In this document: positions 1 to 64,000 of the stretch, in pieces
Numbering within the stretch: position 1 is the stretch's first letter
Layout: each line of letters begins with the position of its first letter
Source of the DNA: Thiovulum sp. ES
GTDB taxonomy: Bacteria > Campylobacterota > Campylobacteria > Campylobacterales > Thiovulaceae
Reading direction: 5' to 3'
Length of the DNA: 64,000 bases
Assembly (NCBI GenBank): GCA_000276965.1
Contig: AKKQ01000003.1
Coordinates: forward strand, 462-64,461
Made by a program: the position numbers and the translations under genes
Notes under the pieces: generated by a model
Databases searched by the model: none
What the model saw: only the letters and a program-made list of their open reading frames with translations
Told to the model about the DNA's origin: nothing

Positions 1-161
1 TCAAGACCACTTTTTTCTGAAAGTTCGTGAATAATTGGAAGCCACTTCTTTACTAAAACTGCGGGACTTTGCTGAGGAACAACCCCAAAATTTAAACTCT
101 TTCCAAAGAGTATAGTTGAAAATAATAAATATAAAACAATCTTTAATACAAAATTTCTTTG
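1..161 (-). CDS. 5' portion of a periplasmic substrate-binding protein gene (PhnD/phosphonate-ABC-like); the gene continues past the window start
   Basis: Not in the ORF track because it is truncated. The reverse frame reads ..LKIVLYLLFSTILFGKSLNFGVVPQQSPAVLVKKWLPIIHELSEKSGL. That is a signal-like hydrophobic stretch followed by an FGVVPQ..P....W.P pattern I associate with PhnD-family binding proteins. There is an in-frame stop at 162-164. I saw no in-frame ATG/GTG/TTG, so the start is unresolved. Confidence 0.3.
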
Positions 162-258
162 CTAAATTATACAATTTTAAAACTATGAGAATTTTGTAAT
201 TTTAGAGTCTCTTTTTTGTGAGAATATTGACATATCAAAATTTTTAAAATGGTAATTC

Positions 259-1977
259 ATGATAGATGTCGAGAAAATTGTAAAAAGTAAATATCCCAAA
301 ATTGAGAAATATCCAAAAATTCTTTACAAGCCTTTTATTTTTTTCTTAAAGAGGTTTTTTCACGAAAAAGATATCAATGAGTTTTTGGCTGAAAGCAGTG
401 ATTTAGATGGATTTGATTTTATAGAATCTGTTCTTGACTATTTTAATTTTCGATACATGGCTTCAAACATCGAAAAAGAAAATATACCAACGGAGGGTCG
501 AGTGATGATTATTGCAAATCATCCGCTTGGTGCGTTGGATGCTCTTGCTCTTCTAAAGTTGGTAAGTGAAGTTCGGAAAGATATTAAAATTGTTGCAAAT
601 GATATGTTGTATTCTATTCCGCCGATGAGGTCCCTACTTTTACCAATTGACAATATGGAAAAACGATACACAAAAGAGAGTATAAAAGCCATTTATTCCT
701 CTTTAAAAAATGAAGAAGTTGTCATTATTTTTCCATCAGGTGAAGTTTCTCGTGCAAATCCAACAGGAATTAAAGACACAAAATGGAGAGATGGATTTTT
801 GAAATTTGCGAAAAAAACAGGAACTCCAATTCTCCCAATTTTTATAAAAGCTAGAAACTCATTCTCTTTTTACACACTTTCGTCAATCAATAAAAACTTT
901 TCTTCATTTATGCTTGTTGATGAAATGTTTAAGCAAAAGGATAAAGGTCTTCATTTCTCAATTGGAGGACTAATTCCAGCTGAAAACCTAAACTTTGGCG
1001 GTCTTGACACAAGCTCTACTGTTAAACTTCTAAAAAAGCATCTTTGGAAAATCTCAAAAGGCAAAAAAGGTATTTTTCAAACCCAAAAAGGAATTGCTCA
1101 TCCTGAAAGTCGCCAAGAATTAAAAAGAGAACTTTCTGAAACTTGCCAATTTATTGGAAAAACAAACGACCACAAAGATATTTATCTTTTTGAACATAGC
1201 GAAAGATCTATTATTTTAAAAGAGCTTGGGCGACTTCGAGAAGTTACATTTCGAAAAGTTGGCGAAGGTAGTGGAAAAAAACGAGACAAAGACAAATATG
1301 ATAAATATTACAAACATATAATTCTTTGGGACGATTATAATTTAGAGATTGTTGGCTCTTACAGAATAGGTGTTGTTTCTGAAATTGTTGAAAAGTTTGG
1401 TACAAGTGGTCTTTATACCTCTACACTCTTCCACTTTGGAGAAGAGTTCAAACCATATTTAGAAAACTCTATTGAACTTGGTCGAAGTTTTGTTCAACCT
1501 AAATATTGGGGAAGTCGTGCCTTGGACTCTCTCTGGTTTGGGATTGGTGCTTTTCTTCGTGCAAATCCTCAAATCAAATATATGTTCGGAACTGTTTCTC
1601 TCTCAAATTCACATCCAAAAGTCGCACAAGAGCAAATTATATATTTTTATCAAAACTTTTTTGGACAAAATGGAATTGTAGAATCCAAGAATAAAGTTTT
1701 AATTTCCGAGACCTCATCGCTAAAAAATACTTTTTCTGAAGAATCCTATTTAAAAAACATGGTCGTTCTAAAACGAAATCTCAAAGAACTAAATTTAACA
1801 ATTCCAACCCTATTTAAACAATATACTGAACTTTGTGAAAAAGGAGGGGTCAAATTTCTTGACTTTGGAGTTGATACAGATTTCAATAATGCTATCGATG
1901 GTTTTATTCTTGTTGATGTCCATTCTATTAAAGAAAATAAGCGAAAAAGATACATCGACAACGGTTTAGATTCTTAG
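259..1977 (+). CDS. Bifunctional acyltransferase, OlsF-like (N-terminal lysophospholipid-type O-acyltransferase fused to a C-terminal OlsB-like N-acyltransferase); putative ornithine/amino-lipid synthase
   Basis: 572 aa. The N-terminal half has acyltransferase motifs (IIANHPLGALDA, FPSGEVSR). The C-terminal half has the OlsB/GNAT-like pattern (LREVTFRKVGEGSGKKRDKDKYDKYYKHIILWD..LEIVGSYRI). Two-domain order and length match what I recall for OlsF. Confidence 0.6.
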   Translation: MIDVEKIVKSKYPKIEKYPKILYKPFIFFLKRFFHEKDINEFLAESSDLDGFDFIESVLDYFNFRYMASNIEKENIPTEGRVMIIANHPLGALDALALLKLVSEVRKDIKIVANDMLYSIPPMRSLLLPIDNMEKRYTKESIKAIYSSLKNEEVVIIFPSGEVSRANPTGIKDTKWRDGFLKFAKKTGTPILPIFIKARNSFSFYTLSSINKNFSSFMLVDEMFKQKDKGLHFSIGGLIPAENLNFGGLDTSSTVKLLKKHLWKISKGKKGIFQTQKGIAHPESRQELKRELSETCQFIGKTNDHKDIYLFEHSERSIILKELGRLREVTFRKVGEGSGKKRDKDKYDKYYKHIILWDDYNLEIVGSYRIGVVSEIVEKFGTSGLYTSTLFHFGEEFKPYLENSIELGRSFVQPKYWGSRALDSLWFGIGAFLRANPQIKYMFGTVSLSNSHPKVAQEQIIYFYQNFFGQNGIVESKNKVLISETSSLKNTFSEESYLKNMVVLKRNLKELNLTIPTLFKQYTELCEKGGVKFLDFGVDTDFNNAIDGFILVDVHSIKENKRKRYIDNGLDS

Positions 1978-1986
1978 AATTTTCTC

Positions 1987-2013
1987 TAAATTGTCTTTTT
2001 GTAAAGACGATAC
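1987..2013 (+). promoter_or_regulatory. Sigma28 (FliA)-type promoter upstream of the flagellin gene
   Basis: TAAA (1987-1990), a 15-nt spacer, then GACGATAC (2006-2013). The textbook sigma28 consensus is TAAA-N15-GCCGATAA. It lies 34 nt upstream of the ATG at 2047, and an AAGGG Shine-Dalgarno sits near 2034. Confidence 0.55.
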
Positions 2014-2046
2014 TATAAAGTAGATAAAAAATAAAGGGTTATATTT

Positions 2047-3579
2047 ATGAGTTATGTTATCAACACAAATATAGCAAGTATGAACGCTTATGCTCAATCT
2101 TCAAAAAGCAACAAAGCTTTAGCTGCTTCTCTTGAAAAATTAAGTTCTGGTGAAAGAATTAATAGAGCTGCTGATGACTCATCTGGTATGGCAATTGCTG
2201 ATGGTCTTCGATCTCAAGCAAATGCAATTGGTCAAGCTATCACAAATGCAAACGATGGTATCGGTATCATCCAAATTGCTGACAAAGCTATGGCTGAACA
2301 AGTAAATATCATTGATGCTATCAAAACTAAAGCTACTCAAGCTGCACAAGATGCTCAATCTTCAGAGAGCCGACGAGCTATCCAAACTGATATTCGACAA
2401 CTAATGGCTCAATTAGACAATATAGCTTCAACTACTAATTTTAATGGAAAACAACTATTATCAGGTAATTTTGTAAATAAAGAGTTCCAAGTTGGTGCAT
2501 TCAGTCGAAATACTGTTTCTGCTTCTATTTCTGCGACAAGCTCAGATAAAATCGGACACATCAGAACTGAAACTTCTGCTTCTAATGAGAGTGGAAATGG
2601 TATCACTGAAGGTACTGCTCTTCTTAAATTTGAAGGAACAAATATCCCTGGTGGTTCTATGACTATCGAGTCTGTTGAAATCGGATACGAAGCTGGTCAA
2701 GGTATTGGTGTTCTTTCTGAAGCAATCAACAGAAATAGTGATGTTCTTGGTGTTCGAGCTTCTTACAAAACTGAAAGTATTGGTAGTGCTGCTGTTTCTG
2801 CAGGTGATGTTGAAAACTTAGTTATCAATGGAACTACAATCGGTAGTATTTCTGGTATTTCAGCAAATGACTCTGATGGACGACTTGCTGCTGCAATCAA
2901 TGATTTCAAAAATGACACTGGTGTTGTTGCGACAATTGACGAAAGAGGACATTTAAGACTTACATCTTCTGATGGTCGTGGAATTAATATTGAATCTGGA
3001 AATGCTGGTGTAAATACATTGAATGATATTGCTGGGGTTTCTGAAGGTTTCAATGGCGGTCGATTAACTCTTACATCAATGGGAGCAAAAGATATTATTG
3101 TTTCTGATGTATCTGTTAATGCTGATGGAACTGGTGGTGTTCTCTCAAATGCACTTTCAAACTCTTCAGATGCAAATATCAACTTAAGAAGTATGCTTGG
3201 TGGATTTACTGGTGGAGAAGCTGATGCAATCGGTGCTTACTCTTCTGAAAATATGTTTGGATACGGTGCAGGACTAACAGCTGGTGTTACAACTCTTGAG
3301 GGTGCTATGGTTGTTATGGACATTGCAGATGCTTCTTTAAAACAACTTGACCTTATGAGATCTAACTTAGGTTCTATTCAAAATCAATTTGAGGCAACAG
3401 TTTCTAACTTGCAAGTTGCTGAAGTAACAATCAAAGCTAGTGAGTCTGCAATTCGAGATGTTGATTTCGCAAAAGAGACTGCTAACTTCTCAAAAAATAA
3501 TATTCTTGTTCAATCTGGTGCTTATGCTCTTTCACAAGCAAATATTGTTCAACAAAATGTTTTAAGACTTCTCCAATAA
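2047..3579 (+). CDS. flaA: Flagellin
   Basis: 510 aa. Conserved flagellin N-terminus (INTNIASMNAYAQ..LEKLSSGERINRAADDSSGMAIAD) and C-terminus (LGSIQNQFEATVSNL..ESAIRDVDFAKETANFSKNNILVQSGAYALSQAN). The central region is variable. The flaA (rather than flaB) label rests only on the sigma28-like promoter. Confidence 0.9.
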   Translation: MSYVINTNIASMNAYAQSSKSNKALAASLEKLSSGERINRAADDSSGMAIADGLRSQANAIGQAITNANDGIGIIQIADKAMAEQVNIIDAIKTKATQAAQDAQSSESRRAIQTDIRQLMAQLDNIASTTNFNGKQLLSGNFVNKEFQVGAFSRNTVSASISATSSDKIGHIRTETSASNESGNGITEGTALLKFEGTNIPGGSMTIESVEIGYEAGQGIGVLSEAINRNSDVLGVRASYKTESIGSAAVSAGDVENLVINGTTIGSISGISANDSDGRLAAAINDFKNDTGVVATIDERGHLRLTSSDGRGINIESGNAGVNTLNDIAGVSEGFNGGRLTLTSMGAKDIIVSDVSVNADGTGGVLSNALSNSSDANINLRSMLGGFTGGEADAIGAYSSENMFGYGAGLTAGVTTLEGAMVVMDIADASLKQLDLMRSNLGSIQNQFEATVSNLQVAEVTIKASESAIRDVDFAKETANFSKNNILVQSGAYALSQANIVQQNVLRLLQ

Positions 3580-3600
3580 TAACTTCTTAAAACTCATTTT

Positions 3601-3624
3601 TTTACGGTAATTTTTTACCGTAAA
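3601..3624 (+). terminator. Hairpin terminator after the flagellin gene
   Basis: TTTACGGTAA (3601-3610), loop TTTT, TTACCGTAAA (3615-3624), giving a 10-bp stem. It lies 22 nt after the stop codon, and a T-rich tract follows a few nt later. Confidence 0.6.
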
Positions 3625-3694
3625 ACCCCTTTATTTTTCTTACATTAAGCTAATTTAGATATAATCTATATACTTCACAAAATGGATTTTTTAG

Positions 3695-5890
3695 ATGGCA
3701 ACAGCAAAAACAACAAGTGCAAAAGAGAAAGCTTTAGAATCTGCTCTAAAAGAGATCGATAAGAAATTTGGAAAACATACCTTAATTAGAATTGGTGATA
3801 AAGAGATTGAGAAAATTCCGTCAATTAGTACGGGTTCGATCGGACTTGATTTATCATTAGGAATTGGTGGTTTGCCAGTTGGTAGAGTTATTGAGATTTA
3901 TGGACCAGAAAGTTCAGGAAAAACTACACTTTCATTACAAACAATTGCCGAAGCACAAAAAAAAGGTATGCGATGTGGATTTATCGATGCCGAACATGCA
4001 ATTGATATTCAATATGCAAAAAATTTAGGTGTTGATGTAGAAAATTTATATTTATCCCAACCAGACTACGGAGAACAAGCTTTAGAAATTACTGAAACAA
4101 TGGCAAGAAGTGGTGCTTTTGACCTCATCGTTATCGATTCCGTTGCGGCACTTGTTCCAAAAGTTGAGATTGAAGGAACAATTGAAGATCAGCAAGTTGG
4201 TGTTCAAGCTAGATTAATGAGTAAAGCACTTCGACGACTCGCTTCAGTTTTACACGATATGAATGCGACTGTGATTTTTATAAATCAATTACGACAAAAA
4301 ATAGGTGTTATTGGTTACGGGTGTTTCCATCATGACACACTTTTAAATTTTGCAGATGGTCGTTCACTTCCAATTGGTGAAGTTGTTGATAATAAAATTA
4401 AAGGTGAAGTTTTTTGTATCAATGAAAAAACAGGCGAAATCGAAACAAAACCTATTACAGCTTGGCACGATAATGGCAAAGTTGAAAAACATGAAGATTT
4501 TATACATTTCCAAACTCAGTCAATTAATGGTAGAGATAGATTTGGTTTTACAGCAACTCGAAAACATGAAATTCTTACAGATAGTGGATGGAAAACGGCA
4601 GAAGAAATTAGCTTTGAAGATAAATTAACTTCTAAATATTTAGAAACAGCGAATGGAACTTATGGGGAATTTTTAAGAGGTGTTTTTGTTGGAGATAGCA
4701 GAATTTCGATTAGAGATAAAAATACCGCAAATTTAAGACTTCAAGATAATTCAAATGCAGACTATGTAAATTGGAAACTTGATAAGTTGCAAAAATTTCT
4801 AAATTTCAATGAGTTGAAAGTTGAAAAAGGTTATCGATATGATTCTGAATTCAGTTATGAATTTGCAAAAATTAAAAGAGAACTTGGCGAACAAGATCCA
4901 ATTTATATGCTGGAAAATTATTCTCCTTTAAGTTTGGCAGTTTGGTATATGGATGATGGAAGCTACTATTCTGAAGACTATCACAGCAGAAGTGCTATTT
5001 CAATTGGACGATACAGAAATCAGACTCAAAAATTAAATGAGATTTTAGAGATTTTTAAATCTAAAACAGGCATTGATGAGGTAAGTATTCAAGATTCAAA
5101 ACTTCAATTTACAAAAAATGGAACAGATAAATTGGCAGAAATCATTTCAAAATATGTTCCCGACTCAATGCAATATAAATTGCCTAAAGATTTTAGAGGA
5201 AAATATGTTGATTTTGAACTAGAAAACAGTCCAAAATTGGTAACAGATTTTGTTGAAATTAAAGAGATTAGAGAAGCTTCTGACAGACAAATGAGAAATA
5301 AACGAAAATTTGATATTTCCATTGCGGACAACAAAAACTATATGGTTGGTGGTTCTCAAAATGGTGTAATTGTTCATAACAGTAACGAAACTACGACAGG
5401 GGGGAATGCACTTAAATTTTATGCTTCTATAAGACTCGATGTGAGACGAATTGCCAGTTTAAAAAATGGCGATGATATTATCGGAAATCGGACGAAAGTT
5501 AAAATTGTAAAAAACAAAGTTGCACCTCCTTTTAAAATTACTGAATTTGACATTATTTTTGGAAAAGGTGTTAGTAAAGTTGGTGAAGTGGTTGATTATG
5601 CCGTTAAATTTGATTTCATCGAAAAAAGTGGAGCTTGGTTCAGTTACAACGACAGAAAAATTGGACAAGGTCGAGAAAATGCGAAAAAATTTCTACTAGA
5701 TAATCCTGAAGTGATGAAAGAAGTCGAAGAAAAAGTTATTGCAAAATTGAAACCTGCTCCTGAAGAGATGAGTGAAGCTGAGAAAAAAGAGGCAATAAAA
5801 GAGAATGTTGATGAAACTTCAGAAGAGAAACCAAAAAAGACAACTCGAAAAAGAGCAACTAAAACAGAAGAAAAAAGTTCGGAAGAATGA
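3695..5890 (+). CDS. recA: Recombinase RecA interrupted by an in-frame intein (the extein totals about 378 aa and has a Lys/Glu-rich C-terminal tail)
   Basis: 731 aa. Walker A is GPESSGKTT. It also has FIDAEHA and [15 protein letters not shown] | intein | [23 protein letters not shown]...[12 protein letters not shown]. Confidence 0.95.
4322..5380 (+). mobile_element. RecA intein (353 aa) with a LAGLIDADG-type homing-endonuclease core
   Basis: Starts with the Cys codon TGT at 4322-4324, directly after ..GVIGYG. Ends ..GVIVHN (AAC 5378-5380), followed by Ser (+1). Block-B-like TRKH is present. LAGLIDADG-like motifs are [11 protein letters not shown] and [11 protein letters not shown]. Block F/G is [25 protein letters not shown]. 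The frame was checked against the recA start. Confidence 0.9.
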
Positions 5891-6057
5891 GAAATACTAT
5901 AATTCTTCTGTTTTTAGCAATTCCGCTTTTTGCATGTGAAACAAAAGAAATTTTTATTTGCGATGTAAATGAGACTATCGAGTCTCTCCCTGAAAATTTT
6001 GATGGTGATGAGGTCGATTTAGGAATTGCGGAAGAATTATTCCAATTTGAGAATTAG
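5887..6057 (+). CDS. Small putative lipoprotein (56 aa), below the ORF-track cutoff
   Basis: The ATG at 5887 overlaps the recA stop (ATGA). Sequence: [56 protein letters not shown]. It has a signal peptide with an LFAC lipobox-like end. The stop TAG is at 6055-6057, just before the queH ATG at 6060. Confidence 0.4.
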
Positions 6058-6059
6058 TA

Positions 6060-7112
6060 ATGCTTGTTCATATTTGTTGTAGTGTTGATAGCCACTTTTT
6101 TTTAGAATCCCTAAAAAGGGATTTTCCTGATAAAGAATTTGTTGGATTTTTCTATGATCCAAATATTCATCCATATAGCGAATATAAATTAAGACTTCTC
6201 GATGTTCGGCGAAGTTGTAAGATTTTGGATATTCCACTTATTGAGGGTGAGTATGATTATGAAAAATGGTTAAAGCAAGTTCATGGTTTAGAGGATGAAC
6301 CTGAAAAAGGGGAACGATGTAAAGTCTGTTTTGATAATCGTCTCGAAGTTAGTGTCAAAAAAGCAGTAGAACTTGGAAAAGATAGTTTTACAACTTCTCT
6401 TCTTGTTTCGCCAAAAAAATCACAAGATAGACTTTTAGAAATTGGAAATCAACTCGGAAAAGAGTATGGAATAGATTTTATTTTTAAAGATTATCGCTCA
6501 AGCGGTGGAATGCAAAAACAGGCGAAAACCGTAAAAAGCAATAATTTGTATCGCCAAGACTATTGCGGTTGTATGTTTGCTTTAAAAAAACAGAGAGAAC
6601 AGCAAGAACGAGAGCAAATTGAGACATACTCGTCAATTGGAAACGAGATTCTTCCCGCATCAATTGAAGAAAAATTTCACAACTACTCAAAAATGAAAAC
6701 ATGTTTTGAAGAGTCAAAAGAGAATATTTTAAATTATCGAATTCATAAAGGTCGAGTTTTGCACAAAAAAGAGGTCGTTCCCTCATATTTTCTGTTTTAC
6801 TCTTTTTCTGAACGAAATAGAATTTCTGGACGAATTGAAAGAATCGCTGATGAGGTCGCCTATTTAAATCGTGAAAGTGTAAAAATTATTACTATTTATT
6901 TTGTACGGAAATTCTTTGACGATAAAAAATTATCCCTCCCAAACTTACAAATCTCTGTTCAAAAACAGATTGAGTTGAGAGGTGTAATTGATAAAAATCC
7001 TTACTCTCTTTCTCCAATTATTGTTTTAAATGAAATTCCAGATGGCAAAGTTGATATTGAACTCGAAGCAAAAATCTTTCCTTCGATAGTCCAGAACTTT
7101 TCAGAAAATTAA
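6060..7112 (+). CDS. queH: Epoxyqueuosine reductase QueH (DUF208) with a C-terminal extension of about 170 aa of unknown function
   Basis: The N-terminal 180 aa or so carries DUF208 hallmarks: LVHICCSVDS, FFYDPNIHPYSEY, GERCKVCFDNRL, FTTSLLVSPKK, LYRQDYCGCMFAL. I did not recognise the rest (about residues 185-350). Confidence 0.7.
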   Translation: MLVHICCSVDSHFFLESLKRDFPDKEFVGFFYDPNIHPYSEYKLRLLDVRRSCKILDIPLIEGEYDYEKWLKQVHGLEDEPEKGERCKVCFDNRLEVSVKKAVELGKDSFTTSLLVSPKKSQDRLLEIGNQLGKEYGIDFIFKDYRSSGGMQKQAKTVKSNNLYRQDYCGCMFALKKQREQQEREQIETYSSIGNEILPASIEEKFHNYSKMKTCFEESKENILNYRIHKGRVLHKKEVVPSYFLFYSFSERNRISGRIERIADEVAYLNRESVKIITIYFVRKFFDDKKLSLPNLQISVQKQIELRGVIDKNPYSLSPIIVLNEIPDGKVDIELEAKIFPSIVQNFSEN

Positions 7113-7639
7113 ATTTTTTTTCCCGTTCTGTTTTGATATTTGAAAACTGTTTTTTTCCAATTCTCACTTTTAATTTCTCGACTAAAACTATTTACAATAA
7201 ATTGTTCGTCTTTTATTTCAAGAATTGCCACTTTACTTCTTGGAAAATCCCTCGCACAAGCTTCCCCAGAATTGACAAGGATTGTGTCATCATAGACTTG
7301 CGAGTGGAAAATATGAGTATGTCCATAAATTAAAACATCAGTATCTTTTGTCATGTAATAAGGATGATGCATCAACTTAAAAGTGTAATCTTTTATTTTG
7401 AAATAGTAGGGTTCTTGAACAAGATTATATTGATTGTGATACTGGTAAAGTGCCATATCATTATTTCCATAAACAGCAAGATAGACGATCTGTTTCTCTT
7501 CTAAATAGTCAAGAACCTCTTTTTTTACTATATCTCCAGCATGAATAATATATTCAGCACCCTCTTGTAAAAGAAGATCAATTGCCTTTTTTGCACGACC
7601 AATTTTCTTGTGTGTATCTGAAATAATGCCGATTTTCAC
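7109..7639 (-). CDS. Metallophosphoesterase, YfcE/MJ0936 family
   Basis: 176 aa with the motifs ISDTH, HAGDI, YGNND and GHTH in canonical order. Confidence 0.8.
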   Translation of the reverse strand: MKIGIISDTHKKIGRAKKAIDLLLQEGAEYIIHAGDIVKKEVLDYLEEKQIVYLAVYGNNDMALYQYHNQYNLVQEPYYFKIKDYTFKLMHHPYYMTKDTDVLIYGHTHIFHSQVYDDTILVNSGEACARDFPRSKVAILEIKDEQFIVNSFSREIKSENWKKTVFKYQNRTGKKI

Positions 7640-7692
7640 GACTTTTCCCTGTATTAATTTATTGTTGAAATTCTATCGGAAAAGAGAAATTC

Positions 7693-8484
7693 TCAAACCA
7701 TAGAACTTTTGATTTCTGGAAGAGCTTTTTTGTAGCAACTATCTAAATTCCTATCAACAATGTAGAGAACTGCGCCATCAATTTTATTATGTTCAGCCAT
7801 ATCTTTTAAAATTTTCATGATAATTTTTGGTTCGAGACCTTTTCGGTACGGACGATTTTGGGCAAGAGCTTGAAAAATATCAGCAACCGCGACAATTCGA
7901 GCAAGAAGCGGAATCTCCTCTTTTCCCTTTTCAAAAAAGATTTCAACTCGATCTTTATCTTTTATAATATTGACTGGATCACTTTTTTGGAGAACTTTTA
8001 AGAAAGCGTCAATTAAATTGGTATAAAAAAGAGTGTTCCTATTTCCCTCAAGAATTTTCAAAACCTCATCAACAGTTCTTCCAGTTGCAATTAAAATATC
8101 AATTCTATCTGCAAGATATGTGATATTTGCTCTTTCACGAATAGAAATATCAGTTTTTTTTGGAAGTTCATTACAATGAGTGTGATGATAAAAAATTGTT
8201 GGTGCATATTTCTTAAAAATTGGTGTATCGATAAGTAATTTGCTTCCACGAACACAATGTTCATGACTATTTTCCCAATCAAGTTCATTGATAAGTTTTG
8301 CATGTGTTACAGTTGATGAGACTCCGCAATCGTGAAGAAGTCCCTCAAAAATAATATCGTTTATATCTTCTTCTGAATATCCAATCTCTTTAGCGATGAG
8401 GTGCGATAAAAAACTGACTCTCTTGCCATGAAAAATATCATCAATTCCAACATAGTCAAGTGCAAGTTGAGAGAGAATAAACAA
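7693..8484 (-). CDS. HD-domain protein, degenerate HD-GYP-like
   Basis: 263 aa with LLHDCG and HHTHCNELP (where HD-GYP proteins carry HHE..GYP), plus VAVADIFQALAQNRPYRKG. TTG start. Confidence 0.5.
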   Translation of the reverse strand: MFILSQLALDYVGIDDIFHGKRVSFLSHLIAKEIGYSEEDINDIIFEGLLHDCGVSSTVTHAKLINELDWENSHEHCVRGSKLLIDTPIFKKYAPTIFYHHTHCNELPKKTDISIRERANITYLADRIDILIATGRTVDEVLKILEGNRNTLFYTNLIDAFLKVLQKSDPVNIIKDKDRVEIFFEKGKEEIPLLARIVAVADIFQALAQNRPYRKGLEPKIIMKILKDMAEHNKIDGAVLYIVDRNLDSCYKKALPEIKSSMV

Positions 8485-8521
8485 CCTCTCTTAAATTTAT
8501 TTTGTAAGGCATTTTTAAACC

Positions 8522-9787
8522 CTATTTACAGTTTTGGATTTTTTCCCAATGTTCTTTAATTTCAGATTCTTCTGCTCCAAGATTTTGAATCACTTTTTGC
8601 ATTTCAACTTTTGCATCAGAACATTTTCTAATTTTATACAATCCCCAAGCAAGAGAATCAACAATATAAAAATTATCTGGTTCGAAAACCAATGCTTTTT
8701 TTACATATTCCAAACCATCTAAAATCCGAATATTATTTTGAATCATTAAATAACCAAGGTAATTATAAAATGTCGGATCATTTAATTCATTGACAACTTT
8801 TTCTAATTTCTCAATTATTGGTTCGACTCTAAATTTTGCTTCAAGATTTTCGTATTCAAAAATTGCATTTTGTGCCAAATAAATTGGCTCTTCACTCTCT
8901 TCATAGAGTCTTTTAGAGAGTTTAAAACCCTCTTCAAAATTTCGGTCTCTCATGTAAAGTCGAAGCAGAAGATCATCATCATATTTAGAATCTTTTAAAA
9001 ACTGTAAAAGTTTCTCGTTCTCACCAAAAGTATTTAAAATTTTTATAACTGTTTGAGCAATTTCAGGGTCTTCTGTTTTCTCATAAATTTCAGAATAGAC
9101 TTCTGTCGCTTTGATGTAATTTGCGGAAGTGAGAAGCATTTTTGCATAAATCAAAGATAATTCCAAATTTGTATTGTCTCTATTTGCTTTTTCTAAAAAA
9201 TCTAAAGCCTGATCTTTTTCATTCAATTTATTAAAAAGAAGTTTTGCAATTGCAATAGCGACCTCATCGCTATTTTTGACTTCATATGACTCTTTTAAAT
9301 ATTGGAGACTTTCATTAAAATCTCCCTTTTGAAAACTGATTTCAGCAAGAATTCGATAGTCAATATCTTTTTTTTCAGTAATTTCAGAAAGAGATAAATA
9401 TCCATTTTCTAAATCTCCAAGAGAGATGTAAGCAACTGAAACTTCTCGTAAATGCTTGTCATCTCGCACCATCTTTAATTCACTAAATTCACTAATTGTT
9501 TGTTCAAAAAGTGCAAGTGCATTCAAATTTTTTAAATACTCAAGCGAGTATTCACTGTCGCCAGTATCTTCAAAAAGTTTTTTGAAAATTACGGCACTTT
9601 CAACATATTCTCCTTTTGCTTGACCGTCAAGTGCAATTAGCAAAAGGAAATTTTCATTTGGAGTTGGTTTTCTCTTCTCCCTTTTCTCAATATCTTTTTC
9701 TATTGAAAACTCTGAGACCCGATTTGCATGAGCTGAGCAGTTTGAAAGAAAAATTACCGCTGAAATTGAAAGAAGATGTTTAACCAA
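8522..9787 (-). CDS. TPR-repeat lipoprotein
   Basis: 421 aa. The signal peptide ends in the lipobox FLSNC. It has repeated amphipathic helical TPR-like units ending ..ALVFEPDNFYIVDSLAWGLYK. Confidence 0.5.
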   Translation of the reverse strand: MVKHLLSISAVIFLSNCSAHANRVSEFSIEKDIEKREKRKPTPNENFLLLIALDGQAKGEYVESAVIFKKLFEDTGDSEYSLEYLKNLNALALFEQTISEFSELKMVRDDKHLREVSVAYISLGDLENGYLSLSEITEKKDIDYRILAEISFQKGDFNESLQYLKESYEVKNSDEVAIAIAKLLFNKLNEKDQALDFLEKANRDNTNLELSLIYAKMLLTSANYIKATEVYSEIYEKTEDPEIAQTVIKILNTFGENEKLLQFLKDSKYDDDLLLRLYMRDRNFEEGFKLSKRLYEESEEPIYLAQNAIFEYENLEAKFRVEPIIEKLEKVVNELNDPTFYNYLGYLMIQNNIRILDGLEYVKKALVFEPDNFYIVDSLAWGLYKIRKCSDAKVEMQKVIQNLGAEESEIKEHWEKIQNCK

Positions 9788-9791
9788 ATAT

Positions 9792-10340
9792 TTACTCCGA
9801 TTCTATTTTTAAAATTCTAATGTTTTTGTTTGTGTAGATACAAAGGTCTCCAGCGATTTCTAAAGATTCTCGAACAACCTCTTCCGCCGAAAGATTAGAA
9901 TGTTTGGCCAATGCTCGAGCTGATGAAATCGCAAAATTTCCACCACTTCCAATCGATGCAATTGCTTTGTCCTCTGGTTCTACAACGTCGCCATTTCCAG
10001 TCAAAATGTAAATATTGTTTATATCCAAAACAATCATCATCGCCTCAAGCCGTCTTAAAACTTTATCTTTTCTCCAAGCTTTTGAAAAATCAATAACAGC
10101 TTTTACAAGATCGCCTTTTCGTTGTGAAAGAAACCCGTCAAACATATCAAAAAGATTCATCGCATCGGCGGTGCTACCAGCAAAACCCGCAAGGATTTTA
10201 CCAGAGTGAAAAGTCCGCAATTTATTCGCATTGCCTTTTAAAACAGTGTTCCCAAATGTAACTTGACCATCACCACCAATTACTGCCTCTTTTTCAGTTC
10301 GATAAGCAAGAATTGTTGTCGCCTTAATATTTTGTTCCAA
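9792..10340 (-). CDS. hslV: ATP-dependent protease subunit HslV
   Basis: 182 aa. [38 protein letters not shown] are canonical HslV motifs. Confidence 0.9.
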
Positions 10341-10787
10341 CTATTTAGCCTCAATTTCAACATTTAGTGAAGCATGAATTCCATGCCCCAATTTTAAATC
10401 GAGAGTATAAACACCAGTGTGTTTTAACACATGAGTCGTCTCGATATTTTTTTTGTCGATTTCGATTCCAAATTTTTCAGAATAAGCACTTACAATGTCA
10501 TCTTTTGTAACAGCACCAAATAAAGCTCCGCCTTTTCCTGCTTTTCTATTGAAAACAATTTTCAGATTTTTCAGTTTTTCTTTTAAAGTGTTTGCCTCTG
10601 CAATCTCTTTTTTCTCGTTTTCAGCTTTCTCTTTTTGATCAGCCTCAAACTTTTCGAGAACATCATCGGTAGCAATTTTCGCTAAGCCGTTTTTGACAAG
10701 GAAGTTCCGACCATATCCGTCTTTAACATCTTTGACTTCACCTTTAGCTCCAGTTCCTTTAACATCTTTTAAAAGAAGAACTCTCAT
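10341..10787 (-). CDS. rplI: 50S ribosomal protein L9
   Basis: 148 aa, beginning [36 protein letters not shown]. Confidence 0.9.
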
Positions 10788-10803
10788 TTAAAATCCTTAT
10801 ATT

Positions 10804-12399
10804 TTAATAATCTCGATCTCTTCGGTCTCTTCTGTCCCGTCGATCTCTTCTGAATCCACCATCACGGTCATCACGACGATTTCCACCTCGATATCCGCCT
10901 CGATCACCACCGCCATCACGACTGCCATCACGACCGCCATCACGACGATTTCCGCCTCGGTAGCCACCTCGATCACCACCGCCATCACGATGATTGCCAC
11001 CTCGGTATCCGCCACCACCTTTTCGGTAGCCACCTCGACCGCCTCGATCTCTACCACCACCGTGCGAACTATATTTTTTAATTCGTTCGATGTCATCAAG
11101 AGTCTTTCCAATTATATCAGAACCTCGGATTTTATAATCTTCAGCGATAATTGAAGCGAATTTATAAAGTAGTGTTTTGTCATCATACTCATTCTCAAGC
11201 ATAGTAACAAGTGTTGTTCCATCATCAGAATTTTCAGTCTCTTCAACTCTACTTGCAAAACTCTCCATTTTTTTCTCTCGAACTTCTGAGATATTTGGAA
11301 TTACTTTTGTAATAAGTTTTGAACCTGTGCTTTTTTCGATTTTTTGAAGACTTCTATACTCTTGCGGAGTAATAATTGAAACTGCAAATCCGTCTCGACC
11401 AGCTCGACCAGTTCGTCCAATTCTATGAACATAACTTTCGCTATCAAAAGGAATGTGGTAGTTGAAAACATGAGTTACATCAGAAACATCAAGTCCTCGA
11501 GATGCAACATCAGTCGCAATTAAGATTTCACCATCTTTACTTTTAAAGTCTCGAATTACAGCTTCTCGAACTCTCTGTTCAATATCACCGTGAAGTGCTT
11601 TTGCTGAAAAACCTTGAGAATTTAAAATTCCTGCAACTCTATCAACTTCTCTTTTTGTTCGGCAGAAAATAATAGATTTTGTTGGGTTTTTGTAATCGAT
11701 AAGTCGAACAAGAGCTTCGTCTCTCTCTCTCTCTTCAACAACATAGTAAGATTGTGTAATATTATCGTTTGTTACTTTGTCTTTTGTGATTGAGATTATT
11801 TTTGGATCAACAAGGAATTGCTCAGAAAGGTTTCTGATTTCATGTGGCATTGTTGCTGAAAAAAGTAGAGTTTGTCTCTCAGATGGCATGTAAGAGAAAA
11901 TCTCTTTAATATCGTCAAGGAATCCCATGTCTAACATCTCATCAGCTTCGTCAAGAATGAGAGTTTTTGGAGAAATATTTATCGGGTCTGTAACCTTACC
12001 TTTGATGAGGTCAAGTAATCTTCCTGGAGTCCCAATAACAATTGATGCATTTTTAATATGATCCAATTGTCTTTTATACGAAGTTCCTCCGTAAATTGTA
12101 GCTGTTCGAATTCCTAAACTTCGACCGAATTTAAAAATTTCATCACTAACTTGAACAGCAAGTTCTCTTGTTGGAACAACAATTAGGGCTTCAACTTGCC
12201 CATTTAATTCTAAATTTGATAATACTGGCAATCCAAATGCTGCAGTTTTTCCTGTTCCTGTGTGTGCCTGTGCAACGACATCTTTTCCCTCTAAAACGGC
12301 AGGAATTGCTTCGATTTGAACCGGACTAGGCTCTACAAAACCAGCTATCTCTACTGCCTTGAAAACTTCTTGTTTTAAATTAAATTCTTTAAAATTCAT
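10804..12399 (-). CDS. DEAD-box ATP-dependent RNA helicase with an RGG/RD-rich C-terminal tail
   Basis: 531 aa. Q motif and Walker A (AHTGTGKTAAF), DEAD box (LDEADEML), SAT, HRIGRTGRAG. The last 90 aa or so are GGRDRGGRGGYRKGGGGYRGGN...RRDRRDRRDRRDRDY. Confidence 0.9.
   Translation of the reverse strand: MNFKEFNLKQEVFKAVEIAGFVEPSPVQIEAIPAVLEGKDVVAQAHTGTGKTAAFGLPVLSNLELNGQVEALIVVPTRELAVQVSDEIFKFGRSLGIRTATIYGGTSYKRQLDHIKNASIVIGTPGRLLDLIKGKVTDPINISPKTLILDEADEMLDMGFLDDIKEIFSYMPSERQTLLFSATMPHEIRNLSEQFLVDPKIISITKDKVTNDNITQSYYVVEERERDEALVRLIDYKNPTKSIIFCRTKREVDRVAGILNSQGFSAKALHGDIEQRVREAVIRDFKSKDGEILIATDVASRGLDVSDVTHVFNYHIPFDSESYVHRIGRTGRAGRDGFAVSIITPQEYRSLQKIEKSTGSKLITKVIPNISEVREKKMESFASRVEETENSDDGTTLVTMLENEYDDKTLLYKFASIIAEDYKIRGSDIIGKTLDDIERIKKYSSHGGGRDRGGRGGYRKGGGGYRGGNHRDGGGDRGGYRGGNRRDGGRDGSRDGGGDRGGYRGGNRRDDRDGGFRRDRRDRRDRRDRDY
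10871..11008. repeat. Imperfect 69-bp tandem duplication encoding the RGG tail
   Basis: TCACGACGATTTCC begins at 10871 and again at 10940 (period 69 nt). The first 50 nt or so of each unit are nearly identical. They encode RDGGGDRGGYRGGNRRD twice. Confidence 0.7.
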
Positions 12400-12686
12400 G
12401 TTAATCTTTGTTTGTGAAAATCACAATTTATAATGTGTGTGTGTAATGTTTTTTGCTGTGAAGAACCAAATCTTGTGGGTTTGTTTGGAAATATTAAACG
12501 GAAAGTTTAAATATAAAGGTTCAAGCAGTAGTTCCTACCGCATATGATATACACACTTGTCTTAAAAATCAGCTTTTGTCTTACTGAAAAATATACAGGG
12601 GGAATTGTAACATAGTTTTAAAAATCATCTTTTTTATAAAATACAATTATAATGTGTAGATTTTGTAAGTTTTTTGTCCTTCTATT

Positions 12687-14825
12687 GTGGTAGATTCTAC
12701 TAAAAATAAATTGGATTATAAAATGGATTATAAAATGGAAAAACTTTTTAAACCTCGTTCAGTTGCTGTTATTGGTGCTTCAACAAATACAGAAAAACTC
12801 GGCTATAAAATTATGTCAAATATTATCTCTTCTGGTTATCAGGGAAAACTATATCCTGTTACACCAAAAGGTGGTGAAGTTCTCGGGAGAAAAGCCTACA
12901 AATCTCTACTTGAAATTGAAGGTGAAGTTGATTTTATCGCAATTGTTGTTCGAGTTGATTTTGTTCATGATGTTATTCGTGAAGCTGTTCAAAAAGGAGT
13001 CAAATTTGCTGAAATTATCACTTCTGGATTTAGTGAAGTTGGAGAAAAAGAGCTTGAAAATGAAGTAGTTGCAACTGCAAAAGCTGGTGGATTGAGAATT
13101 ATTGGTCCAAATATGTTTGGTGTCTATTCAAAAGCTTCTCACATGAATGCTACTTTTAGTGCGAAAAAAGTGCTTGAGGGAAATGTGGCGGTTCTTACTC
13201 AAAGTGGAGCGATTGGTGTTGCGATGGTTGGAAAAACTGAAGTTGAAAATGTCGGTCTCTCTTCTATTATCTCTTTTGGAAACAAAGCGGACATAAATGA
13301 AGCGGACATTGTTGAATATTTGGAAACTGATGAAAATACAAAAGCAATTCTTCTTTATGTCGAAGGAATTAAAGATGGTGAGAGAGTGCTAAAAAATCTC
13401 AAAAGTGTTGCAATGGTGAAACCGACAATTATTTTGAAATCTGGAGTGTCAAAACGGGGAGCAATGGCAGTTGCATCTCACACAGGTTCTCTTGCAGGTT
13501 CTGATCGAGTTTTCAATGAAATCATGAAACAGAGTGGAGTTTTACGAGCAACAACAATGAGAGAAGCGATAAATTGGAGTCAATTCCTCTCAAATTCCCC
13601 AGAGCCAAAAGGTTTTAACACTCTTGTAATTACAAACGGTGGAGGACTTGGAGCATTGGCAACAGACTCTGCGGAAAAGTGGAGTGTCGACCTCATCGAA
13701 GGTTCTGAATATATGAGTGAGAGATATAAAGCAATTGCACCAGATTTTGGAAGTTTGCAAAACCCAATCGATATTACAGGTGGTGCGGACGGAAATATGT
13801 ATCGGAAAGCTTTACGATTAGCTCTCGAAGACCCACAAGTTGATTCCGTAATTGTTCTTGGAACTGAAGTTGCTGTTTTTCCTGCTGAAGATATTGAAGC
13901 AATGATTCGAGAAGAGTTGGAAATTGGATTGAAAAAACCTGTTGCCTTTTCATTTGTTGGCGGAAAAGAGATGGAAGAGCGAATAGTTGAAATGAGAAAA
14001 GATGGAGTTCCAATTTTTGCAGATGTTGATGATGCACTTTCTGCTTTTGGTGCAATGTATCGACGATACCGAAATTTGATCCGAAGCCGTGAAACTGTTT
14101 TGCGACCGCAATTAGACAAACTCGATAAAAGTTGTAAGATTGTTGAAAAAGCAATTTCTGAAGGTCGTGATTCTCTTTTAACAACAGAAGCAATGAAAAT
14201 TCTCAAACATTTAAAAATCTCAAATCCAGAAAATGGTGTTGCTAAAAACAGCAAAGAGGCGAAAGAACTTGCGAAAAATATCGGTTTTCCTGTTGTTATG
14301 AAAATTCTTTCAAAAGATATTCTTCACAAATCTGATGCGGGTGGTGTTCTTGTTGGTCTTAAAAATGCAGATGAGGTCGAAAAAGGCTTTGAGAAAATTA
14401 TTAAAAATGCAAAAAAATATAAGTCAAATGCAAATATCGAGGGAGTTGAAATTGTTGAAATGGTGAAATCTTCCACTGAAATTATTCTTGGTGCTAGACG
14501 AGATGAGCAGTTTGGAACAACTGTTATGGCAGGTGTCGGTGGAATTTATGTCGAAGTTTTTAATGATGTCTCTTTCCGTTCATATCCGCTGACTCGTGAA
14601 GAAGTTTCTCGAATGTTCAAATCTACAAAACTCCAAAAATTACTTGGCGGTGTTCGTGGTGAAGCTCCTCGTGATTCTGAAATTCTTATCGATACGATTT
14701 TAAAACTTGGTGAAATTGTTGAGAGTTGTCCAAAAATCAGCGATATTGAAATCAATCCACTTTTCCTTTACGAAAAAGGTCTGAAAGCAGTTGATGCACG
14801 AATTATTTTAAATACAAAAAAATAG
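12687..14825 (+). CDS. Acetyl-CoA synthetase (ADP-forming) / NDP-forming acyl-CoA synthetase, fused alpha-beta type
   Basis: 712 aa. It has a CoA-binding N-terminus (FKPRSVAVIGASTNTEKLGY), a succinyl-CoA-ligase-like middle (SHTGSLAGS) and an ATP-grasp C-terminus. The true start is probably the ATG at 12735 (MEKLFKP) rather than the GTG at 12687. Confidence 0.8.
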   Translation: MVDSTKNKLDYKMDYKMEKLFKPRSVAVIGASTNTEKLGYKIMSNIISSGYQGKLYPVTPKGGEVLGRKAYKSLLEIEGEVDFIAIVVRVDFVHDVIREAVQKGVKFAEIITSGFSEVGEKELENEVVATAKAGGLRIIGPNMFGVYSKASHMNATFSAKKVLEGNVAVLTQSGAIGVAMVGKTEVENVGLSSIISFGNKADINEADIVEYLETDENTKAILLYVEGIKDGERVLKNLKSVAMVKPTIILKSGVSKRGAMAVASHTGSLAGSDRVFNEIMKQSGVLRATTMREAINWSQFLSNSPEPKGFNTLVITNGGGLGALATDSAEKWSVDLIEGSEYMSERYKAIAPDFGSLQNPIDITGGADGNMYRKALRLALEDPQVDSVIVLGTEVAVFPAEDIEAMIREELEIGLKKPVAFSFVGGKEMEERIVEMRKDGVPIFADVDDALSAFGAMYRRYRNLIRSRETVLRPQLDKLDKSCKIVEKAISEGRDSLLTTEAMKILKHLKISNPENGVAKNSKEAKELAKNIGFPVVMKILSKDILHKSDAGGVLVGLKNADEVEKGFEKIIKNAKKYKSNANIEGVEIVEMVKSSTEIILGARRDEQFGTTVMAGVGGIYVEVFNDVSFRSYPLTREEVSRMFKSTKLQKLLGGVRGEAPRDSEILIDTILKLGEIVESCPKISDIEINPLFLYEKGLKAVDARIILNTKK

Positions 14826-14827
14826 CT

Positions 14828-14849
14828 TTTGTCGGAGAAATCCGACAAA
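14828..14849. terminator. Bidirectional hairpin terminator; copy A of the TTGTCGGA/TCCGACAA hairpin family
   Basis: TTTGTCGGA (14828-14836), GAAA loop, TCCGACAAA (14841-14849). It lies between the convergent stops at 14825 (+) and 14853 (-). Confidence 0.7.
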
Positions 14850-14852
14850 TTC

Positions 14853-17800
14853 CTAACTTTCACCAATTCTACTTAAAAATGTATCCCCAAAATCACTCAA
14901 AACATAGAAATCTGTTTCAACTAAAAAATGTCTATTTTCATACCAAAAATAGATAATGAGTTGAAAATTTCCATTAAGCTCTTTTGCAGTTTCTCGAAGA
15001 AGAATCATTTCGCTTTTGTTTAAAAAGAAGTTCAAATTTAAATATGTTTTTCCTCTTTTAACTGTTTCTGTCGTTGGTTCATCATTTTCAATAACTTTTG
15101 GTTCAATATCTTCTTGAGTTTTGCCTTTTTTTAACTTTTTACTTTTTTCGACGACCTCATCGAGAGTAAAAAACTTTTTATAATTAAATTTGACTTCACT
15201 CCCTTCCAATTTAATTAAAGTTCTCATTCCAATCGGTTTTGATAAATCCATCTCTTTTAAAATCTCAATTTCACTCGCAAAGAAAATTAGACTAACTTCA
15301 CCAGAAGTATCTTCAATTTTTCCAATCGAATATGGATTACCAGCTTTTGAAATTTTTTCTTCACCAATATCTACAAAACCGACAAAAACCACTTCTTGTT
15401 CATGCTTGAAATTTACATTATCAATAATTTTAGAAACTTTTTTAAATTCGGAAATCTGTTCTTGAAATTCTTTAAATTTGGAATCTGAAAATTTCTGAAT
15501 TGCATCATCTAAAGAAAAAAACTCTTTGTTTTCCAATTTAAAATTCTCATCTTCTATTTTTAAAGAAGCTTTAATTCCAATTGGTTTTGATAAGTCAAGT
15601 TGCTTTAAAATTTGCATCTCTTTACCAAACATCATAAATTCAAGTTCGCCTGTGAAATCTGATATTTTTCCTTTTCCGTAGAGATTTCCAGCATTTGATA
15701 TTTTTTCCTCAAACTCAACAAAACCAACTAAAAATACTTTTTGCCAATTTTGAAAATCATCTTTTTCTGTTGTTTTTGAGATATTTTTTAATTTGGAAAT
15801 ATCTTCTCGATATTCGTCAAGTGGGTGAGCTGAAACATAAAAATTTAAAACCTCTTTTTCAAGTTCTAATTTTTCTTTCAGTCTATATTCAGTTCGTGGA
15901 ACTAATTTTAGTTCTTTTGTATTTTCGGTGAAATTGTCATCATCTCCGAAAAGTCCCTCGGAAGCACTTTTTTGTAATTTGCCAACTTCACTAGCAAATT
16001 GCACAATTTTCTCAATTTCGTCAAGTAGTGTTTTTCGATTGTAATTCGTTTTGTCAAAACCACCTGCTTTAATTAAGGATTCAAAAGTTCCTTTATTTGG
16101 TTTTACACGATTTAAAAAATCAGGAATATCTTTAAATTCTCCATTTTTTTGAGCTTCTACAATTGTTTCAACTGCACTACCGCCAACACCTTTAATTCCT
16201 TCAAGCCCAAAAAGAACTGCTTCTTTTCCATCTTTTTCAACAATTGAAAAACCTTTTTGAGATTTGTTTATATCTGGAGACAAAATTTCAATACCCATTG
16301 TTTTTGCTTCTTCAACATAAAGTGCAATTTTGTCCATGTTTCGGCTTTCAGTTGAGAGAAGAGAAGCCATAAATTCAGCAGGATAGTGTGCTTTTAAATA
16401 TGCAGTTTGGAAAGTGATCATCGCATAAGCGGCGGAGTGTGATTTGTTGAATCCGTAACCAGCAAATTTTTCGATGAGGTCAAACAGTTCTTCCGCAATT
16501 TCTCTATCAAGTCCCTGTTCTTCAGCACCGTCGGCAAATTGTGATTTATACTCTTTCATCAAATCAATCTTCTTTTTACCCATTGCTCGACGAACAATAT
16601 CTGATTTTCCAAGTGAAAAACCACCAATTTTTTGAACAATTTGCATAACTTGTTCCTGATACACAATCATTCCATAAGTTGGATCTAAAATCTCTTTTAG
16701 CTGTTCAGGAAATTCCTTACCTTCAAATGGATAAAAAATATCTTGTCGTCCATGTTTTCGTTCAACAAAATCGTCTAACATTCCCGCTTCCATTGGACCA
16801 GGTCGGTAGAGAGCAATAAGTGCGATGACATCTTCAAAATTTGATGGTTTCATTCGCTTATTCAAATCTCGCATTCCGCCTGACTCGATTTGGAACATAC
16901 CGATTGTTTTTCCCGCCGACATCATTTCGTAAACTTTTGGATCGTTCATATCGATGTCGTGCCAAACAATGTCAATATTTTTGTGTTTTTTAACCAAATC
17001 AATCGCACCAAAAATTACATCAAGTGTTTTTAAACCAAGAAAGTCAAACTTAATTAAATCAACATCTTCCAAATAATCAAGCGAATATTGGGTAACAAAG
17101 TCGCCCTCTTTTGAAAGGTGAAGCGGTGTTTTATTCCAAAGTGCCTCGTTTGAAATTACAAGTCCCGCTGCATGAATTCCTGTATTTCGTTTAAGTCCTT
17201 CTAGCTTTTCAGAAATATCCCAAACTTTTTGCAAATCAGGATTATTTTGTAGCGAGTCTGTGATTCTTGGCTCACTCTCTTTTGCTTTTTTCAGTGTAAT
17301 TTTTAGCTCTTCAGGAATCAATTTCACAAATTCATTCACAATTGGTAGCGGAATATCAAAAACACGACTCACATCTCGGATTACTCCTTTTGGCAAAAGG
17401 GAACTGAAAGTTGTAACTTGTGCTACATTTTCCCGTCCATATTTTTCCTGCACATAGCGAATAATCTCTTTCCGTTTGTTTTGTGCAAAATCCATATCAA
17501 TATCAGGCATTGAGACCCGTTCAGGATTTAAAAATCTCTCAAAAAGCAAATCATATTTTAGTGGATCGATGTCGGTGATTCTGAGAGCAAAAGCAACAAG
17601 CGAACCTGCTGCTGAATTATGAACCGTGTAATTTGTTGTTGTGTATGAGTGATCGTCTTTCACTGAAAAATCAAAAACTTCTGTTTTCTTCTTTGGGATT
17701 TTTGTGATTTTTCGAACTTTTAATTTAATGTGATCATCAAAAGTTTGATACTCTTCTTCATTGGAAGCAAAATGTGATTTTAAAACATATATATTATCAA

Positions 17801-19907
17801 GCACCTCAATAGATACTGGTTTATATGTGGATAACAAAAGCATTCTTGTATATTCAGCAATCTCTCTTTCTCTAAAAAAAAGTTCTAAATCTTCTGTACT
17901 GTTTGTATCACACATATTCTCAATATTATTACTTTGCCCTAATAACATATATAAAATGTTATTTTTTACTTCACTTGTTAAGCTATTTAATAAATTAAAT
18001 AAAGTTTGAACATTATTTTTCTTGAAAAATGAGAAAAGTATTCTGTCTTGAATTATAAAAGTCTCTTTATCTTTACTAAAAGCTCTATAAACTTTATAAC
18101 CCATTTCCAGTAAATAAATACCTAAATATCTTGACATAGAGCTACGATTTAAAACTAAATTAACAGTTTTATGCTTTTCATTTAAATAGCCATTGTATAT
18201 ATAATATATTATTAATTCAGCTAATAAATCTTTTCTAATATACCTTGAAACACCTCTTTCTGTTCGTCCAAAAAGTTCTACATCATCAAACTCTTCAACA
18301 GGTTCAAAGCTGTTTGATTTCTCATTGTAATTAAAAATTACAACTGGTTTTATAAAAATATCATTTTTGTAAAAAATTCTCTCTTTAATTAATTCAAAAT
18401 CACTGTCATCATAAAAATTTAATAAATCAAATTTGATGTCATCTGAAGTATCTTCCAAATATTTTGGAATTGGTTGAAAAAGACAATCTTTTTCAGTTAT
18501 CTCTTTTGCTTCTTTCCACTCACCATTTCCTAAATAGACTTTATGATCTCCAGTTAAAACAATTGGATTTACAAAATCTCCGTAAAAAGTCTCAATTTTA
18601 TAAAGCTCTTCTTCTATTTCATATTTGAAAGTTTCTAAAACTTCTTTTTCTCGGTTTTTGTGGCTTATGACAATATCGCCAACCTGAACCTCATCGATAC
18701 TTTTTTGAGTGAAACCAAATCCATCTTTTACATAAACTTGAGCTTCTTTTGTCAAACAGCCACGACCTGGTCCAACTGGAATATTTGTTTCACCAGAATA
18801 ACGGACAAAGTCCCAAACGATCAACATGTATCCTGGAAACTTCATACTATTTATAGTATTTATTTCGTGTTCAAGTCGGTCTCGATATTTTTGATGTTCC
18901 TCTTCTGGCACAAATTTTAATCGCTCTTCCAAACCTCTCCGAGACTGTTCAGTAAAAAGAACAGCATCATTTTCAAACGAAAATCTCTCCTCTTTTTGTG
19001 GAAGTTCTAAATCTATCTCTTTTGCATATTCAAGTGTGAATTTAAAATTTGGTGGAGTCGGATTTCCTAAATTTAGTTTCAAGTTGCATTTGTCAGCAAT
19101 CACATTTGTATTTTCAACTGCTTCAGGAATATCTTTGAAAACTTTTTCCATATCTGCGGGAGACTTGATAAAAAACTCATGAACAGTATGTCTCATTCGT
19201 TTTGGGTCGTTCCAAGTTTTTCCTGTTCCAATTGCCATATAAACTTCGTGAGCTTCAGAATCTTCTGCATTTGTATAGTGAGTGTCATTTGTCGCGACAA
19301 GCTGGATTCCCGTCTCTTTTGAAAGTCGGATGAGGTCGTTGTCGATATTAAATTGGTGTCCAATTCCGTGTCGCATAATTTCCAAATAGAAATCATCTCC
19401 GAAAATCTCTTTGTATTCTAAAGCAACTTTTTTTGCTTCTTCATACCCTTTTGAGCCTCTTTCCCGATTTTTATCACTCTGATTTAAATGAAAATTTACT
19501 TCACCAGCAAGACATGCAGAAGTGCAAACAAGACCTTCACTCCGCTCTTTCAACATTTTTTTTGGAATTCTCGGTTTGTAATACATATTTTCAAAAGCCT
19601 GAGAAGACAAATACATCAAATTTTGGTAGCCGACCTCATCTTTTGCATAGAGACAGAGGTGAAATATACCTTTCTCTTTCACTCCAAAATCGTGATTTGT
19701 TACATAAGCCTCCATTCCAATAATTGGCTTAATTCCTTCTCGACTCATTGTTTGATAAAAATCAATTGCACCGAACATATTTCCATGATCGGTGATTGCG
19801 ACGGAACTCATTCCAAGCTCTTTTATCTTTTTTGCCACATTCTTAATTTTGTTTGCACCGTCAAGTAAGGAATAGTCGGTGTGAAAATGGAGGTGTGTGT
19901 AACTCAT
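14853..19907 (-). CDS. dnaE: DNA polymerase III alpha subunit DnaE interrupted by an in-frame intein and carrying a duplicated C-terminal segment
   Basis: 1684 aa. It has an N-terminal PHP domain (HLHFHTDYSLLDG) and PVGPGRG | intein | SAAGSLVAFAL..PDIDMDF. The remaining conserved pol III alpha core runs through ..GYGFNKSHSAAYA. Confidence 0.95.
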   Translation of the reverse strand: MSYTHLHFHTDYSLLDGANKIKNVAKKIKELGMSSVAITDHGNMFGAIDFYQTMSREGIKPIIGMEAYVTNHDFGVKEKGIFHLCLYAKDEVGYQNLMYLSSQAFENMYYKPRIPKKMLKERSEGLVCTSACLAGEVNFHLNQSDKNRERGSKGYEEAKKVALEYKEIFGDDFYLEIMRHGIGHQFNIDNDLIRLSKETGIQLVATNDTHYTNAEDSEAHEVYMAIGTGKTWNDPKRMRHTVHEFFIKSPADMEKVFKDIPEAVENTNVIADKCNLKLNLGNPTPPNFKFTLEYAKEIDLELPQKEERFSFENDAVLFTEQSRRGLEERLKFVPEEEHQKYRDRLEHEINTINSMKFPGYMLIVWDFVRYSGETNIPVGPGRGCLTKEAQVYVKDGFGFTQKSIDEVQVGDIVISHKNREKEVLETFKYEIEEELYKIETFYGDFVNPIVLTGDHKVYLGNGEWKEAKEITEKDCLFQPIPKYLEDTSDDIKFDLLNFYDDSDFELIKERIFYKNDIFIKPVVIFNYNEKSNSFEPVEEFDDVELFGRTERGVSRYIRKDLLAELIIYYIYNGYLNEKHKTVNLVLNRSSMSRYLGIYLLEMGYKVYRAFSKDKETFIIQDRILFSFFKKNNVQTLFNLLNSLTSEVKNNILYMLLGQSNNIENMCDTNSTEDLELFFREREIAEYTRMLLLSTYKPVSIEVLDNIYVLKSHFASNEEEYQTFDDHIKLKVRKITKIPKKKTEVFDFSVKDDHSYTTTNYTVHNSAAGSLVAFALRITDIDPLKYDLLFERFLNPERVSMPDIDMDFAQNKRKEIIRYVQEKYGRENVAQVTTFSSLLPKGVIRDVSRVFDIPLPIVNEFVKLIPEELKITLKKAKESEPRITDSLQNNPDLQKVWDISEKLEGLKRNTGIHAAGLVISNEALWNKTPLHLSKEGDFVTQYSLDYLEDVDLIKFDFLGLKTLDVIFGAIDLVKKHKNIDIVWHDIDMNDPKVYEMMSAGKTIGMFQIESGGMRDLNKRMKPSNFEDVIALIALYRPGPMEAGMLDDFVERKHGRQDIFYPFEGKEFPEQLKEILDPTYGMIVYQEQVMQIVQKIGGFSLGKSDIVRRAMGKKKIDLMKEYKSQFADGAEEQGLDREIAEELFDLIEKFAGYGFNKSHSAAYAMITFQTAYLKAHYPAEFMASLLSTESRNMDKIALYVEEAKTMGIEILSPDINKSQKGFSIVEKDGKEAVLFGLEGIKGVGGSAVETIVEAQKNGEFKDIPDFLNRVKPNKGTFESLIKAGGFDKTNYNRKTLLDEIEKIVQFASEVGKLQKSASEGLFGDDDNFTENTKELKLVPRTEYRLKEKLELEKEVLNFYVSAHPLDEYREDISKLKNISKTTEKDDFQNWQKVFLVGFVEFEEKISNAGNLYGKGKISDFTGELEFMMFGKEMQILKQLDLSKPIGIKASLKIEDENFKLENKEFFSLDDAIQKFSDSKFKEFQEQISEFKKVSKIIDNVNFKHEQEVVFVGFVDIGEEKISKAGNPYSIGKIEDTSGEVSLIFFASEIEILKEMDLSKPIGMRTLIKLEGSEVKFNYKKFFTLDEVVEKSKKLKKGKTQEDIEPKVIENDEPTTETVKRGKTYLNLNFFLNKSEMILLRETAKELNGNFQLIIYFWYENRHFLVETDFYVLSDFGDTFLSRIGES
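17616..18758 (-). mobile_element. DnaE intein (381 aa); the endonuclease core appears degenerate
   Basis: Starts at Cys384 (codon at 18756-18758, minus strand) right after GPGRG. Ends ..NYTVHN (Asn codon 17616-17618), followed by Ser. Block B is LTGDHKV. Block F/G is VFDFSVKDDHSYTTTNYTVHN. The central region has only weak LAGLIDADG-like strings (LLAELIIYYIYNGYL) that lack the acidic residues. Confidence 0.85.
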
Positions 19908-19960
19908 TCTAGTTTAGATAACTTAAATTTATAGAGACCTATAAAGAAGCATCATTCCTT

Positions 19961-19990
19961 TCTTAAATTCTGCTAAATTCTAGCAAATTC
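19961..19990. repeat. Three tandem 10-bp repeats (nnnnAAATTC) upstream of dnaE
   Basis: TCTTAAATTC TGCTAAATTC TAGCAAATTC at 19961-19990 with exact 10-nt phasing, followed by the inverted AGAATTT. It lies between the hemA stop (19996) and the dnaE start (19907). Confidence 0.6.
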
Positions 19991-19995
19991 AGAAT

Positions 19996-21300
19996 TTATT
20001 TTTTTAAACCGATAAGACTCTCTTTCTCAATTACATGATCACACTTATAACTATTTCGAGTTTCCACTTTCTGAAAATCAAAAAGATAGTTTATCGACTC
20101 AATCATCATATCAACACTACTATCATTTGACAATTTTTTCATCTTCTTACTCATTCCATGTAGAAATTTTTTGACAGATTTTTGTGCAATTCTCTCAATT
20201 TTTTCTCGTTCATTTTCTGAAATATAGCCTTTCTGTAGAGAATATTCTATTTCGTCTTTTACACTCTCATCAGCTTTTAAATAGATATTTTTGATAAGTG
20301 GCTCGACTGAAAGAGTTGAAATCCATTTAAAAAATCGTCCAGTAAAATCACCAACTATTTTATGTGCGGATTCGATTTCCTCTTTTCGTTCAAGTTCATT
20401 TTTTCTCACACTCTCCTGTAAATCATCAATTCTAAAAATAGAAATGTTCTCAAAATTACAATTTTCAATATCCTTTGGAACAGCAAGGTCAAACCAAAAC
20501 CTCTGAAAATCAACATTTTTAATCATAAAATTGCGAATTATCGGTTCTTCTGAAGAAGTTGCTGAAAAAACCAAATCATTTGAATTGATAAGATTTTCAA
20601 GTTCAACAAAATCATGAACTTCAACACCTGCGACCTCATCGGCAATCTCTTTTGCTTTTGACCGTGTCCGATTTATAATCGTAACTTTAACACCTGCCGA
20701 ATGCAAATATTGAGAAACAAGCCGACTCATTTCTCCAGAACCAATAACAAGTGCCGAAACATTTTTTCCATCAACTAATTCTAAAGCTTTTGAAACTGAA
20801 ACACTTGCAATTGATACTTTCTTCTTTGAAATCGCAGTTTGTTGTCGAACTTCCGCCGAACACCGAAAACTATAATGAATTGCTCGAGAAATTTTTTGCC
20901 CCACAAATCCACCTTCAAATGCAAACTTGAAAGCATCTTTAATTTGTCCAACAATTTGAGTCTCCCCAATTACAAGCGAATGCAAAGACGACACAACTGA
21001 AAAAAGATGATAAATCGCCTCTTCCCGCCGAGAAATAGAAACAATTTCTAAAAGCTTTTCAAACGGTAATCCGCTGTGTTGCGAAATATCATAAAGTAGC
21101 GACCGTTCGCTTTTCTCAATTTTGTCCGCCGTAATAAAAAACTCGACTCGATTGCATGTGTTCAAAATCATAATTTCGTTCAAATAGACTTTTGCTCGAG
21201 TCATAAATTCAGAAAGTTTTCTATCGTCCTGAAATGAAATCTTGTCCCGATCGACAATATTTGTGTTTTTGTGCGAAAATGAGAGTAATAAATATTCCAT
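19996..21300 (-). CDS. hemA: Glutamyl-tRNA reductase
   Basis: 434 aa. ILNTCNRVEFF and the NAD-binding VIGSGEMS are present. Overall layout is HemA-like. Confidence 0.9.
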   Translation of the reverse strand: MEYLLLSFSHKNTNIVDRDKISFQDDRKLSEFMTRAKVYLNEIMILNTCNRVEFFITADKIEKSERSLLYDISQHSGLPFEKLLEIVSISRREEAIYHLFSVVSSLHSLVIGETQIVGQIKDAFKFAFEGGFVGQKISRAIHYSFRCSAEVRQQTAISKKKVSIASVSVSKALELVDGKNVSALVIGSGEMSRLVSQYLHSAGVKVTIINRTRSKAKEIADEVAGVEVHDFVELENLINSNDLVFSATSSEEPIIRNFMIKNVDFQRFWFDLAVPKDIENCNFENISIFRIDDLQESVRKNELERKEEIESAHKIVGDFTGRFFKWISTLSVEPLIKNIYLKADESVKDEIEYSLQKGYISENEREKIERIAQKSVKKFLHGMSKKMKKLSNDSSVDMMIESINYLFDFQKVETRNSYKCDHVIEKESLIGLKK

Positions 21301-22214
21301 TACGAACTCCTTTCAATAAGGGTTTCGACAATCTTTTTTAGCTCCACATCTTTTTCGTTAATTGAATTTAGAGCTTTTTCCGAAAACTCTTTTGCTAAAT
21401 CGAGAGCTTTTTGTAGAGAACCACTTGTTTCTAACTCTTCTAAAATCCATTCACTTTCACTTTCTGAAAGCTCTTTTTTGTGAAAACTCTCAATAATTGC
21501 TTTTGTGCTTCGATCCGATTTTTGGTGTAAATAGATATAAGGAAGAGTTGTTTTTCCCTCAACAAAATCATTCATTGCAGGTTTTCCAAGTTGCTCAGAA
21601 CTTGAAACAATGTCTAAAATATCATCAATAATTTGAAAAGCGAGACCTAAATTTTTTCCATATTCACCAAATTTTTCATCATCTCGACCTGAAATAATTG
21701 CCGAAGCACGACACGATGATTCTATTAAAGATGCTGTTTTTTTATAAATCATATCAATATATAAATATTCATCTACCGAAAAACTTTTTGACAAATTTAC
21801 ATCTAAAATTTCACCAATTGATAATTTTGTAACAGCTCCTGCAATAATTTCTATTATTTCTTTATCATATTTTCCAAGTTCCACAAATGCTTTTGAATAG
21901 AGAATATCGCCAAGCATAATAGAGATTTTGCTACCTTCAGTCGCATTTACAGAGGGAACACCTCGCCGAGTTTCTGAGTCGTCAATCACATCATCGTGAA
22001 GAAGTGAAGCAAGGTGAATAATTTCAACAATTGCTGAAAGTTCTACCATCTCATTTTCAAATTTTTCTCCACCGATGAGGTGCATTAATCGACTTCGCAC
22101 CATCTTTCCAGTTTGAATAGTTTGAAATGTTTCGCTTATATATTTATCATTTAAACTATCAACCCAAAAAGATATTTGTTTTTTTACTTTGTTTAAAAAT
22201 TCTTCTTTTTTCAT
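21300..22214 (-). CDS. ispB: Polyprenyl (octaprenyl-type) diphosphate synthase
   Basis: 304 aa with two Asp-rich motifs (LLHDDVIDDSETRRG and FQIIDDILD). Confidence 0.75.
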   Translation of the reverse strand: MKKEEFLNKVKKQISFWVDSLNDKYISETFQTIQTGKMVRSRLMHLIGGEKFENEMVELSAIVEIIHLASLLHDDVIDDSETRRGVPSVNATEGSKISIMLGDILYSKAFVELGKYDKEIIEIIAGAVTKLSIGEILDVNLSKSFSVDEYLYIDMIYKKTASLIESSCRASAIISGRDDEKFGEYGKNLGLAFQIIDDILDIVSSSEQLGKPAMNDFVEGKTTLPYIYLHQKSDRSTKAIIESFHKKELSESESEWILEELETSGSLQKALDLAKEFSEKALNSINEKDVELKKIVETLIERSS

Positions 22215-22282
22215 ATAACAATAAATAATTTACCTAAAAATTTGTCAAGTAGAAAAGTATATCGAAAAGAGAACTTTTTAAT

Positions 22283-22960
22283 TTATTTTGAGATTTTTTT
22301 GTAGAGTTTAAAGCAGGATTCAAGACTCTGTTCATTTGCAACAAATATTTGAAAGTGATCAGGAATTGCTTTTTTTGTTGTCTCTCCGATTGCAATAAAA
22401 ATTGCATCATTTGGAACTTCACTGTTTTTAAAAAGGCATTTTACAGAGAGAGGAGAAGTTGCAATAATAAAAGAGTTTTTCTCAATTGCATTGGATTTTT
22501 TGCAAACTGTTTGATACACAATCTCTTCTTTCTTAAAAACACCAAAATTTTGGAGATTTTTTCCAATTTCTCGAGCAACTTTTTGCGGACGAAAATATAG
22601 AAATTTTTTATCTTTAAATTTTTCCAAAATCAATTTTTCCAAACTTTCACCATTTCCCGATGAGGTCGCGAGAATTTTTCCACCAAATTTTAAAACTGCT
22701 TTTTTAGTTTTTTTTCCAACAGCAACTGCAGGATATTTTTTCCAATCTTCACTTATTCGATTTACAGCTTCTACTCCATTTTTAGAGGTAAAAATAAGTG
22801 TGTCAATTTCTGAAAAATCAATTTCTGGATCTAAAAATTGGATTTGAATTGTTGGATTTGAAATTGTTTCGTCAAATTTTGTCGGGGAGAGTAGATAAAT
22901 TCTATTCAAATTTTTCCTTCTTGATTGTATAATGAGAGTATGCAGGTTTTTTATGAACAT
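22283..22960 (-). CDS. hemD: Uroporphyrinogen-III synthase (probable)
   Basis: FTSKNGVEAV and a two-lobe HemD-like pattern; it sits beside hemA. The likely true start is the TTG at 22909 (residue 18, preceded by AAGGA), which removes the overlap with the divergent mcrC-like gene. Confidence 0.5.
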   Translation of the reverse strand: MFIKNLHTLIIQSRRKNLNRIYLLSPTKFDETISNPTIQIQFLDPEIDFSEIDTLIFTSKNGVEAVNRISEDWKKYPAVAVGKKTKKAVLKFGGKILATSSGNGESLEKLILEKFKDKKFLYFRPQKVAREIGKNLQNFGVFKKEEIVYQTVCKKSNAIEKNSFIIATSPLSVKCLFKNSEVPNDAIFIAIGETTKKAIPDHFQIFVANEQSLESCFKLYKKISK

Positions 22961-24058
22961 AATTATATTTCAAATGATAGTTTAGTTTCGTCAATTAGAA
23001 AAGATGTGTCGCTTCAAAGATACTTTACTTCTGATTTTGGTGGAATAAAAACCTCTTCATTTTGTGGCTCTCTCAAAGTTGGAAATAGCGATATTCTTAT
23101 TTTGCCAAAGATTTCAAAGAGTAGAGATGTGAATTTTAAAATATTCACATACATGATTCTCTATTCACACGATATTAAAAATAGGGATATAGACTCTTCC
23201 ACTTATCACGAAAACTTGCTTGAGGTTTTCATAGACATTTTTTCAAAAAGTTTGCTTGAAATAATAAACAGGAATGGTTTATACAAGGAGTATGTTTCTG
23301 TTCAAAATGAGAACAGTTTTTTAAAAGGGAAACTTATTCTTAAAGATTATATCTTAAAACGAAATGTTAGCAGTAAAATTTTATGCGAATATGATGAATT
23401 TAGTGCAAATCATAAATTAAATCAATTTTTTACCTACACAGTTCGGGAATTAAAAAAGTTTTCAAAGAACAAACTTTCTCTTATAAAACTTGAAAAAATA
23501 TTTAGCGAAGTCGAACCAATTTACAACGAAAAAATAGAATTCAATCACTTAAACATAAGGTTTAAAGAGAATTTTAATTTGGCAAAATTTTTGTTAAAAC
23601 ACTTGACAAATAAGAAAATTAGAAACTCTGAAAATTTCTCATTTATGTTTGATATGGATTTGCTTTTTGAAGATTTTATTGGAAAGATTTTTAAGGAAGT
23701 TGCAAATGCTAAATTGCAAGAAGTTGGATATTTTGGAAATTTAAAATTGACTCCAGATATTGTTTTAGATGACCTCATCGTAGATTTAAAATATAAGATT
23801 TTTAAAGATGAAGTTAAAAAAGAGGACAAGTATCAAATGTATATTTACGGGAACAATTTTGAGCGAAAAAATACTATGTTGCTCTATCCAAAACATTTTA
23901 AAAATGTTGAGACAAAATTAAAGCTAGGCAATAATGAACACGGTTTAAATCTTTTTGTGAGAACAATTGATTTAGACTCTGACTCAAATTATAAAGAGTA
24001 TATTTCAGAAATAAAAAAGAGAATAGAAAGGATTTTATATGATGAACGACTTAAGTGA
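22925..24058 (+). CDS. McrC-like PD-(D/E)xK nuclease subunit of a McrBC-type restriction system
   Basis: 377 aa. The C-terminal catalytic pattern is LTPDIVLDDLIVDLKYK (D...D-x-K), as in McrC. The likely start is the ATG at 22940 (MQVFYEHNY). The 3' end overlaps the next gene by 20 nt. Confidence 0.65.
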   Translation: MYNESMQVFYEHNYISNDSLVSSIRKDVSLQRYFTSDFGGIKTSSFCGSLKVGNSDILILPKISKSRDVNFKIFTYMILYSHDIKNRDIDSSTYHENLLEVFIDIFSKSLLEIINRNGLYKEYVSVQNENSFLKGKLILKDYILKRNVSSKILCEYDEFSANHKLNQFFTYTVRELKKFSKNKLSLIKLEKIFSEVEPIYNEKIEFNHLNIRFKENFNLAKFLLKHLTNKKIRNSENFSFMFDMDLLFEDFIGKIFKEVANAKLQEVGYFGNLKLTPDIVLDDLIVDLKYKIFKDEVKKEDKYQMYIYGNNFERKNTMLLYPKHFKNVETKLKLGNNEHGLNLFVRTIDLDSDSNYKEYISEIKKRIERILYDERLK

Positions 24059-26096
24059 AAAACTTAAAGGAATGAGTATATCAAATGACAATGATGTCGA
24101 AACTAAAAAGGAGAGTGAAGTAACAAAAGTAGAACAACTTGAAAAAGAGAATGATAAAGTTGAATTTTTCGTTAATGCCTCTATAAGTATTTTTATTAAC
24201 GATGGACTTTCTCAAAACTACATGTTTTTCCGTGATGCTTTTAGGGAGTTAAAACTGCTTTTAGAGAGTGCTGAATATATAAATATGGGTTATGAACCTA
24301 AAGTTGAAAAAAGTGATGCAGTCTATTTTCAGTCTAAAAGTTTTACATTTTTCTGTGCAACTGGAGAAAAAGGATTTTTAAGAGTTTTCCGTATCGAAAA
24401 AAGTGCTGAATACAATGAAGTGCAAGTTCGCAATGTCTTTAGTTTAATTGAAGAGTTAAATTGGAGCAAACCGAATTCTCATTTAGAGTATCTCTATTTC
24501 TCCCTAGATGTTGATAGAGGAATGATTAGTGGTGATTTTTTAAATGAGTTTTCAAACGATTCGATTCCTATTATATTTGAGACTGATAAAGTTCGAGAAG
24601 AGGATATTTTTTATGTAAAAGAGTATTTTAAAAACTCACAATATGTTGAGCTTTCTAAGGACAAAGAGAACTTAAATCTATATATTTACGGCTATAAATT
24701 AAAAGCGATTTTAAGTAGAAATAGAAACCACCTTTTTATTTTTAATATTGTTCTTGACTCTAGTAGTAAAAAGAGAGATTTCTATATTGATAGCTCAATA
24801 TTTAAATTTGGTTTGACTCAAGAAGAAGTTGATAACAAAGCAACAAATCCAGATGTAGACAGATTTTGGAATAGAGTGAGTCCGAAATTGGAATACTGTT
24901 TTAGCAATGTTCCAGACAAGGATATAGAACTAAATTTTCAAGCTCCAAAACACAATATTCCATTTAATAACGATATTGCAAATATTAAAAACGAGATTGT
25001 TGAACTTTTTTATAGAGGAAATCGAGCAATTATCTACACAAGCACACTCAAAATAGAGGCGATTGTTCATAAAACAAATTTCGATGTTAATGTAGATTTA
25101 ATCCGACACAATGGAAATCGAGAAACTCATAATAACTATGAGAAATTCCTTGTCAAAGGTTCTATCTTCGATGTTACCCAAGGGGACATAAAACAAAATA
25201 GAAAAGATAATCACAATCTTGTCTCTTTCCTAAGAAGCGGTTGCAAGAAAAAAGAGCAACAAAAAATTATTGAAACTCCTAAAATTGAATCAAAACCAGT
25301 TTTGACATCTAACAAGCAAGTAGCTTACAATTTTAAAAATATTATTCTTTCTGGAGTTGCTGGAGTTGGAAAAACTCACAACTACAAAAAACTTATCTCT
25401 CTTATTGAAAATGGTGTTCCTGAAAAAGATATTTTTAATGAATTGGTAAAAAACGATGAGGTTTTCTATGCAGATTTTAAAGATCGTGTTGAATTTATCA
25501 CTTTTCACCAAAGCTACTCTTATGAAGAGTTTATTGAAGGTTTCCGACCAAATGAACATGGTGGAATTTCAATTGAGAGCGGAGTTTTTAAAGACTTTGT
25601 TGATCGGGCAAAAAGAGACCAAAAGCAGAAATATTACTTTGTAATTGACGAAGTCAATCGTGGAAACATCTCAAAAATCTTTGGTGAGCTTATCACTCTA
25701 ATTGAAGATACGAAACGAGAAAATCTCTCCGCAAAATTACCTTACTCGAAAGAGAATTTCACAATTCCGAAAAACCTTTTTATTATTGGAACTATGAACA
25801 TTACAGACCAATCAATCTCTAAAATTGATATTGCATTGCGACGACGATTTATTTTTGTAAATATTGTTCCAAAACCGCAATTAGTTTGTGAAGAGTTCCG
25901 AGAAAGATTTGTTGAATTAAACAGATTTATTGGGGATAATTTGGGCGACGATTACTTGATTGGACACTCATATTTTATGAGATGTAATGGTGAGAATTTA
26001 AACTTTATTTTAGAACATCAAGTGATTCCGCTTGTTCAAGACTATTTTTATGGAGATAGAGAGAGTTTGGAGGCAATCGCTTCAATTTTGGTTTAA
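24039..26096 (+). CDS. McrB-like AAA+ GTPase/ATPase subunit with a long unrecognised N-terminal domain
   Basis: 685 aa. The C-terminal 250 aa or so has GVAGVGKTH (Walker A), FHQSYSYEEFIEG, FVIDEVNRGNISKIFGELITLIE (Walker B/McrB signature) and IIGTMNITDQSISKIDIALRRRF. I recognised no motif in residues 1 to about 430. Confidence 0.75.
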   Translation: MMNDLSEKLKGMSISNDNDVETKKESEVTKVEQLEKENDKVEFFVNASISIFINDGLSQNYMFFRDAFRELKLLLESAEYINMGYEPKVEKSDAVYFQSKSFTFFCATGEKGFLRVFRIEKSAEYNEVQVRNVFSLIEELNWSKPNSHLEYLYFSLDVDRGMISGDFLNEFSNDSIPIIFETDKVREEDIFYVKEYFKNSQYVELSKDKENLNLYIYGYKLKAILSRNRNHLFIFNIVLDSSSKKRDFYIDSSIFKFGLTQEEVDNKATNPDVDRFWNRVSPKLEYCFSNVPDKDIELNFQAPKHNIPFNNDIANIKNEIVELFYRGNRAIIYTSTLKIEAIVHKTNFDVNVDLIRHNGNRETHNNYEKFLVKGSIFDVTQGDIKQNRKDNHNLVSFLRSGCKKKEQQKIIETPKIESKPVLTSNKQVAYNFKNIILSGVAGVGKTHNYKKLISLIENGVPEKDIFNELVKNDEVFYADFKDRVEFITFHQSYSYEEFIEGFRPNEHGGISIESGVFKDFVDRAKRDQKQKYYFVIDEVNRGNISKIFGELITLIEDTKRENLSAKLPYSKENFTIPKNLFIIGTMNITDQSISKIDIALRRRFIFVNIVPKPQLVCEEFRERFVELNRFIGDNLGDDYLIGHSYFMRCNGENLNFILEHQVIPLVQDYFYGDRESLEAIASILV

Positions 26097-26170
26097 AAAA
26101 ATAGTTTTGATTTGATTTAAAAAAACAATTGTATTAGAATTTAAATAACTTTTTTTAAACAGGTAAATAA

Positions 26171-27166
26171 ATGGAAAAAATAGTTTTAAATTCCCCTCTT
26201 GACATGCATTTGCATTTAAGAGATGGTGATATGTTGAATGCAATTGGAAAATACTCGTTCTCTCAATTTTCTGGTGGTCTTGTTATGCCAAATATACTGC
26301 CACCAGTAACAACGAAAGAGGATTTGGAGAGTTACAGAAATCGTGTTTTAAGTGCTGTTGCAAACGAACCTTTTAAACCGTACATGTCAATCTTTTTTAA
26401 AAAAGAGTATGACAAAGAGTTTTTAAAATCGATAAGAGATGATATTCTTGTTGTAAAGCTCTATCCGAGTGGAGCAACAACAAATAGCGAAGGTGGTGTT
26501 GTCTCAATAAACCTCGATGAGGTCGGCGACACACTTAAAGCGATGGAAGATTTAAGAATTCCACTCTCAATTCATGGTGAAACTCTCGGAGATTCTTTTG
26601 AACGGGAGGCGGAATTTATTCCAACTTTTGAACTTCTTGCAAAAAGTTTTCCTAAATTAAAAATAGTGATGGAACACATTTCAGATCACAGAACTCTCGG
26701 AATTCTCGATAAGTATCCAAATCTCTTTGCAACTGTAACACTTCACCACTTGACAAAAACTCGTGATGATCTTCTTGGTGGCTCTCTCAACCATCATCTT
26801 TTTTGCAAACCAATTTTAAAACGAGATATTGACAGGGAGACAATTCGGGATTTTGTCTTTTCTGGACACTCAAAAATTATGTTTGGTAGCGATTCTGCAC
26901 CTCATCGACCAGAGGCAAAAATGAGTGGTTCTGCTGGTGTCTTTTCTGCTCCTGTTCTTCTTGAAGGTCTAACTACTCTTTTTGATAATTTTGGGAAACT
27001 AGATCTTCTTCAAAATTTTGTTAGTGAAAATGCAAAACGGATTTACGAAATCAATCCTCCAAAAAGAGAGATTGTTTTGGAGAAAAAAGAGAAAAATGTC
27101 CAAAAACTCTATGGCGGTGTTGTTCCTATTTTTGCAGGTGAAACTCTCAATTGGAGTATTGTTTGA
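26171..27166 (+). CDS. pyrC: Dihydroorotase (E. coli-type class II)
   Basis: 331 aa with LDMHLHLRDG, VMPN..PP and FGSDSAPH. Confidence 0.85.
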   Translation: MEKIVLNSPLDMHLHLRDGDMLNAIGKYSFSQFSGGLVMPNILPPVTTKEDLESYRNRVLSAVANEPFKPYMSIFFKKEYDKEFLKSIRDDILVVKLYPSGATTNSEGGVVSINLDEVGDTLKAMEDLRIPLSIHGETLGDSFEREAEFIPTFELLAKSFPKLKIVMEHISDHRTLGILDKYPNLFATVTLHHLTKTRDDLLGGSLNHHLFCKPILKRDIDRETIRDFVFSGHSKIMFGSDSAPHRPEAKMSGSAGVFSAPVLLEGLTTLFDNFGKLDLLQNFVSENAKRIYEINPPKREIVLEKKEKNVQKLYGGVVPIFAGETLNWSIV

Positions 27167-27579
27167 TTTATATTGAAAATTTGACAGACTTGTCTATTCC
27201 TGAAAAAGAGATTACAGATATTTTAAATGTTTTTTCTCAAAAAGAGGTCGAACTTGTTGTTTGCGGGAATGAAAAGATTAGAAGTATAAATAAAAATTTC
27301 CGTGGAAAAGATGAACCGACTGATGTTCTCTCTTTTCCTGTTTTGGATGAAACTGGATTTTCTCCACTTGGTAGTATTGTGATTTCCGCAGACATTACAA
27401 AAAATGTTAGTAGTGTTCTTGGACATTCAATTGAGAAAGAGTTTCAGGTTCTTTTTCTCCACGGACTTCTCCATCTATTGGGTTATGACCACGAGACAGA
27501 CAACGGAGAAATGCGGGAACTTGAGATGAAATATCGTCAAAAATTTGACCTGCCAGAAAGTTTAATCGAGCGAATTTAA
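27151..27579 (+). CDS. ybeY: Endoribonuclease YbeY (rRNA maturation factor)
   Basis: 142 aa with the HGLLHLLGYDHE zinc motif. TTG start overlapping the pyrC 3' end. Confidence 0.9.
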   Translation: MEYCLIYIENLTDLSIPEKEITDILNVFSQKEVELVVCGNEKIRSINKNFRGKDEPTDVLSFPVLDETGFSPLGSIVISADITKNVSSVLGHSIEKEFQVLFLHGLLHLLGYDHETDNGEMRELEMKYRQKFDLPESLIERI

Positions 27580-27641
27580 ATAAAATCTAATTGGATAAAA
27601 TTCTATCAGTGTCAAAATTTAATAAATTTTAAAGGTTTCTT

Positions 27642-30374
27642 TTGGAAAGAACAAAAGATGAATTATTAGAAGAAAATATACAACTGAAGCAGATAGGCGG
27701 GATTGTTGATGACTTCTTAATTATTACAAAAACTGATCCACAAGGAAAAATTACTTATGCAAATAAGAGTTTTCAAAAAATAAGCGGATATTCGCTAGAA
27801 GAACTTCTTGGTCGTTCTCATTCACTTGTTAAACACCCAAAAGTTCCTAGCAGTTTTTACAAAGTTTTATGGGAAAAAATTTCAAACAAACAGCCTTGGC
27901 GAGGAGTTGTTAAAAATATAAGTAAAACTGGTCATACTTACTATGTAGAATCATATATAAAACCAATTTTAAGTATAGATAATGAAATTATCGAGTATGT
28001 TTCTGTTCGTAAAGATATTACAAAAAGAATTGAAAAAGAGCGAGAAGTTCGAAGAGAAAAGATATTTTTTGAAGATGTCTTGAATCGTCAAGACTCTATT
28101 ATTGTTTTAACAGATAAAAAACAGGGAATGCTTGATGTAAATAATAAATTCTGGGAATATATTGAGTTTAACAATATGGCAGAGTTTAAAAAACACTTTC
28201 ATTGTATTTGCGATCTTTTTGTTTTTGATGATATGCTTGGAAATATCTGTGTTGAAAATTGTATGGAAGAGATTCACAAATCTCCCGATGCCGTTCACAA
28301 AGCAAAATTTGTTGATGGTGAAGGAAATATAAGTTTCTTTATTGTTAAAGTCGATGAAATTAAAGTTTCAGAAAGCAGAGCAAAAAAATATAATATAGAG
28401 AGTGATACAATTTTTCTTGTTACACTTCATGATATTACAGAGCTTGAATTAGCTTTACAGAGTGCAAAAGCGGCCACAAATGCTAAATCTCGTTTTCTTG
28501 CAAATATGAGTCATGAAATCCGAACTCCGATGAATGGAATTTTAGGATTTACAGAACTTCTGAAAAAAACACCTCTCACTGAAGAGCAAGGAAAATATCT
28601 TTCAACAATTTCATCAAGTAGTAAAACTCTGCTCGGAATTATTAATGATATTCTTGATTTTTCAAAAATTGAGAGCGGAAAACTTGGGCTTGAAACAACA
28701 CAATTCTCACCAATTAGTGAATTTGAACCAACAATTGAACTCTTTTCAGCACCCGCACTTGAAAAAAATATCAAATATCTTGTTTTTGTAAATCCTGCTT
28801 TTCCAAAACAGATATCTCTTGATTCGCTTAGAGTTAAGCAAGTTATTAGTAATCTTGTTGGAAATGCGATCAAATTTACTCCAGAAAAAGGAACAATTGA
28901 GATTGATATTACTTTCCGAAGAATTTCACCAGAAAAAATAAAACTTCACATCTCAATAAAAGATAGTGGAATCGGAATTCATGAAGATAAGCAAGAAGAG
29001 ATTTTTTCTCCTTTCTCTCAAGCAGACAACTCTATAACTCGTAAATATGGCGGAACTGGACTCGGTCTCTCAATTACCAAAAGTTTTGTTGAGTTGATGG
29101 GTGGAAAACTTCAGTTAAATAGTGAAGTTGGAAAAGGTAGCCGATTCTTCTTCGACCTCATCGTAGAAGCAAACAATGAAAAAAACTTAGAACTTGATTG
29201 GCTGAAAAGAAAAAATACACTTATATATTTACCAAACGGTGATACACCTGAAAGTATTCTTCTTGAAAAATATCTTTACGGTTTTGGTTTTCGAGTTGAA
29301 AAAAGCACAAACATAAATTTCTATAAACACTCTGAACTTGCTTGGATTCTCTCTTCAACAATTGATGAATTTGAGTTTATGAATATTATAAACAGAGTAA
29401 AAGATGTTCCTTTTATTGTTATTGATGCTGGTGAAAAATGGTTAAAGGAGTTTGGAAAAGAGAGAGTCCCTTATCGTGTCAAGCTTCCTGTAACAATTTC
29501 TAGAATTTATGATGTCATTATTGATAGCTTAAAAGAGGGAGAGGAAGAAGAGAAAGAGCATTTCAGTGATTTATCTGATCAAAAACGGAAAGATGGAAAA
29601 CTCTTTTTTGAAAATGTTTCTGTTCTTGTTGTTGAGGACACAGAAGTAAATCAGATGTTTATTGAAATTCTCCTAAAAGAGTACGGAATTGAGCCAGACA
29701 TGGCAGACAATGGACGAATTGGTGCGGACAAAGTCGCCTTAAAAGAGTATGATTTAGTTCTTATGGACATAAATATGCCTGTTCTTGGTGGAGTTGAAGC
29801 AACTCATGAAATCCGAAAAATGCCACACCGAAAAGATACAAAAATTGTTGCACTAACGGCAAATGCAATGGCTGGAGATCGCGAGATGTTTATTCGTGAG
29901 GGAATGGATGAATATCTTTCAAAACCTGTTGAAATTCCTGAACTTGAAAGAATTCTTTCAAAATTTCTTGTCAAAAATAGCAAAATTCTTAAAGAAAAAG
30001 AGAATTCTAAAGAGATACAGAATGGGAGTGTGGATGTTCCAAAGGACTCTTTTGATGCAATTTCCCAAGAATCTATTAGTCGAGAATTGATGTTACCTCC
30101 TCAAATTGTTGCCAAACTGATCAACAAATTTTTTGATGGTGTCTATATCGATTTTCAAAATATTGAAACAGCAATTTCTGAAAAAGATACAACAAAAATA
30201 AAAGAGATTGCACATAAAATTAAAGGTTCATCTGGAAATTTACGATTCGTCTATCTTTCTGAATTGATGAAGAAAATTGAATTTTCTGCAAAAAGTGGAA
30301 AAACTTCTGGTTATGACAAGATTTTAAAATCTGTCAAAAATGAACTAAGCCGAATTAAAGAGAATGTTTTATGA
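27642..30374 (+). CDS. Hybrid sensor histidine kinase (PAS - HisKA - HATPase - receiver(s) - Hpt)
   Basis: 910 aa. It has a PAS-like N-terminus ([21 protein letters not shown]), an H-box [14 protein letters not shown], an N/G-box ([22 protein letters not shown]), a receiver ([24 protein letters not shown]) and a C-terminal Hpt ([11 protein letters not shown]). Confidence 0.9.
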
Positions 30375-30383
30375 AGGAAAAAA

Positions 30384-30725
30384 ATGAGTGATTTACCAAA
30401 ATGTAAAAAGTGTGAAAGTCCTTACACTTATGAAGACCGTGGGCTTTTTGTCTGTCCAGAGTGTGGATATGAGTGGAGTGTTGATGAGGTCGAAGAGGAA
30501 AATAGTCTCGTTGTTAAAGATGCAAACGGAAATGTTTTGCAAGATGGAGACTCTGTTACAGTTATCAAAGATTTAAAAATAAAAGGTGCTTCTTCAAGTA
30601 TAAAAGTTGGAACGAAAATCAAAAATATTCGACTTGTTGAAAGTTCTGACGAACACAATATTGATTGTAAAATTGCGGGAGTTGGTTCTATCAAAATCAA
30701 ACAGAAATTTGTCAAAAAGAACTAG
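30384..30725 (+). CDS. yjdM: PhnA/YjdM zinc-ribbon protein
   Basis: 113 aa. [25 protein letters not shown]...[31 protein letters not shown] is very similar to E. coli YjdM as I recall it. Confidence 0.85.
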
Positions 30726-30734
30726 GATATTTTT

Positions 30735-31361
30735 ATGAGAGATGGAATTAGCGATGATGCGATAAAAGTCCAAATGGTTAAAAATATTCTTGATTTGGCA
30801 AATTCTGAAACATCAGAAGAAGATCGAGAATTTGCTCTCCGAATGTTGCGAAAATATTCAAATTTGAGTATGAAATATATCAAAGAGAATGCTTATTACG
30901 AAATTGCATTTATAAATTTTGTTTCAAAAGTAACAGATGATCATGAACTTGAAGCACAAACTATGCAAAAAATTTCAGAAATGTTTACGACAAAATCATT
31001 CACAAAAGAGCGGGATGAAGAATTAAAAAATATCTTTCGTAAAATTCTGAGTGAATTTGGTGAAGAGTATAAAGAGAAATACGAAAATACTCCAAATGCA
31101 GAAAAGCCTATTCCTGATGTTCTTCAAGTTATTATGGATTACATTGTTGAAAATAATTTAGAACCGACACTTGCAAAAGACATTGGACACTATTTTCACA
31201 ACATGATGGTAGAAGTTGTTGTTGATGACACCTTTGAAGATTTCAAAAATAAAAATCTTTTGGAACAGCTTCAAACTTTAGATATTAAATTGAGAGCAAT
31301 GGGTGTTGATATTGATGCGGGTCGAGAAGAGATCGAGGAAATTATGGAAAATGAAGTTTAA
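30735..31361 (+). CDS. Hypothetical acidic protein
   Basis: 208 aa ORF, helical and Glu-rich, with no recognised motif. Confidence 0.4.
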   Translation: MRDGISDDAIKVQMVKNILDLANSETSEEDREFALRMLRKYSNLSMKYIKENAYYEIAFINFVSKVTDDHELEAQTMQKISEMFTTKSFTKERDEELKNIFRKILSEFGEEYKEKYENTPNAEKPIPDVLQVIMDYIVENNLEPTLAKDIGHYFHNMMVEVVVDDTFEDFKNKNLLEQLQTLDIKLRAMGVDIDAGREEIEEIMENEV

Positions 31362-32259
31362 ATATTTGCCCGAATGGAGAGTTCAAAAAGGAACAATTTT
31401 GATTTTTCCAAAACGGAATTCTGATTGGAATTGCTGTTTTTCTGAAGTTGAAAGAGATTTTAAAAATTTTGTAGAAAAAGTTGCGAAATTTCAAAAAGTA
31501 TATTTGATTTCAGCGGAAAAATTGGATTGGAAAATTGAGAATCTCCAAATTATTTATGGCATTGATTACAACGACACTTGGGGGCGAGATTCCCTTGGTT
31601 TAGTTGTCTCAAATGGAGAAAGTGAAAAAGTCATAAATTATAATTTTAATGCTTGGGGCGGAAAATTTGATTCCACTTTGGACAATCAGATTTCTCGGAG
31701 ACTAGAAAAAAAAGGTTTTTGGTCTGACCTCATCGATATAGATTTTACAATTGAGGGCGGAGCAGTTGAAACCGATGGCGAAACACTTTTGATAACTGAA
31801 ACTTCTGTTTTGAACTCAAATCGTCCAAAAAATAGCAATCGCGATGAGGTCGAAAAGAGTTTAATTGAAAATTTGGGTGCTGAAAAAATTGTTTGGTTGA
31901 AAGAGAGTTTTTTAGCTGGAGATGACACCGACGGGCATATTGACATGTTGGCAAGATTTTCCAAAAAGGGCGAAATTCTCTATTCACTTCCAAAAATTGG
32001 TACTGAATTAAAAGAGAAATTTCCAAATCACAATTTAGTTAAATTTCCAAGTCCGACTTTTGAAAATTTTCCTGCAACTTATCTAAATTTTATTTTTGTA
32101 AATGGTGGAATTCTTTTCCCAACTTACGGAGTTTCAGAAGACTTGGAAGCTGAGAAGATTTTTCGTGAAGTTTTTCCAAATCGGGAAATAGTTCCAGTTG
32201 ATAGTCGGAATTTCATTCGTCAAGGTGGATCGCTTCACTGTTTGAGTATGCAAATTTAA
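31351..32259 (+). CDS. Agmatine deiminase / peptidyl-arginine deiminase family protein
   Basis: DDTDGHIDMLARF and the C-terminal GGSLHCLSMQI are family signatures. I place the start at the ATG at 31351 (MKFKYLPEW), in frame with track ORF 31303 and overlapping the upstream stop. Confidence 0.8.
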   Translation: MKFKYLPEWRVQKGTILIFPKRNSDWNCCFSEVERDFKNFVEKVAKFQKVYLISAEKLDWKIENLQIIYGIDYNDTWGRDSLGLVVSNGESEKVINYNFNAWGGKFDSTLDNQISRRLEKKGFWSDLIDIDFTIEGGAVETDGETLLITETSVLNSNRPKNSNRDEVEKSLIENLGAEKIVWLKESFLAGDDTDGHIDMLARFSKKGEILYSLPKIGTELKEKFPNHNLVKFPSPTFENFPATYLNFIFVNGGILFPTYGVSEDLEAEKIFREVFPNREIVPVDSRNFIRQGGSLHCLSMQI

Positions 32260-32312
32260 GTTGCAAAAAAGCATTTTTTGAGTATAATTCCGATCACGAT
32301 TTTAAATCGTTC

Positions 32313-32389
32313 GGGTCAATAGCTCAGCTGGTTAGAGCAGACGGCTCATAACCGTCTGGTCCGGGGTTCAAGTCCCTGTTGACCCACCA
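32313..32389 (+). tRNA. tRNA with CAU anticodon (elongator Met or lysidine-modified Ile2), CCA encoded
   Basis: 77 nt. The acceptor stem is GGGTCAA/TTGACCC, the D arm GCTC-AGCTGGTTA-GAGC, the anticodon arm GACGG-CTCATAA-CCGTC and the T arm CGGGG-TTCAAGT-CCCTG, followed by A-CCA. The G1-C72 pair argues against an initiator tRNA. Confidence 0.9.
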
Positions 32390-32788
32390 CTACAAATTCA
32401 ATTCAATGTTAAAATAGTCTGCAATATCATTTTTAATAAGTTTTAAAAGCTCTTCTGTTGTTTTGCCATCTTCTGGGAACGAGACATAAGCAGTTGGAAT
32501 TTCAACTTCTTCAAAAAACTCCTCAAGCATTCTTTTTACATGTACAGCCCCACTCCCGTCTGTTTGTTGTAGAATAAAAACAAAATTGTGTCCATTCTTA
32601 AAAACAAGATCGGAAGTTCTGAGTTCTTTAGCGATGAGGTCGATTTTGTCATCGTCAGTTTTATCTCGACCCTGAACGAAAAATATTGTTAAAGTTTCGT
32701 TATTATCTTTATCGAATCTTTCAATTCTGTTAATTTGCGAATTTACAAAGTTTCGCAATTCTGAATAAACCATTTTGGTTGCAGGCAT
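32390..32788 (-). CDS. Small hypothetical protein, possibly a degenerate GGDEF-like domain
   Basis: 132 aa. LRTSDLVFKNGHNFVFILQQTDGSGA aligns by eye to the R..D.v.R.GGDEF.ill pattern with GHNF in place of GDEF. The stop codon abuts the tRNA 3' end. Confidence 0.3.
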   Translation of the reverse strand: MPATKMVYSELRNFVNSQINRIERFDKDNNETLTIFFVQGRDKTDDDKIDLIAKELRTSDLVFKNGHNFVFILQQTDGSGAVHVKRMLEEFFEEVEIPTAYVSFPEDGKTTEELLKLIKNDIADYFNIELNL

Positions 32789-32843
32789 TAAAATCTCTTT
32801 AAAGTTTTGAGTTTAATGTTACCAAAAAGTTTTTAAAAAGGTG

Positions 32844-33614
32844 TTACTTTCGTCCGAAGAAAAGAGTTCCTTTTTCAAACACTCCATTAAGAATAAAGTT
32901 TTCAACATGATTTAAATCGAAGCCAGAAGTTAGAAAAGTGGGGATACCATATTTTTCTAATATTTTTGCGGATTTAAGTTTTGTAACTATTCCGCCTGTG
33001 GCAAATTCATTATTGGGGGAAGCAGTTTGAACTAATTCGCTGTCGCTGATTTTATCAACATATTTTTTAATTTTTGCATCACTATAAATTTTCGGATTTT
33101 TATCATAGTATCCGTCAATATCAGAGAGTAAAACAAGAAGATTGGCATCAGAAAGATTTGCCGTGTGGGCTGATAGAGAATCATTATCACCAAAAACAAG
33201 TTCATCAATTGCAACAGCATCGTTCTCATTAATAATTGGAACAATTCCGTTTTCTAGCAGAACTTCAATATTGTTTCTAGCATTTTTCCTTCTCTTTTTT
33301 GAAACGAAATCTGATTCAACAAGTAGAATTTGAGCAATATTTATTCCAAAAATACGGAATTTTTTGTAGTAAATGCTCATAAGATATAGTTGTCCGATTG
33401 AAGCAAGAGCTTGTCGGTTTTTAAGTAAGGATTTATCGAGAGGAACTTTTTTGTACCCCGCAGAAACTGCACCCGAAGTAACAAGAATGACATCTATTCC
33501 TGCCTCTTTAATTTTTGCAATAAGCGAAACTAAATTTATAATTCGATCTTTTGCAATTTCATCACCTTGTGAGAGAACGGCACTGCCAACTTTTATAACT
33601 ATTCTTTTTTTCAA
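32844..33614 (-). CDS. proB: Glutamate 5-kinase (short form without PUA domain)
   Basis: 256 aa with IVIKVGSAVLS, VTSGAV and the IINENDAV motifs. Confidence 0.85.
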   Translation of the reverse strand: MKKRIVIKVGSAVLSQGDEIAKDRIINLVSLIAKIKEAGIDVILVTSGAVSAGYKKVPLDKSLLKNRQALASIGQLYLMSIYYKKFRIFGINIAQILLVESDFVSKKRRKNARNNIEVLLENGIVPIINENDAVAIDELVFGDNDSLSAHTANLSDANLLVLLSDIDGYYDKNPKIYSDAKIKKYVDKISDSELVQTASPNNEFATGGIVTKLKSAKILEKYGIPTFLTSGFDLNHVENFILNGVFEKGTLFFGRK

Positions 33615-33683
33615 TTTTCTCCATTCTTTTATAGATTTGGGGTCTATTATATAGAAATTGTAAAAATCAGAGTTTTATAACTT

Positions 33684-33788
33684 TTACTTCTTTCTTGACT
33701 TTACCAAACCTACTCCAAAAAAGCTAAACATAATAATAATTGCTACTGTTGAAACGATAATTTCTGTTGTAACTGGTTCGTTGAACAT
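33684..33788 (-). CDS. Possible 34-aa single-pass membrane peptide (below the ORF-track cutoff)
   Basis: ATG at 33786-33788 (minus strand), preceded by GGA. Sequence MFNEPVTTEIIVSTVAIIIMFSFFGVGLVKSRKK, stop at 33684-33686. It has a hydrophobic core and a basic C-terminus. There is no homology evidence. Confidence 0.25.
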   Translation of the reverse strand: MFNEPVTTEIIVSTVAIIIMFSFFGVGLVKSRKK

Positions 33789-33911
33789 CTTAAATCCTTT
33801 TCAATAGATTAAAAATTTTATCAAAAAAATCGCTTTTTTATTTAAAAAATTTTTGCTACCATAAGAGTTAATTTGATTAGATGAAAATTTAAAAAAAAGG
33901 AGTCGAAAAAG

Positions 33912-35738
33912 ATGATAGCAAATTATCCAGTTTTAAAATTTTTCAACTCAAAAGACTTACTAAAAATAGTTACACAAGAGTTAGATGTAAATTTGGAAAT
34001 TCCACATCTTGCCTATATTGAAATAAAGAAGCCAAATCCAAAAGTTCTGCTTTTTATAAATCCAGTTGATAGAGAACTTGGGATTAAATATAAAACTCCA
34101 GTTGTTATGAATATTTTTGCATCAAAAGAGCTTATTCAACTTGCATTAACGAGAGGAATTGGTGAGATTATTAATGAGATTGAGAAATTTTTAAAGTATA
34201 GACCGCCATCAAGCTTCGCTGGAAAAATTGATTTATTAAAAGATATATTTTCACTTCGGAATGTGTTTCCAACAAAGATAAAAAAAGATGTTCGAGAAAC
34301 TCATAAACTTTTCCGAGGCGGATTAAATAAATTACCAATTTTAAAAACTTGGGGTGGAGATGCTGGAAAATTTATCACAATGGGGCAAGTTTATACACAC
34401 TCTTTAGATGGCGAAACTGTTAATTTAGGAATGTATCGATTGCAAGTTCATGATGATGACACTCTTGGAATGCATTGGCAAATTCATAAAGATTCTGCAC
34501 AATTCTTTTTAGAATATAAAAAGGCAGGAGAAAAAATGCCTGTTACGGTCGCGATTGGCGGAGACCCGCTTTTTACTTGGATTGCGACAGCACCAATGCC
34601 ACACGGAATAAACGAACTTCTGCTTTATGGATTTATTACAGGAAAAAGTCCAAAACTGATAGAAGTAAATACGAATTTTGTTCCTGAAGATAGCGATATT
34701 ATTATCGAAGGTTTTGTTGATCCTGAAAAGTTGATTCCAGAAGGACCTTTTGGAGATCACACTGGATACTACACACTTAAAGAGGATTATCCAGCGATGA
34801 GAGTAAATCACATCTGGACAAAAGAGCATCCACTCTATTATGCGACAGTTGTTGGAAAACCTCCGATTGAAGATAAGTTTATGGGTTGGGCGACTGAAAG
34901 AATTTTCTTACCACTGCTAAAAACAACGGCACACGACCTCATCGACTACTCTATGCCAGAAAATGGAGTTTTTCACAATTTGATTATTGGAAAGATGAAA
35001 GTGAAATATCGGGGACATGCACAGCAATTTATGCATGCATTTTGGGGAATTGGTCAAATGAGTTTTGTAAAACATGCTGTTTTTGTTGATGAAAATGCAC
35101 CAGATTTACGAGATATTGACACTCTTGTTCCTCACATTTTAAACCGAATCTCTTTTGAAAAAATTATGGTCTCTTCTGGTGTTCTTGATGCCCTTGATCA
35201 CTCCTCTCCGCAATCTCTTGTTGGCGGAAAACTTGGAATTGATGCAACTGGCGATGAGGTCAGAATGGTTAAATTAAATCTGATTTCTGATGAACATCTC
35301 ATGAAAAAAATGAAAGTTGCTTGTAACGGATGCAGTGTTGATGTCGTTGGCTTAAAACAGTATTTTACAAACACTCACAACCCAATTACTTTTATGACAA
35401 TTAATAAAAAGACAGGAATGAAAGGTAGATTACCAATTTTTGAAGATTATCGAGAACACATGAGGATTCTTGTTATTCTTGACGAAGAACGAAATGAGCT
35501 TGATAATCTCTACATGCTTCTTTGGAGAGTTTTAAACAACATCGATTCACAAAGAGATATTTACATAAGTAGAAATTTCTATGTTGTTGATGCTACAAAC
35601 AAAAACAAGGAGTATGATGACTTTGAGAGAGAGTGGCCAGATGATGTTCTTTGTGATGAAGATACACTTAAAACACTTGAACAAAAAGGTCTTATCTCAA
35701 TAAATGAGGGATTTGTAAAACAGTTTGGACTTCTTTAA
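33912..35738 (+). CDS. UbiD-family decarboxylase (the long form typical of menaquinone/futalosine-pathway organisms)
   Basis: 608 aa with UbiD-like blocks (GMYRLQVHDDDTLGMHWQIHKD, VAIGGDP, EGPFGDHTGYY). Confidence 0.8.
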   Translation: MIANYPVLKFFNSKDLLKIVTQELDVNLEIPHLAYIEIKKPNPKVLLFINPVDRELGIKYKTPVVMNIFASKELIQLALTRGIGEIINEIEKFLKYRPPSSFAGKIDLLKDIFSLRNVFPTKIKKDVRETHKLFRGGLNKLPILKTWGGDAGKFITMGQVYTHSLDGETVNLGMYRLQVHDDDTLGMHWQIHKDSAQFFLEYKKAGEKMPVTVAIGGDPLFTWIATAPMPHGINELLLYGFITGKSPKLIEVNTNFVPEDSDIIIEGFVDPEKLIPEGPFGDHTGYYTLKEDYPAMRVNHIWTKEHPLYYATVVGKPPIEDKFMGWATERIFLPLLKTTAHDLIDYSMPENGVFHNLIIGKMKVKYRGHAQQFMHAFWGIGQMSFVKHAVFVDENAPDLRDIDTLVPHILNRISFEKIMVSSGVLDALDHSSPQSLVGGKLGIDATGDEVRMVKLNLISDEHLMKKMKVACNGCSVDVVGLKQYFTNTHNPITFMTINKKTGMKGRLPIFEDYREHMRILVILDEERNELDNLYMLLWRVLNNIDSQRDIYISRNFYVVDATNKNKEYDDFEREWPDDVLCDEDTLKTLEQKGLISINEGFVKQFGLL

Positions 35739-35741
35739 GTC

Positions 35742-35763
35742 TGTTCGGGAAATTTCCCGAACA
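35742..35763. terminator. Bidirectional hairpin terminator
   Basis: The perfect palindrome TGTTCGGGAAATTTCCCGAACA lies between the convergent stops at 35738 (+) and 35772 (-). Confidence 0.7.
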
Positions 35764-35771
35764 CTTTTTGT

Positions 35772-36953
35772 TTAAAAAGAGTAGTTTGCAAAAACTCCGT
35801 ATCTTGTATAATCTTCATCTTCTTCACTCTCTTCATTTGCCTGATTCCACCCATTCCAATAAAGATCAATTGCAAAATCATCATTCATTGAGTAGCTAAC
35901 CATTAAATCTATCTCATTTATATCTTCTTCAAGATTATCACCATTCATTGTTAAATAGACTCCTGAAACTGAAACTTCTTCAAGAACTTGGTATCCAGCT
36001 GAAAATAGATAGGCATTTGATTCTGTTCCTCCACAAGGAATAAACATATTGTTTGCACTTGCATAATATGGTCCGCCACCAAATCCAGCTTGAGCCTCAA
36101 TATCTCCAGTTGCACTATTAAAAGCAAATCCTAGAGATAAATCATAAACTGAGGCTTCAAGCAAACCTCCAATCACAGAACCATCTTTCTCATCAACATT
36201 TAAATTTTTGAAAAAAGCATATTGACCAGCAATGTCAAAAGAGAGATTTTCATTGATTCCAAAAGAGTAAGAGGCATCAGCATAAGAGAGAGATTGATCC
36301 ATTCCTGACGAATCAACATCATTTAAATAGTAATGCCAAGCTTGAGCAGAAATTCCAGTCTCTTCATTTGAGTATATTCCAGCAAGAACTGAAACACCAT
36401 CTCCCTCAGTTAAATCAGAAAATTTATTTTTTATCTCTGCATCATAACCTGCTTGAGCTGTAACACGACCACCAACAAATTTGAAATTATCAATTGGATT
36501 GATTTCAATTAAAGCAACCTCATAAATATCTGGAGTCATTCCCATATCATCTGGATCAGCAAAAGGAGTCTCAATTACTTTTTTACCAAGAATAATTTCT
36601 GTTTTACCAATAATAGAATCTTCACTAAAGAGTTCTCCAGAAATATAAGCTTCGCCAACAAAAGAGTAGCTTTTTCCTTCATTGTTATGTAACCAACCAT
36701 CTGTATTTTGTCCAAACATAATTTGAGATGTGTAGTAAGTTGTTGTAAATCTAAAATTATTAATAACTGGAGTTTGAAGAGTTATCCAACCACCCGTTGC
36801 TATATCTGTTGTTGCATCATCACTTTCAACTGCTTGAGAGGTTAGAGCTGTTCTTAAATTTCCTGAGAGAGTCCAATTATTTTTATTATCTTCTGCAAAA
36901 AGTGTAGAGCTTGAAACGAGCAAAGTTGCCACAACCAAACTAATCTTTTTCAT
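35772..36953 (-). CDS. Outer-membrane beta-barrel (porin-like) protein, paralog 1
   Basis: 393 aa. Signal peptide MKKISLVVATLLVSSSTLFA, alternating beta-strand-like pattern, C-terminal ..FANYSF (terminal aromatic residue typical of outer-membrane proteins). Confidence 0.65.
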   Translation of the reverse strand: MKKISLVVATLLVSSSTLFAEDNKNNWTLSGNLRTALTSQAVESDDATTDIATGGWITLQTPVINNFRFTTTYYTSQIMFGQNTDGWLHNNEGKSYSFVGEAYISGELFSEDSIIGKTEIILGKKVIETPFADPDDMGMTPDIYEVALIEINPIDNFKFVGGRVTAQAGYDAEIKNKFSDLTEGDGVSVLAGIYSNEETGISAQAWHYYLNDVDSSGMDQSLSYADASYSFGINENLSFDIAGQYAFFKNLNVDEKDGSVIGGLLEASVYDLSLGFAFNSATGDIEAQAGFGGGPYYASANNMFIPCGGTESNAYLFSAGYQVLEEVSVSGVYLTMNGDNLEEDINEIDLMVSYSMNDDFAIDLYWNGWNQANEESEEDEDYTRYGVFANYSF

Positions 36954-37070
36954 TATAAATCCTAATAGTTTTTATTTCAGTAAAATTTTAACTTAAATAA
37001 AAAGAAATAGGTTTTTAAATTATATTTTTATAAGGTTTTGATGGTTCGAGACAAGAGTCTCGAAATGGAT

Positions 37071-38282
37071 TTAGAAGGAGTAGTTTGCAAAAATTGTGTA
37101 TCTTGTAAAGTCTTTCTCTCCCTCATTCCAAGTTGCCATATAAAGATCAAGAGCTAAATCATCACTTACGGAATAACTTGCACTTAAATCAACTTCACTC
37201 CAATCATCATCAAGATTATCACTACTCATTGTCATATATAGAGCAGAGAGTGAAAGTTCTTCTGTAACTTGGTAATCAGCTTTTCCTGAAAAAGCTGTAA
37301 TATCGGTAACACCTGGAGCAGCAATTGTTAAATAAATGTTTGCAATTGTGTAATATGGAGCAAAACTGAAACCACCTTGAGGAGCAATATCACCACTTGC
37401 TGTATCCATTGCAACTCCAAGACTTAAATCAGAAATTGAAGCTTCAATTTTTCCACCAACAAGAGAACCATCTTTTTCATCAAAATTTAATTCTTGGAAA
37501 AGTCCATACTCAGCTCCAACAGAAACAGACATATCCTCACTTAAACTCATTGTATAAACAAAGTCAGCATAAGTTAAAGACATATTTAAACCAGCTCCAT
37601 CTACATCATCTAAGTAATAATTCCATGCTTGAGCAGAAATTCCAGCTTCTTCATCAGAGTATAGACCAGCAACAATTGAAACACCATCACCTTGAGTTAG
37701 TTCAACAAATTCATCTTTGCTTTTTGCACCTGCTAGAGGAGCATCGTATCCACCAATTTTTGTTGCCCGTGCAGCAATAACTGTTAAGTTTTCAATTGGA
37801 TTTGCTTGGAGCATAGCAAGTTCAAATGAGTCTGGAGACATTCCCATATCATCTGAATTTGCAAAAGGAGTTTCAATAACTTTTCGACCAATTGTAATAT
37901 CTGTTTTACCAATTATAGAATCTGAACTGAAAAGTTCTCCAGAGATATATGCTTCACCAAAATATGTATAACTTTTTCCGTTTGTTTCACCAGCTCCACC
38001 ACTGTGTAACCACCAATCACTTTTTTGACCCATTAGAATTTGAGAAGTAAAAAGACTTGCTGTAACACTGAAAGTATTGACTTTTGGAGTTTGGAGAGTT
38101 AGCCAACCACCAGTTGCAGCACCTGTATTTGTTACACTATCTGTATTAGGTGCATCAACTGTTTCTGCTGTATAACCTGTTCTTAGATTTCCAGAGAATT
38201 CCCAATCATTTTTATTATCTTCTGCAAAAAGTGTAGAGCTTGAAACGAGCAAAGTTGCCACAACTAAACTAATATTTTTCAT
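37071..38282 (-). CDS. Outer-membrane beta-barrel (porin-like) protein, paralog 2
   Basis: 403 aa. Signal peptide MKNISLVVATLLVSSSTLFA. It shares blocks with paralog 1 (GKSY.F.GEAYISGELFS.DSIIGKT, ETPFA..DDMGM.PD, GISAQAW.YYL.DVD) and the same FANYSF terminus. Confidence 0.65.
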   Translation of the reverse strand: MKNISLVVATLLVSSSTLFAEDNKNDWEFSGNLRTGYTAETVDAPNTDSVTNTGAATGGWLTLQTPKVNTFSVTASLFTSQILMGQKSDWWLHSGGAGETNGKSYTYFGEAYISGELFSSDSIIGKTDITIGRKVIETPFANSDDMGMSPDSFELAMLQANPIENLTVIAARATKIGGYDAPLAGAKSKDEFVELTQGDGVSIVAGLYSDEEAGISAQAWNYYLDDVDGAGLNMSLTYADFVYTMSLSEDMSVSVGAEYGLFQELNFDEKDGSLVGGKIEASISDLSLGVAMDTASGDIAPQGGFSFAPYYTIANIYLTIAAPGVTDITAFSGKADYQVTEELSLSALYMTMSSDNLDDDWSEVDLSASYSVSDDLALDLYMATWNEGEKDFTRYTIFANYSF

Positions 38283-38373
38283 CTTTTTTCCTTGTTTTAT
38301 TCTTAAGCCAATTATTAATATATTGTTAAATCGGAACTTTTAGAATTATATCTAAGATTACTTTATGTTTATA

Positions 38374-39588
38374 TTAATTTGGTGAAATTACATCTGTTCC
38401 ATCTCGATTTGCCGAATGGAAAATTGTTACACCGCTAATATTTGAGAAATGTTGCATAAGTAATTTTTGTAAAGTTGGTTCGATTGAAGGCAAAAACCAG
38501 CCATTATTACTAATAACAATCATGAACGGAGGCGAGTTTTGGAAAAGCTTTTCACTTGTTCCCTCATAGCAAATTGCATTTCGGATTTTGACCTCATCGA
38601 TAATAAAATCAGTTGGAGTTTTTGCGGGAGTGAAATCTTTAACACCGTCAAAAAACATTTCACTAATTTTATCTTTGATAATTTTTGGAAGAGGAATATA
38701 TTCACCGAACGGAACAAGAACAACTTTTTTACCAATTTGCAAATTTCCATCTTTGAAAAAATATGTGGCATTAAATTGCTCTCCATTTTCTGAATAGAGA
38801 CCGCCCGTAAAAATTGCGATTTGGTGCGAAAGAAATTTTAAATTCTCCAAAACTTCAGGATAGCGATTTATGTAAATTGGAAAAGTGCTTTCTGGCAAAA
38901 CAACAATATCTTGTTTTTCATCAATTGCTTTCTCTATTTGTGCAAAATTCATATCAATAATTTTCCAACGATTTTCTGGTAACCATTTTTCTTCTTGCAA
39001 AATTTGAGTCTCCACAAGTTTAATATCTAAAGGAAACTCTTTTGTAACTTTTTCCCGAAAGTCAATTGCAAAAAGGAGAAGAAGCGGAGCAAAATACAAG
39101 AATTTCTTTCTTTCAAGAAATGCAAAAATTGACAGTGCGATTGAGAAAACAATAATTGCAAATTGCCAAGTCTCTGTTCCAAATGGTGTATTTACAAAAA
39201 TGATTTGCGGTTTAAACCAATTAAATCCAAACGGCTCAAAAAAAGTTAGCAAAATAAAAAGAGAAGCTTTTGTGGAAATCCGATCAAAATATCCGACAAT
39301 AAAAAAGAAAATCCCGTAGGCAATTCCAAGCAGAATTATTGACGGCGGAATGAGATACGGAAATCCGTAATATTGCATTGAAAACGGCATCCAAAAAAAC
39401 CACAAGATTCCTGTAAAAAACCCTGTCCAAAAAAATACTTTTCTTTCGTATTCAAAAAGTAAAAATCCAATTCCTGAAATCCCCAAAATTGTTTCTATAA
39501 ATTGGTTTTCAAATCCAAAGTGGTGAAGATAAATAAATGCGGAAAGGAGTGATGCAACTCCAAAACTCTTTAAAATTTCTTTAATCAT
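38374..39588 (-). CDS. lnt: Apolipoprotein N-acyltransferase
   Basis: 404 aa. The N-terminus is polytopic and hydrophobic, followed by a CN-hydrolase domain (IVVLPESTFP, NAICYE). Confidence 0.75.
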   Translation of the reverse strand: MIKEILKSFGVASLLSAFIYLHHFGFENQFIETILGISGIGFLLFEYERKVFFWTGFFTGILWFFWMPFSMQYYGFPYLIPPSIILLGIAYGIFFFIVGYFDRISTKASLFILLTFFEPFGFNWFKPQIIFVNTPFGTETWQFAIIVFSIALSIFAFLERKKFLYFAPLLLLFAIDFREKVTKEFPLDIKLVETQILQEEKWLPENRWKIIDMNFAQIEKAIDEKQDIVVLPESTFPIYINRYPEVLENLKFLSHQIAIFTGGLYSENGEQFNATYFFKDGNLQIGKKVVLVPFGEYIPLPKIIKDKISEMFFDGVKDFTPAKTPTDFIIDEVKIRNAICYEGTSEKLFQNSPPFMIVISNNGWFLPSIEPTLQKLLMQHFSNISGVTIFHSANRDGTDVISPN

Positions 39589-40109
39589 TTTAGTAAATTT
39601 AAAACATCAGAACGGATTTTTTCGGGAATCATCTCGATATTTTTTCCGTTTCGGATTTCTGTCGAACTCACGACCTCATCGACATTTAAGAGTTTAAAAC
39701 CGTTTGGCACTCTAATTCCATTTCGAGTAGCAACAACCCAATTTACAAGCGAGTCGATTTCTTCAAATTCATCCCATTTCTGAATCGAATTTACATTATC
39801 CGCACCGATGATGAGGTTGATGTTTTCGTATATTTCTGAAAAGTGTCGAACACTCTCAATTGTTAAAGTTGGACGACCGTTATCAATTTCAAAACGAGAA
39901 ATTTCTACATTCTCATTATTCTCAAAAAGCTTTGTCAGTAACTTGAATCTATCTTCTGGTGCAATTTTAAAATTACTTTTCCACGGATTAAGAAAATTTG
40001 GTAACACAATTACCTTATCAATTTCTAACATTTTTTGTGCGAAAATAACAACTTTTTCGTGTCCAATATGTGGCGGATCAAACGAACCTCCGTAAATAGC
40101 AACATTCAT
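39585..40109 (-). CDS. nadD: Nicotinate-nucleotide adenylyltransferase
   Basis: I place the start at the ATG at 40107-40109 (MNVAIYGGSFDPPHIGHEKVV), which is in frame (residue 43 of the track ORF 39585..40235). The track's N-terminal extension looks spurious. Confidence 0.8.
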   Translation of the reverse strand: MNVAIYGGSFDPPHIGHEKVVIFAQKMLEIDKVIVLPNFLNPWKSNFKIAPEDRFKLLTKLFENNENVEISRFEIDNGRPTLTIESVRHFSEIYENINLIIGADNVNSIQKWDEFEEIDSLVNWVVATRNGIRVPNGFKLLNVDEVVSSTEIRNGKNIEMIPEKIRSDVLNLLK

Positions 40110-40222
40110 AAAAATACCCTTAATTAATAATTTAAATAATATCAAGATTAATTTAAAAAAATCTGCTAGTATAATAGAAAACAAAAGAGATTTGCAAAAG
40201 GATGAAATTGAACCTATTCCAT

Positions 40223-40588
40223 ATGGAGCAAACAAAATTTACACCTGAAGTATTTTTAGATCCAGAAAAAATGGAGATGAAATTTATTGGAAAATCCTAT
40301 CCTGAAAATGCTTTTGAGTTTTATATGCCTATTCTTGACTGGATACACGAATTTTTCCAGAAAAAAAATCATGAAACTATAAAAGTTAATTTTGAAATAG
40401 TCTATTTTAATAGTAGTTCATCAAAAGTTTTTTTCGATATTTTCGATCTGTTCGAAGAGGCTCAAGCTGATGGAAGTCATATTGTTATAAATTGGATTTA
40501 CGATTCTGACAATGACACTGCTGAAGAGGCGGGTGAAGACTTTAGAGATGATTTTGAAAATCTAACTATAAATTTAATAGGAAAATAG
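40223..40588 (+). CDS. DUF1987 / SiaC-like regulatory protein
   Basis: TKFTPEVFLDPEKMEMKFIGKSYPENAFEFYMPILDWIHEF...VNFEIVYFNSSSSKVFFDIF matches the DUF1987 (SiaC) pattern from memory. Track ORF 40202 starts 7 codons earlier. Confidence 0.6.
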   Translation: MEQTKFTPEVFLDPEKMEMKFIGKSYPENAFEFYMPILDWIHEFFQKKNHETIKVNFEIVYFNSSSSKVFFDIFDLFEEAQADGSHIVINWIYDSDNDTAEEAGEDFRDDFENLTINLIGK

Positions 40589-40592
40589 AGTT

Positions 40593-41411
40593 TTGAGAGA
40601 GAATATTTTTATTGAAAATATAGAGAAGTTTATTGCTGGACAAAAAGAACTTTCACCAGATGAAACTAAAGAGTTTCTTTCAAAAATGCTTAAAGAATAC
40701 AAAAGAAAATCAAAAAGAGTTGATAGAATTTTTCAACAAAATGATCGGCAACAAAAAGAACTTGATAGGTTAAATAGTGGTTTAGAAGAGCAGAATACTC
40801 TTTTGCACGACGAAATTATTCAGACTCAAAAAGAGATTGTTTTCCGTATGGGCGATATTGCTGAATCAAGAAGCAAAGAGACGGGAAATCACATTAAACG
40901 AGTCTCACTCTACTCTTATATACTTGCAAAAAAATATGGGCTATCAAAATTTGAAATAGATCTAATTCGAGATGCCTCACCAATGCATGATATTGGAAAA
41001 GTTGGAGTTCCTGATAATATCTTGAATAAACCGAGTCGATATACACCCGAAGAGTTTGAAATTATGAAAACTCATACAACAATTGGATACAACCTTTTTA
41101 AAGAATCAAAAAGACCTCTTTTGCAAATGGCAGCAACAATTGCACATGAACATCATGAAAAATGGATTGGAAATGGATATCCTCAAGGATTGAGAGGAGA
41201 AGAAATTTCAATTTATGGAAGAATTACAGCAATAGCCGATGTTTTTGATGCACTTGGAAGTGCTAGAGTTTATAAAAAAGCTTGGTCTCTTGAGAGAATT
41301 ATAGACCTTTTTGAAGATGAACGAGGGAAACATTTTGACCCAGATTTAGTTGATATTTTCTTTGAAAATTTTCAAGAATTTGTAGGAATTAGAAACAGAT
41401 ATGAAGATTAG
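40593..41411 (+). CDS. HD-GYP domain phosphodiesterase with a coiled-coil N-terminus
   Basis: 272 aa with HIKRVS, PMHDIGKVGVPDNILNKP, HEHHEKWIGNGYPQGL and IADVFDALGSARVYKKAW. TTG start 4 nt after the preceding stop. Confidence 0.85.
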   Translation: MRENIFIENIEKFIAGQKELSPDETKEFLSKMLKEYKRKSKRVDRIFQQNDRQQKELDRLNSGLEEQNTLLHDEIIQTQKEIVFRMGDIAESRSKETGNHIKRVSLYSYILAKKYGLSKFEIDLIRDASPMHDIGKVGVPDNILNKPSRYTPEEFEIMKTHTTIGYNLFKESKRPLLQMAATIAHEHHEKWIGNGYPQGLRGEEISIYGRITAIADVFDALGSARVYKKAWSLERIIDLFEDERGKHFDPDLVDIFFENFQEFVGIRNRYED

Positions 41412-41461
41412 AACTTTCTGAATTTGATACAATATATTTAAGATTTTTATAAAGAATAATT

Positions 41462-43330
41462 ATGACTGAATTTTTAAAAAAGGCTTTTGGTTTTCAAAAA
41501 GAGAATCAAGAAAAGATAGAAGATTGGGATTTTTATAGCAATATTGTAAAAAGACTGGAGATTTCAAGAGAAATTCTATCTGAAAACAGGGACTATTTTG
41601 TAGCGAACTATAATAATTTAGAATTTGATAGGTTTATTTGTTTGACTGGTGAAAAAGACAAAAAGTCTTGCAGTATTATGATAGATCGCGAAACTGGAAA
41701 AATATATTTGCCAAAATGGTTTAATGAGCAAGTAGAGAAAAAAATATGGTTTTATAAAACTGGAGATACTGCAATTGAATATTTAGAGAATCTATCAGTT
41801 CGGAACATAGCAAATTGGAAAGCCGAAAACTATTCAGCACTCGACTATTTGAAGAAAAATGGAATTTTTGAGTGGCTCAATGTTGGCGACTACTTTAGTG
41901 GTTGGAATGATAAAATCATTTATAGACACAACAATTTGAGAAATTATATTGCCTTTCCAACTTCCGACTATTTTGCACTTCTTGATATTTGGGGAGAGGA
42001 TTTCACAACCCATAAATTCATAAATTTTGTAAAAAAACACAATTTTGTAATTGATGGACGAATCAATTTTGAAGATAACGATGAGGTCTCACCAAAATTT
42101 CAAACTGTTCCAAAAATTCTAAAAAACTTAGAAAAAGAGAGCGGAATAGTCCTTTACGGAAATAAAATTTCATTTCCAAATTCACTTTTTAAAAATAGTT
42201 CTCTCATTTCAAAATATGAAAATTTCATAGAATTCATAGATTTTATTCTTTGGAAAATTGAACTTTTTTCAGAAAAACATAATGAAGAGATTTTAAAAGT
42301 CTCGGAAATTCATAAAAACCTATCCGTTTTAGAAACAAAAAATAGCGACCTCATCGCATTCAATAAACTGCTTTTAGAAAATGTGGAATTCTCATTTGAT
42401 CCGACAGAAAAAATTCTACGAAAATATCGATATGAGATTTCGGAAGTTCTTAAAGATATTGAAAATCGGACAGACAACTTTTTTGAGAATAGTGAAAACT
42501 CAATTTTTGACTTTTTTCCAAATATTCAAGATTTCGATTTCAATTTAATTGGTGAAACTCTGACAAGAAAATACAATTCAAAAGTCTCAAAAATTGAAAA
42601 AATGTTTCAAAAATTGGAAGAAATTGGACAACTTTCAGAGAGTGTAAAAACAATTTTTCTCGAAGCCAACTCATTTGAAAATACAAAGAAAGATATTATA
42701 AAAAGCACTTGTGAAAAAGAGTATGTTCCTGAATCTTTTGAGGCAATTTACAGCGAATGGAATTTTCAAACTGAAATTATTTACAAACTTTATCCTGTGC
42801 TTTTCGAGAAATATTTTGAAAACACAATCTCAATAGATTCGACCCTATATATTTTGACTCTGCTTGAAAGCCTTAAAAAATACAACGAGGACTTTTTCCA
42901 AAACGAGCGAATTTCTATTATTCAAAAATATGACGGTTTAGCAAACGGAACTTTTTTGGAAAAAGCTGAGATTGAGACTCGGCTTTTTAAACATTTTCGA
43001 GATATTAGAAACGGTTTAAAAAATGCAGTTGAGAGTGAAGAGAAAATTGTCGCAAAGAAATTTATCCATTCACAAGCGGAACTATTTTTCTCATTTGAAA
43101 TTGAGAATATTTTGAACTTTTTAAAAATTGCTGGAGTTTCTGAAAAATTAAATGAAGATTTTGCTGAATTGAAAAATCGTAACTTTGAAATTCACTTAAC
43201 TAATTTTGATGTGTATGAAAAAGAGTTTGAAAAACGGGATAAAGATTTGCAAAGCTTACTTTTTAAAATGAAAAAAGAGCTTGAAATCAGGAAACTTGAT
43301 ACAAAAAAAACCAATTTGATCGATTCTTAA
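41462..43330 (+). CDS. Large hypothetical protein (622 aa)
   Basis: Long uninterrupted ORF with normal codon usage. It is Lys/Glu/Asn/Phe-rich and I recognised no motif. Confidence 0.5.
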   Translation: MTEFLKKAFGFQKENQEKIEDWDFYSNIVKRLEISREILSENRDYFVANYNNLEFDRFICLTGEKDKKSCSIMIDRETGKIYLPKWFNEQVEKKIWFYKTGDTAIEYLENLSVRNIANWKAENYSALDYLKKNGIFEWLNVGDYFSGWNDKIIYRHNNLRNYIAFPTSDYFALLDIWGEDFTTHKFINFVKKHNFVIDGRINFEDNDEVSPKFQTVPKILKNLEKESGIVLYGNKISFPNSLFKNSSLISKYENFIEFIDFILWKIELFSEKHNEEILKVSEIHKNLSVLETKNSDLIAFNKLLLENVEFSFDPTEKILRKYRYEISEVLKDIENRTDNFFENSENSIFDFFPNIQDFDFNLIGETLTRKYNSKVSKIEKMFQKLEEIGQLSESVKTIFLEANSFENTKKDIIKSTCEKEYVPESFEAIYSEWNFQTEIIYKLYPVLFEKYFENTISIDSTLYILTLLESLKKYNEDFFQNERISIIQKYDGLANGTFLEKAEIETRLFKHFRDIRNGLKNAVESEEKIVAKKFIHSQAELFFSFEIENILNFLKIAGVSEKLNEDFAELKNRNFEIHLTNFDVYEKEFEKRDKDLQSLLFKMKKELEIRKLDTKKTNLIDS

Positions 43331-43345
43331 ATTAAAAGAAGATAG

Positions 43346-44023
43346 ATGTTAGAAAATATAGATTGGAAAAAAGTAGATAATTTATTACCTGTGGTTGTGC
43401 AGGATTGGAAAGATAATTCGGTTTTGATGTTGGCTTATATGAATCGTGAAGCTCTTGAATTGACTTTAAAAACAGGATTTGCACACTATTTTTCGCGGAC
43501 AAAAGGGCGACTTTGGAAAAAAGGTGAAGAGAGCGGACATACTCAAAAAGTGATGGAAACTCTTCTTGATTGCGATGGCGACACAATTCTATTAAAAGTT
43601 GAACAAAAAGGTGTTGCTTGTCATACTGGTCGAGAAACTTGTTTTTTCACAAATCTTCAAAATGGCGATGAGGTAGCTGAAATAAAAGAGGATTTGAGTG
43701 AAAAATATTCGGTAATTGATCAACTTTTCCACACAATTGAAGAGCGAAAACGAGAAGGAAATTCTGATAAATCCTACACGGCAAAACTGCTCAATGGCGG
43801 AGCTAACAGAATTCTCAAAAAAGTTATTGAAGAGGCTGGAGAATTTTCACTTGCGGTAAAAGATAGAGATGAGAAAGAGATAATTTTGGAAAGTGCAGAT
43901 TTACTCTATCACACACTTGTCGCTCTTTCATACTCAAATGTGAATCCTGACAAAGTTCGAGAGGAAATTAAAAAGAGGTTTGGAATTGGAGGACTTGTAG
44001 AAAAAGCGTCGCGGGGAAAATAG
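43346..44023 (+). CDS. hisIE: Bifunctional phosphoribosyl-AMP cyclohydrolase / phosphoribosyl-ATP pyrophosphatase
   Basis: 225 aa. The HisI part is LLPVVVQD..VLMLAYMNREAL..FSRTKGRLWKKGEESGH..DCDGD. The HisE part is YTAKLL..G.NRILKKVIEEAGE. Confidence 0.9.
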   Translation: MLENIDWKKVDNLLPVVVQDWKDNSVLMLAYMNREALELTLKTGFAHYFSRTKGRLWKKGEESGHTQKVMETLLDCDGDTILLKVEQKGVACHTGRETCFFTNLQNGDEVAEIKEDLSEKYSVIDQLFHTIEERKREGNSDKSYTAKLLNGGANRILKKVIEEAGEFSLAVKDRDEKEIILESADLLYHTLVALSYSNVNPDKVREEIKKRFGIGGLVEKASRGK

Positions 44024-44788
44024 GTGGAACATTTCTCTTTTTTTCAGGGTGAAACGGTAATTTCGTTTCTCTTGCTTTTTGTGAGAATTTCATTTTTACT
44101 AGCACTTCTTCCGCTTTTTAGCAACATGTCGATTCCCGCAACAGTAAAAGCAGGACTTTCGCTTTATCTAACTTTTATATTCTATTTTTCAATAACTCCA
44201 CCAGAATTACCAGATAGTTGGTTTGCGATTGGAACGGCTATTTTTTCGGAAATGATTTTTGCACTTATTGCGGGACTTGTTTTAAATCTTGCAATTTACA
44301 TGCTAACTTATGCGGGGGAGCATATTTCTTTGATGATGGGATTTTCGATGGCGACAGTTTTTGATTATCAAACTTCGATTTCAATGCCGATGATAAGTCA
44401 ATTTCTAAGTTTTTTAGCACTTATGATGCTTTTTGCATTTGACGGACATCACATGATGCTACTTTTTATGCACGATTCAATTTCAAGTGTTCCACTTGGT
44501 GGATTTGTGATGGCGGATGGAATTTTTGATTATATCGTAGAGGCATTTAAAAATCTGTTTGTGATGGGACTCTCAATCGCATTTCCAATTTTGGCACTTT
44601 CGCTTTTGAGCGATATTATTTTTGGAATGCTAATGAAAACAATGCCACAATTCAACTTGCTTGTAATCGGGTATCCGATAAAAATCGGAATTGGTTTTAT
44701 TGTTCTCATTGCGGTAATAAGTTCGATGATGTTGATTTTCAAAACAGAATTTATAAAATATTACAACGACTTACCAATGCTATTTTAA
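44024..44788 (+). CDS. fliR: Flagellar export apparatus protein FliR
   Basis: 254 aa polytopic membrane protein. The N-terminus FLLLFVRISFLLALLPLFS...IPATVKAGLSL matches the FliR pattern. GTG start directly after the hisIE stop. Confidence 0.75.
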   Translation: MEHFSFFQGETVISFLLLFVRISFLLALLPLFSNMSIPATVKAGLSLYLTFIFYFSITPPELPDSWFAIGTAIFSEMIFALIAGLVLNLAIYMLTYAGEHISLMMGFSMATVFDYQTSISMPMISQFLSFLALMMLFAFDGHHMMLLFMHDSISSVPLGGFVMADGIFDYIVEAFKNLFVMGLSIAFPILALSLLSDIIFGMLMKTMPQFNLLVIGYPIKIGIGFIVLIAVISSMMLIFKTEFIKYYNDLPMLF

Positions 44789-44797
44789 TTATAAAAT

Positions 44798-44816
44798 ACC
44801 CTGAAAAAATCAGGGT
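44798..44816. terminator. Hairpin terminator between the convergent fliR and murE genes
   Basis: ACCCTGA, AAAAA, TCAGGGT, followed by TTTTA. Confidence 0.6.
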
Positions 44817-44822
44817 TTTAAT

Positions 44823-46120
44823 CTATTTAGAAAGATTTTGTAAAAGTTCTCGAGCGATTTCACGGTCGTCAAAGTGAAATTTTTGATCGTAAATTATCTG
44901 TTCAGTCTCATCACCTTTTCCAAGAATGAGAAGAACATCATCACCACTTTGCAGTTCCAAACCTCGGCGAATTGCCTCTTTCCGATTTAAAATTACATCA
45001 ACTTTTTCAAGTTTCTCAATTCCACTTAAAATATCGTTTGCAATTTCCTGCGGGTCTTCATTTCGGGGATTATCAGAAGTAACGATGAGGTGCTTTGCCA
45101 TATTGTTTGCAATTTTTCCCATTTTTGGTCTTTTGATTTTATCGCGGTCGCCACCTGCACCAAAAACAACAATCACATCTTTTTCACGAAGGGAATCTAA
45201 AACTTTTTCCATACCGTCGGGAGTGTGTGCAAAATCAACAATGACAAGTGGTTTTTCTGAAATCACTTCCATTCGCCCAGAAACTCCTGCAAAATTCTCA
45301 ACTACTTCGCAAATTTCTCGCATCGGTTTTTGAGTCAAAAGTTTCACTCCAGCCACAGATGCAAGAATGTTGTATAAATTGAAAAATCCATACATCGGAC
45401 TATGAAAATCTTCGACCTCATCGAAAAATTGGACAACTCCAGAAACTCCCTCCCGCATTGTGTAGGCAAGAAGCTTAAAACTGCTACCAGACTCAAGCGA
45501 ATATGTGTAGGCATTTTTGTAGTTGAACTCCACATATTTGTCGTCTCGATTTAAAAGTTTCATCGATTCGTCGGTGAAGAAGCTGTTCTTGACTTTGACA
45601 TATTCTGCCATTGTTCCATGAAAATCCAAATGGTCGCCCGTGATATTTGTATGAACTTTGAGAGCAAAATCCAAACTCTCAATTCTATTTTGAGAAATCG
45701 AGTGTGAAGAAACCTCCATTACAAAAAAATCACAATTTTCTGACCGAGCCTGATAAATGTGTCGGTAAGTATCTAAAATTGGTGGAGTTGTGTGAGATTT
45801 TTCTTCAATTTTTTCGTCGTTTATAAAAAATCCCCGTGTGTGCCTTGAAGTGCAACAGAAAATCCTAAATCCAACAAAATTGAGTAAAAAAGTGAAGCTG
45901 TTGTTGTTTTTCCGTTTGTTCCTGTGATTCCGATGATTTTTATTTCACCAACTCCAAAAAGTTCGCGAATTTCAGAAAGTGCGATATTGCATTGACAACC
46001 GTTTTCAGAAAATTCTCGGTTTTGACTTGTCAGCAAAAAAGCAGTTTCAGAATCGCAAAAACGAGAATCATCAGTTATAAATTTGTATTTTCGATCGGGA
46101 ATTCCAATTTTTCTCATCAA
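44823..46120 (-). pseudogene. murE: UDP-N-acetylmuramoyl-tripeptide synthetase MurE, split by a frameshift in an A6/T6 run (a true pseudogene, slippage or a sequencing error)
   Basis: ORF 45821..46120 encodes the N-terminus, ending IIGITGTNGKTTTASL..ALQGTHGDFL*. ORF 44823..45719 encodes MEVSSHS..TNITGDHLDFHG... The frame of the second ORF stays open upstream and reads ..FFINDEKIEEKSHTTPPILDTYRHIYQARSENCDFFVMEVSSH. The two frames meet at the homopolymer 45825-45830. Confidence 0.8.
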
Positions 46121-46209
46121 TATTTTGGCACAAAGATTCCTAAAAATAGAAAGTGCCTATCCTTTGTAAATTTTTTTGTGTAGAAATATGATTTTAACTC
46201 AAAAAAATA

Positions 46210-46230
46210 TTGTCGGAAAAAATCCGATAA
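46210..46230. repeat. Hairpin family copy B (one mismatch)
   Basis: TTGTCGGA, AAAAA, TCCGATAA, immediately 3' of ORF 46234..46500 (minus strand). Confidence 0.55.
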
Positions 46231-46233
46231 AAA

Positions 46234-46500
46234 TCACAAAATTATTTCAAGTTTCCATTTAATCGGTGAAAATTTTCCTGCGATTTTGTCAATTTGAAAA
46301 AGTTTAAAGGCGGTTTTGTTTTCCAAAAGTTCTGAAATTTTTATCGCAATTTCAGTTTGTTCAAGAATTTCAGAAAGAGAAATTTCTTGGGGGTTTGTTT
46401 CGCTTTTTTGTAAAGAGTGATTTTGTAACTGAGTTCTCATTTCAAAAAATGCACGAACCAAATCAACTTTAAAATAAACAACAACTTCATTATTTCTCAA
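46234..46500 (-). CDS. Fragment resembling the C-terminal part of a phage Rha/antirepressor-type protein (probable remnant)
   Basis: TTG start in the track. The frame is open upstream to 46563 without a good start and reads ..NEPQATLLLTFLRNNEVVVYFKVDLVRAFFEMRTQL. That resembles the ..Lte.qa.lL....n.......k..lv..F..mr..L tail of phage regulatory proteins (from memory). Confidence 0.3.
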   Translation of the reverse strand: MRNNEVVVYFKVDLVRAFFEMRTQLQNHSLQKSETNPQEISLSEILEQTEIAIKISELLENKTAFKLFQIDKIAGKFSPIKWKLEIIL

Positions 46501-46546
46501 AAAAGTTAAAAGAAGAGTTGCTTGGGGTTCGTTTAGAAAGAAAATT

Positions 46547-46735
46547 TTAGCTTTTTTTATAGTTTATTATAAAAGGTTTAACCCACTTTGGAATTTGAAC
46601 TTCTCCCCTTGCCCATCTGCTAACTGTATTTGGACTTAATTGAACTTCATTAGCAAAAGATGTTAAATTCAAACCTAGATTTTTTAACTCAAATTTTAAA
46701 TCAAACATTTCTTTTTGTTCCAAAAAATCCTCCAT
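46547..46735 (-). CDS. XRE-family helix-turn-helix protein (phage repressor/Cro-like)
   Basis: 62 aa. LGLNLTSFANEVQLSPNTVSRWARGEVQIP is a classical HTH_XRE pattern. Confidence 0.6.
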   Translation of the reverse strand: MEDFLEQKEMFDLKFELKNLGLNLTSFANEVQLSPNTVSRWARGEVQIPKWVKPFIINYKKS

Positions 46736-46798
46736 GCACTTTTTGAAATTTTATCGCTTTTTCCGACTTGACTATTTAATCTCCTTCACAATTTTAAA

Positions 46799-46820
46799 TT
46801 GTCGGAAAAAAATCCGACAA
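46799..46820. repeat. Hairpin family copy C (terminator of the RND-type gene)
   Basis: TTGTCGGA (46799-46806), AAAAAA, TCCGACAA (46813-46820), 4 nt beyond the stop at 46825. Confidence 0.65.
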
Positions 46821-46824
46821 AAAG

Positions 46825-48894
46825 CTAAATTCTTTTTCTTGTCTCTAAAATTGCGACTGGTAAAATAAAAATGTCTGTGATAAGAGAAAGAATGATTAGG
46901 GAAGCTGAAAAAATTCCAATCAGTGTGATTGATTGAACAGAAATTGTAATCATTAAAAGAAAAGTTAAAGCGAGAATGAAGTTTCCTAGAATTAGTGGAG
47001 ATTCGACATATAAAAATAGTTTTTCAACTCCATCAGTATCAAACCGCTGTTCTCTGTCCAATTTGTAGTAGTAATCCAAAAGGTGAATTGAGGCATCACT
47101 TGAAACAGCGAGAGAGATGATTATTGCAACAAACATCTCGGTCATAATTGGATAATTTAGAACAATTGTGATTGAGATAAGCCAAACAACAGGGATTATG
47201 CTAACAACGATTGCCATTACAGAATATATGTGTTGCCGAGTCATTATAAAAACGACTGCACCAATAATAAGAAGAATTGAGAGAATCAGGATTGAGATTG
47301 TTTCAATTGTGTCAAGTTTTGCACTTTGTAAAAGTGTATCGCTGTCATTAATGTAGATATTTAATTCGCTATTTCGGATAATTTCAATTATTTCGCCTTT
47401 TTTCTCATAATCTGAGAGATAGACATCAAAAATAATTTTATTATCAACAAAAAACTTATCTGAACCACCAAACATATCAAGCATAAAAATGTATCTATCT
47501 AAATCTAGATTTTGCAGATCAAATTTCTCTTTGCTCTCTTTTTCAAAAATATCACGAATTGAATGATACGGACTACTAATTTTTTCGACTCCACTATTTT
47601 TGGAAAGAAGTTCATCTAGTTTTTGAAAAGTATCCATTGTTTTTTTATTTAATTCACTTTTATCAATTGAGAGTTTTAAAATATTTGAACTTTTTTCAGT
47701 AAAAACTTGAAATTCTCCATTGTAAATATGGAAAGAGGAGAGCAGAAAAAGAGATACTGTTATTACGACAAAAGAGCTGAGAAGCTTTGAAGAGTAAGTT
47801 TTTATTTTGCCAGAAAAAAAGTGAGCAAAATTCTCAGATTTTAAGTGCGGATTTTTAATAGTAACAAAGGAGAAGAGGATTGGTAAAAGTGTAAAAGAGA
47901 AAACTAAGCCAATGATTGAAGAGATAATTACCATTAAACCGAGCGATTGTAAAATCATTGAATCTACAAAACTTAAAGCACCAATTCCAAGACTATTTAC
48001 AATTGTTGTATAGAGAATGGGGGAAAAAGTTCGTTCAATTGTTCTGTTTATGCTGTAAAAAGAGCTTCGTTTTTTTTGCAACATGAACCATCGATAGTAG
48101 ATATAGATGTAATCCATAAAAGTTATTGAGAAAGAGAGAATCAGAATTGAGATGTGCGGAGTATAGTCACCAACAAAATTTTTAAAGATGTAGATTGTTA
48201 GCGATGAGGTCATCACAATAAAAATTATTCCAATAATTGGTGCAGAGAACGAGTGGAAAAAAATTGTTAGTAGAGTTGCCAAAATAAAAACAAGTGCAAA
48301 AAGCAGAGTATATTCTTGAATATTTCTGTCGCTTGATAAGAGGCTCTCAACTTTATATTCCAAATCTGTTTTTAGCTCAAAAATTGAAATATCACTTTCA
48401 GAAAAAATAAAAAAATTTACTCCATTCTCTAAAAAATATTGAGTGAAATCTTCTTTGTGTTCCTTAAAAAGTTTAAAAGAGTTTTCTTGCTCTCCAAGTG
48501 TTGTTAGTTCAACAAGCGAACTATCAAATTCATCTTCAAATTTGATACTAATCAGGTGGTTAAAAATTGAATTTATATGCACCTCATCGCTACACTCTTC
48601 TTTTAGGTCTTTATAGATTTTTTGGAGTTCTAAAAACTCTTTTTCCGAAATCTCATCTGATAAAAAAACCGTGATCTTTTTTCCCATAAACTCTTTTTGA
48701 TCGTTTTCCAAAAGTTTCTGATATTCAGAACTTCCATTTAACCACTCTTTTTCATCATTTGAAATATATCTACTTTCCAGATTTAAAAGCGAAAAAATTG
48801 TTAAACCTACAAAAAAGAGAAGAATTGGAATTCTAAATTTTGTTAAAAAATTAAGATAGTAAAGTGAAATCATATGTCTATTTTCCTCGTCCAT
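46825..48894 (-). CDS. RND-superfamily (MMPL/HpnN-like) membrane exporter
   Basis: 689 aa. Its topology is two repeats of one TM, a large soluble loop and then a cluster of about 5 TMs. That is the 12-TM RND/MMPL architecture. No residue-level assignment. Confidence 0.55.
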   Translation of the reverse strand: MDEENRHMISLYYLNFLTKFRIPILLFFVGLTIFSLLNLESRYISNDEKEWLNGSSEYQKLLENDQKEFMGKKITVFLSDEISEKEFLELQKIYKDLKEECSDEVHINSIFNHLISIKFEDEFDSSLVELTTLGEQENSFKLFKEHKEDFTQYFLENGVNFFIFSESDISIFELKTDLEYKVESLLSSDRNIQEYTLLFALVFILATLLTIFFHSFSAPIIGIIFIVMTSSLTIYIFKNFVGDYTPHISILILSFSITFMDYIYIYYRWFMLQKKRSSFYSINRTIERTFSPILYTTIVNSLGIGALSFVDSMILQSLGLMVIISSIIGLVFSFTLLPILFSFVTIKNPHLKSENFAHFFSGKIKTYSSKLLSSFVVITVSLFLLSSFHIYNGEFQVFTEKSSNILKLSIDKSELNKKTMDTFQKLDELLSKNSGVEKISSPYHSIRDIFEKESKEKFDLQNLDLDRYIFMLDMFGGSDKFFVDNKIIFDVYLSDYEKKGEIIEIIRNSELNIYINDSDTLLQSAKLDTIETISILILSILLIIGAVVFIMTRQHIYSVMAIVVSIIPVVWLISITIVLNYPIMTEMFVAIIISLAVSSDASIHLLDYYYKLDREQRFDTDGVEKLFLYVESPLILGNFILALTFLLMITISVQSITLIGIFSASLIILSLITDIFILPVAILETRKRI

Positions 48895-49363
48895 TTGTTA
48901 TTATGTAAGGTCTTTTATAAACTCCAATTTCTCGAGCAACCTCTTCTATTGCTTCTATTTGAGAATCTATATCAGGATCATCTAATTCCTCTTCCAAATA
49001 TTCCAACCCAGATAATTTTGAAACCATAAAAGCCTTTAAAAGAATATTCGGATACTCTGAATCAAAAATGTTGCGAATTATGTTTTTGCTATTTTTTCTT
49101 TTTAATTCATAGAGATAAAGGTATATTTTATACCGTCCAAACATCTGTTTCTCTCTTTTAAAAAGGTATTGAAGGTATCTTTGAGACATTGAACACTTTG
49201 GGTCTATAAAAGAGTGAACCTCTTTTTCTCCATCTCCAAGAACAATTGCATACTCTTTAATTTCTTGGAGTAATTCGTTTGTCTCTTCTGGTGATGTTAG
49301 CTGTTCATGTCCCAAAATCTGGAGAGTTGTAAGCAGGAAAATGAAGAACGATAACCAAGGCAT
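48878..49363 (-). CDS. Secreted thioredoxin-fold (DsbC/DsbG-like) protein with a C-x-x-S active-site variant
   Basis: 161 aa. Signal peptide MPWLSFFIFLLTTLQILG. It has FIDPKCSMSQ where Dsb proteins carry F.DP.CP.C, and a C-terminal VYKRPYIITNG like V.GTPT.. .NG. It overlaps the downstream RND gene by 17 nt. Confidence 0.4.
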   Translation of the reverse strand: MPWLSFFIFLLTTLQILGHEQLTSPEETNELLQEIKEYAIVLGDGEKEVHSFIDPKCSMSQRYLQYLFKREKQMFGRYKIYLYLYELKRKNSKNIIRNIFDSEYPNILLKAFMVSKLSGLEYLEEELDDPDIDSQIEAIEEVAREIGVYKRPYIITNGRGK

Positions 49364-49545
49364 TTTTCGCTTCTCCTATTTAAAATAATGATATTATACG
49401 GTAGAAATCCTTAACAATAACTTTTTTTATTTTTAAGGAATCGAAAAAGATTCGGAGTTCTTTTAAACTCTATGTATCTTTTTTCTGTTATAATTTTTAA
49501 AGATAAGATTCTAATATCTTAATTTCTTATTTAAAAGGAAGGTAG

Positions 49546-50673
49546 ATGGCTCTATTTGGTTCAGCTTCAAGTATCAACCTTGAAGATTTAATTCGTGAAA
49601 ATGAGAGTTTAAAGCATAAACTTAAGACAACGGAAGACGAAGTAACAAGACTACAAGGTGAAAACGAAAGATTAGAGAAGCGACTAAACACAAAAGGTGA
49701 AAGTTTCACTGATATTATGGTTTCTCTTGTAGAAGATCAAAATTTTAATATTAATGAAGCACTTGCGGATATGAAAGAGAGACTTGACGAAACAGTTGAT
49801 AAAGCTACTCAAGTTTTAAACGAAGCTCTTAGTATTAAAGACAGTGCAATTGATGCAAGTGATAATATTGAGCTAATAACGACAAACATGTCTGAGCTTG
49901 TTGAATTATCAAATGATTCAAACAGTTCAATTGAGTCTCTCTCTTCAAGAGCAACTGAAATTAACTCAATTATCTCTCTTATTAAAGATATTGCTGAGCA
50001 AACAAATCTACTTGCACTTAATGCTGCAATTGAAGCTGCTAGAGCTGGTGAGCATGGTCGAGGATTTGCAGTTGTTGCCGATGAGGTACGAAAACTTGCC
50101 GACCGAACTCAAAAAGCGATTGGTGAAATCTCAATTGTTATTCAAGCAATCCAACAAGAGATTCAAGATATTACTACTAAATCAGAAAGTATGCTTGAAA
50201 ATATGGAAACTGCAACAGAAAAAGTTAATAAGCTTGATGATGTTCTTTCAACTGCAATTAACTACTCTACTGAAATTGCTGAAACTCAAAATGTTGTTAG
50301 AAACCAAATTGTTGCTAAATTAATTAAAGTAGAGCATATTCAATACAAAATTTATGCATACCAAGCTATGTATGGACATTCACATATGAAACATATCGAA
50401 ACATTCAACCACTGTACTCTTGGAGGCTGGATGAATGCGGATAAAACAAGAAAAGAGTTTGCTAAATCAACTTCATTCTCAAGACTTGAATCTCCACACC
50501 GACAACAACATGATATTCTTGACAAGATTTCTGAACTATCAAAAGAGGGGAAACCAAACAAACAATTCCTTTCACTTGCAAGAGAGCTTGAAAGTTCTAC
50601 AAATATTGTATTTGAAACTCTCAATAAAGTTGTTGAAGAGAGAGAAAAACAGATAGAGAACGAGATTGTTTAA
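49546..50673 (+). CDS. Soluble methyl-accepting chemotaxis protein with a C-terminal CZB zinc-binding domain (TlpD-like)
   Basis: 375 aa with no TM segment. The MCP signalling core is [41 protein letters not shown]. The C-terminus has [10 protein letters not shown]....H..QH, typical of CZB. Confidence 0.8.
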
Positions 50674-50905
50674 AAACGATCCTGTTAAAGAACTTCTACT
50701 ATTAGCAATATATAAAAAAGAGAGAGACTCCTCTCTCAATGAAGTTTTTGCAGAACTTGTAGATGTAGGAGCTATGAAACAAGATGAACTCCAGAAAGGT
50801 TTAGAGACGTTAGAAAATGAAAACCTTTTTTTGAACAATCAATTGACTTTTGTAGGTATTTCTGAAGCAAAACAGATAGAAGATAATTTCAAAATTCAGA
50901 AGTGA
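50666..50905 (+). CDS. Small hypothetical protein (possibly winged-helix-like)
   Basis: 79 aa. The TTG start overlaps the upstream stop. No firm motif. Confidence 0.3.
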
Positions 50906-50927
50906 TTTAAAAACACAGAAAACTTGA

Positions 50928-50947
50928 TTGTCGGAGAAATCCGACAA
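50928..50947. terminator. Hairpin family copy D (bidirectional terminator)
   Basis: TTGTCGGAGAAATCCGACAA is identical over 20 nt to copy A. It lies between the convergent stops at 50905 (+) and 51017 (-). Confidence 0.7.
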
Positions 50948-51016
50948 AACTTAGATTTTATTACTCAAAAATCTTAAAACATTCAAAAAAATTATTTCTA
51001 ACCTGAATACCTTAAA

Positions 51017-52819
51017 TTATCTTCCTACAACAATTTGAGAGCAGTTTTTAACTTTCCAAACTCTATATCTTTTGTCCCAGCCAATCAACTCGTTTTCATT
51101 TGTCGAGTTTTCTAGCTTATGAAAAATTTCTTTTACTCTTTTATCATTAAATGATTTCTTAGAAACTATTAACTCACTGTAAAGTCTTGAATTAACAGAA
51201 ACAAAACTTTTAACTTTAGTAATGAGCTGATCTTTATTTCCACTCTCAAGAACTCGACATTTATTCATTTGATCAGATAAGAAACTATCCTTTTGAATAA
51301 TTCTTGAAACATCTTGCTCCAACACATCATCAAACTTTTTAATCTCTTTCATGCTATCTGATACGGAATATTCATAATCAACAGAAAATTGATCAAACTT
51401 TTTTCTTTTAGGTTCTTTTTTAACAATAAACATTATTGAGAAATCAGAAATACTATTTGTTGTTGCTTTATTTACAAATATAGACTTTTTCCTAGGATGT
51501 AAAGCGACTTGAATAACTTCATCTTTATTCAAAAGTTTCTTGATTGTCTTCTCAACAATTTTTTGAATTGTATCTTCATTGCTATTTACAAATTTATGTT
51601 GAATGTCTAAATGCTCATAAGTTGGAGTTTGAAACTTTAGTTTCCTAAATTCGTTTTGAGAATATATATAATTCTTTCTAGCTTCTTTTAATGTTTCTAA
51701 AGCACCTTGTGTTACTTTAAGAGTAGAATTTATACTAGAAATTAAACTTTTACTACTTGTAATGAAATGATTTTTAAATTCTCTAATTGCTTTTGTGTCA
51801 GTAAATATTTTTAAAATCTGACTTTCAATATCTATTGAAATTGAGTTTTCTTCAAATTTTCTCTGTTCTCCTAAACGAAGTTTCAACTCACTTTTTTTAC
51901 CGATACTAAAATCATCTAAAAAGCTTAAATCTGTATTGTCGTCTATTAAAATAGGTTTTACTTTAAAACTTCTATTTAGAGAAATCTTCTTATTTTTTAC
52001 TCTTGCATTTTTTGCAACACACACCATTGTAAAGTCTGAATGGCTGCTATCTATTGATTTTACTGCAGATGGAAAACATTTAATTTCAGGAACAATAGAA
52101 ATAGAACTTTGGTGAGTTTTAGATATATTTGTTTCTAAAGTTTTTTCATTTTCAGAAAGTTCATAAATTGTTTGTAAGAATTCTCGCTGATGTGCTTGAA
52201 AATTTTTCGCAAAATCTATTTCAATTTGTGGCTGTAATTCATCTTCAATCTGTTTTTCAGAAAGAGTGCTATTTTCAACTTTTACATAATAGTATTTTTT
52301 CAAATTAATTCTATTCATGTAATCAAAAACATTTCCAAGCTCTTTACTAACTCGTTCTTTATTGATTTTAATTCTTGATTTATATTGCTGAATAAACTCG
52401 CTTTTGGTTTTTTGCAGTTTTGTTTTTAAAGCAATTAATTCTTGATTGTTTTTGTAAAAAATACTTTCTGCTTCATAAAACTTTCGGGATGTTTCATTTA
52501 GATTTTCTTTCGCTTTTTGGATTTTCTCATCATTCTTGTTAGTTTCTTTATCAAGAACAACTCCTATTTCTTTAAAAAACTCTTCTGATTCTTTGTAAGG
52601 AGAAAAACTATTTTCCTCAAAATACTTTTTTACATGTGAATGCAATTCATATTTATTAGAAATATCAATAAATTCAAATTCATCAAATTTAATAGAATTA
52701 TCTTCTTCAAAAACAATCTCTTCTACCGTTTCTACTTCTACTTGTGGCTCTTCTCGAGCCACTTCTTGTTGAGAACAACTTGTAAGGAAAAGTAATACGA
52801 AAGTTGCAAAAAACTTCAT
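51017..52819 (-). CDS. Large coiled-coil lipoprotein, function unknown
   Basis: I place the start at the ATG at 52817-52819 (MKFFATFVLLFLTSCSQQ, lipobox LTSC). The track's 16-codon extension overlaps the upstream gene. The rest is Lys/Glu-rich and helical. Confidence 0.55.
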   Translation of the reverse strand: MKFFATFVLLFLTSCSQQEVAREEPQVEVETVEEIVFEEDNSIKFDEFEFIDISNKYELHSHVKKYFEENSFSPYKESEEFFKEIGVVLDKETNKNDEKIQKAKENLNETSRKFYEAESIFYKNNQELIALKTKLQKTKSEFIQQYKSRIKINKERVSKELGNVFDYMNRINLKKYYYVKVENSTLSEKQIEDELQPQIEIDFAKNFQAHQREFLQTIYELSENEKTLETNISKTHQSSISIVPEIKCFPSAVKSIDSSHSDFTMVCVAKNARVKNKKISLNRSFKVKPILIDDNTDLSFLDDFSIGKKSELKLRLGEQRKFEENSISIDIESQILKIFTDTKAIREFKNHFITSSKSLISSINSTLKVTQGALETLKEARKNYIYSQNEFRKLKFQTPTYEHLDIQHKFVNSNEDTIQKIVEKTIKKLLNKDEVIQVALHPRKKSIFVNKATTNSISDFSIMFIVKKEPKRKKFDQFSVDYEYSVSDSMKEIKKFDDVLEQDVSRIIQKDSFLSDQMNKCRVLESGNKDQLITKVKSFVSVNSRLYSELIVSKKSFNDKRVKEIFHKLENSTNENELIGWDKRYRVWKVKNCSQIVVGR

Positions 52820-52820
52820 A

Positions 52821-55187
52821 TTAAATTGCTTCCGCAACATAAGAGTATGAAACTGCGACCTCATCATTTGTTGCTAACTCAGAATAAATAACAATAGAAT
52901 TACTTGATTCGATATAACTCCAATCATCTTCATCGATTTTAGAATTATTAACATAAACTTCAATTGATGGAACAACAACACCTTTTTGAGAAAGCTGAAT
53001 TCCAACTGCACTACCAGAAATGTCATTTGCAATTGTTGTCATAATTCCCGAAAAGTCAAGATTCCCATCACGATCTGAATTTCTAATATTCGCAAAAAGT
53101 CCGCCTGTATTTGTTGCCAAATCATCATACTGAGAATAGTCATTTTGTTCAGGCTCAATAAGTGCATAAACTTTATATCCATTTTGCACAAAGATATTGT
53201 TTTCAACATCAAAAGATACATATTCACTTCTATCTTCATATTGACTTGGTTCGTCTGAAATAATAATCACATAAACAGGAGAGTCCGCTTCAACTTCTAA
53301 AAGCTCTTTTGCCAATCCGCCATTTGATAGAGAAATTTCTGCATTGTAAATTCCTGTTTCAGTTCCTGAACCATTTATTCCAAGAACAACCATATCTTCT
53401 AATTTTGTTAAATTATCTTCAGCGATTCCATATGTTAAAAGAGAGTAATTTGCTACACCTGAATAAGGATTATAGCTATAAGAAGTTGTCTCTATATTAT
53501 CTCCTGTTCCAATTACACCTGCTTTAAACGAAACACCTGATTTTTCAATTGAATTACCAAAGTCAATTACAGCTTTTTGAACAGCATCTTGGTCGTCTCC
53601 CATACTTCCTGAATCATCAACAACCCAAAGAAAAATTGCTTTTTCAATATCTTCTTTATTTTCAACAACTTTAACATCTTCGTTTGAAAAAAGTTCATAA
53701 TCATTTGGATAGACATTTGAACAAGAAGTTAGTTTTTGAACTTTTGAAACAAGGCTTTGATAAAGAGATTCTTCAACAACTGAAACACTTGCAAAAACTT
53801 CGCCATCAACTTTTGTAATTGTAAGTCGAATTGTGAAATATTCCGAAGTTGTTGTTGTCTCACTTGCTACATTTACATCTTGACCAACGATAGCTTTTAC
53901 AATTCCTTTTAAAAGTGTTGAAGAGTCGATGAGGTTCGGATTTTTAATATTGATTTCTGTTGTTACGGATTCTTCGCAAGAACTTGAGTGTTGAAGTGTA
54001 ACTTGAGAAAGTTCAGCTCCAGTCTCCTGTTCAATTGTTGTCTCAAGACCTGAAATAATATCCTCTACACTATCTTCTGTTTTAAGAGCAAGAACGGCAC
54101 TAGGAACATTTGGCACATCTAAAACAACAAAGTCATCTCCGCTATCACCAACTTGCACATCTTCACCAAATGAGAGGGAAACAGAACTATCCGTACCAAA
54201 AGAGATCGCTTCAAAGTTTATATTTCCGTTTAATTCAGCCTCAGCATAACATCTTATGTATGCCCAATTATTTTGAGTAACTATATCAATAAAGTTGATT
54301 TCAGTTCCACCAAATTCACAACTAGAAGTATTAATATCTAACTCATTTATTTCTAAGTAAGTAGAATTTATTAGACTACAATTTTCACAAAGGCAAGTTT
54401 TAGTTTCATATTTATATGCAACCTCATCATCAGCAAAACGAACAACATTTTCAGCGATTTCACAATCATCAACTTCTTTTGTTTGATTTATTTCAGTTGT
54501 TAAACCACAAATAAATTTTTCATCTGTTGAATAAAAGACTCCATCTTTATATTCTTTTGTTTTGATAGACTTTCCACCATTTGGACAATTTCTATCACCC
54601 GCCATAACTAATTTTTGAGTAATTTCTGTTGAAATATTTAACTCAACTGGATTTATATTAATTGCAGAACCACTATTTAAAATCCAAAAACCTCTATTTG
54701 ATCCAACTTCAACTGCTTCATTAAAATTGTTTCTTTGAATTCTTGTTTTGTATTTTTCAATTGGAGAGTAGATTTCCCAATCTTGAATTTCAGAATTGAA
54801 TGTCCAAACAATATCTAAATCTTTAAAACTTTTCTCTAAATCAATTCTCGTATTTCCTGAAGAAATTAAACTCCATCCATTTTCAATTGTTGGAAAAATC
54901 TCATTTCCAGTTGAAGTTATATTAAGTTCAAAAGGATTTCCACTATTGTAAATCCAATATCCTTGACCACTTTCAATAACTGAAATCTCATCATTTGAAC
55001 TATTTAAATCATTTTTAAAAGTTTTCCAAGAATTATCCTTATAAACGATGAGGTGAGATACATTTGTGTCTGAGAAATTTCTAGATATATCTATTTCTCC
55101 ACTTGAACCAAGTAAGCTCCACCCACTTTCAATATATTCTGCTGAAAGAGAGAGAGTTACAAAAAGAAGAACAAATAACTTTTTCAT
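52821..55187 (-). CDS. Secreted protein with two N-terminal GWSL-type repeats, a Cys-rich middle and a von Willebrand factor A (vWA) domain
   Basis: 788 aa. Signal peptide MKKLFVLLFVTLSLSA. It has tandem units of about 90 aa each. The MIDAS-like motif is FLWVVDDSGSMGDD, followed by ..VYVIIISDE. Confidence 0.6.
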   Translation of the reverse strand: MKKLFVLLFVTLSLSAEYIESGWSLLGSSGEIDISRNFSDTNVSHLIVYKDNSWKTFKNDLNSSNDEISVIESGQGYWIYNSGNPFELNITSTGNEIFPTIENGWSLISSGNTRIDLEKSFKDLDIVWTFNSEIQDWEIYSPIEKYKTRIQRNNFNEAVEVGSNRGFWILNSGSAININPVELNISTEITQKLVMAGDRNCPNGGKSIKTKEYKDGVFYSTDEKFICGLTTEINQTKEVDDCEIAENVVRFADDEVAYKYETKTCLCENCSLINSTYLEINELDINTSSCEFGGTEINFIDIVTQNNWAYIRCYAEAELNGNINFEAISFGTDSSVSLSFGEDVQVGDSGDDFVVLDVPNVPSAVLALKTEDSVEDIISGLETTIEQETGAELSQVTLQHSSSCEESVTTEINIKNPNLIDSSTLLKGIVKAIVGQDVNVASETTTTSEYFTIRLTITKVDGEVFASVSVVEESLYQSLVSKVQKLTSCSNVYPNDYELFSNEDVKVVENKEDIEKAIFLWVVDDSGSMGDDQDAVQKAVIDFGNSIEKSGVSFKAGVIGTGDNIETTSYSYNPYSGVANYSLLTYGIAEDNLTKLEDMVVLGINGSGTETGIYNAEISLSNGGLAKELLEVEADSPVYVIIISDEPSQYEDRSEYVSFDVENNIFVQNGYKVYALIEPEQNDYSQYDDLATNTGGLFANIRNSDRDGNLDFSGIMTTIANDISGSAVGIQLSQKGVVVPSIEVYVNNSKIDEDDWSYIESSNSIVIYSELATNDEVAVSYSYVAEAI

Positions 55188-55293
55188 AAAGTTACTCCTA
55201 AAAAAAATTGTATAGATTATATCAGATTATGATAGACTGGAAATGTCTGATTTAGAAGACAAGTTTAAGAATCCCCAATTTTGGGGAAGAGTT

Positions 55294-55980
55294 TTACCGC
55301 AGTTTGTAGCCGATTCCTCGAACGGACTCAATATATTTTTTTGAGCCATCTTCGTCAATTTTAGATTTTAGTCTTTTGACTGCAACATTTACACTTTTTT
55401 CATTGCAATGCTCATCAAAGACTCCACAATTCCAAACAACATCAAGAAGATAATCACGATTTAAGACATTCCCAATATTTTCCATAAAAACTTGTAATAG
55501 CTTAAACTCTAGCTTTGTAAGTTTTACCTCATCGCTACCAATTTTTACTTCATATTTTTCTAGATTTATTGAAATATCTCGATGAGTCATTGTGTTATTG
55601 AAGCCAATTTTTCCAGTTCGTCGGAGAATTGCCTCAACTCTCATAAGCAACTCATCATTATCAAAAGGTTTTGTGATGTAGTCATCTCCACCTCTTGAGA
55701 AACCTTCTAACTTCTCCTCTTTGCTGTTTTTTGCTGTTAGAAATATAACTGGTGTTTTATCTCCTGATTTTCTCAACTGCTCTACAAATTCAGTTCCCTC
55801 AACACAAGGCAAATTTCTATCAACAATCATAAGTGAAAAATCACCGTCATAAAGAAAAGTATGAACTTGCTTTGAATCTGGTAGTGCCGTTACTCGATAT
55901 CCCTCTTTCTTTAAGAGAAAATCCAATAACTCTAAAAGGTCTTTATCATCATCAATAACAAGTATTTTGCTTTTTTTCAT
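55294..55980 (-). CDS. OmpR/PhoB-family response regulator
   Basis: 228 aa. The receiver is ILVIDDD...MIVDRNLP..FLTAK..DDYITKPF. The winged-helix C-terminus is LTKLEFKLLQVF....VAVKRLKSKI...IESVRGIGYKL. Confidence 0.9.
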   Translation of the reverse strand: MKKSKILVIDDDKDLLELLDFLLKKEGYRVTALPDSKQVHTFLYDGDFSLMIVDRNLPCVEGTEFVEQLRKSGDKTPVIFLTAKNSKEEKLEGFSRGGDDYITKPFDNDELLMRVEAILRRTGKIGFNNTMTHRDISINLEKYEVKIGSDEVKLTKLEFKLLQVFMENIGNVLNRDYLLDVVWNCGVFDEHCNEKSVNVAVKRLKSKIDEDGSKKYIESVRGIGYKLR

Positions 55981-55985
55981 TAAAA

Positions 55986-57086
55986 TTATTTTCCGTCGTT
56001 AATTTTTTCATCAAGAATAATGTCGAGAATCTCAAATACAGAACTACTTGCTCTCTCCATTTTTCTAAATGTATTTATCACTTCTTCAAAATTTATCGCA
56101 TCTTGATTTATAAGAGCAAAAACATCTTTTGTCGCATTATGAACAGAGCCATGTGGTGCTTCCAAATCTGGATATTTGCTTGTGTGTGAGAAATGCTCCA
56201 ATCCTTCTCCTTTTTCATACCATCTACCAAGTCGGCAAGAGTGGTGATCCACAAATTTAAATACCTGTTTTTTCTGTGCAACTGAATCATAAGTATTGAA
56301 TTTCCAAATAACATGATCTATTTTTGCCAAAGATAAGAAAATTCTATCTGTTGTATATTCAAAATTTAAGAATGATTGTCTTACATCTTTTATGTTACTT
56401 CTTAGGTCTGTATCAAATTCACTGAACTTTTCATGAAAATGATTTATTGTTTCAACCGTTTCAGAGGCTTTTTTATTAACAGAGCCAACATCTTGTTTCA
56501 TTGAAGTTAGAGCAAGATTAATGTCTCCAATTGCTTTTTGAGTTTTGTCTGCAAGTTTCCGAACCTCATCAGCAACAACCGCAAATCCACGACCATGCTC
56601 ACCTGCTCTTGCTGCTTCAATTGCAGCATTTAGTGCAAGTAAATTTGTCTGTTCTGAAATATCTTTTATCAAAGTTAAAATTCCATTGATGTCTTCTGTT
56701 CTCTCCAAAAGCATCCCAGAAGCCGTAAATGTATCTGATGACATTGTTTCAAGGTCTGTAATATTTGTTGTGATTTCTGAAAAACCTGTTGCCAAATGAC
56801 TCACATGATCAAGCATTGAATGAGAATCTTCCAAGTTCTTTTTTCCAGACGAAACAGCATCAACAAGGTCGCTTTGAACATCCATCAAGCTCCCCTTTAC
56901 ATGCTCATTCTGAAAACGAAGAACCTTATAGAATCCCTCTCCTTCATCATTGTATTTCAATCTTCGAATCTCTTCTTCGAGACTGTCAATTCTTTGCAGT
57001 AAATCTTCTTCTCTTGTTCTTAGAGATGTGTTTTCTCTCTCAAGTTGCTTAATATAAAACTTATCTTGTTTGTTTAAAGCTATCAT
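55986..57086 (-). CDS. Soluble methyl-accepting chemotaxis protein with a CZB domain (second TlpD-like paralog)
   Basis: 366 aa. [41 protein letters not shown], and the C-terminus has [10 protein letters not shown]...H. It ends 6 nt before the response-regulator gene. Confidence 0.8.
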
Positions 57087-57247
57087 AATTTGCCGTTCCT
57101 TTTAAACTTTCAATAATTTAAACTTTTGAAAACTTCTAATCAATTTTACCATTTTAATAGTTTAAAAAGAATTATTTCTCTTTTCTTAAGCTTTAATTGA
57201 TTTTTTTCTACATGATACAATTTTAAAAAATATCTGGGATTCAAGCC

Positions 57248-58318
57248 TTGAACGAAATCATCAAAATAATAAGAAAAATAAATAGAATAGAGAAAGATAT
57301 AAGCGAAAATCAGACTCTAATTTCAACAATATTGCCACTTTTTCAATATTTGGATTGGGATATTTTTGATGAAGAGAGAGTTCTTTTTGAAGATACAACT
57401 TCGACAAAAAAAAGAGTTGATGCAACATTCGTAGGGAAAGATCGACAATTTATTATAGAGGCAAAAAGATTTTCAAGAAAATTATCGATGAAAGATTTTG
57501 AGCAATTAACTGTTTATATAAATAGTGATGAAGCTATAAATTTTGGACTTTTAACAAATGGATCTGAATATTGGTTGGCAGATAATAAAGGCGAGGGTCT
57601 AGAAAATAAACTTATTTATAAATTTGATGTAAAAGATTTAAGTGATTGTGATTTAAATATTCTTAAAAAATTTCTATCCTTTAATGCGAAATACGATATT
57701 GATGATATTACAAAATATATTCAATATATTGAAATTGGACAATCTTTTGGCGATAAAGAGTGTTTGAAAATTTATAATGCAAGAAGAGAAGAGGAAAAGA
57801 GAAATTTACACCCTGTAAGAGAGAATTTTGATATCGAAGCTCCAAAAAAAATTGATGAAAAAGAGATCGAAGAAGCAAAAGAAGAATCGGAACAGGAAGA
57901 TATTAAAGAGGAAAAAAGTTCTGAAGAGGTGAAAAAAAAAGTAAACTCATCTGATGATTTAGATGGAATTCAAATTATTGAAGCAGAAGCAGGTGAAAAT
58001 ATAGAGTATTTTGAAATCATAAGTAAAAGTGAAGCGAAGATATTCTTTTTAGAGCAGTTTCACATTGTTAGAGATGTAGATTTTTCGGCACTTTCAATAA
58101 AAATCCTAAATTATGTTCTTAAAAAACTAAAAGAGACTCCAGTTCTATATCAAGATGTTGTTTCTAAATTTGATTTTATTGTTGCAACTGGTGATAGAAA
58201 TATTCACTCTGGTGTTTATGAAAAAATTGGAGATGGAGTATATTTTAATTCCAATGTGCCAAATGTAGATAAAATAAGAAATATCGAGAATCTATTAAAA
58301 TATCTACATGAACAGTAA
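57248..58318 (+). CDS. Protein with an N-terminal HsdR_N-like PD-(D/E)xK domain, an acidic linker and an unknown C-terminal domain
   Basis: 356 aa, TTG start. ILPLFQYLDWDIF...KKRVDATFVGKDRQFIIEAKRF....EQLTVYI.....NFGLLTNGSEYWL fits the type I restriction HsdR N-terminal-like fold pattern (D...E-x-K). Confidence 0.45.
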   Translation: MNEIIKIIRKINRIEKDISENQTLISTILPLFQYLDWDIFDEERVLFEDTTSTKKRVDATFVGKDRQFIIEAKRFSRKLSMKDFEQLTVYINSDEAINFGLLTNGSEYWLADNKGEGLENKLIYKFDVKDLSDCDLNILKKFLSFNAKYDIDDITKYIQYIEIGQSFGDKECLKIYNARREEEKRNLHPVRENFDIEAPKKIDEKEIEEAKEESEQEDIKEEKSSEEVKKKVNSSDDLDGIQIIEAEAGENIEYFEIISKSEAKIFFLEQFHIVRDVDFSALSIKILNYVLKKLKETPVLYQDVVSKFDFIVATGDRNIHSGVYEKIGDGVYFNSNVPNVDKIRNIENLLKYLHEQ

Positions 58319-58322
58319 TTCG

Positions 58323-58341
58323 GATGAGGTCAGACCTCATC
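58323..58341. repeat. Perfect 19-nt palindrome made of two inverted copies of the abundant 9-mer (candidate terminator)
   Basis: GATGAGGTC A GACCTCATC. It lies between the stop TAA at 58316-58318 (+ gene) and the stop at 58340-42 of the minus-strand ORF. Confidence 0.85.
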
Positions 58342-58660
58342 AAGCCTTTTTATCTAATTTGTGTCTTGGTTCAAGAAGTGATTTCAAATTTTTGATATTT
58401 CGCTCGACTTTCACCATGTTTGTTTTAAGATTATTCCGAAAATCCACAAGCAAAATTAGAATTTCTCTAACAAGAAATTGTGCTTTTCGCATATCTTCTA
58501 TGCTTTGAAATTCTGGTAATTCACCTGCTGAAAGAGTTTCTAATCTATTAAAATCTTCAACAACAATAGCGGATTTGACAGCATCAAACCACTCTTTACT
58601 ACTCTGCTTCTTGCTCTTTTGTTTCTGCTGAATTGATTCCAGTTTCTTCTCTCCATGCAT
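58340..58660 (-). CDS. Small helical protein downstream of fliS (positional FliT-like candidate)
   Basis: 106 aa. It occupies the position after flaG-fliD-fliS where Helicobacter/Campylobacter carry a small chaperone-like ORF. It overlaps fliS by 62 nt, and no alternative in-frame start exists downstream of the overlap. Confidence 0.4.
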   Translation of the reverse strand: MHGEKKLESIQQKQKSKKQSSKEWFDAVKSAIVVEDFNRLETLSAGELPEFQSIEDMRKAQFLVREILILLVDFRNNLKTNMVKVERNIKNLKSLLEPRHKLDKKA

Positions 58661-59045
58661 CTAAAAGACCTCTAACAACATTTGTAACACTTTCAAGTTT
58701 TTCCAAATCATCGTTTCTATTAACTTCAAAAAGAACTTGAATTTGGTGAGAATATAACCCTTCGAGATATTCTGAAATTGTTCCTTCAGCTTTTTTATCA
58801 AGTGCTGAAATCAATTCCGCAAAAATATCACCAGTCCGATTTAGCCACTGGATTTTTGCCTCAACATCACCTTCTTGAATCGCTTTTGCCGTATTTCTAT
58901 TAAATGTAAGAATTCCTTCGTAAAGAGCCTCTACAAGTTTGATTTTTGATTCAATGTGTAGATTATTTCTTTTATAAGCTGTAACAGCACTGTTTTCTTC
59001 GTCTTCGTTTGCTTTTTTCTGATTTAAAAGTTCTTGAGTTGTCAT
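58599..59045 (-). CDS. fliS: Flagellin-specific chaperone FliS
   Basis: 148 aa. LVEALYEGILTFNRNTAKAI....IFAELISALD....ISEYLEGLYSH....GLLDAW is the FliS pattern. Confidence 0.85.
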   Translation of the reverse strand: MTTQELLNQKKANEDEENSAVTAYKRNNLHIESKIKLVEALYEGILTFNRNTAKAIQEGDVEAKIQWLNRTGDIFAELISALDKKAEGTISEYLEGLYSHQIQVLFEVNRNDDLEKLESVTNVVRGLLDAWREETGINSAETKEQEAE

Positions 59046-59057
59046 TTTCTTCCTAAA

Positions 59058-60437
59058 TTATTTAGATGATTCCATGTCGATCATCATTTGAATTGAGTTA
59101 AATTGTTGATTCCACTGTGCAATCAATGTATCCGCCTGAATAAATTGTTCAGCCATTCGTGCATATCGTCCGTCAAGCATCGCAATATTTTTTTCCCGTT
59201 CATCATTCAATCGGTCTTGTTCAGTTGTAATATTATTAGAAATATTATTTAAAATCCCGTCTGAATTTGTGTACATTTCCATAATTTGATTTAAATCATA
59301 GAAAACACCATCTTCGTGAGTTGTTATTCCACGATCTTCGACATCTTGTCCGAGAAAGAAATTCTCAATATTTTCTGGGTCTTCATTAAATTTTTCAAGA
59401 AAAGTTTCGCTGTCAAATTCAAGAGAACCAACATTATTAAGTGAGATTCCAAATTCAATTAAAGAACGATTTTCTGAATCCATCGATAAAAGTTTTCGCT
59501 TAATTGTTTGAGTGATTGCCGTGATATTATTATCACCCTGAAAAGCTCCAGTCTCATCACCTTCTTGATCGAATTTTGTCATCTCTTCAATTAAAACTGA
59601 AAGCTCATTGTAAGCATCAACAAAAGATTGGACTTGCAACATAATACTATTTGTGTCTGGTTCGATTGTGATTTCAATTGGATTTTCATTCACTTGAGTT
59701 AATTCCAATTCAATTCCAACAACTAAATCGGTAATTGAATTACTATTTCTTGTGATTGGAGTTCCGTTAAAAAGAAATTCCGAATCAACCCCTTTTTGAA
59801 TGTGATTTTCTTCAGCAGAAAAGTTTGTAGAAAGACCCTCTTCAGAAACAATAATTTCTGAATCATCGCCAGTGTCATTACTTGTAATTGTTAGTCGATA
59901 TTCAGAGTCGCCAGTTTTTAAAACTTTCGCAGTAACAGGAGCAGAAGAATCATTGATCAAATCTTTCAAATCCGTCATAGTTGTTGATGAGGTCAAATCA
60001 AAAGAGTATTCTATTCCACCAACTGTAATACTCATTGTTGTATCTTCACTCGCAACTGTTTCAGTCAAAGATGAAAATCCATCGCTTTGAACAATATCTT
60101 GTTTCGCAAGTTGCAAAGTTTCAACAGTGATAGTTTGTGGAGAAACACCTTTATCTATTGATAAATTTATACCCTCTTCAGAAACATAAGCACTTCTTTG
60201 CAGAAATAACATTTCATCATTAAGAGATTCTACTGTTGAGCTAAAAGCAGTTACTTTTTCAGAAATAAGACCGAAAGCTTCAGACCGAGCAGCCGCACCT
60301 TCAATATTTCTATCAATAGGATCAATAATCACGGCATCATCGGCAGCACGAAGTTTATCAAGAGTCTCTTGACTTAATCCCGTGCTTGTTCCAGTAACCG
60401 CTTCAGAACCGAGTCCAATTAGACCTGTTGAAGCCAT
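59058..60437 (-). CDS. fliD: Flagellar filament cap protein FliD
   Basis: 459 aa. The N-terminus is LGSEAVTG...LDKLRAADDAVIIDPIDR. The C-terminus is LDGRYARMAEQFIQADTLIAQWNQQFNSIQ. It sits between flaG and fliS. Confidence 0.85.
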   Translation of the reverse strand: MASTGLIGLGSEAVTGTSTGLSQETLDKLRAADDAVIIDPIDRNIEGAAARSEAFGLISEKVTAFSSTVESLNDEMLFLQRSAYVSEEGINLSIDKGVSPQTITVETLQLAKQDIVQSDGFSSLTETVASEDTTMSITVGGIEYSFDLTSSTTMTDLKDLINDSSAPVTAKVLKTGDSEYRLTITSNDTGDDSEIIVSEEGLSTNFSAEENHIQKGVDSEFLFNGTPITRNSNSITDLVVGIELELTQVNENPIEITIEPDTNSIMLQVQSFVDAYNELSVLIEEMTKFDQEGDETGAFQGDNNITAITQTIKRKLLSMDSENRSLIEFGISLNNVGSLEFDSETFLEKFNEDPENIENFFLGQDVEDRGITTHEDGVFYDLNQIMEMYTNSDGILNNISNNITTEQDRLNDEREKNIAMLDGRYARMAEQFIQADTLIAQWNQQFNSIQMMIDMESSK

Positions 60438-60440
60438 TCC

Positions 60441-60815
60441 CTATCCTTTTTTGTCTAAGATTGAACCAATCTCTTTCATAAGACTAGATAATTTTAGAGC
60501 TTCATCACTAGGGATTTTTCTGATTTCATCACCGCTTTTTTTGTCAGTAACAACTATATACATTGAATCAGCCTCTTCGTGATAATGAAAAGAGACTTTT
60601 TCGTTCATTGAAGTATTCATACTTTTAACTAGATTTTGCATTTTTTCCCGCATTTCTCGTTGTTCAGTTGTTACCGCAATTGACTCTTGTTGAAATTCTC
60701 GAATAGCTTTTTCACCAGCTCCTTGTTGAAATGGAGTTTGTGCATGTGTTTGTGTAGGAACACTTTGCTGAACTTCAGTAGGAACACTTTGTGCAGTTGT
60801 ATTTGAAATGTTCAA
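60441..60815 (-). CDS. flaG: FlaG family protein
   Basis: 124 aa. VSFHYHEEADSMYIVVTDKKSGDEIRKIPSDEALKL is the FlaG core. TTG start with an AAGGAG Shine-Dalgarno. Confidence 0.8.
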   Translation of the reverse strand: MNISNTTAQSVPTEVQQSVPTQTHAQTPFQQGAGEKAIREFQQESIAVTTEQREMREKMQNLVKSMNTSMNEKVSFHYHEEADSMYIVVTDKKSGDEIRKIPSDEALKLSSLMKEIGSILDKKG

Positions 60816-60861
60816 GGCTTCTCCTTATCTTCTGTTTAAATCTAAATATTATTCTGTAAAA

Positions 60862-60887
60862 ATATCGTCTATCAAACTTTTAATTTA
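60862..60887 (-). promoter_or_regulatory. Sigma28-type promoter for flaG-fliD-fliS
   Basis: On the minus strand: TAAA (60884-60887), a 14-nt spacer, then GACGATAT (60862-60869). The -10 element shares GACGATA with the flagellin promoter. Confidence 0.5.
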
Positions 60888-60890
60888 ATT

Positions 60891-61673
60891 TTAAATTTGT
60901 AAAAGTTCGATTTGTTTGTTCCGAAAAATCGCAATTTCTTTGAAACCAATATCCTTTAAAAGTCTATCAATTTCACTCTTAAACATTCCAACTTGGGTCG
61001 GAGAGTGGGCATCGCTACTTGTTGTTATTGGAATATTAAAATCGCGAACAAGTTCTAAAATTTCTCGACTTGGGTAAGTTTCTGCAATAGGTTTTCGGAG
61101 ACCAGATGCATTTATCTCAACCGCCATTTCTGATTTTTTGATCGCTTTTAAAGTATCCTGAACTAAATCACCAATTCTGTTTTTCTTTGGTAGAAATTTA
61201 AAAACTTTAAGCAAATCAAGGTGTCCAGCAATTTGAAAAAGTCCGCTTTTTGCCATATTTTCCATTTCTGAAAAATAGACTTTCCAAAGTTCATCAATAT
61301 CAACATTCTCATAGTTTCCCATAAATTCAGGATTATCAAAACCCCAACCTTGTAAAAAATGAATTGAGCCGATGAGGTAATCGACATTGCTTTTTAAAAC
61401 TCTGTTATCGTGATATTGTGGGAGATAATCGACTTCAAAACCTTTAAGAATTTCAATTTTTCCGCGATATTTTTCGGCGACCTCATCGATCAATCCAAAA
61501 TATTTATCGATTTCAGAAAAATCCATTCGATAAGTTGGATCAAAATTCATCGGAGCATGATCTGTAAAACCAAAAAACTTTATACCTTTTTCAATCGCTC
61601 GTTCAACATATTGGAAAGGCTCTCCCTCCGCATGATGACAAAGAGTTGTGTGATTGTGTAAATCTGCTATCAA
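60891..61673 (-). CDS. PHP-family histidinol phosphatase
   Basis: 260 aa with IADLHNHTTLCHHAEGEP, FTDHAP and SSDAHSP. Confidence 0.75.
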   Translation of the reverse strand: MIADLHNHTTLCHHAEGEPFQYVERAIEKGIKFFGFTDHAPMNFDPTYRMDFSEIDKYFGLIDEVAEKYRGKIEILKGFEVDYLPQYHDNRVLKSNVDYLIGSIHFLQGWGFDNPEFMGNYENVDIDELWKVYFSEMENMAKSGLFQIAGHLDLLKVFKFLPKKNRIGDLVQDTLKAIKKSEMAVEINASGLRKPIAETYPSREILELVRDFNIPITTSSDAHSPTQVGMFKSEIDRLLKDIGFKEIAIFRNKQIELLQI

Positions 61674-61674
61674 A

Positions 61675-62859
61675 TTAATCTCCTAAATATTTTCTGATTT
61701 TCAAGCCATCAAAGTTTGAGAAAATATCTCGTGCTTCTCGCCGTTCTTCGATAAAGAATTTCTTTGGCTGTTTTCCAATAAATTTTGATAAATCCACATT
61801 ATCAACTTTTGCATCACTGCTAAAAAGCTCTTTATTCACTTTCATGTAGGCAGACATTTGTCGCTCTCCCTCCACAAAATAGAAAATAAAATAGTTTGGC
61901 ATGTCCGATTTGAGCGATGAAAAATAGTCTTGAACATCTTCCATTGTTTCAACTTTCTGATTATCAATTGCAACAAGTCGGCTGTTTTTCTTAACACCTC
62001 TTTTCAAAAATGGAGAAATCATTTTTAAGTGCAAAATATTTAATTTATCATCAAACCAAATACCTAAAGATTCCAAAAAAGTATCTCCCAAAACTCCACC
62101 GCCATAATACGGCATCGATTTTGTTTGGACATCAAGAACTTCACCATTTCTCTCAATTGTCATTTTCATATCAGCATAATTTTCAGAAAACATAATGTCG
62201 AGTTGTAATTTCTCAAGGTCTGCATATTTTTCACCGTTTAAAAAAATGAGTCGATCGCCCTCTTCAAACGGATTGTCTGTAAAAAATGGATTCACTCGAT
62301 AAATATAAATATCATTGCCATCTTTTACAAATCTTGCCCCGATGTCGGAAAGATATTTTTGATCATTTTTAGAAGCTCTTTCGACAAATTGTGCGGAGAC
62401 ATATTTATTTCCACCAAGCGAAATTCCTGTCATTACACAACATCCACTAAAAACAAGCGAATTTGGAGAAACTTCTTGAGAAAAAAGTGCAGGAATAGAA
62501 GCAATTTGTTTTTGAATCATTCTACCTGCATAATAATTTTTGTCGTCCATCACAAATCGAATATTATTACGAACTTGTCGTATTTTTAGAGGTAAAGAAT
62601 CTTTTCCTAGTTTTAACCCGTGAGAAACAAAATAGACACCAAATTGCGGAACACTCCGAATAATTTCTAACTTGTAAGGAACTTTTGTAGAAAAAAGAAC
62701 AGCTTGTTCATCATCAATAACCCAAGTTCGCTTTTCACCATCAGCTAAATATAGACTTTTAAAAAGTTTGTTTTGACAAAGAGTATTTGCAGAAAGAAAA
62801 GAACTAATTATAAAAGTTAGTAAAAAAAGGGGTTTCAAAATACATCCTATTTTTTGCAA
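61675..62859 (-). CDS. Secreted hypothetical protein with PDZ-like segments
   Basis: 394 aa, TTG start, signal peptide LFLLTFIISSFLSANT. GDRLIFLNGEKYADLEKL and NSRLVAIDNQKVETMEDV resemble PDZ cores. Confidence 0.4.
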   Translation of the reverse strand: MQKIGCILKPLFLLTFIISSFLSANTLCQNKLFKSLYLADGEKRTWVIDDEQAVLFSTKVPYKLEIIRSVPQFGVYFVSHGLKLGKDSLPLKIRQVRNNIRFVMDDKNYYAGRMIQKQIASIPALFSQEVSPNSLVFSGCCVMTGISLGGNKYVSAQFVERASKNDQKYLSDIGARFVKDGNDIYIYRVNPFFTDNPFEEGDRLIFLNGEKYADLEKLQLDIMFSENYADMKMTIERNGEVLDVQTKSMPYYGGGVLGDTFLESLGIWFDDKLNILHLKMISPFLKRGVKKNSRLVAIDNQKVETMEDVQDYFSSLKSDMPNYFIFYFVEGERQMSAYMKVNKELFSSDAKVDNVDLSKFIGKQPKKFFIEERREARDIFSNFDGLKIRKYLGD

Positions 62860-62898
62860 ATTCTATCAAAAATAGGTTTTCTGAAAATTTGATTTTTT

Positions 62899-62915
62899 GT
62901 CGGAAAAATTCCGAC
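62899..62915. terminator. Hairpin family copy E (variant) with T-runs on both sides
   Basis: TTTTTT GTCGGAA AAA TTCCGAC TTTTTTT, just 3' of the SulP-type gene. Confidence 0.65.
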
Positions 62916-62966
62916 TTTTTTTAGTAGTTGTAAGCAACTTTGTAATTTGGATCATCTTCGTTATAT

Positions 62967-64000
62967 TCACAAAAAGGACCAGCATTTTTGTAGAGTAATT
63001 TTGCAATCTTCAGAAAGGTGTCGGATTGTCAACTTTTTTCCATTTTCACTATATTTTTTTGTAATCGAGTCAATTGCTTCAACTCCAGAAATATCCATAA
63101 CTCTTGCTCGTTTAAAATCAAGAACGACCTCATCAGGATCGTTTTTTAAATCAAATTGCTCAAAAAATGAAGTTGTCGAGCCAAAAAATAGAGGACCTTC
63201 AAATTCGTATATTTTTCTGTTTTCTTCCATTCGAGTTCGTGAAAATACTTTAGCATGTTGCCAAGCAAAAACAAGAGCAGAAATAATAATTCCCGTGATG
63301 ACGGCAATTGCCAAATCAAAGAAAATTGTAATAACTGTTACGGCAATAAGAACAAAACGATCACTATTTTGCATATATTTTATTCGATTTCCGCTTTCCC
63401 ACTCAAAAGTTCCAATTGAAACCATAAACATAATTCCAACAAGCACGGCAACAGGAATAATTGCGATGAGGTCAGTCAAAACAATCACAAACAAAATTAG
63501 TAAAATTGAAGCAACAAGTGCGGAAAGTCGTCCCCAGCCACCATTTGAGAAATTGATAATTGATTGTCCAATCATCGCACAACCTGCCATTCCACCAAAA
63601 GCACCGCATGTTACATTTCCAACTCCTTGAGCTACACATTCCTGATTTCCGCTACCTCGTTTTCCTCCCATTTCATCAAGAACTGAAAGAGTTAAAAGAG
63701 ATTCAATCAAACCAACAAGTGCTACAAGAACCGCATATGGAAGAACCATCAAAATTGTTTCAAGTGAAATTTGAACTTCTGGAATTGAGAAAGTTGGCAA
63801 TGAACCTGAAATATCAGCTAAATCTCCAACTCGTTTTGTGTCTAAATCAAAAAGAACTACAATTAAAGTAATTGTGATAATTGCAACAAGTCCAGAAGGA
63901 ACAGCTTTTGAAAGTTTTGGAAAAAATTCCACAATCACCATTGTTAAAGCAACAAGAGAATACATAATCCAATTTTCGCCCTCAAAAAGCGGAAATTGTG
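62967..64000 (-). CDS. SulP-family anion permease with a C-terminal STAS domain; the N-terminus lies beyond the window end
   Basis: It has hydrophobic TM segments, GQSIINFSNGG, and a C-terminal STAS (IYEFEGPLFFGSTTSF...VVLDFKRARVMDISGVEAID). The frame is open to position 64000. Confidence 0.8.
   Translation of the reverse strand, partial: QFPLFEGENWIMYSLVALTMVIVEFFPKLSKAVPSGLVAIITITLIVVLFDLDTKRVGDLADISGSLPTFSIPEVQISLETILMVLPYAVLVALVGLIESLLTLSVLDEMGGKRGSGNQECVAQGVGNVTCGAFGGMAGCAMIGQSIINFSNGGWGRLSALVASILLILFVIVLTDLIAIIPVAVLVGIMFMVSIGTFEWESGNRIKYMQNSDRFVLIAVTVITIFFDLAIAVITGIIISALVFAWQHAKVFSRTRMEENRKIYEFEGPLFFGSTTSFFEQFDLKNDPDEVVLDFKRARVMDISGVEAIDSITKKYSENGKKLTIRHLSEDCKITLQKCWSFL

What the first reader, a model, noticed from the sequence alone, without database searches (positions are those of the whole stretch)
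22925..26096. McrBC-like restriction islet with inverted gene order and a 430-aa uncharacterised reader domain
A two-gene cassette is wedged between the hemA-ispB-hemD operon and pyrC-ybeY. The first gene is McrC-like, with a PD-(D/E)xK motif (PDIVLDDLIVDLKYK). The second overlaps it by 20 nt and has the McrB AAA+ core (GVAGVGKTH, FVIDEVNRGNISKIFGE, IIGTMN..DIALRRRF) only in its last 250 aa or so. The canonical order is mcrB then mcrC, and here it is reversed. The N-terminal 430 aa of the McrB-like protein is where the DNA-modification-reading domain sits in known systems, and I recognised nothing in it. It could specify a new target modification. The cassette has only 2 copies of the abundant word in 3.2 kb.
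Basis: partly seen in the sequence, partly recalled or inferred. Interest (0 to 1): 0.55.

Follow-up and report, generated by a model that had tools for sequence, protein, structure and literature searches.

The report
McrBC restriction cassette, triple-repeat reader arm
This is an intact two-gene McrBC-type restriction system in Thiovulum sp. ES, already annotated as such; its motor protein carries an unusually long N-terminal arm that is three tandem copies of a roughly 120-residue domain matching no known DNA-modification reader, so its target is unknown.

Summary
ORF 22940-24058 is McrC (PF10117, E 7e-44) with invariant PD...DxK residues. ORF 24039-26096 overlaps it by 20 nt and is McrB-like; its AAA+ GTPase domain (Walker A/B, NITD, RRR) occupies only residues 430-685.

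The mcrC-then-mcrB order is the rule in the nearest Campylobacterota relatives and is already noted in the literature. Two copies of the abundant word (ACCTCATC) is about the genome average (2.7 expected). The window is Thiovulum sp. ES, and GenBank already calls both genes McrBC.

The N-terminal 430 aa is the interesting part. It has no match in Pfam, NCBIfam, PADLOC, PHROGs or PDB sequences. It is not one domain but three diverged tandem repeats: A 38-168, B 169-283, C 284-405. Stacking the repeats in one alignment raised AlphaFold pLDDT from 32 to 84, and that model has no significant Foldseek match in PDB or BFVD. Homologues are extremely rare (4 clusters among 1.84 billion representatives), carry two or three repeats, and come only from contigs sharing the Thiovulum 8-mer. 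All repeats are under purifying selection.

Verdict: a new variant of a known kind, of moderate interest.

The parts
22905..22933 (+). Promoter-like element TTCAAA-17-TATAAT, ending 6 nt before the mcrC ATG
   Evidence: Consensus scan, 10 of 12 matches. It lies inside the annotated 5' end of the divergent hemD ORF. Its function is inferred only.
22940..24058 (+). mcrC (372 aa from ATG 22940; the mechanical ORF starts at TTG 22925): DUF2357-type N-terminal part plus PD-(D/E)xK nuclease
   Evidence: PF10117 E 7e-44. PDB 6ut5_G, TgMcrC, E 3e-18. Exact match to EJF07697.1 as a 372-aa protein. dN/dS 0.07-0.11.
23753..23797 (+). McrC nuclease motif PDIVLDDLIVDLKYK (P272, D273, D282, K284)
   Evidence: Aligned to the TgMcrC PD...DAK motif. 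P272, D273, D282, K284, E244 and Q299 are invariant in 7 McrCs of the clade.
24039..26096 (+). mcrB-like gene (685 aa), overlapping mcrC by 20 nt
   Evidence: Exact match to EJF07698.1.
24039..24149 (+). Family-specific N-terminal peptide (MNNLxEKLK) followed by an acidic low-complexity linker, aa 1-37
   Evidence: M2, N3, L5 and K10 are invariant in the family. The peptide is absent from 111 sister McrBs. dN/dS 0.3-0.8.
24150..24542 (+). Repeat A (aa 38-168): acidic (pI 4.8), the most divergent copy
   Evidence: hhalign A-C and A-B. Stacked alignment. Leave-one-out HMM aligns it in register. dN/dS 0.11-0.31. Absent in P0004, P0006 and P0008.
24543..24887 (+). Repeat B (aa 169-283): pI 5.9; present in all nine full-length family proteins aligned
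   Evidence: dN/dS 0.17-0.24.
24888..25253 (+). Repeat C (aa 284-405): basic (pI 8.9), most conserved, next to the motor. Carries the family motifs IELNFQAPKH and TQGDxKxxRxxNxxLxxFL.
   Evidence: AlphaFold2 model with pLDDT 84.4 and pTM 0.79. No Foldseek match at E<=0.001 in PDB or BFVD. dN/dS 0.07-0.09, as low as the AAA+ domain. Invariant columns.
25254..25325 (+). Variable linker (aa 406-429)
   Evidence: 38-75% identity and dN/dS 0.41-0.47 against the three-repeat homologues.
25326..26093 (+). McrB AAA+ GTPase domain plus lid (aa 430-685): Walker A 25353-25376, Walker B DE 25647-25652, NxxD signature NITD 25797-25808, RRR 25839-25847
   Evidence: AAA_5. NCBIfam McrB E 4e-40. PDB 6ut3 and 6hz4. 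PF28529 McrB_lid in homologues. Motif positions. All motifs invariant in the family.
26070..26083 (+). Weak terminator-like hairpin at the 3' end of mcrB
   Evidence: Pattern scan: 5-bp stem, no better than the shuffled expectation. Low confidence.

Best explanation
The locus is a functional, stand-alone McrBC-type (Type IV-like) restriction system of Thiovulum sp. ES.

Shown:
- mcrC and mcrB are adjacent and overlap by 20 nt.
- McrB has a canonical NxxD-branch AAA+ GTPase domain with all catalytic motifs.
- McrC has an intact PD-(D/E)xK nuclease.
- The McrB N-terminal arm is three diverged tandem copies of one ~120-aa alpha/beta domain. Its predicted topology is b1-a1-b2..b7-a2. It resembles no known modification reader.

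Inferred from the established McrBC mechanism:
- McrB forms GTP-bound hexamers.
- McrC inserts into the ring and stimulates GTP hydrolysis.
- The N-terminal arms select the DNA to be cut.

Inferred for this arm:
- The motor-proximal repeat C is the nucleic-acid-binding, specificity-determining copy. It is basic, it is as constrained as the motor, and it has its own conserved polar patch (E297, N299, K304, H305, Q381, D383, K385, R388).
- The acidic, faster-evolving repeats A and B are degenerate copies with an accessory role, such as spacing, avidity or regulation.
- No methyltransferase accompanies the cassette in any of its three genomic contexts. The target is therefore most likely a DNA modification, or another feature absent from host DNA, rather than a plain sequence.
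For: - McrBC identity and intact motifs.
- Operon structure is conserved in every homologue, at three different genome positions, with no methyltransferase in the flanking genes whose products have Pfam hits.
- Purifying selection on every part, with dN/dS 0.07-0.31 for the repeats.
- Repeat architecture. hhalign between repeat profiles gave P 6e-6 to 6e-4, end-to-end and collinear. In local mode the scores were 24-33, against shuffled maxima of 13.5-21.7, exceeded in 0 of 25 shuffles. The stacked alignment shows a shared hydrophobic pattern and the terminal motif sIF..T.G....N..L..F. HMMs built without one repeat type align that repeat in register over almost its full length. Natural variants carry A+B+C, B+C or A+B.
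- Structure. pLDDT rose from 32 (unstacked) to 84 (stacked repeats).
- The motor-proximal repeat has a non-negative net charge (pI 7.1-9.2) in 8 of 9 family proteins, while distal repeats are acidic to near-neutral.
- N-terminal domains are the swappable specificity module in this clade. The 109 nearest McrBs that could be trimmed carry unrelated N-termini of 54-230 aa, some of them HTH_73, DUF7225 or DUF4268. This is also the accepted view for McrB homologues (PMC7680126; PMC11090510).
Against: - No direct evidence that any repeat binds DNA or a modified base.
- The fold has no recognisable DNA-binding relative.
- Two of the three repeats are acidic.
- Repeat homology rests on weak profile-profile scores. 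Plain HMMs do not cross-detect the repeats significantly.
- The AlphaFold improvement could partly reflect the shorter query rather than the stacking; no control run was possible.
- The model comes from only 20 hand-stacked sequences.
- A methyltransferase elsewhere in the genome cannot be excluded.
Confidence: 0.6

Rival explanations
1. It is a sequence-specific, modification-blocked McrBC variant of the LlaJI/LlaI/BsuMI type. The three repeats would read a DNA sequence, and the host would be protected by a methyltransferase encoded elsewhere.
For: Some McrB homologues bind DNA site-specifically through their N-terminal domains (PMC7680126; LlaI preprint). Tandem DNA-binding domains are typical of sequence readers.
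Against: LlaJI-type systems are operon-linked to their methyltransferases. Here none is adjacent in any of the three genomic contexts, which are flanked by housekeeping genes. There is no B3-like or other known site-specific fold.
Confidence: 0.12
2. The repeats do not read nucleic acid at all. They would sense a phage or plasmid protein, or act as an autoinhibitory or oligomerisation scaffold that gates the motor-nuclease.
For: Repeats A and B are acidic, pI 4.6-6.7. The fold resembles no known nucleic-acid reader. A family-specific N-terminal peptide is conserved.
Against: In every characterised McrB this position holds the DNA-targeting domain. The motor-proximal repeat is basic and carries a conserved K/H/K/R patch. 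Without a DNA-targeting domain the complex would lack a known way to engage substrate.
Confidence: 0.15
3. It is an RNA-targeting McrBC derivative of the CoCoNuT type.
For: McrBC-derived systems predicted to target RNA exist (PMC11090510).
Against: The GTPase signature is NxxD (NITD), not the NxD of CoCoNuTs. No HEPN or other extra nuclease domain was detected, and no additional gene lies in the cassette. The McrC PD-DxK residues are intact.
Confidence: 0.03
4. It is a decaying or inactive remnant cassette.
For: It is a solitary islet between housekeeping genes. Its GC content is lower than that of its flanks.
Against: There are no frameshifts or internal stops. All catalytic motifs are invariant. 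dN/dS is 0.07-0.31 throughout. It is retained at the same locus in three diverged Thiovulum-like genomes.
Confidence: 0.03

Closest known systems
Thermococcus gammatolerans McrBC (PDB 6ut3, 6ut5, 6ut7)
   Same: It is the best solved-structure match for both subunits: McrB AAA+ E 5e-42 and McrC E 3e-18. It is also a two-gene system, with an N-terminal specificity domain tethered to an NxxD AAA+ GTPase and a PD-DxK McrC.
   Different: TgMcrB has a single YTH-like N-terminal domain that reads 6mA (PMC7680126). Here the arm is about 430 aa, made of three copies of an unrelated domain, and the N-terminal regions share no similarity.
E. coli K-12 McrBC (PDB 6hz4, 6ut6, 7vsr)
   Same: The AAA+ GTPase domain matches at E ~1e-39 to 6e-40, with NCBIfam McrB E 4e-40 and McrC E 4e-14, both far below the equivalog cut-offs. 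It has the same motor-plus-nuclease logic.
   Different: The E. coli reader is DUF3578/ADAM, which is absent here. The E. coli gene order is mcrB then mcrC (own knowledge; one search says only that McrB is upstream in most systems); here it is mcrC then mcrB.
Campylobacterota mcrC-mcrB cassettes (Hydrogenimonas urashimensis, Sulfurimonas sp., Arcobacteraceae MAGs)
   Same: These are the nearest AAA+ relatives, at 52-58% identity. They have the same mcrC-upstream order (reading frames overlapping in two of the three) and McrCs of 374-380 aa with the same invariant residues.
   Different: Their McrBs have short N-termini of 54-230 aa. These are unrelated to the repeat domain (best hmmsearch E 0.024 among 109). 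A few carry HTH_73, DUF7225 or DUF4268.
LlaJI.R1 / LlaI (site-specific McrBC relatives)
   Same: A McrB-type motor with a non-canonical DNA-binding module.
   Different: Those systems are methyltransferase-linked and use a B3 domain or a separate R1 protein. No methyltransferase, B3 domain or third gene is present here.

Membership tests
McrBC (Type IV, motor-driven restriction) | McrB: AAA+ GTPase domain with Walker A, Walker B, the Nx(x)xD signature and arginine residues | tested here: met
   GVAGVGKT at 439-446, DE at 537-538, NITD at 587-590, RRR at 601-603. AAA_5, NCBIfam McrB and PDB McrB matches.
McrBC (Type IV, motor-driven restriction) | McrC: DUF2357 N-terminal part plus a PD-(D/E)xK nuclease with catalytic D...D/ExK | tested here: met
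   PF10117 over its full profile length, E 7e-44. P272, D273, D282 and K284 align to TgMcrC and are invariant in the clade.
McrBC (Type IV, motor-driven restriction) | The two genes are adjacent, co-oriented and co-transcribable | tested here: met
   20-nt overlap. mcrC directly precedes mcrB in all homologous loci, overlapping it except in L091/L092, where a small ORF intervenes. The order is mcrC first, a minority arrangement overall.
McrBC (Type IV, motor-driven restriction) | An N-terminal McrB domain of a known modification-reading type (DUF3578/ADAM, YTH, EVE/PUA, SRA) | tested here: not met
   No Pfam, NCBIfam, PADLOC or PHROG hit in aa 1-430. No PDB sequence hit with single sequence or profiles. 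No Foldseek hit for the repeat C model.
McrBC (Type IV, motor-driven restriction) | GTP-dependent cleavage of modified DNA | not testable with these tools
   Requires biochemistry or phage challenge.
LlaJI/LlaI/BsuMI-type site-specific McrBC relatives | Operon linkage to protective methyltransferase(s), with a B3 domain or a separate R1 DNA-binding module | tested here: not met
   The flanking genes are hemD and pyrC, OmpA-like and MoCF_biosynth, or PALP with an unannotated gene fragment at the contig end. No methyltransferase is present.
CoCoNuT (RNA-targeting McrBC branch) | NxD GTPase motif, long coiled coils, additional HEPN or other nucleases | tested here: not met
   The motif is NITD, i.e. 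NxxD. There are no extra genes or domains. Definition taken from PMC11090510.
Sliding-clamp (DnaN/PCNA) processivity fold, considered for the repeat domain | Structural superposition with significant score | tested here: not met
   DnaN chains recur among the top Foldseek hits, but at E 0.7-2, probability <=0.1 and TM ~0.21. This is not significant.

The most novel reading that the evidence does not exclude
The ~120-aa repeat is a previously unseen nucleic-acid or modified-base reader fold, confined to the Thiovulum lineage and used in a tandem array on a McrB motor. Repeat C would recognise a DNA modification not covered by known Type IV readers. The degenerate acidic copies A and B would add a new layer, such as multivalency or gating, to McrBC target selection.
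Probability: 0.3. Interest if true: 0.6.

Novelty: new variant of a known kind. Interest (0 to 1): 0.42.

Why it matters
McrB N-terminal domains decide which DNA modification a Type IV system attacks, and each new reader fold has become both a mechanistic case study and a reagent for detecting modified bases. Here a confidently modelled domain has no sequence or structural relative. It is used as a triple tandem array, which no characterised McrB has, and it occurs in two-repeat and three-repeat natural variants. That makes it a concrete and cheap target for binding assays and crystallography. The motor, the nuclease and the gene order are ordinary for the clade, and the host is uncultivated, so the wider significance depends entirely on what the repeat binds.

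Tried and rejected
- AlphaFold2 on the whole 426-aa N-terminus with 6 orthologues failed, with pLDDT 32. It was replaced by the stacked-repeat alignment.
- The search for homologous proteins with the stacked alignment A3 returned nothing. This negative is uninformative. The same alignment, built into an HMM locally, scores family members at 200-315 bits, so the candidate step evidently missed them.
- GTDB species representatives hold no relative of the N-terminus. Plasmids, phages and IMG/VR hold none either.
- I searched for an empty hemD|pyrC site. The nearest PyrC in genome contigs is 51% identical and in metagenome contigs 63%. None of the 80 metagenome loci fetched (nor the two genome-contig loci) shows hemD or ybeY next to pyrC, so presence or absence at the locus could not be tested.
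- There are no flanking direct or inverted repeats, integrase or tRNA that would mark a mobile element.
- BLASTP between repeats shows no significant similarity. There is no DNA-level repeat either. The duplication is therefore ancient.
- A weak PDB profile hit to the C-terminal domain of an Orn/Lys/Arg decarboxylase (2x3l, E 0.0037) spans the A/B boundary. I judged it to be chance.
- The sliding-clamp resemblance was rejected.
- The word-depletion argument was rejected.
Full report
**1. What is at the locus**

ORF listing shows two + strand ORFs, 22925-24058 and 24039-26096, overlapping by 20 nt. They lie between a minus-strand hemA/ispB/hemD block and a plus-strand pyrC/ybeY pair (Pfam labels of the syntenic locus L002).

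The first product is a full-length McrC:
- It matches PF10117 at E 7e-44 over profile positions 1-318 of 318.
- It aligns to T. gammatolerans McrC (6ut5_G) at E 3e-18, with PD...DLK aligned to PD...DAK.

The second product is McrB-like only in aa 430-685:
- AAA_5 covers aa 434-604.
- NCBIfam McrB covers aa 433-673 at E 4e-40, below the equivalog cut-off.
- PDB T. gammatolerans and E. coli McrB match at E 5e-42 to 4e-39.
- The GTPase signature is NITD, which is the canonical NxxD branch of Bell et al. 2024.

An exact-sequence look-up identifies the window as Thiovulum sp. ES. The two proteins are EJF07697.1 ('McrBC 5-methylcytosine restriction system component') and EJF07698.1 ('GTPase subunit of restriction endonuclease'). 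The McrBC call is therefore already in GenBank. The mcrC start is ATG 22940 rather than TTG 22925, because EJF07697.1 and the homologous McrCs are 372-374 aa.

**2. Is the cassette active?**

Everything points to an active system.
- Walker A, Walker B, NxxD and the RRR cluster are invariant across the family.
- McrC residues E244, P272, D273, D282, K284 and Q299 are invariant across seven McrCs of the wider clade.
- Pairwise dN/dS against three orthologous loci (L002, L006, L001) is 0.07-0.13 for McrC and the AAA+ domain and 0.07-0.31 for the N-terminal repeats.

**3. The gene order is not unusual here**

A search with the AAA+ domain returned thousands of McrBs. The closest outside the family, at 52-58% identity, are from Campylobacterota. 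I examined three of them: Hydrogenimonas urashimensis, a Sulfurimonas genome and Arcobacteraceae MAGs. All have mcrC immediately upstream of mcrB, overlapping it in two; in the Arcobacteraceae loci a small ORF lies between them. All family members show the same mcrC-upstream, overlapping order. Bell et al. 2024 state that McrB is upstream 'in most cases' and that 'occasionally ... the operon order was reversed'. The inverted order is a clade trait and is documented.

**4. Islet status**

- The cassette occurs at three unrelated positions: hemD|pyrC in the window, L002 and L006; OmpA-like|MoCF_biosynth in L001; PALP|an unannotated gene fragment at the contig end in L003-L005.
- It is 3-11 GC points below its flanks in all seven loci examined.
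- It has almost no non-coding flanks, no bordering repeats, no integrase and no adjacent tRNA.
- The 'abundant word' is ACCTCATC/GATGAGGT, with 55 copies in the window against 1.2 expected. The cassette's two copies equal the genome-wide density of 2.7 per 3172 bp, so they give no evidence of foreign origin.
- The same word is abundant in the flanks of all family loci (0.67-1.29 per kb) and absent from the flanks of the Hydrogenimonas, Sulfurimonas and Arcobacteraceae loci. This places every known family member in a Thiovulum-like lineage.
- I could not find an empty site. The nearest PyrC-bearing contigs are only 51-63% identical and not syntenic.

**5. The N-terminal 430 aa**

There is no hit in Pfam, PADLOC, NCBIfam or PHROGs. 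There is no significant hit against PDB sequences with the single sequence or with profiles; the best is E 0.0037 to a decarboxylase, which I judged to be chance.

Homologues are extremely rare:
- The word-indexed search of 5.8 billion proteins found six.
- An exhaustive HMM search of 1.84 billion cluster representatives found four clusters.
- There are none in GTDB representatives, plasmids, phages or IMG/VR.

Alignment of the family shows a modular arm:
- Long forms carry segments A (aa 38-168), B (169-283) and C (284-405).
- P0004, P0006 and P0008 carry B+C.
- P0009 carries A+B, then runs into the C-type terminal helix.

The evidence that the three segments are copies of one domain is as follows:
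- Profile-profile comparison aligns them to each other end-to-end and collinearly, with P 5.6e-4 for A-B, 2e-5 for A-C and 6.4e-6 for B-C.
- In local mode the scores are 24-33. Column-shuffled controls reached at most 13.5-21.7, and none of 25 shuffles per pair reached the observed score. Reversed controls scored 8.6-12.5.
- A stacked MAFFT alignment of 20 repeat sequences shows a common pattern. It runs 'sI.i.F', a helix, a run of strands, then 'sIF.iT.G....N..L..F/Y'. There is one invariant Phe (F377 in repeat C) and near-invariant Ile and Asn.
- HMMs built without one repeat type still align the left-out repeat in register over almost its full length at the expected place. The scores are weak, 4-17 bits.
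- Plain BLASTP and single-repeat HMMs do not cross-detect the repeats. The duplication is therefore old, and the homology claim is supported rather than proven.

**6. Structure**

AlphaFold2 on the whole arm with six orthologues gave pLDDT 32. Using the stacked repeats as the alignment for window repeat C gave pLDDT 84.4 and pTM 0.79, and all five models scored 82.9-84.4. The topology is b1-a1-b2-b3-b4-b5-b6-b7-a2.

Foldseek found no match at E<=0.001 in PDB (best E 0.68, TM <=0.27) or in BFVD (best E 0.1). None of the solved McrB N-domains, SRA, YTH, EVE/PUA or B3 structures appears among the 50 best hits listed. DnaN clamps recur among the insignificant hits (TM ~0.21), and I do not regard that as evidence.

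Caveats:
- The alignment is small and hand-stacked.
- No control run without stacking was possible.

**7. Differentiation of the repeats**

- Repeat C is basic (pI 8.9) and A and B are acidic (pI 4.8 and 5.9).
- The motor-proximal repeat has a non-negative net charge (pI 7.1-9.2) in 8 of 9 family proteins. This includes P0009, where the proximal repeat is of B type.
- Repeat C is as constrained as the motor, with dN/dS 0.07-0.09. Repeat A is the least constrained, at up to 0.31.
- Repeat C alone carries family-invariant polar residues in the b1-a1 and b7-a2 loops: E297, N299, K304, H305, Q381, D383, K385 and R388.
- I infer that C is the substrate-reading copy and that A and B are accessory.

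**8. Context within the clade**

The 109 nearest McrBs that could be trimmed have N-termini of 54-230 aa. These are very diverse and unrelated to the repeat (best E 0.024). A few match HTH_73, DUF7225 or DUF4268. This fits the established picture that the motor and nuclease are conserved while N-terminal domains are 'structurally unrelated' specificity modules: DUF3578 for 5mC, YTH for 6mA, B3 for site-specific binding (PMC7680126). Unannotated McrB N-domains are therefore common. The unusual features here are the length, the tandem triplication and the apparent absence of the fold from the solved-structure and viral-model libraries that were searched.

**9. Verdict**

This is a genuine, intact McrBC system that is already annotated. 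Its gene order is ordinary for the clade. Its target-recognition arm is new: three copies of an unclassified domain, restricted to a Thiovulum-like lineage. I class it as a new variant of a known kind, with interest 0.42.

Noticed in passing
window 14853-19907 (-): dnaE encodes 1684 aa. Its DNA_pol3_alpha domain is split by an intein: Pfam Intein_splicing matches aa 417-764, with GCLTKE...VHNS boundaries. The C-terminal ~390 aa beyond the HHH_6 domain has no Pfam hit and appears by eye to contain two similar ~90-aa segments (possibly duplicated OB-like domains; not tested).
   Followed up: partly
whole window, e.g. 23772 (+) and 25455 (-): The 8-mer ACCTCATC/GATGAGGT occurs 55 times against 1.2 expected, with a frequent extended core CGATGAGGTC. 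It appears in both orientations, about once per 1.2 kb, inside genes. It is equally abundant in related contigs L001-L006 but absent from the flanks of the Hydrogenimonas, Sulfurimonas and Arcobacteraceae loci (one copy lies inside the Sulfurimonas cassette). It looks like a lineage-specific, uptake-signal-like or otherwise selected word.
   Followed up: partly
window 22905-22960: As mechanically called, the hemD (-) and mcrC (+) 5' ends overlap. An in-frame TTG at 22909 (-), preceded by AGGA, would give a shorter HemD and a 30-nt divergent intergenic gap. The TATAAT at 22928-22933 ends only 6 nt before the mcrC ATG, which suggests a leaderless or very short-leader mRNA.
   Followed up: no
L091 3480-3998 and L092 3513-3998: In the Arcobacteraceae relatives, an extra ORF of 161-172 aa with no Pfam hit sits between mcrC and mcrB. 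This is a three-gene variant of the same cassette. NADAR, WYL and PIN genes are nearby.
   Followed up: no
window 24039-24074 (McrB aa 1-12): The N-terminal peptide MNNLxEKLK is conserved in all family architectures (A+B+C, B+C and, weakly, A+B) but is absent from 111 sister McrBs. Its function is unknown. It partly coincides with the mcrC/mcrB overlap.
   Followed up: partly
McrB aa 117-197 (window 24387-24629): A weak profile match (E 0.0037) to the C-terminal domain of an Orn/Lys/Arg decarboxylase family protein (PDB 2x3l) spans the repeat A/B boundary. It is probably chance.
   Followed up: no
tool behaviour: The large-database search with the stacked alignment A3 returned no hit, not even the family members. 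The same alignment built into an HMM locally scores those members at 200-315 bits. That negative result should not be used.
   Followed up: yes
window 27642-30374 (+): A 910-aa ORF lies directly downstream of ybeY. By eye it looks like a PAS / histidine-kinase / receiver / HPt hybrid sensor kinase; no domain search was run on it.
   Followed up: no

Follow-up and report, generated by a model that had tools for sequence, protein, structure and literature searches.

In a 64-kb stretch of Thiovulum sp. ES DNA, referred to here as the window, two copies of a short and abundant word lie in inverted orientation between the ends of two convergent genes, where together they form a perfect palindrome. 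The question raised by this locus is whether the pair serves the ends of the transcripts, the word itself, or nothing at all. Our judgement, which is evenly poised, favours co-option of the abundant word into a 3'-end hairpin whose stem it forms and which is probably a weak terminator, the word itself being most likely an uptake signal. Alone, the pair is one modest hairpin; its interest is that it connects the word with the use of uptake words as terminator stems, a secondary role that is known of them.

Structure of the convergent junction

The palindrome is 19 nt long, lies at 58323-58341 and has the form GATGAGGTC-A-GACCTCATC. Its perfect symmetry and its position between convergent stops, both described in the earlier note, were confirmed. 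The features of the region are listed below in window coordinates.

57248-58318, plus strand: upstream convergent gene, 356 aa, with an N-terminal HSDR_N_2 domain (PF13588, E=1.3e-6)
58323-58331, plus strand: left arm, a single occurrence of the word (GATGAGGTC), which makes the 5' half of the hairpin in a plus-strand transcript
58332, no strand: centre base of the palindrome, A, which with both neighbours makes a 3-nt loop, C-A-G
58333-58341, minus strand: right arm, the reverse-complement copy of the word (GACCTCATC on the plus strand), with a 2-nt overlap with the stop of the minus-strand gene
58340-58660, minus strand: downstream convergent gene after fliS, a small conserved protein of 106 aa as called, whose TGA overlaps the right arm
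58347-58351, plus strand: TTTTT run, candidate U-tract for the plus-strand transcript, 5 nt past the stem after an AAGCC spacer
58599-60815, minus strand: cluster of fliS (58599-59045), fliD (59058-60437) and flaG (60441-60815), matched by the TIGR00208 FliS, FliD and FlaG models

The plus-strand ORF ends in a TAA at 58316-58318, and the hairpin begins 4 nt further on. The TGA of the minus-strand ORF appears on the plus strand as TCA at 58340-58342, and the palindrome occupies the 21-nt gap separating the two stops. That the minus-strand stop lies inside the right arm, as had been noted earlier, holds for two of its three bases, but not for the third (58342), which is outside the arm. Folding gave an 8-bp stem with four G-C pairs and a 3-nt loop, with an energy of -11 to -12 kcal/mol on either strand and modest z-scores (-1 to -2.2).

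The two arms had further been called the only intergenic copies of the word. This is true of the 9-mer provided that the copy at 6007 counts as coding; that copy is read in frame, as Asp-Glu-Val, in a 56-aa lipoprotein-like ORF (5888-6058) with a lipoprotein-type signal. The remaining 9-mer copies are all within long ORFs, and the pair is very probably the only non-coding occurrence of the 9-mer in the window.

HSDR_N_2, the domain found in the upstream product, is the N-terminal domain of the R protein of type I restriction enzymes (PF13588). On the other side, the small ORF is the last gene of the flaG-fliD-fliS cluster. Its product matched no family in a protein family search; the ORF aligns at the same position in seven Thiovulaceae loci, was called as a gene by JGI, and is by these sequence comparisons taken to be a real gene. 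A transcript of the flaG-fliD-fliS cluster would run into the hairpin.

The abundant word is selected at the level of DNA

The 9-mer GATGAGGTC was found 37 times in the window, against an expectation of 0.21 copies (mean of dinucleotide shuffles). Its strict core is the 8-mer GATGAGGT, which has 55 copies in 64 kb (0.86 per kb; 29 on the plus strand and 26 on the minus strand) and an enrichment estimated from base composition at about 46-fold. C precedes the core in 38 of the 55 copies and comes after it in 37, and C-GATGAGGT-C is the usual form in the ES lineage. When the copies were aligned, conservation beyond the word was limited to -1 (C) and +10 (G or A). Cores are fairly evenly spaced in the window, with a minimum of 109 nt apart from the pair and a maximum of 3.3 kb. 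No excess of one-mismatch variants was detected in the window (23 observed versus 28-43 expected), and variants at position 8 (A, C or G for T) were absent from it, where about three were expected; as to mismatches, the word appears to be all-or-none.

Some features of individual copies were also recorded. The extended consensus, CGA-TGAGG-TCG, is self-complementary in part, seven copies are alike further to the left (TAGC-GATGAGGT), and some single copies lie within small local hairpins in genes (e.g., 9254-9274 and 42345-42357). GC skew in the window tracks gene orientation and carries no information on the replichore.

The 34 copies of the 9-mer in long ORFs are oriented with transcription in 18 cases and against it in 16. 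One preferred reading frame is shared by 28 of them; 16 encode Asp-Glu-Val (DEV) in the sense orientation, and 12 encode Asp-Leu-Ile (DLI) in the antisense orientation. Seventeen of the 31 DEV tripeptides are spelled GATGAGGTC (GAT GAG GTC), whereas codon usage predicts 2.7%, and 12 of the 17 DLI tripeptides are spelled GACCTCATC (GAC CTC ATC), whereas 0.33% is predicted. The DEV tripeptide is itself 4.5-fold above the frequency expected from amino-acid composition. Because rare codons are used specifically inside the word, we conclude that selection on the word acts on DNA, not on protein.

Several other explanations for the abundance of the word were tried and rejected. A peptide-driven repeat was ruled out by the codon usage, and a mobile-element remnant by the finding that conservation around the copies spans just 8-11 nt. 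The word holds a ribosome-binding-like GAGGT, but a signal acting at the level of RNA or translation was excluded because sense and antisense orientations are used equally. Chi (recombination hotspot) and KOPS (translocase-guiding) words are strand-biased, and words of this type were ruled out by the equal use of both strands.

Distribution and dialects of the word in the Thiovulaceae

Loci of relatives were fetched by means of FliS and a chemoreceptor from seven other Thiovulaceae genomes, among them the closed genome of Ca. T. stygium, CP091137.1 (PMC9938260). In these seven genomes GATGAGGT was present on both strands at a density of 0.36-0.9 per kb (215 kb sampled in total, ES included). 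The pooled cores are divided 78/75 between the strands, and those of the Ca. T. stygium segment, which lies 61-82 kb into the closed chromosome, 8/9. The bases flanking the core differ by lineage: C..C in ES and in L188 and L195, the relatives with 97% and 78% FliS identity, respectively; mostly Y..T in L001, L196, L199 and L202; and mixed in L002, L206 and L207. The outgroup locus L201 had no core copy, but this locus is just 3.9 kb long.

Comparison with the 97%-FliS relative, which has 92.5% DNA identity to ES over 14.3 kb, showed that 14 of 16 cores are common to the two. The common cores contain no internal substitution, while the adjacent bases often differ. Inverted or clustered copies were also seen inside genes of relatives (L196, 16936-16959; L202, 9166-9222), and in the asd gene of L202 three copies within 57 nt encode ...ADEVDADEV...NLIV....

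The junction in related genomes

The HSDR_N-like gene is present at the junction only in the lineages closest to ES, those of the C dialect, with 92% identity in L188 and 64% in L195. In the group L188-L194, both arms of the palindrome are unchanged between the same flanking genes in seven independent metagenome contigs, and the nearby flanks are altered. An amplification artefact or assembly chimera, a concern with ES as a single-cell amplified genome, was ruled out by the occurrence of the junction in these contigs. All 18 arm bases are kept in the 97%-FliS relative, where we estimate that about 1.3 changes would be expected at the local divergence, a difference that is not significant alone. 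The centre base is A in ES (58332) and T on the same strand in this relative (L188, 6171), as would result from inverting the whole palindrome or from one substitution in the loop.

In L195, a single copy of the word lies 1 nt past the stop of the same HSDR_N-like gene, and this is the copy that corresponds to the left arm in ES. The 3' half of the word forms the 5' arm of a hairpin, AGGUCGGA-ACUC-UCCGACCU, which is followed directly by UUUUAUAUUUU. Judged by sequence, the hairpin together with UUUUAUAUUUU is a canonical intrinsic terminator. The ES site differs in that its 3' arm complements the whole word, and because the entire word is complemented, the U-run is shifted 5 nt from the stem. 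L195 suggests a path by which the pair may have arisen, from a word that pairs through its 3' half only to the ES arrangement, in which the 3' arm is the full complement. Once a complete word lies in a perfect stem, the opposite arm would automatically be a second, inverted copy. The suggestion in the earlier note that the pair shows the word to be tolerated, or selected, outside coding constraints consequently adds little, since a word lying wholly in a perfect stem makes its inverted copy automatically.

The corresponding junction of Ca. T. stygium (L199) carries AACCTCATC-gaatagt-GATGAGGTT between the small ORF and another convergent gene, with the two copies in the opposite order. A word-containing hairpin is thereby found at this junction in three lineages. 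At more distant loci the genes overlap at the junction, or an unrelated hairpin is present there.

Is the hairpin a terminator?

A simple terminator scan flagged the site as terminator-like (eight pairs, four of them G-C, and a loop of 3). On the plus strand, AAGCC separates the stem from UUUUU, and at this distance of 5 nt the U-run is barely within the scan window. On the minus strand no U-tract was seen; CGAAUUACUG comes after the stem. The scan itself carries little weight, because the counts of terminator-like sites in the window were not clearly above those of shuffled sequences (7 versus 9.8 and 12 versus 9.7 in two window segments; higher, at 15 versus 7.3, in the third only). The role of terminator that the earlier note had proposed is supported in part: a hairpin does stand at the 3' end of the gene, and its counterpart in L195 has the canonical form, but in ES the U-run is displaced on the plus strand and absent on the minus strand. 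On its anatomy, the site probably terminates transcription weakly and in one direction, or else stabilises a transcript at its 3' end as a hairpin; termination is what we infer. For the HSDR_N-like gene on the plus strand, this would mean weak factor-independent termination or protection of the 3' end of its mRNA, and for the flaG-fliD-fliS-small-ORF transcript on the minus strand, at most a structural barrier at its end.

In several respects the site resembles ordinary intrinsic terminators: it has a short G+C-containing hairpin, a 21-nt convergent gap and a T-run downstream, and sibling junctions are similar. Three other short convergent junctions in the window (14828-14849, 35742-35763 and 44798-44816) have G+C-containing hairpins of 7-9 bp flanked by A/T runs. 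Unlike those of ordinary terminators, the ES stem consists wholly of a word repeated throughout the genome, and its U-run is 5 nt off on one strand and absent on the other. Loops of 20-24 nt, as in two of the word pairs of relatives, are unusual for intrinsic terminators and poorly suited to termination.

A second hairpin, (T)TGTCGGA-N4-7-TCCGACA(A), occurs in four copies in the window (14831-14850, 46801-46822, 50930-50949 and 62899-62917), always intergenic and with A/T runs alongside. From its sequence and placement, it looks like the standard terminator stem of the ES genome. At the orthologous junction of L195 this stem is fused to the abundant word, as AGGTCGGA-GT-TCCGACCT.

Inverted pairs recur at the ends of genes

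Pairs, defined as inverted cores with a gap of at most 30 nt, were counted in a pooled set of nine loci from eight Thiovulaceae genomes (215 kb, 153 cores). Only 15 of the 153 cores are non-coding, and 10 of these 15 sit in five inverted pairs. The five non-coding pairs, four of which are independent, compare with 0.15 expected, and four or more were obtained in none of 50,000 random placements. Coding pairs, on the other hand, were about as frequent as expected (2 versus ~1.5, pooled). All five non-coding pairs lie no more than 60 nt downstream of a stop codon. One is the ES pair, one follows an FKBP gene in GCA_030152305.1 (L207), and three belong to Ca. T. stygium; two of the latter are duplicates of each other, and one of the L199 pairs follows pheT. 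The positions of the Ca. T. stygium pairs are:

CP091137.1, ~69,270: inverted pair
CP091137.1, ~72,045: inverted pair
CP091137.1, ~73,110: inverted pair

The excess depends on the lineage. The 64 kb of ES contain a single pair, and the word is not enriched between genes there: 2-3 of the 55 cores are non-coding, matching the 6% non-coding share of the window. Of the 17 copies in the sampled segment of Ca. T. stygium, 8 lie outside coding sequence. The arrangement that the earlier note cited from Neisseria and Haemophilus, with inverted pairs characteristically at gene ends, is supported by the relatives, where pairs recur after stops beyond chance, but with one pair in 64 kb it is not characteristic of ES. 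These results indicate that hairpins made of paired words are genuine and recur at the ends of genes in this clade, with the ES site as a conserved example.

The same counts bear on a different view of the pair, in which it is a double uptake signal parked in cheap non-coding DNA, with both orientations present to ensure recognition regardless of the strand or end by which the DNA enters, and a hairpin that is incidental and has no role in RNA. The clade spacing of the pairs (1, 7, 7, 20-22 and 24-26 nt) would matter little to a DNA signal and much to a terminator, and the poor U-tract at the ES site and the pairing of two thirds of the non-coding words are likewise what a double signal would lead one to expect. 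However, the word is otherwise evenly spaced, the smallest gap after that of the pair being 109 nt, and clustering is not the rule. Moreover, every pair is close behind a stop rather than anywhere in non-coding DNA, and L195 has a canonical terminator with one word at the same position. We regard a double signal as unlikely, although it deserves to be kept in mind.

It was also considered that the site has no function and came about when two of 37-55 copies happened to meet within 64 kb or when a palindromic duplication took place locally. In simulations that scattered 37 words over 64 kb, 13% of trials produced an inverted pair no more than 12 nt apart and 4% one no more than 3 nt apart. The first figure, together with the single instance in the window and an arm conservation that in the 97%-FliS relative is not significant alone, is compatible with coincidence. 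The frequency nevertheless falls to about 0.2-0.8% when location in the non-coding 6% of the window is required, and is well under 1% when the narrow gap (at most 3 nt) is asked for as well, and the pooled excess of pairs and the recurrence of a word-containing hairpin at the junction in three lineages already disfavour coincidence, which we consider improbable.

It could also be proposed that the palindrome is a site for protein binding or recombination at the edge of a variable gene slot. The slot convergent with the small ORF holds the HSDR_N-like gene in ES, L188 and L195, and L196, L199 and L001 each have an unrelated gene there (319, 261 and 136 aa, respectively); in L199, a ~150-bp duplication flanks the inserted gene with a pair in each copy, and a perfect 19-bp palindrome would itself be in keeping with such a site. 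No recombinase or transposase was found among the profile-searched neighbours, however, the arms are a genome-wide word that is overwhelmingly coding and unpaired, and, to the extent that the data show it, neither the pair after pheT (L199) nor that after the FKBP gene (L207) is at a variable slot. There is little reason to favour this view. The L199 duplication is direct (10661-10805 and 11719-11869, either side of the 261-aa gene in CP091137.1), and the duplicated ~150 bp consist of the 3' end of the small post-fliS ORF and the inverted word pair.

Outside the Thiovulaceae, a metagenome scan for GATGAGGTC-N(0-12)-GACCTCATC gave at least 120 loci, and those listed were background, none of them being word-rich; one AT-rich match among them with a gap of 1 (L162) lay inside an unrelated membrane-protein gene. 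A scan of viral sequences for the pair likewise gave background only. The identical 19-nt palindrome was observed in contigs of unrelated organisms with 48-55% G+C (L069, L075, L077, L121, L128, L131, L159, L168, L182 and L185). These high-G+C palindromes have 4-6 extra complementary bases per side (e.g., aatgc...gcatt or accc...gggt), and a 481-kb contig has two of these palindromes, as do two short contigs, in which they are ~700 bp apart. Single word copies are not enriched there, and the palindrome in those sequences looks like a separate repeated hairpin element.

The word as a putative uptake signal

The preferred reading has a second part, which concerns the word and not the hairpin. 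By analogy with known systems, the word would be a species-recognition signal for DNA uptake in natural transformation, which would have spread by uptake bias and recombination as in the Neisseriaceae and Pasteurellaceae. The analogy with uptake signals that had been drawn in the earlier note is favoured by the density of the word, its strand symmetry, the selection at the DNA level, the core common to the family and the flank dialects, but it is weakened by the one-mismatch variants, which are not elevated. Published uptake words, such as those of Haemophilus and Neisseria, come with many near-matches. We know of no system besides uptake words that combines about one site per kb, equal use of the strands, in-frame coding placement and flank dialects.

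Annotated genes in Thiovulum genomes include comEA, comEC, comFC, dprA, the CtsD/PilQ secretin and type IV pilus genes (PMC9938260); in the 64-kb window, profile searches detected no genes for transformation machinery or for a sequence-specific receptor. A 2025 survey gives the uptake words as the DUS of the Neisseriaceae and the USS of the Pasteurellaceae (bioRxiv 10.1101/2025.10.24.684340). Our search of the literature turned up no such word described in Thiovulum or other Campylobacterota, and a search for the word sequence returned only primers and eukaryotic sequences.

Like the Neisseria DUS, the Thiovulum word is an abundant word in the range of 8-12 nt, with about one copy per kb on both strands, and is present family-wide with dialects; its non-coding copies, as in Neisseria, prefer inverted pairs past stops that form hairpins (PMC1852404, PMC3630211, bioRxiv 10.1101/2025.10.24.684340). 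The two words, GATGAGGT and GCCGTCTGAA, are unrelated, and the phylum here is Campylobacterota. About half of the Neisseria DUS are in terminators (bioRxiv 10.1101/2025.10.24.684340), whereas ~90-95% of the Thiovulaceae copies are coding. Other differences from Neisseria are that ES has just one pair per 64 kb and that its U-tract is displaced.

The resemblance to the Pasteurellaceae USS extends to the coding copies: in both cases most copies are genic, stand in preferred frames and encode tolerable tripeptides (here DEV and DLI), and the proteome is distorted. A minority of USS copies, too, form inverted pairs at gene ends (PMC1852404). The Thiovulum word differs from the USS in sequence and in having no evident AT-rich flanking segments, and in Thiovulum the one-mismatch variants are not elevated and the ES intergenic fraction is not enriched. 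Terminators that contain the uptake word make up ~55% of the high-confidence terminators in Neisseria and 17-29% in the Pasteurellaceae (PMC1852404).

The DNA-uptake problem has also been addressed within the same phylum, in a different way. Campylobacter jejuni faces the same task of taking up self DNA preferentially, and its CtsM RAATTY system marks a common 6-mer by methylation, without any word becoming over-represented; the imprint in Thiovulum, in contrast, is an 8-mer enriched ~46-fold.

That the word is the footprint of some other strand-symmetric DNA process, such as a site for a nucleoid or segregation protein or a biased repair, with the pair being merely a hairpin that results from it, would account for one-mismatch variants at or below background, and the partly self-complementary consensus hints at a dimeric binder; the known alternatives Chi and KOPS are strand-biased, which the Thiovulum word is not, and an RNA-level signal is excluded by the equal sense and antisense use, so that we attach a low probability to this explanation.

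We infer an uptake role for the word from these likenesses. On this basis the Thiovulaceae may represent a third, independently evolved uptake-word system, with a strict core (GATGAGGT), dialects, an imprint on the proteome and co-option of the word in hairpins, a proposal that we hold with about as much confidence as doubt. That the pair at 58323-58341 is the ES example of such hairpin co-option within a third system has, in our view, a chance of being right that is near the midpoint. If the proposal is true, recognition of self DNA in transformation has arisen another time, in a remote phylum, and the word would allow natural competence to be recognised from genomes alone where the organisms cannot be cultured; the Thiovulaceae are uncultured, free-living sulfur oxidisers. 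It would also open the debate on molecular drive versus selection to study in a new lineage with its own dialects.

Other genes of the window were noted in passing. A McrBC-type methylcytosine restriction system, with McrC-like and McrB-like AAA_5 proteins, is encoded at 22925-26096 on the plus strand and would be relevant if incoming DNA is screened. RecA (3695-5890, plus strand, 731 aa) matches the model for an intein-containing recombinase RecA and appears to carry an intein, and the DNA polymerase III alpha subunit (14853-19907, minus strand, 1684 aa) has an Intein_splicing match between its polymerase domains, an apparent intein as well.
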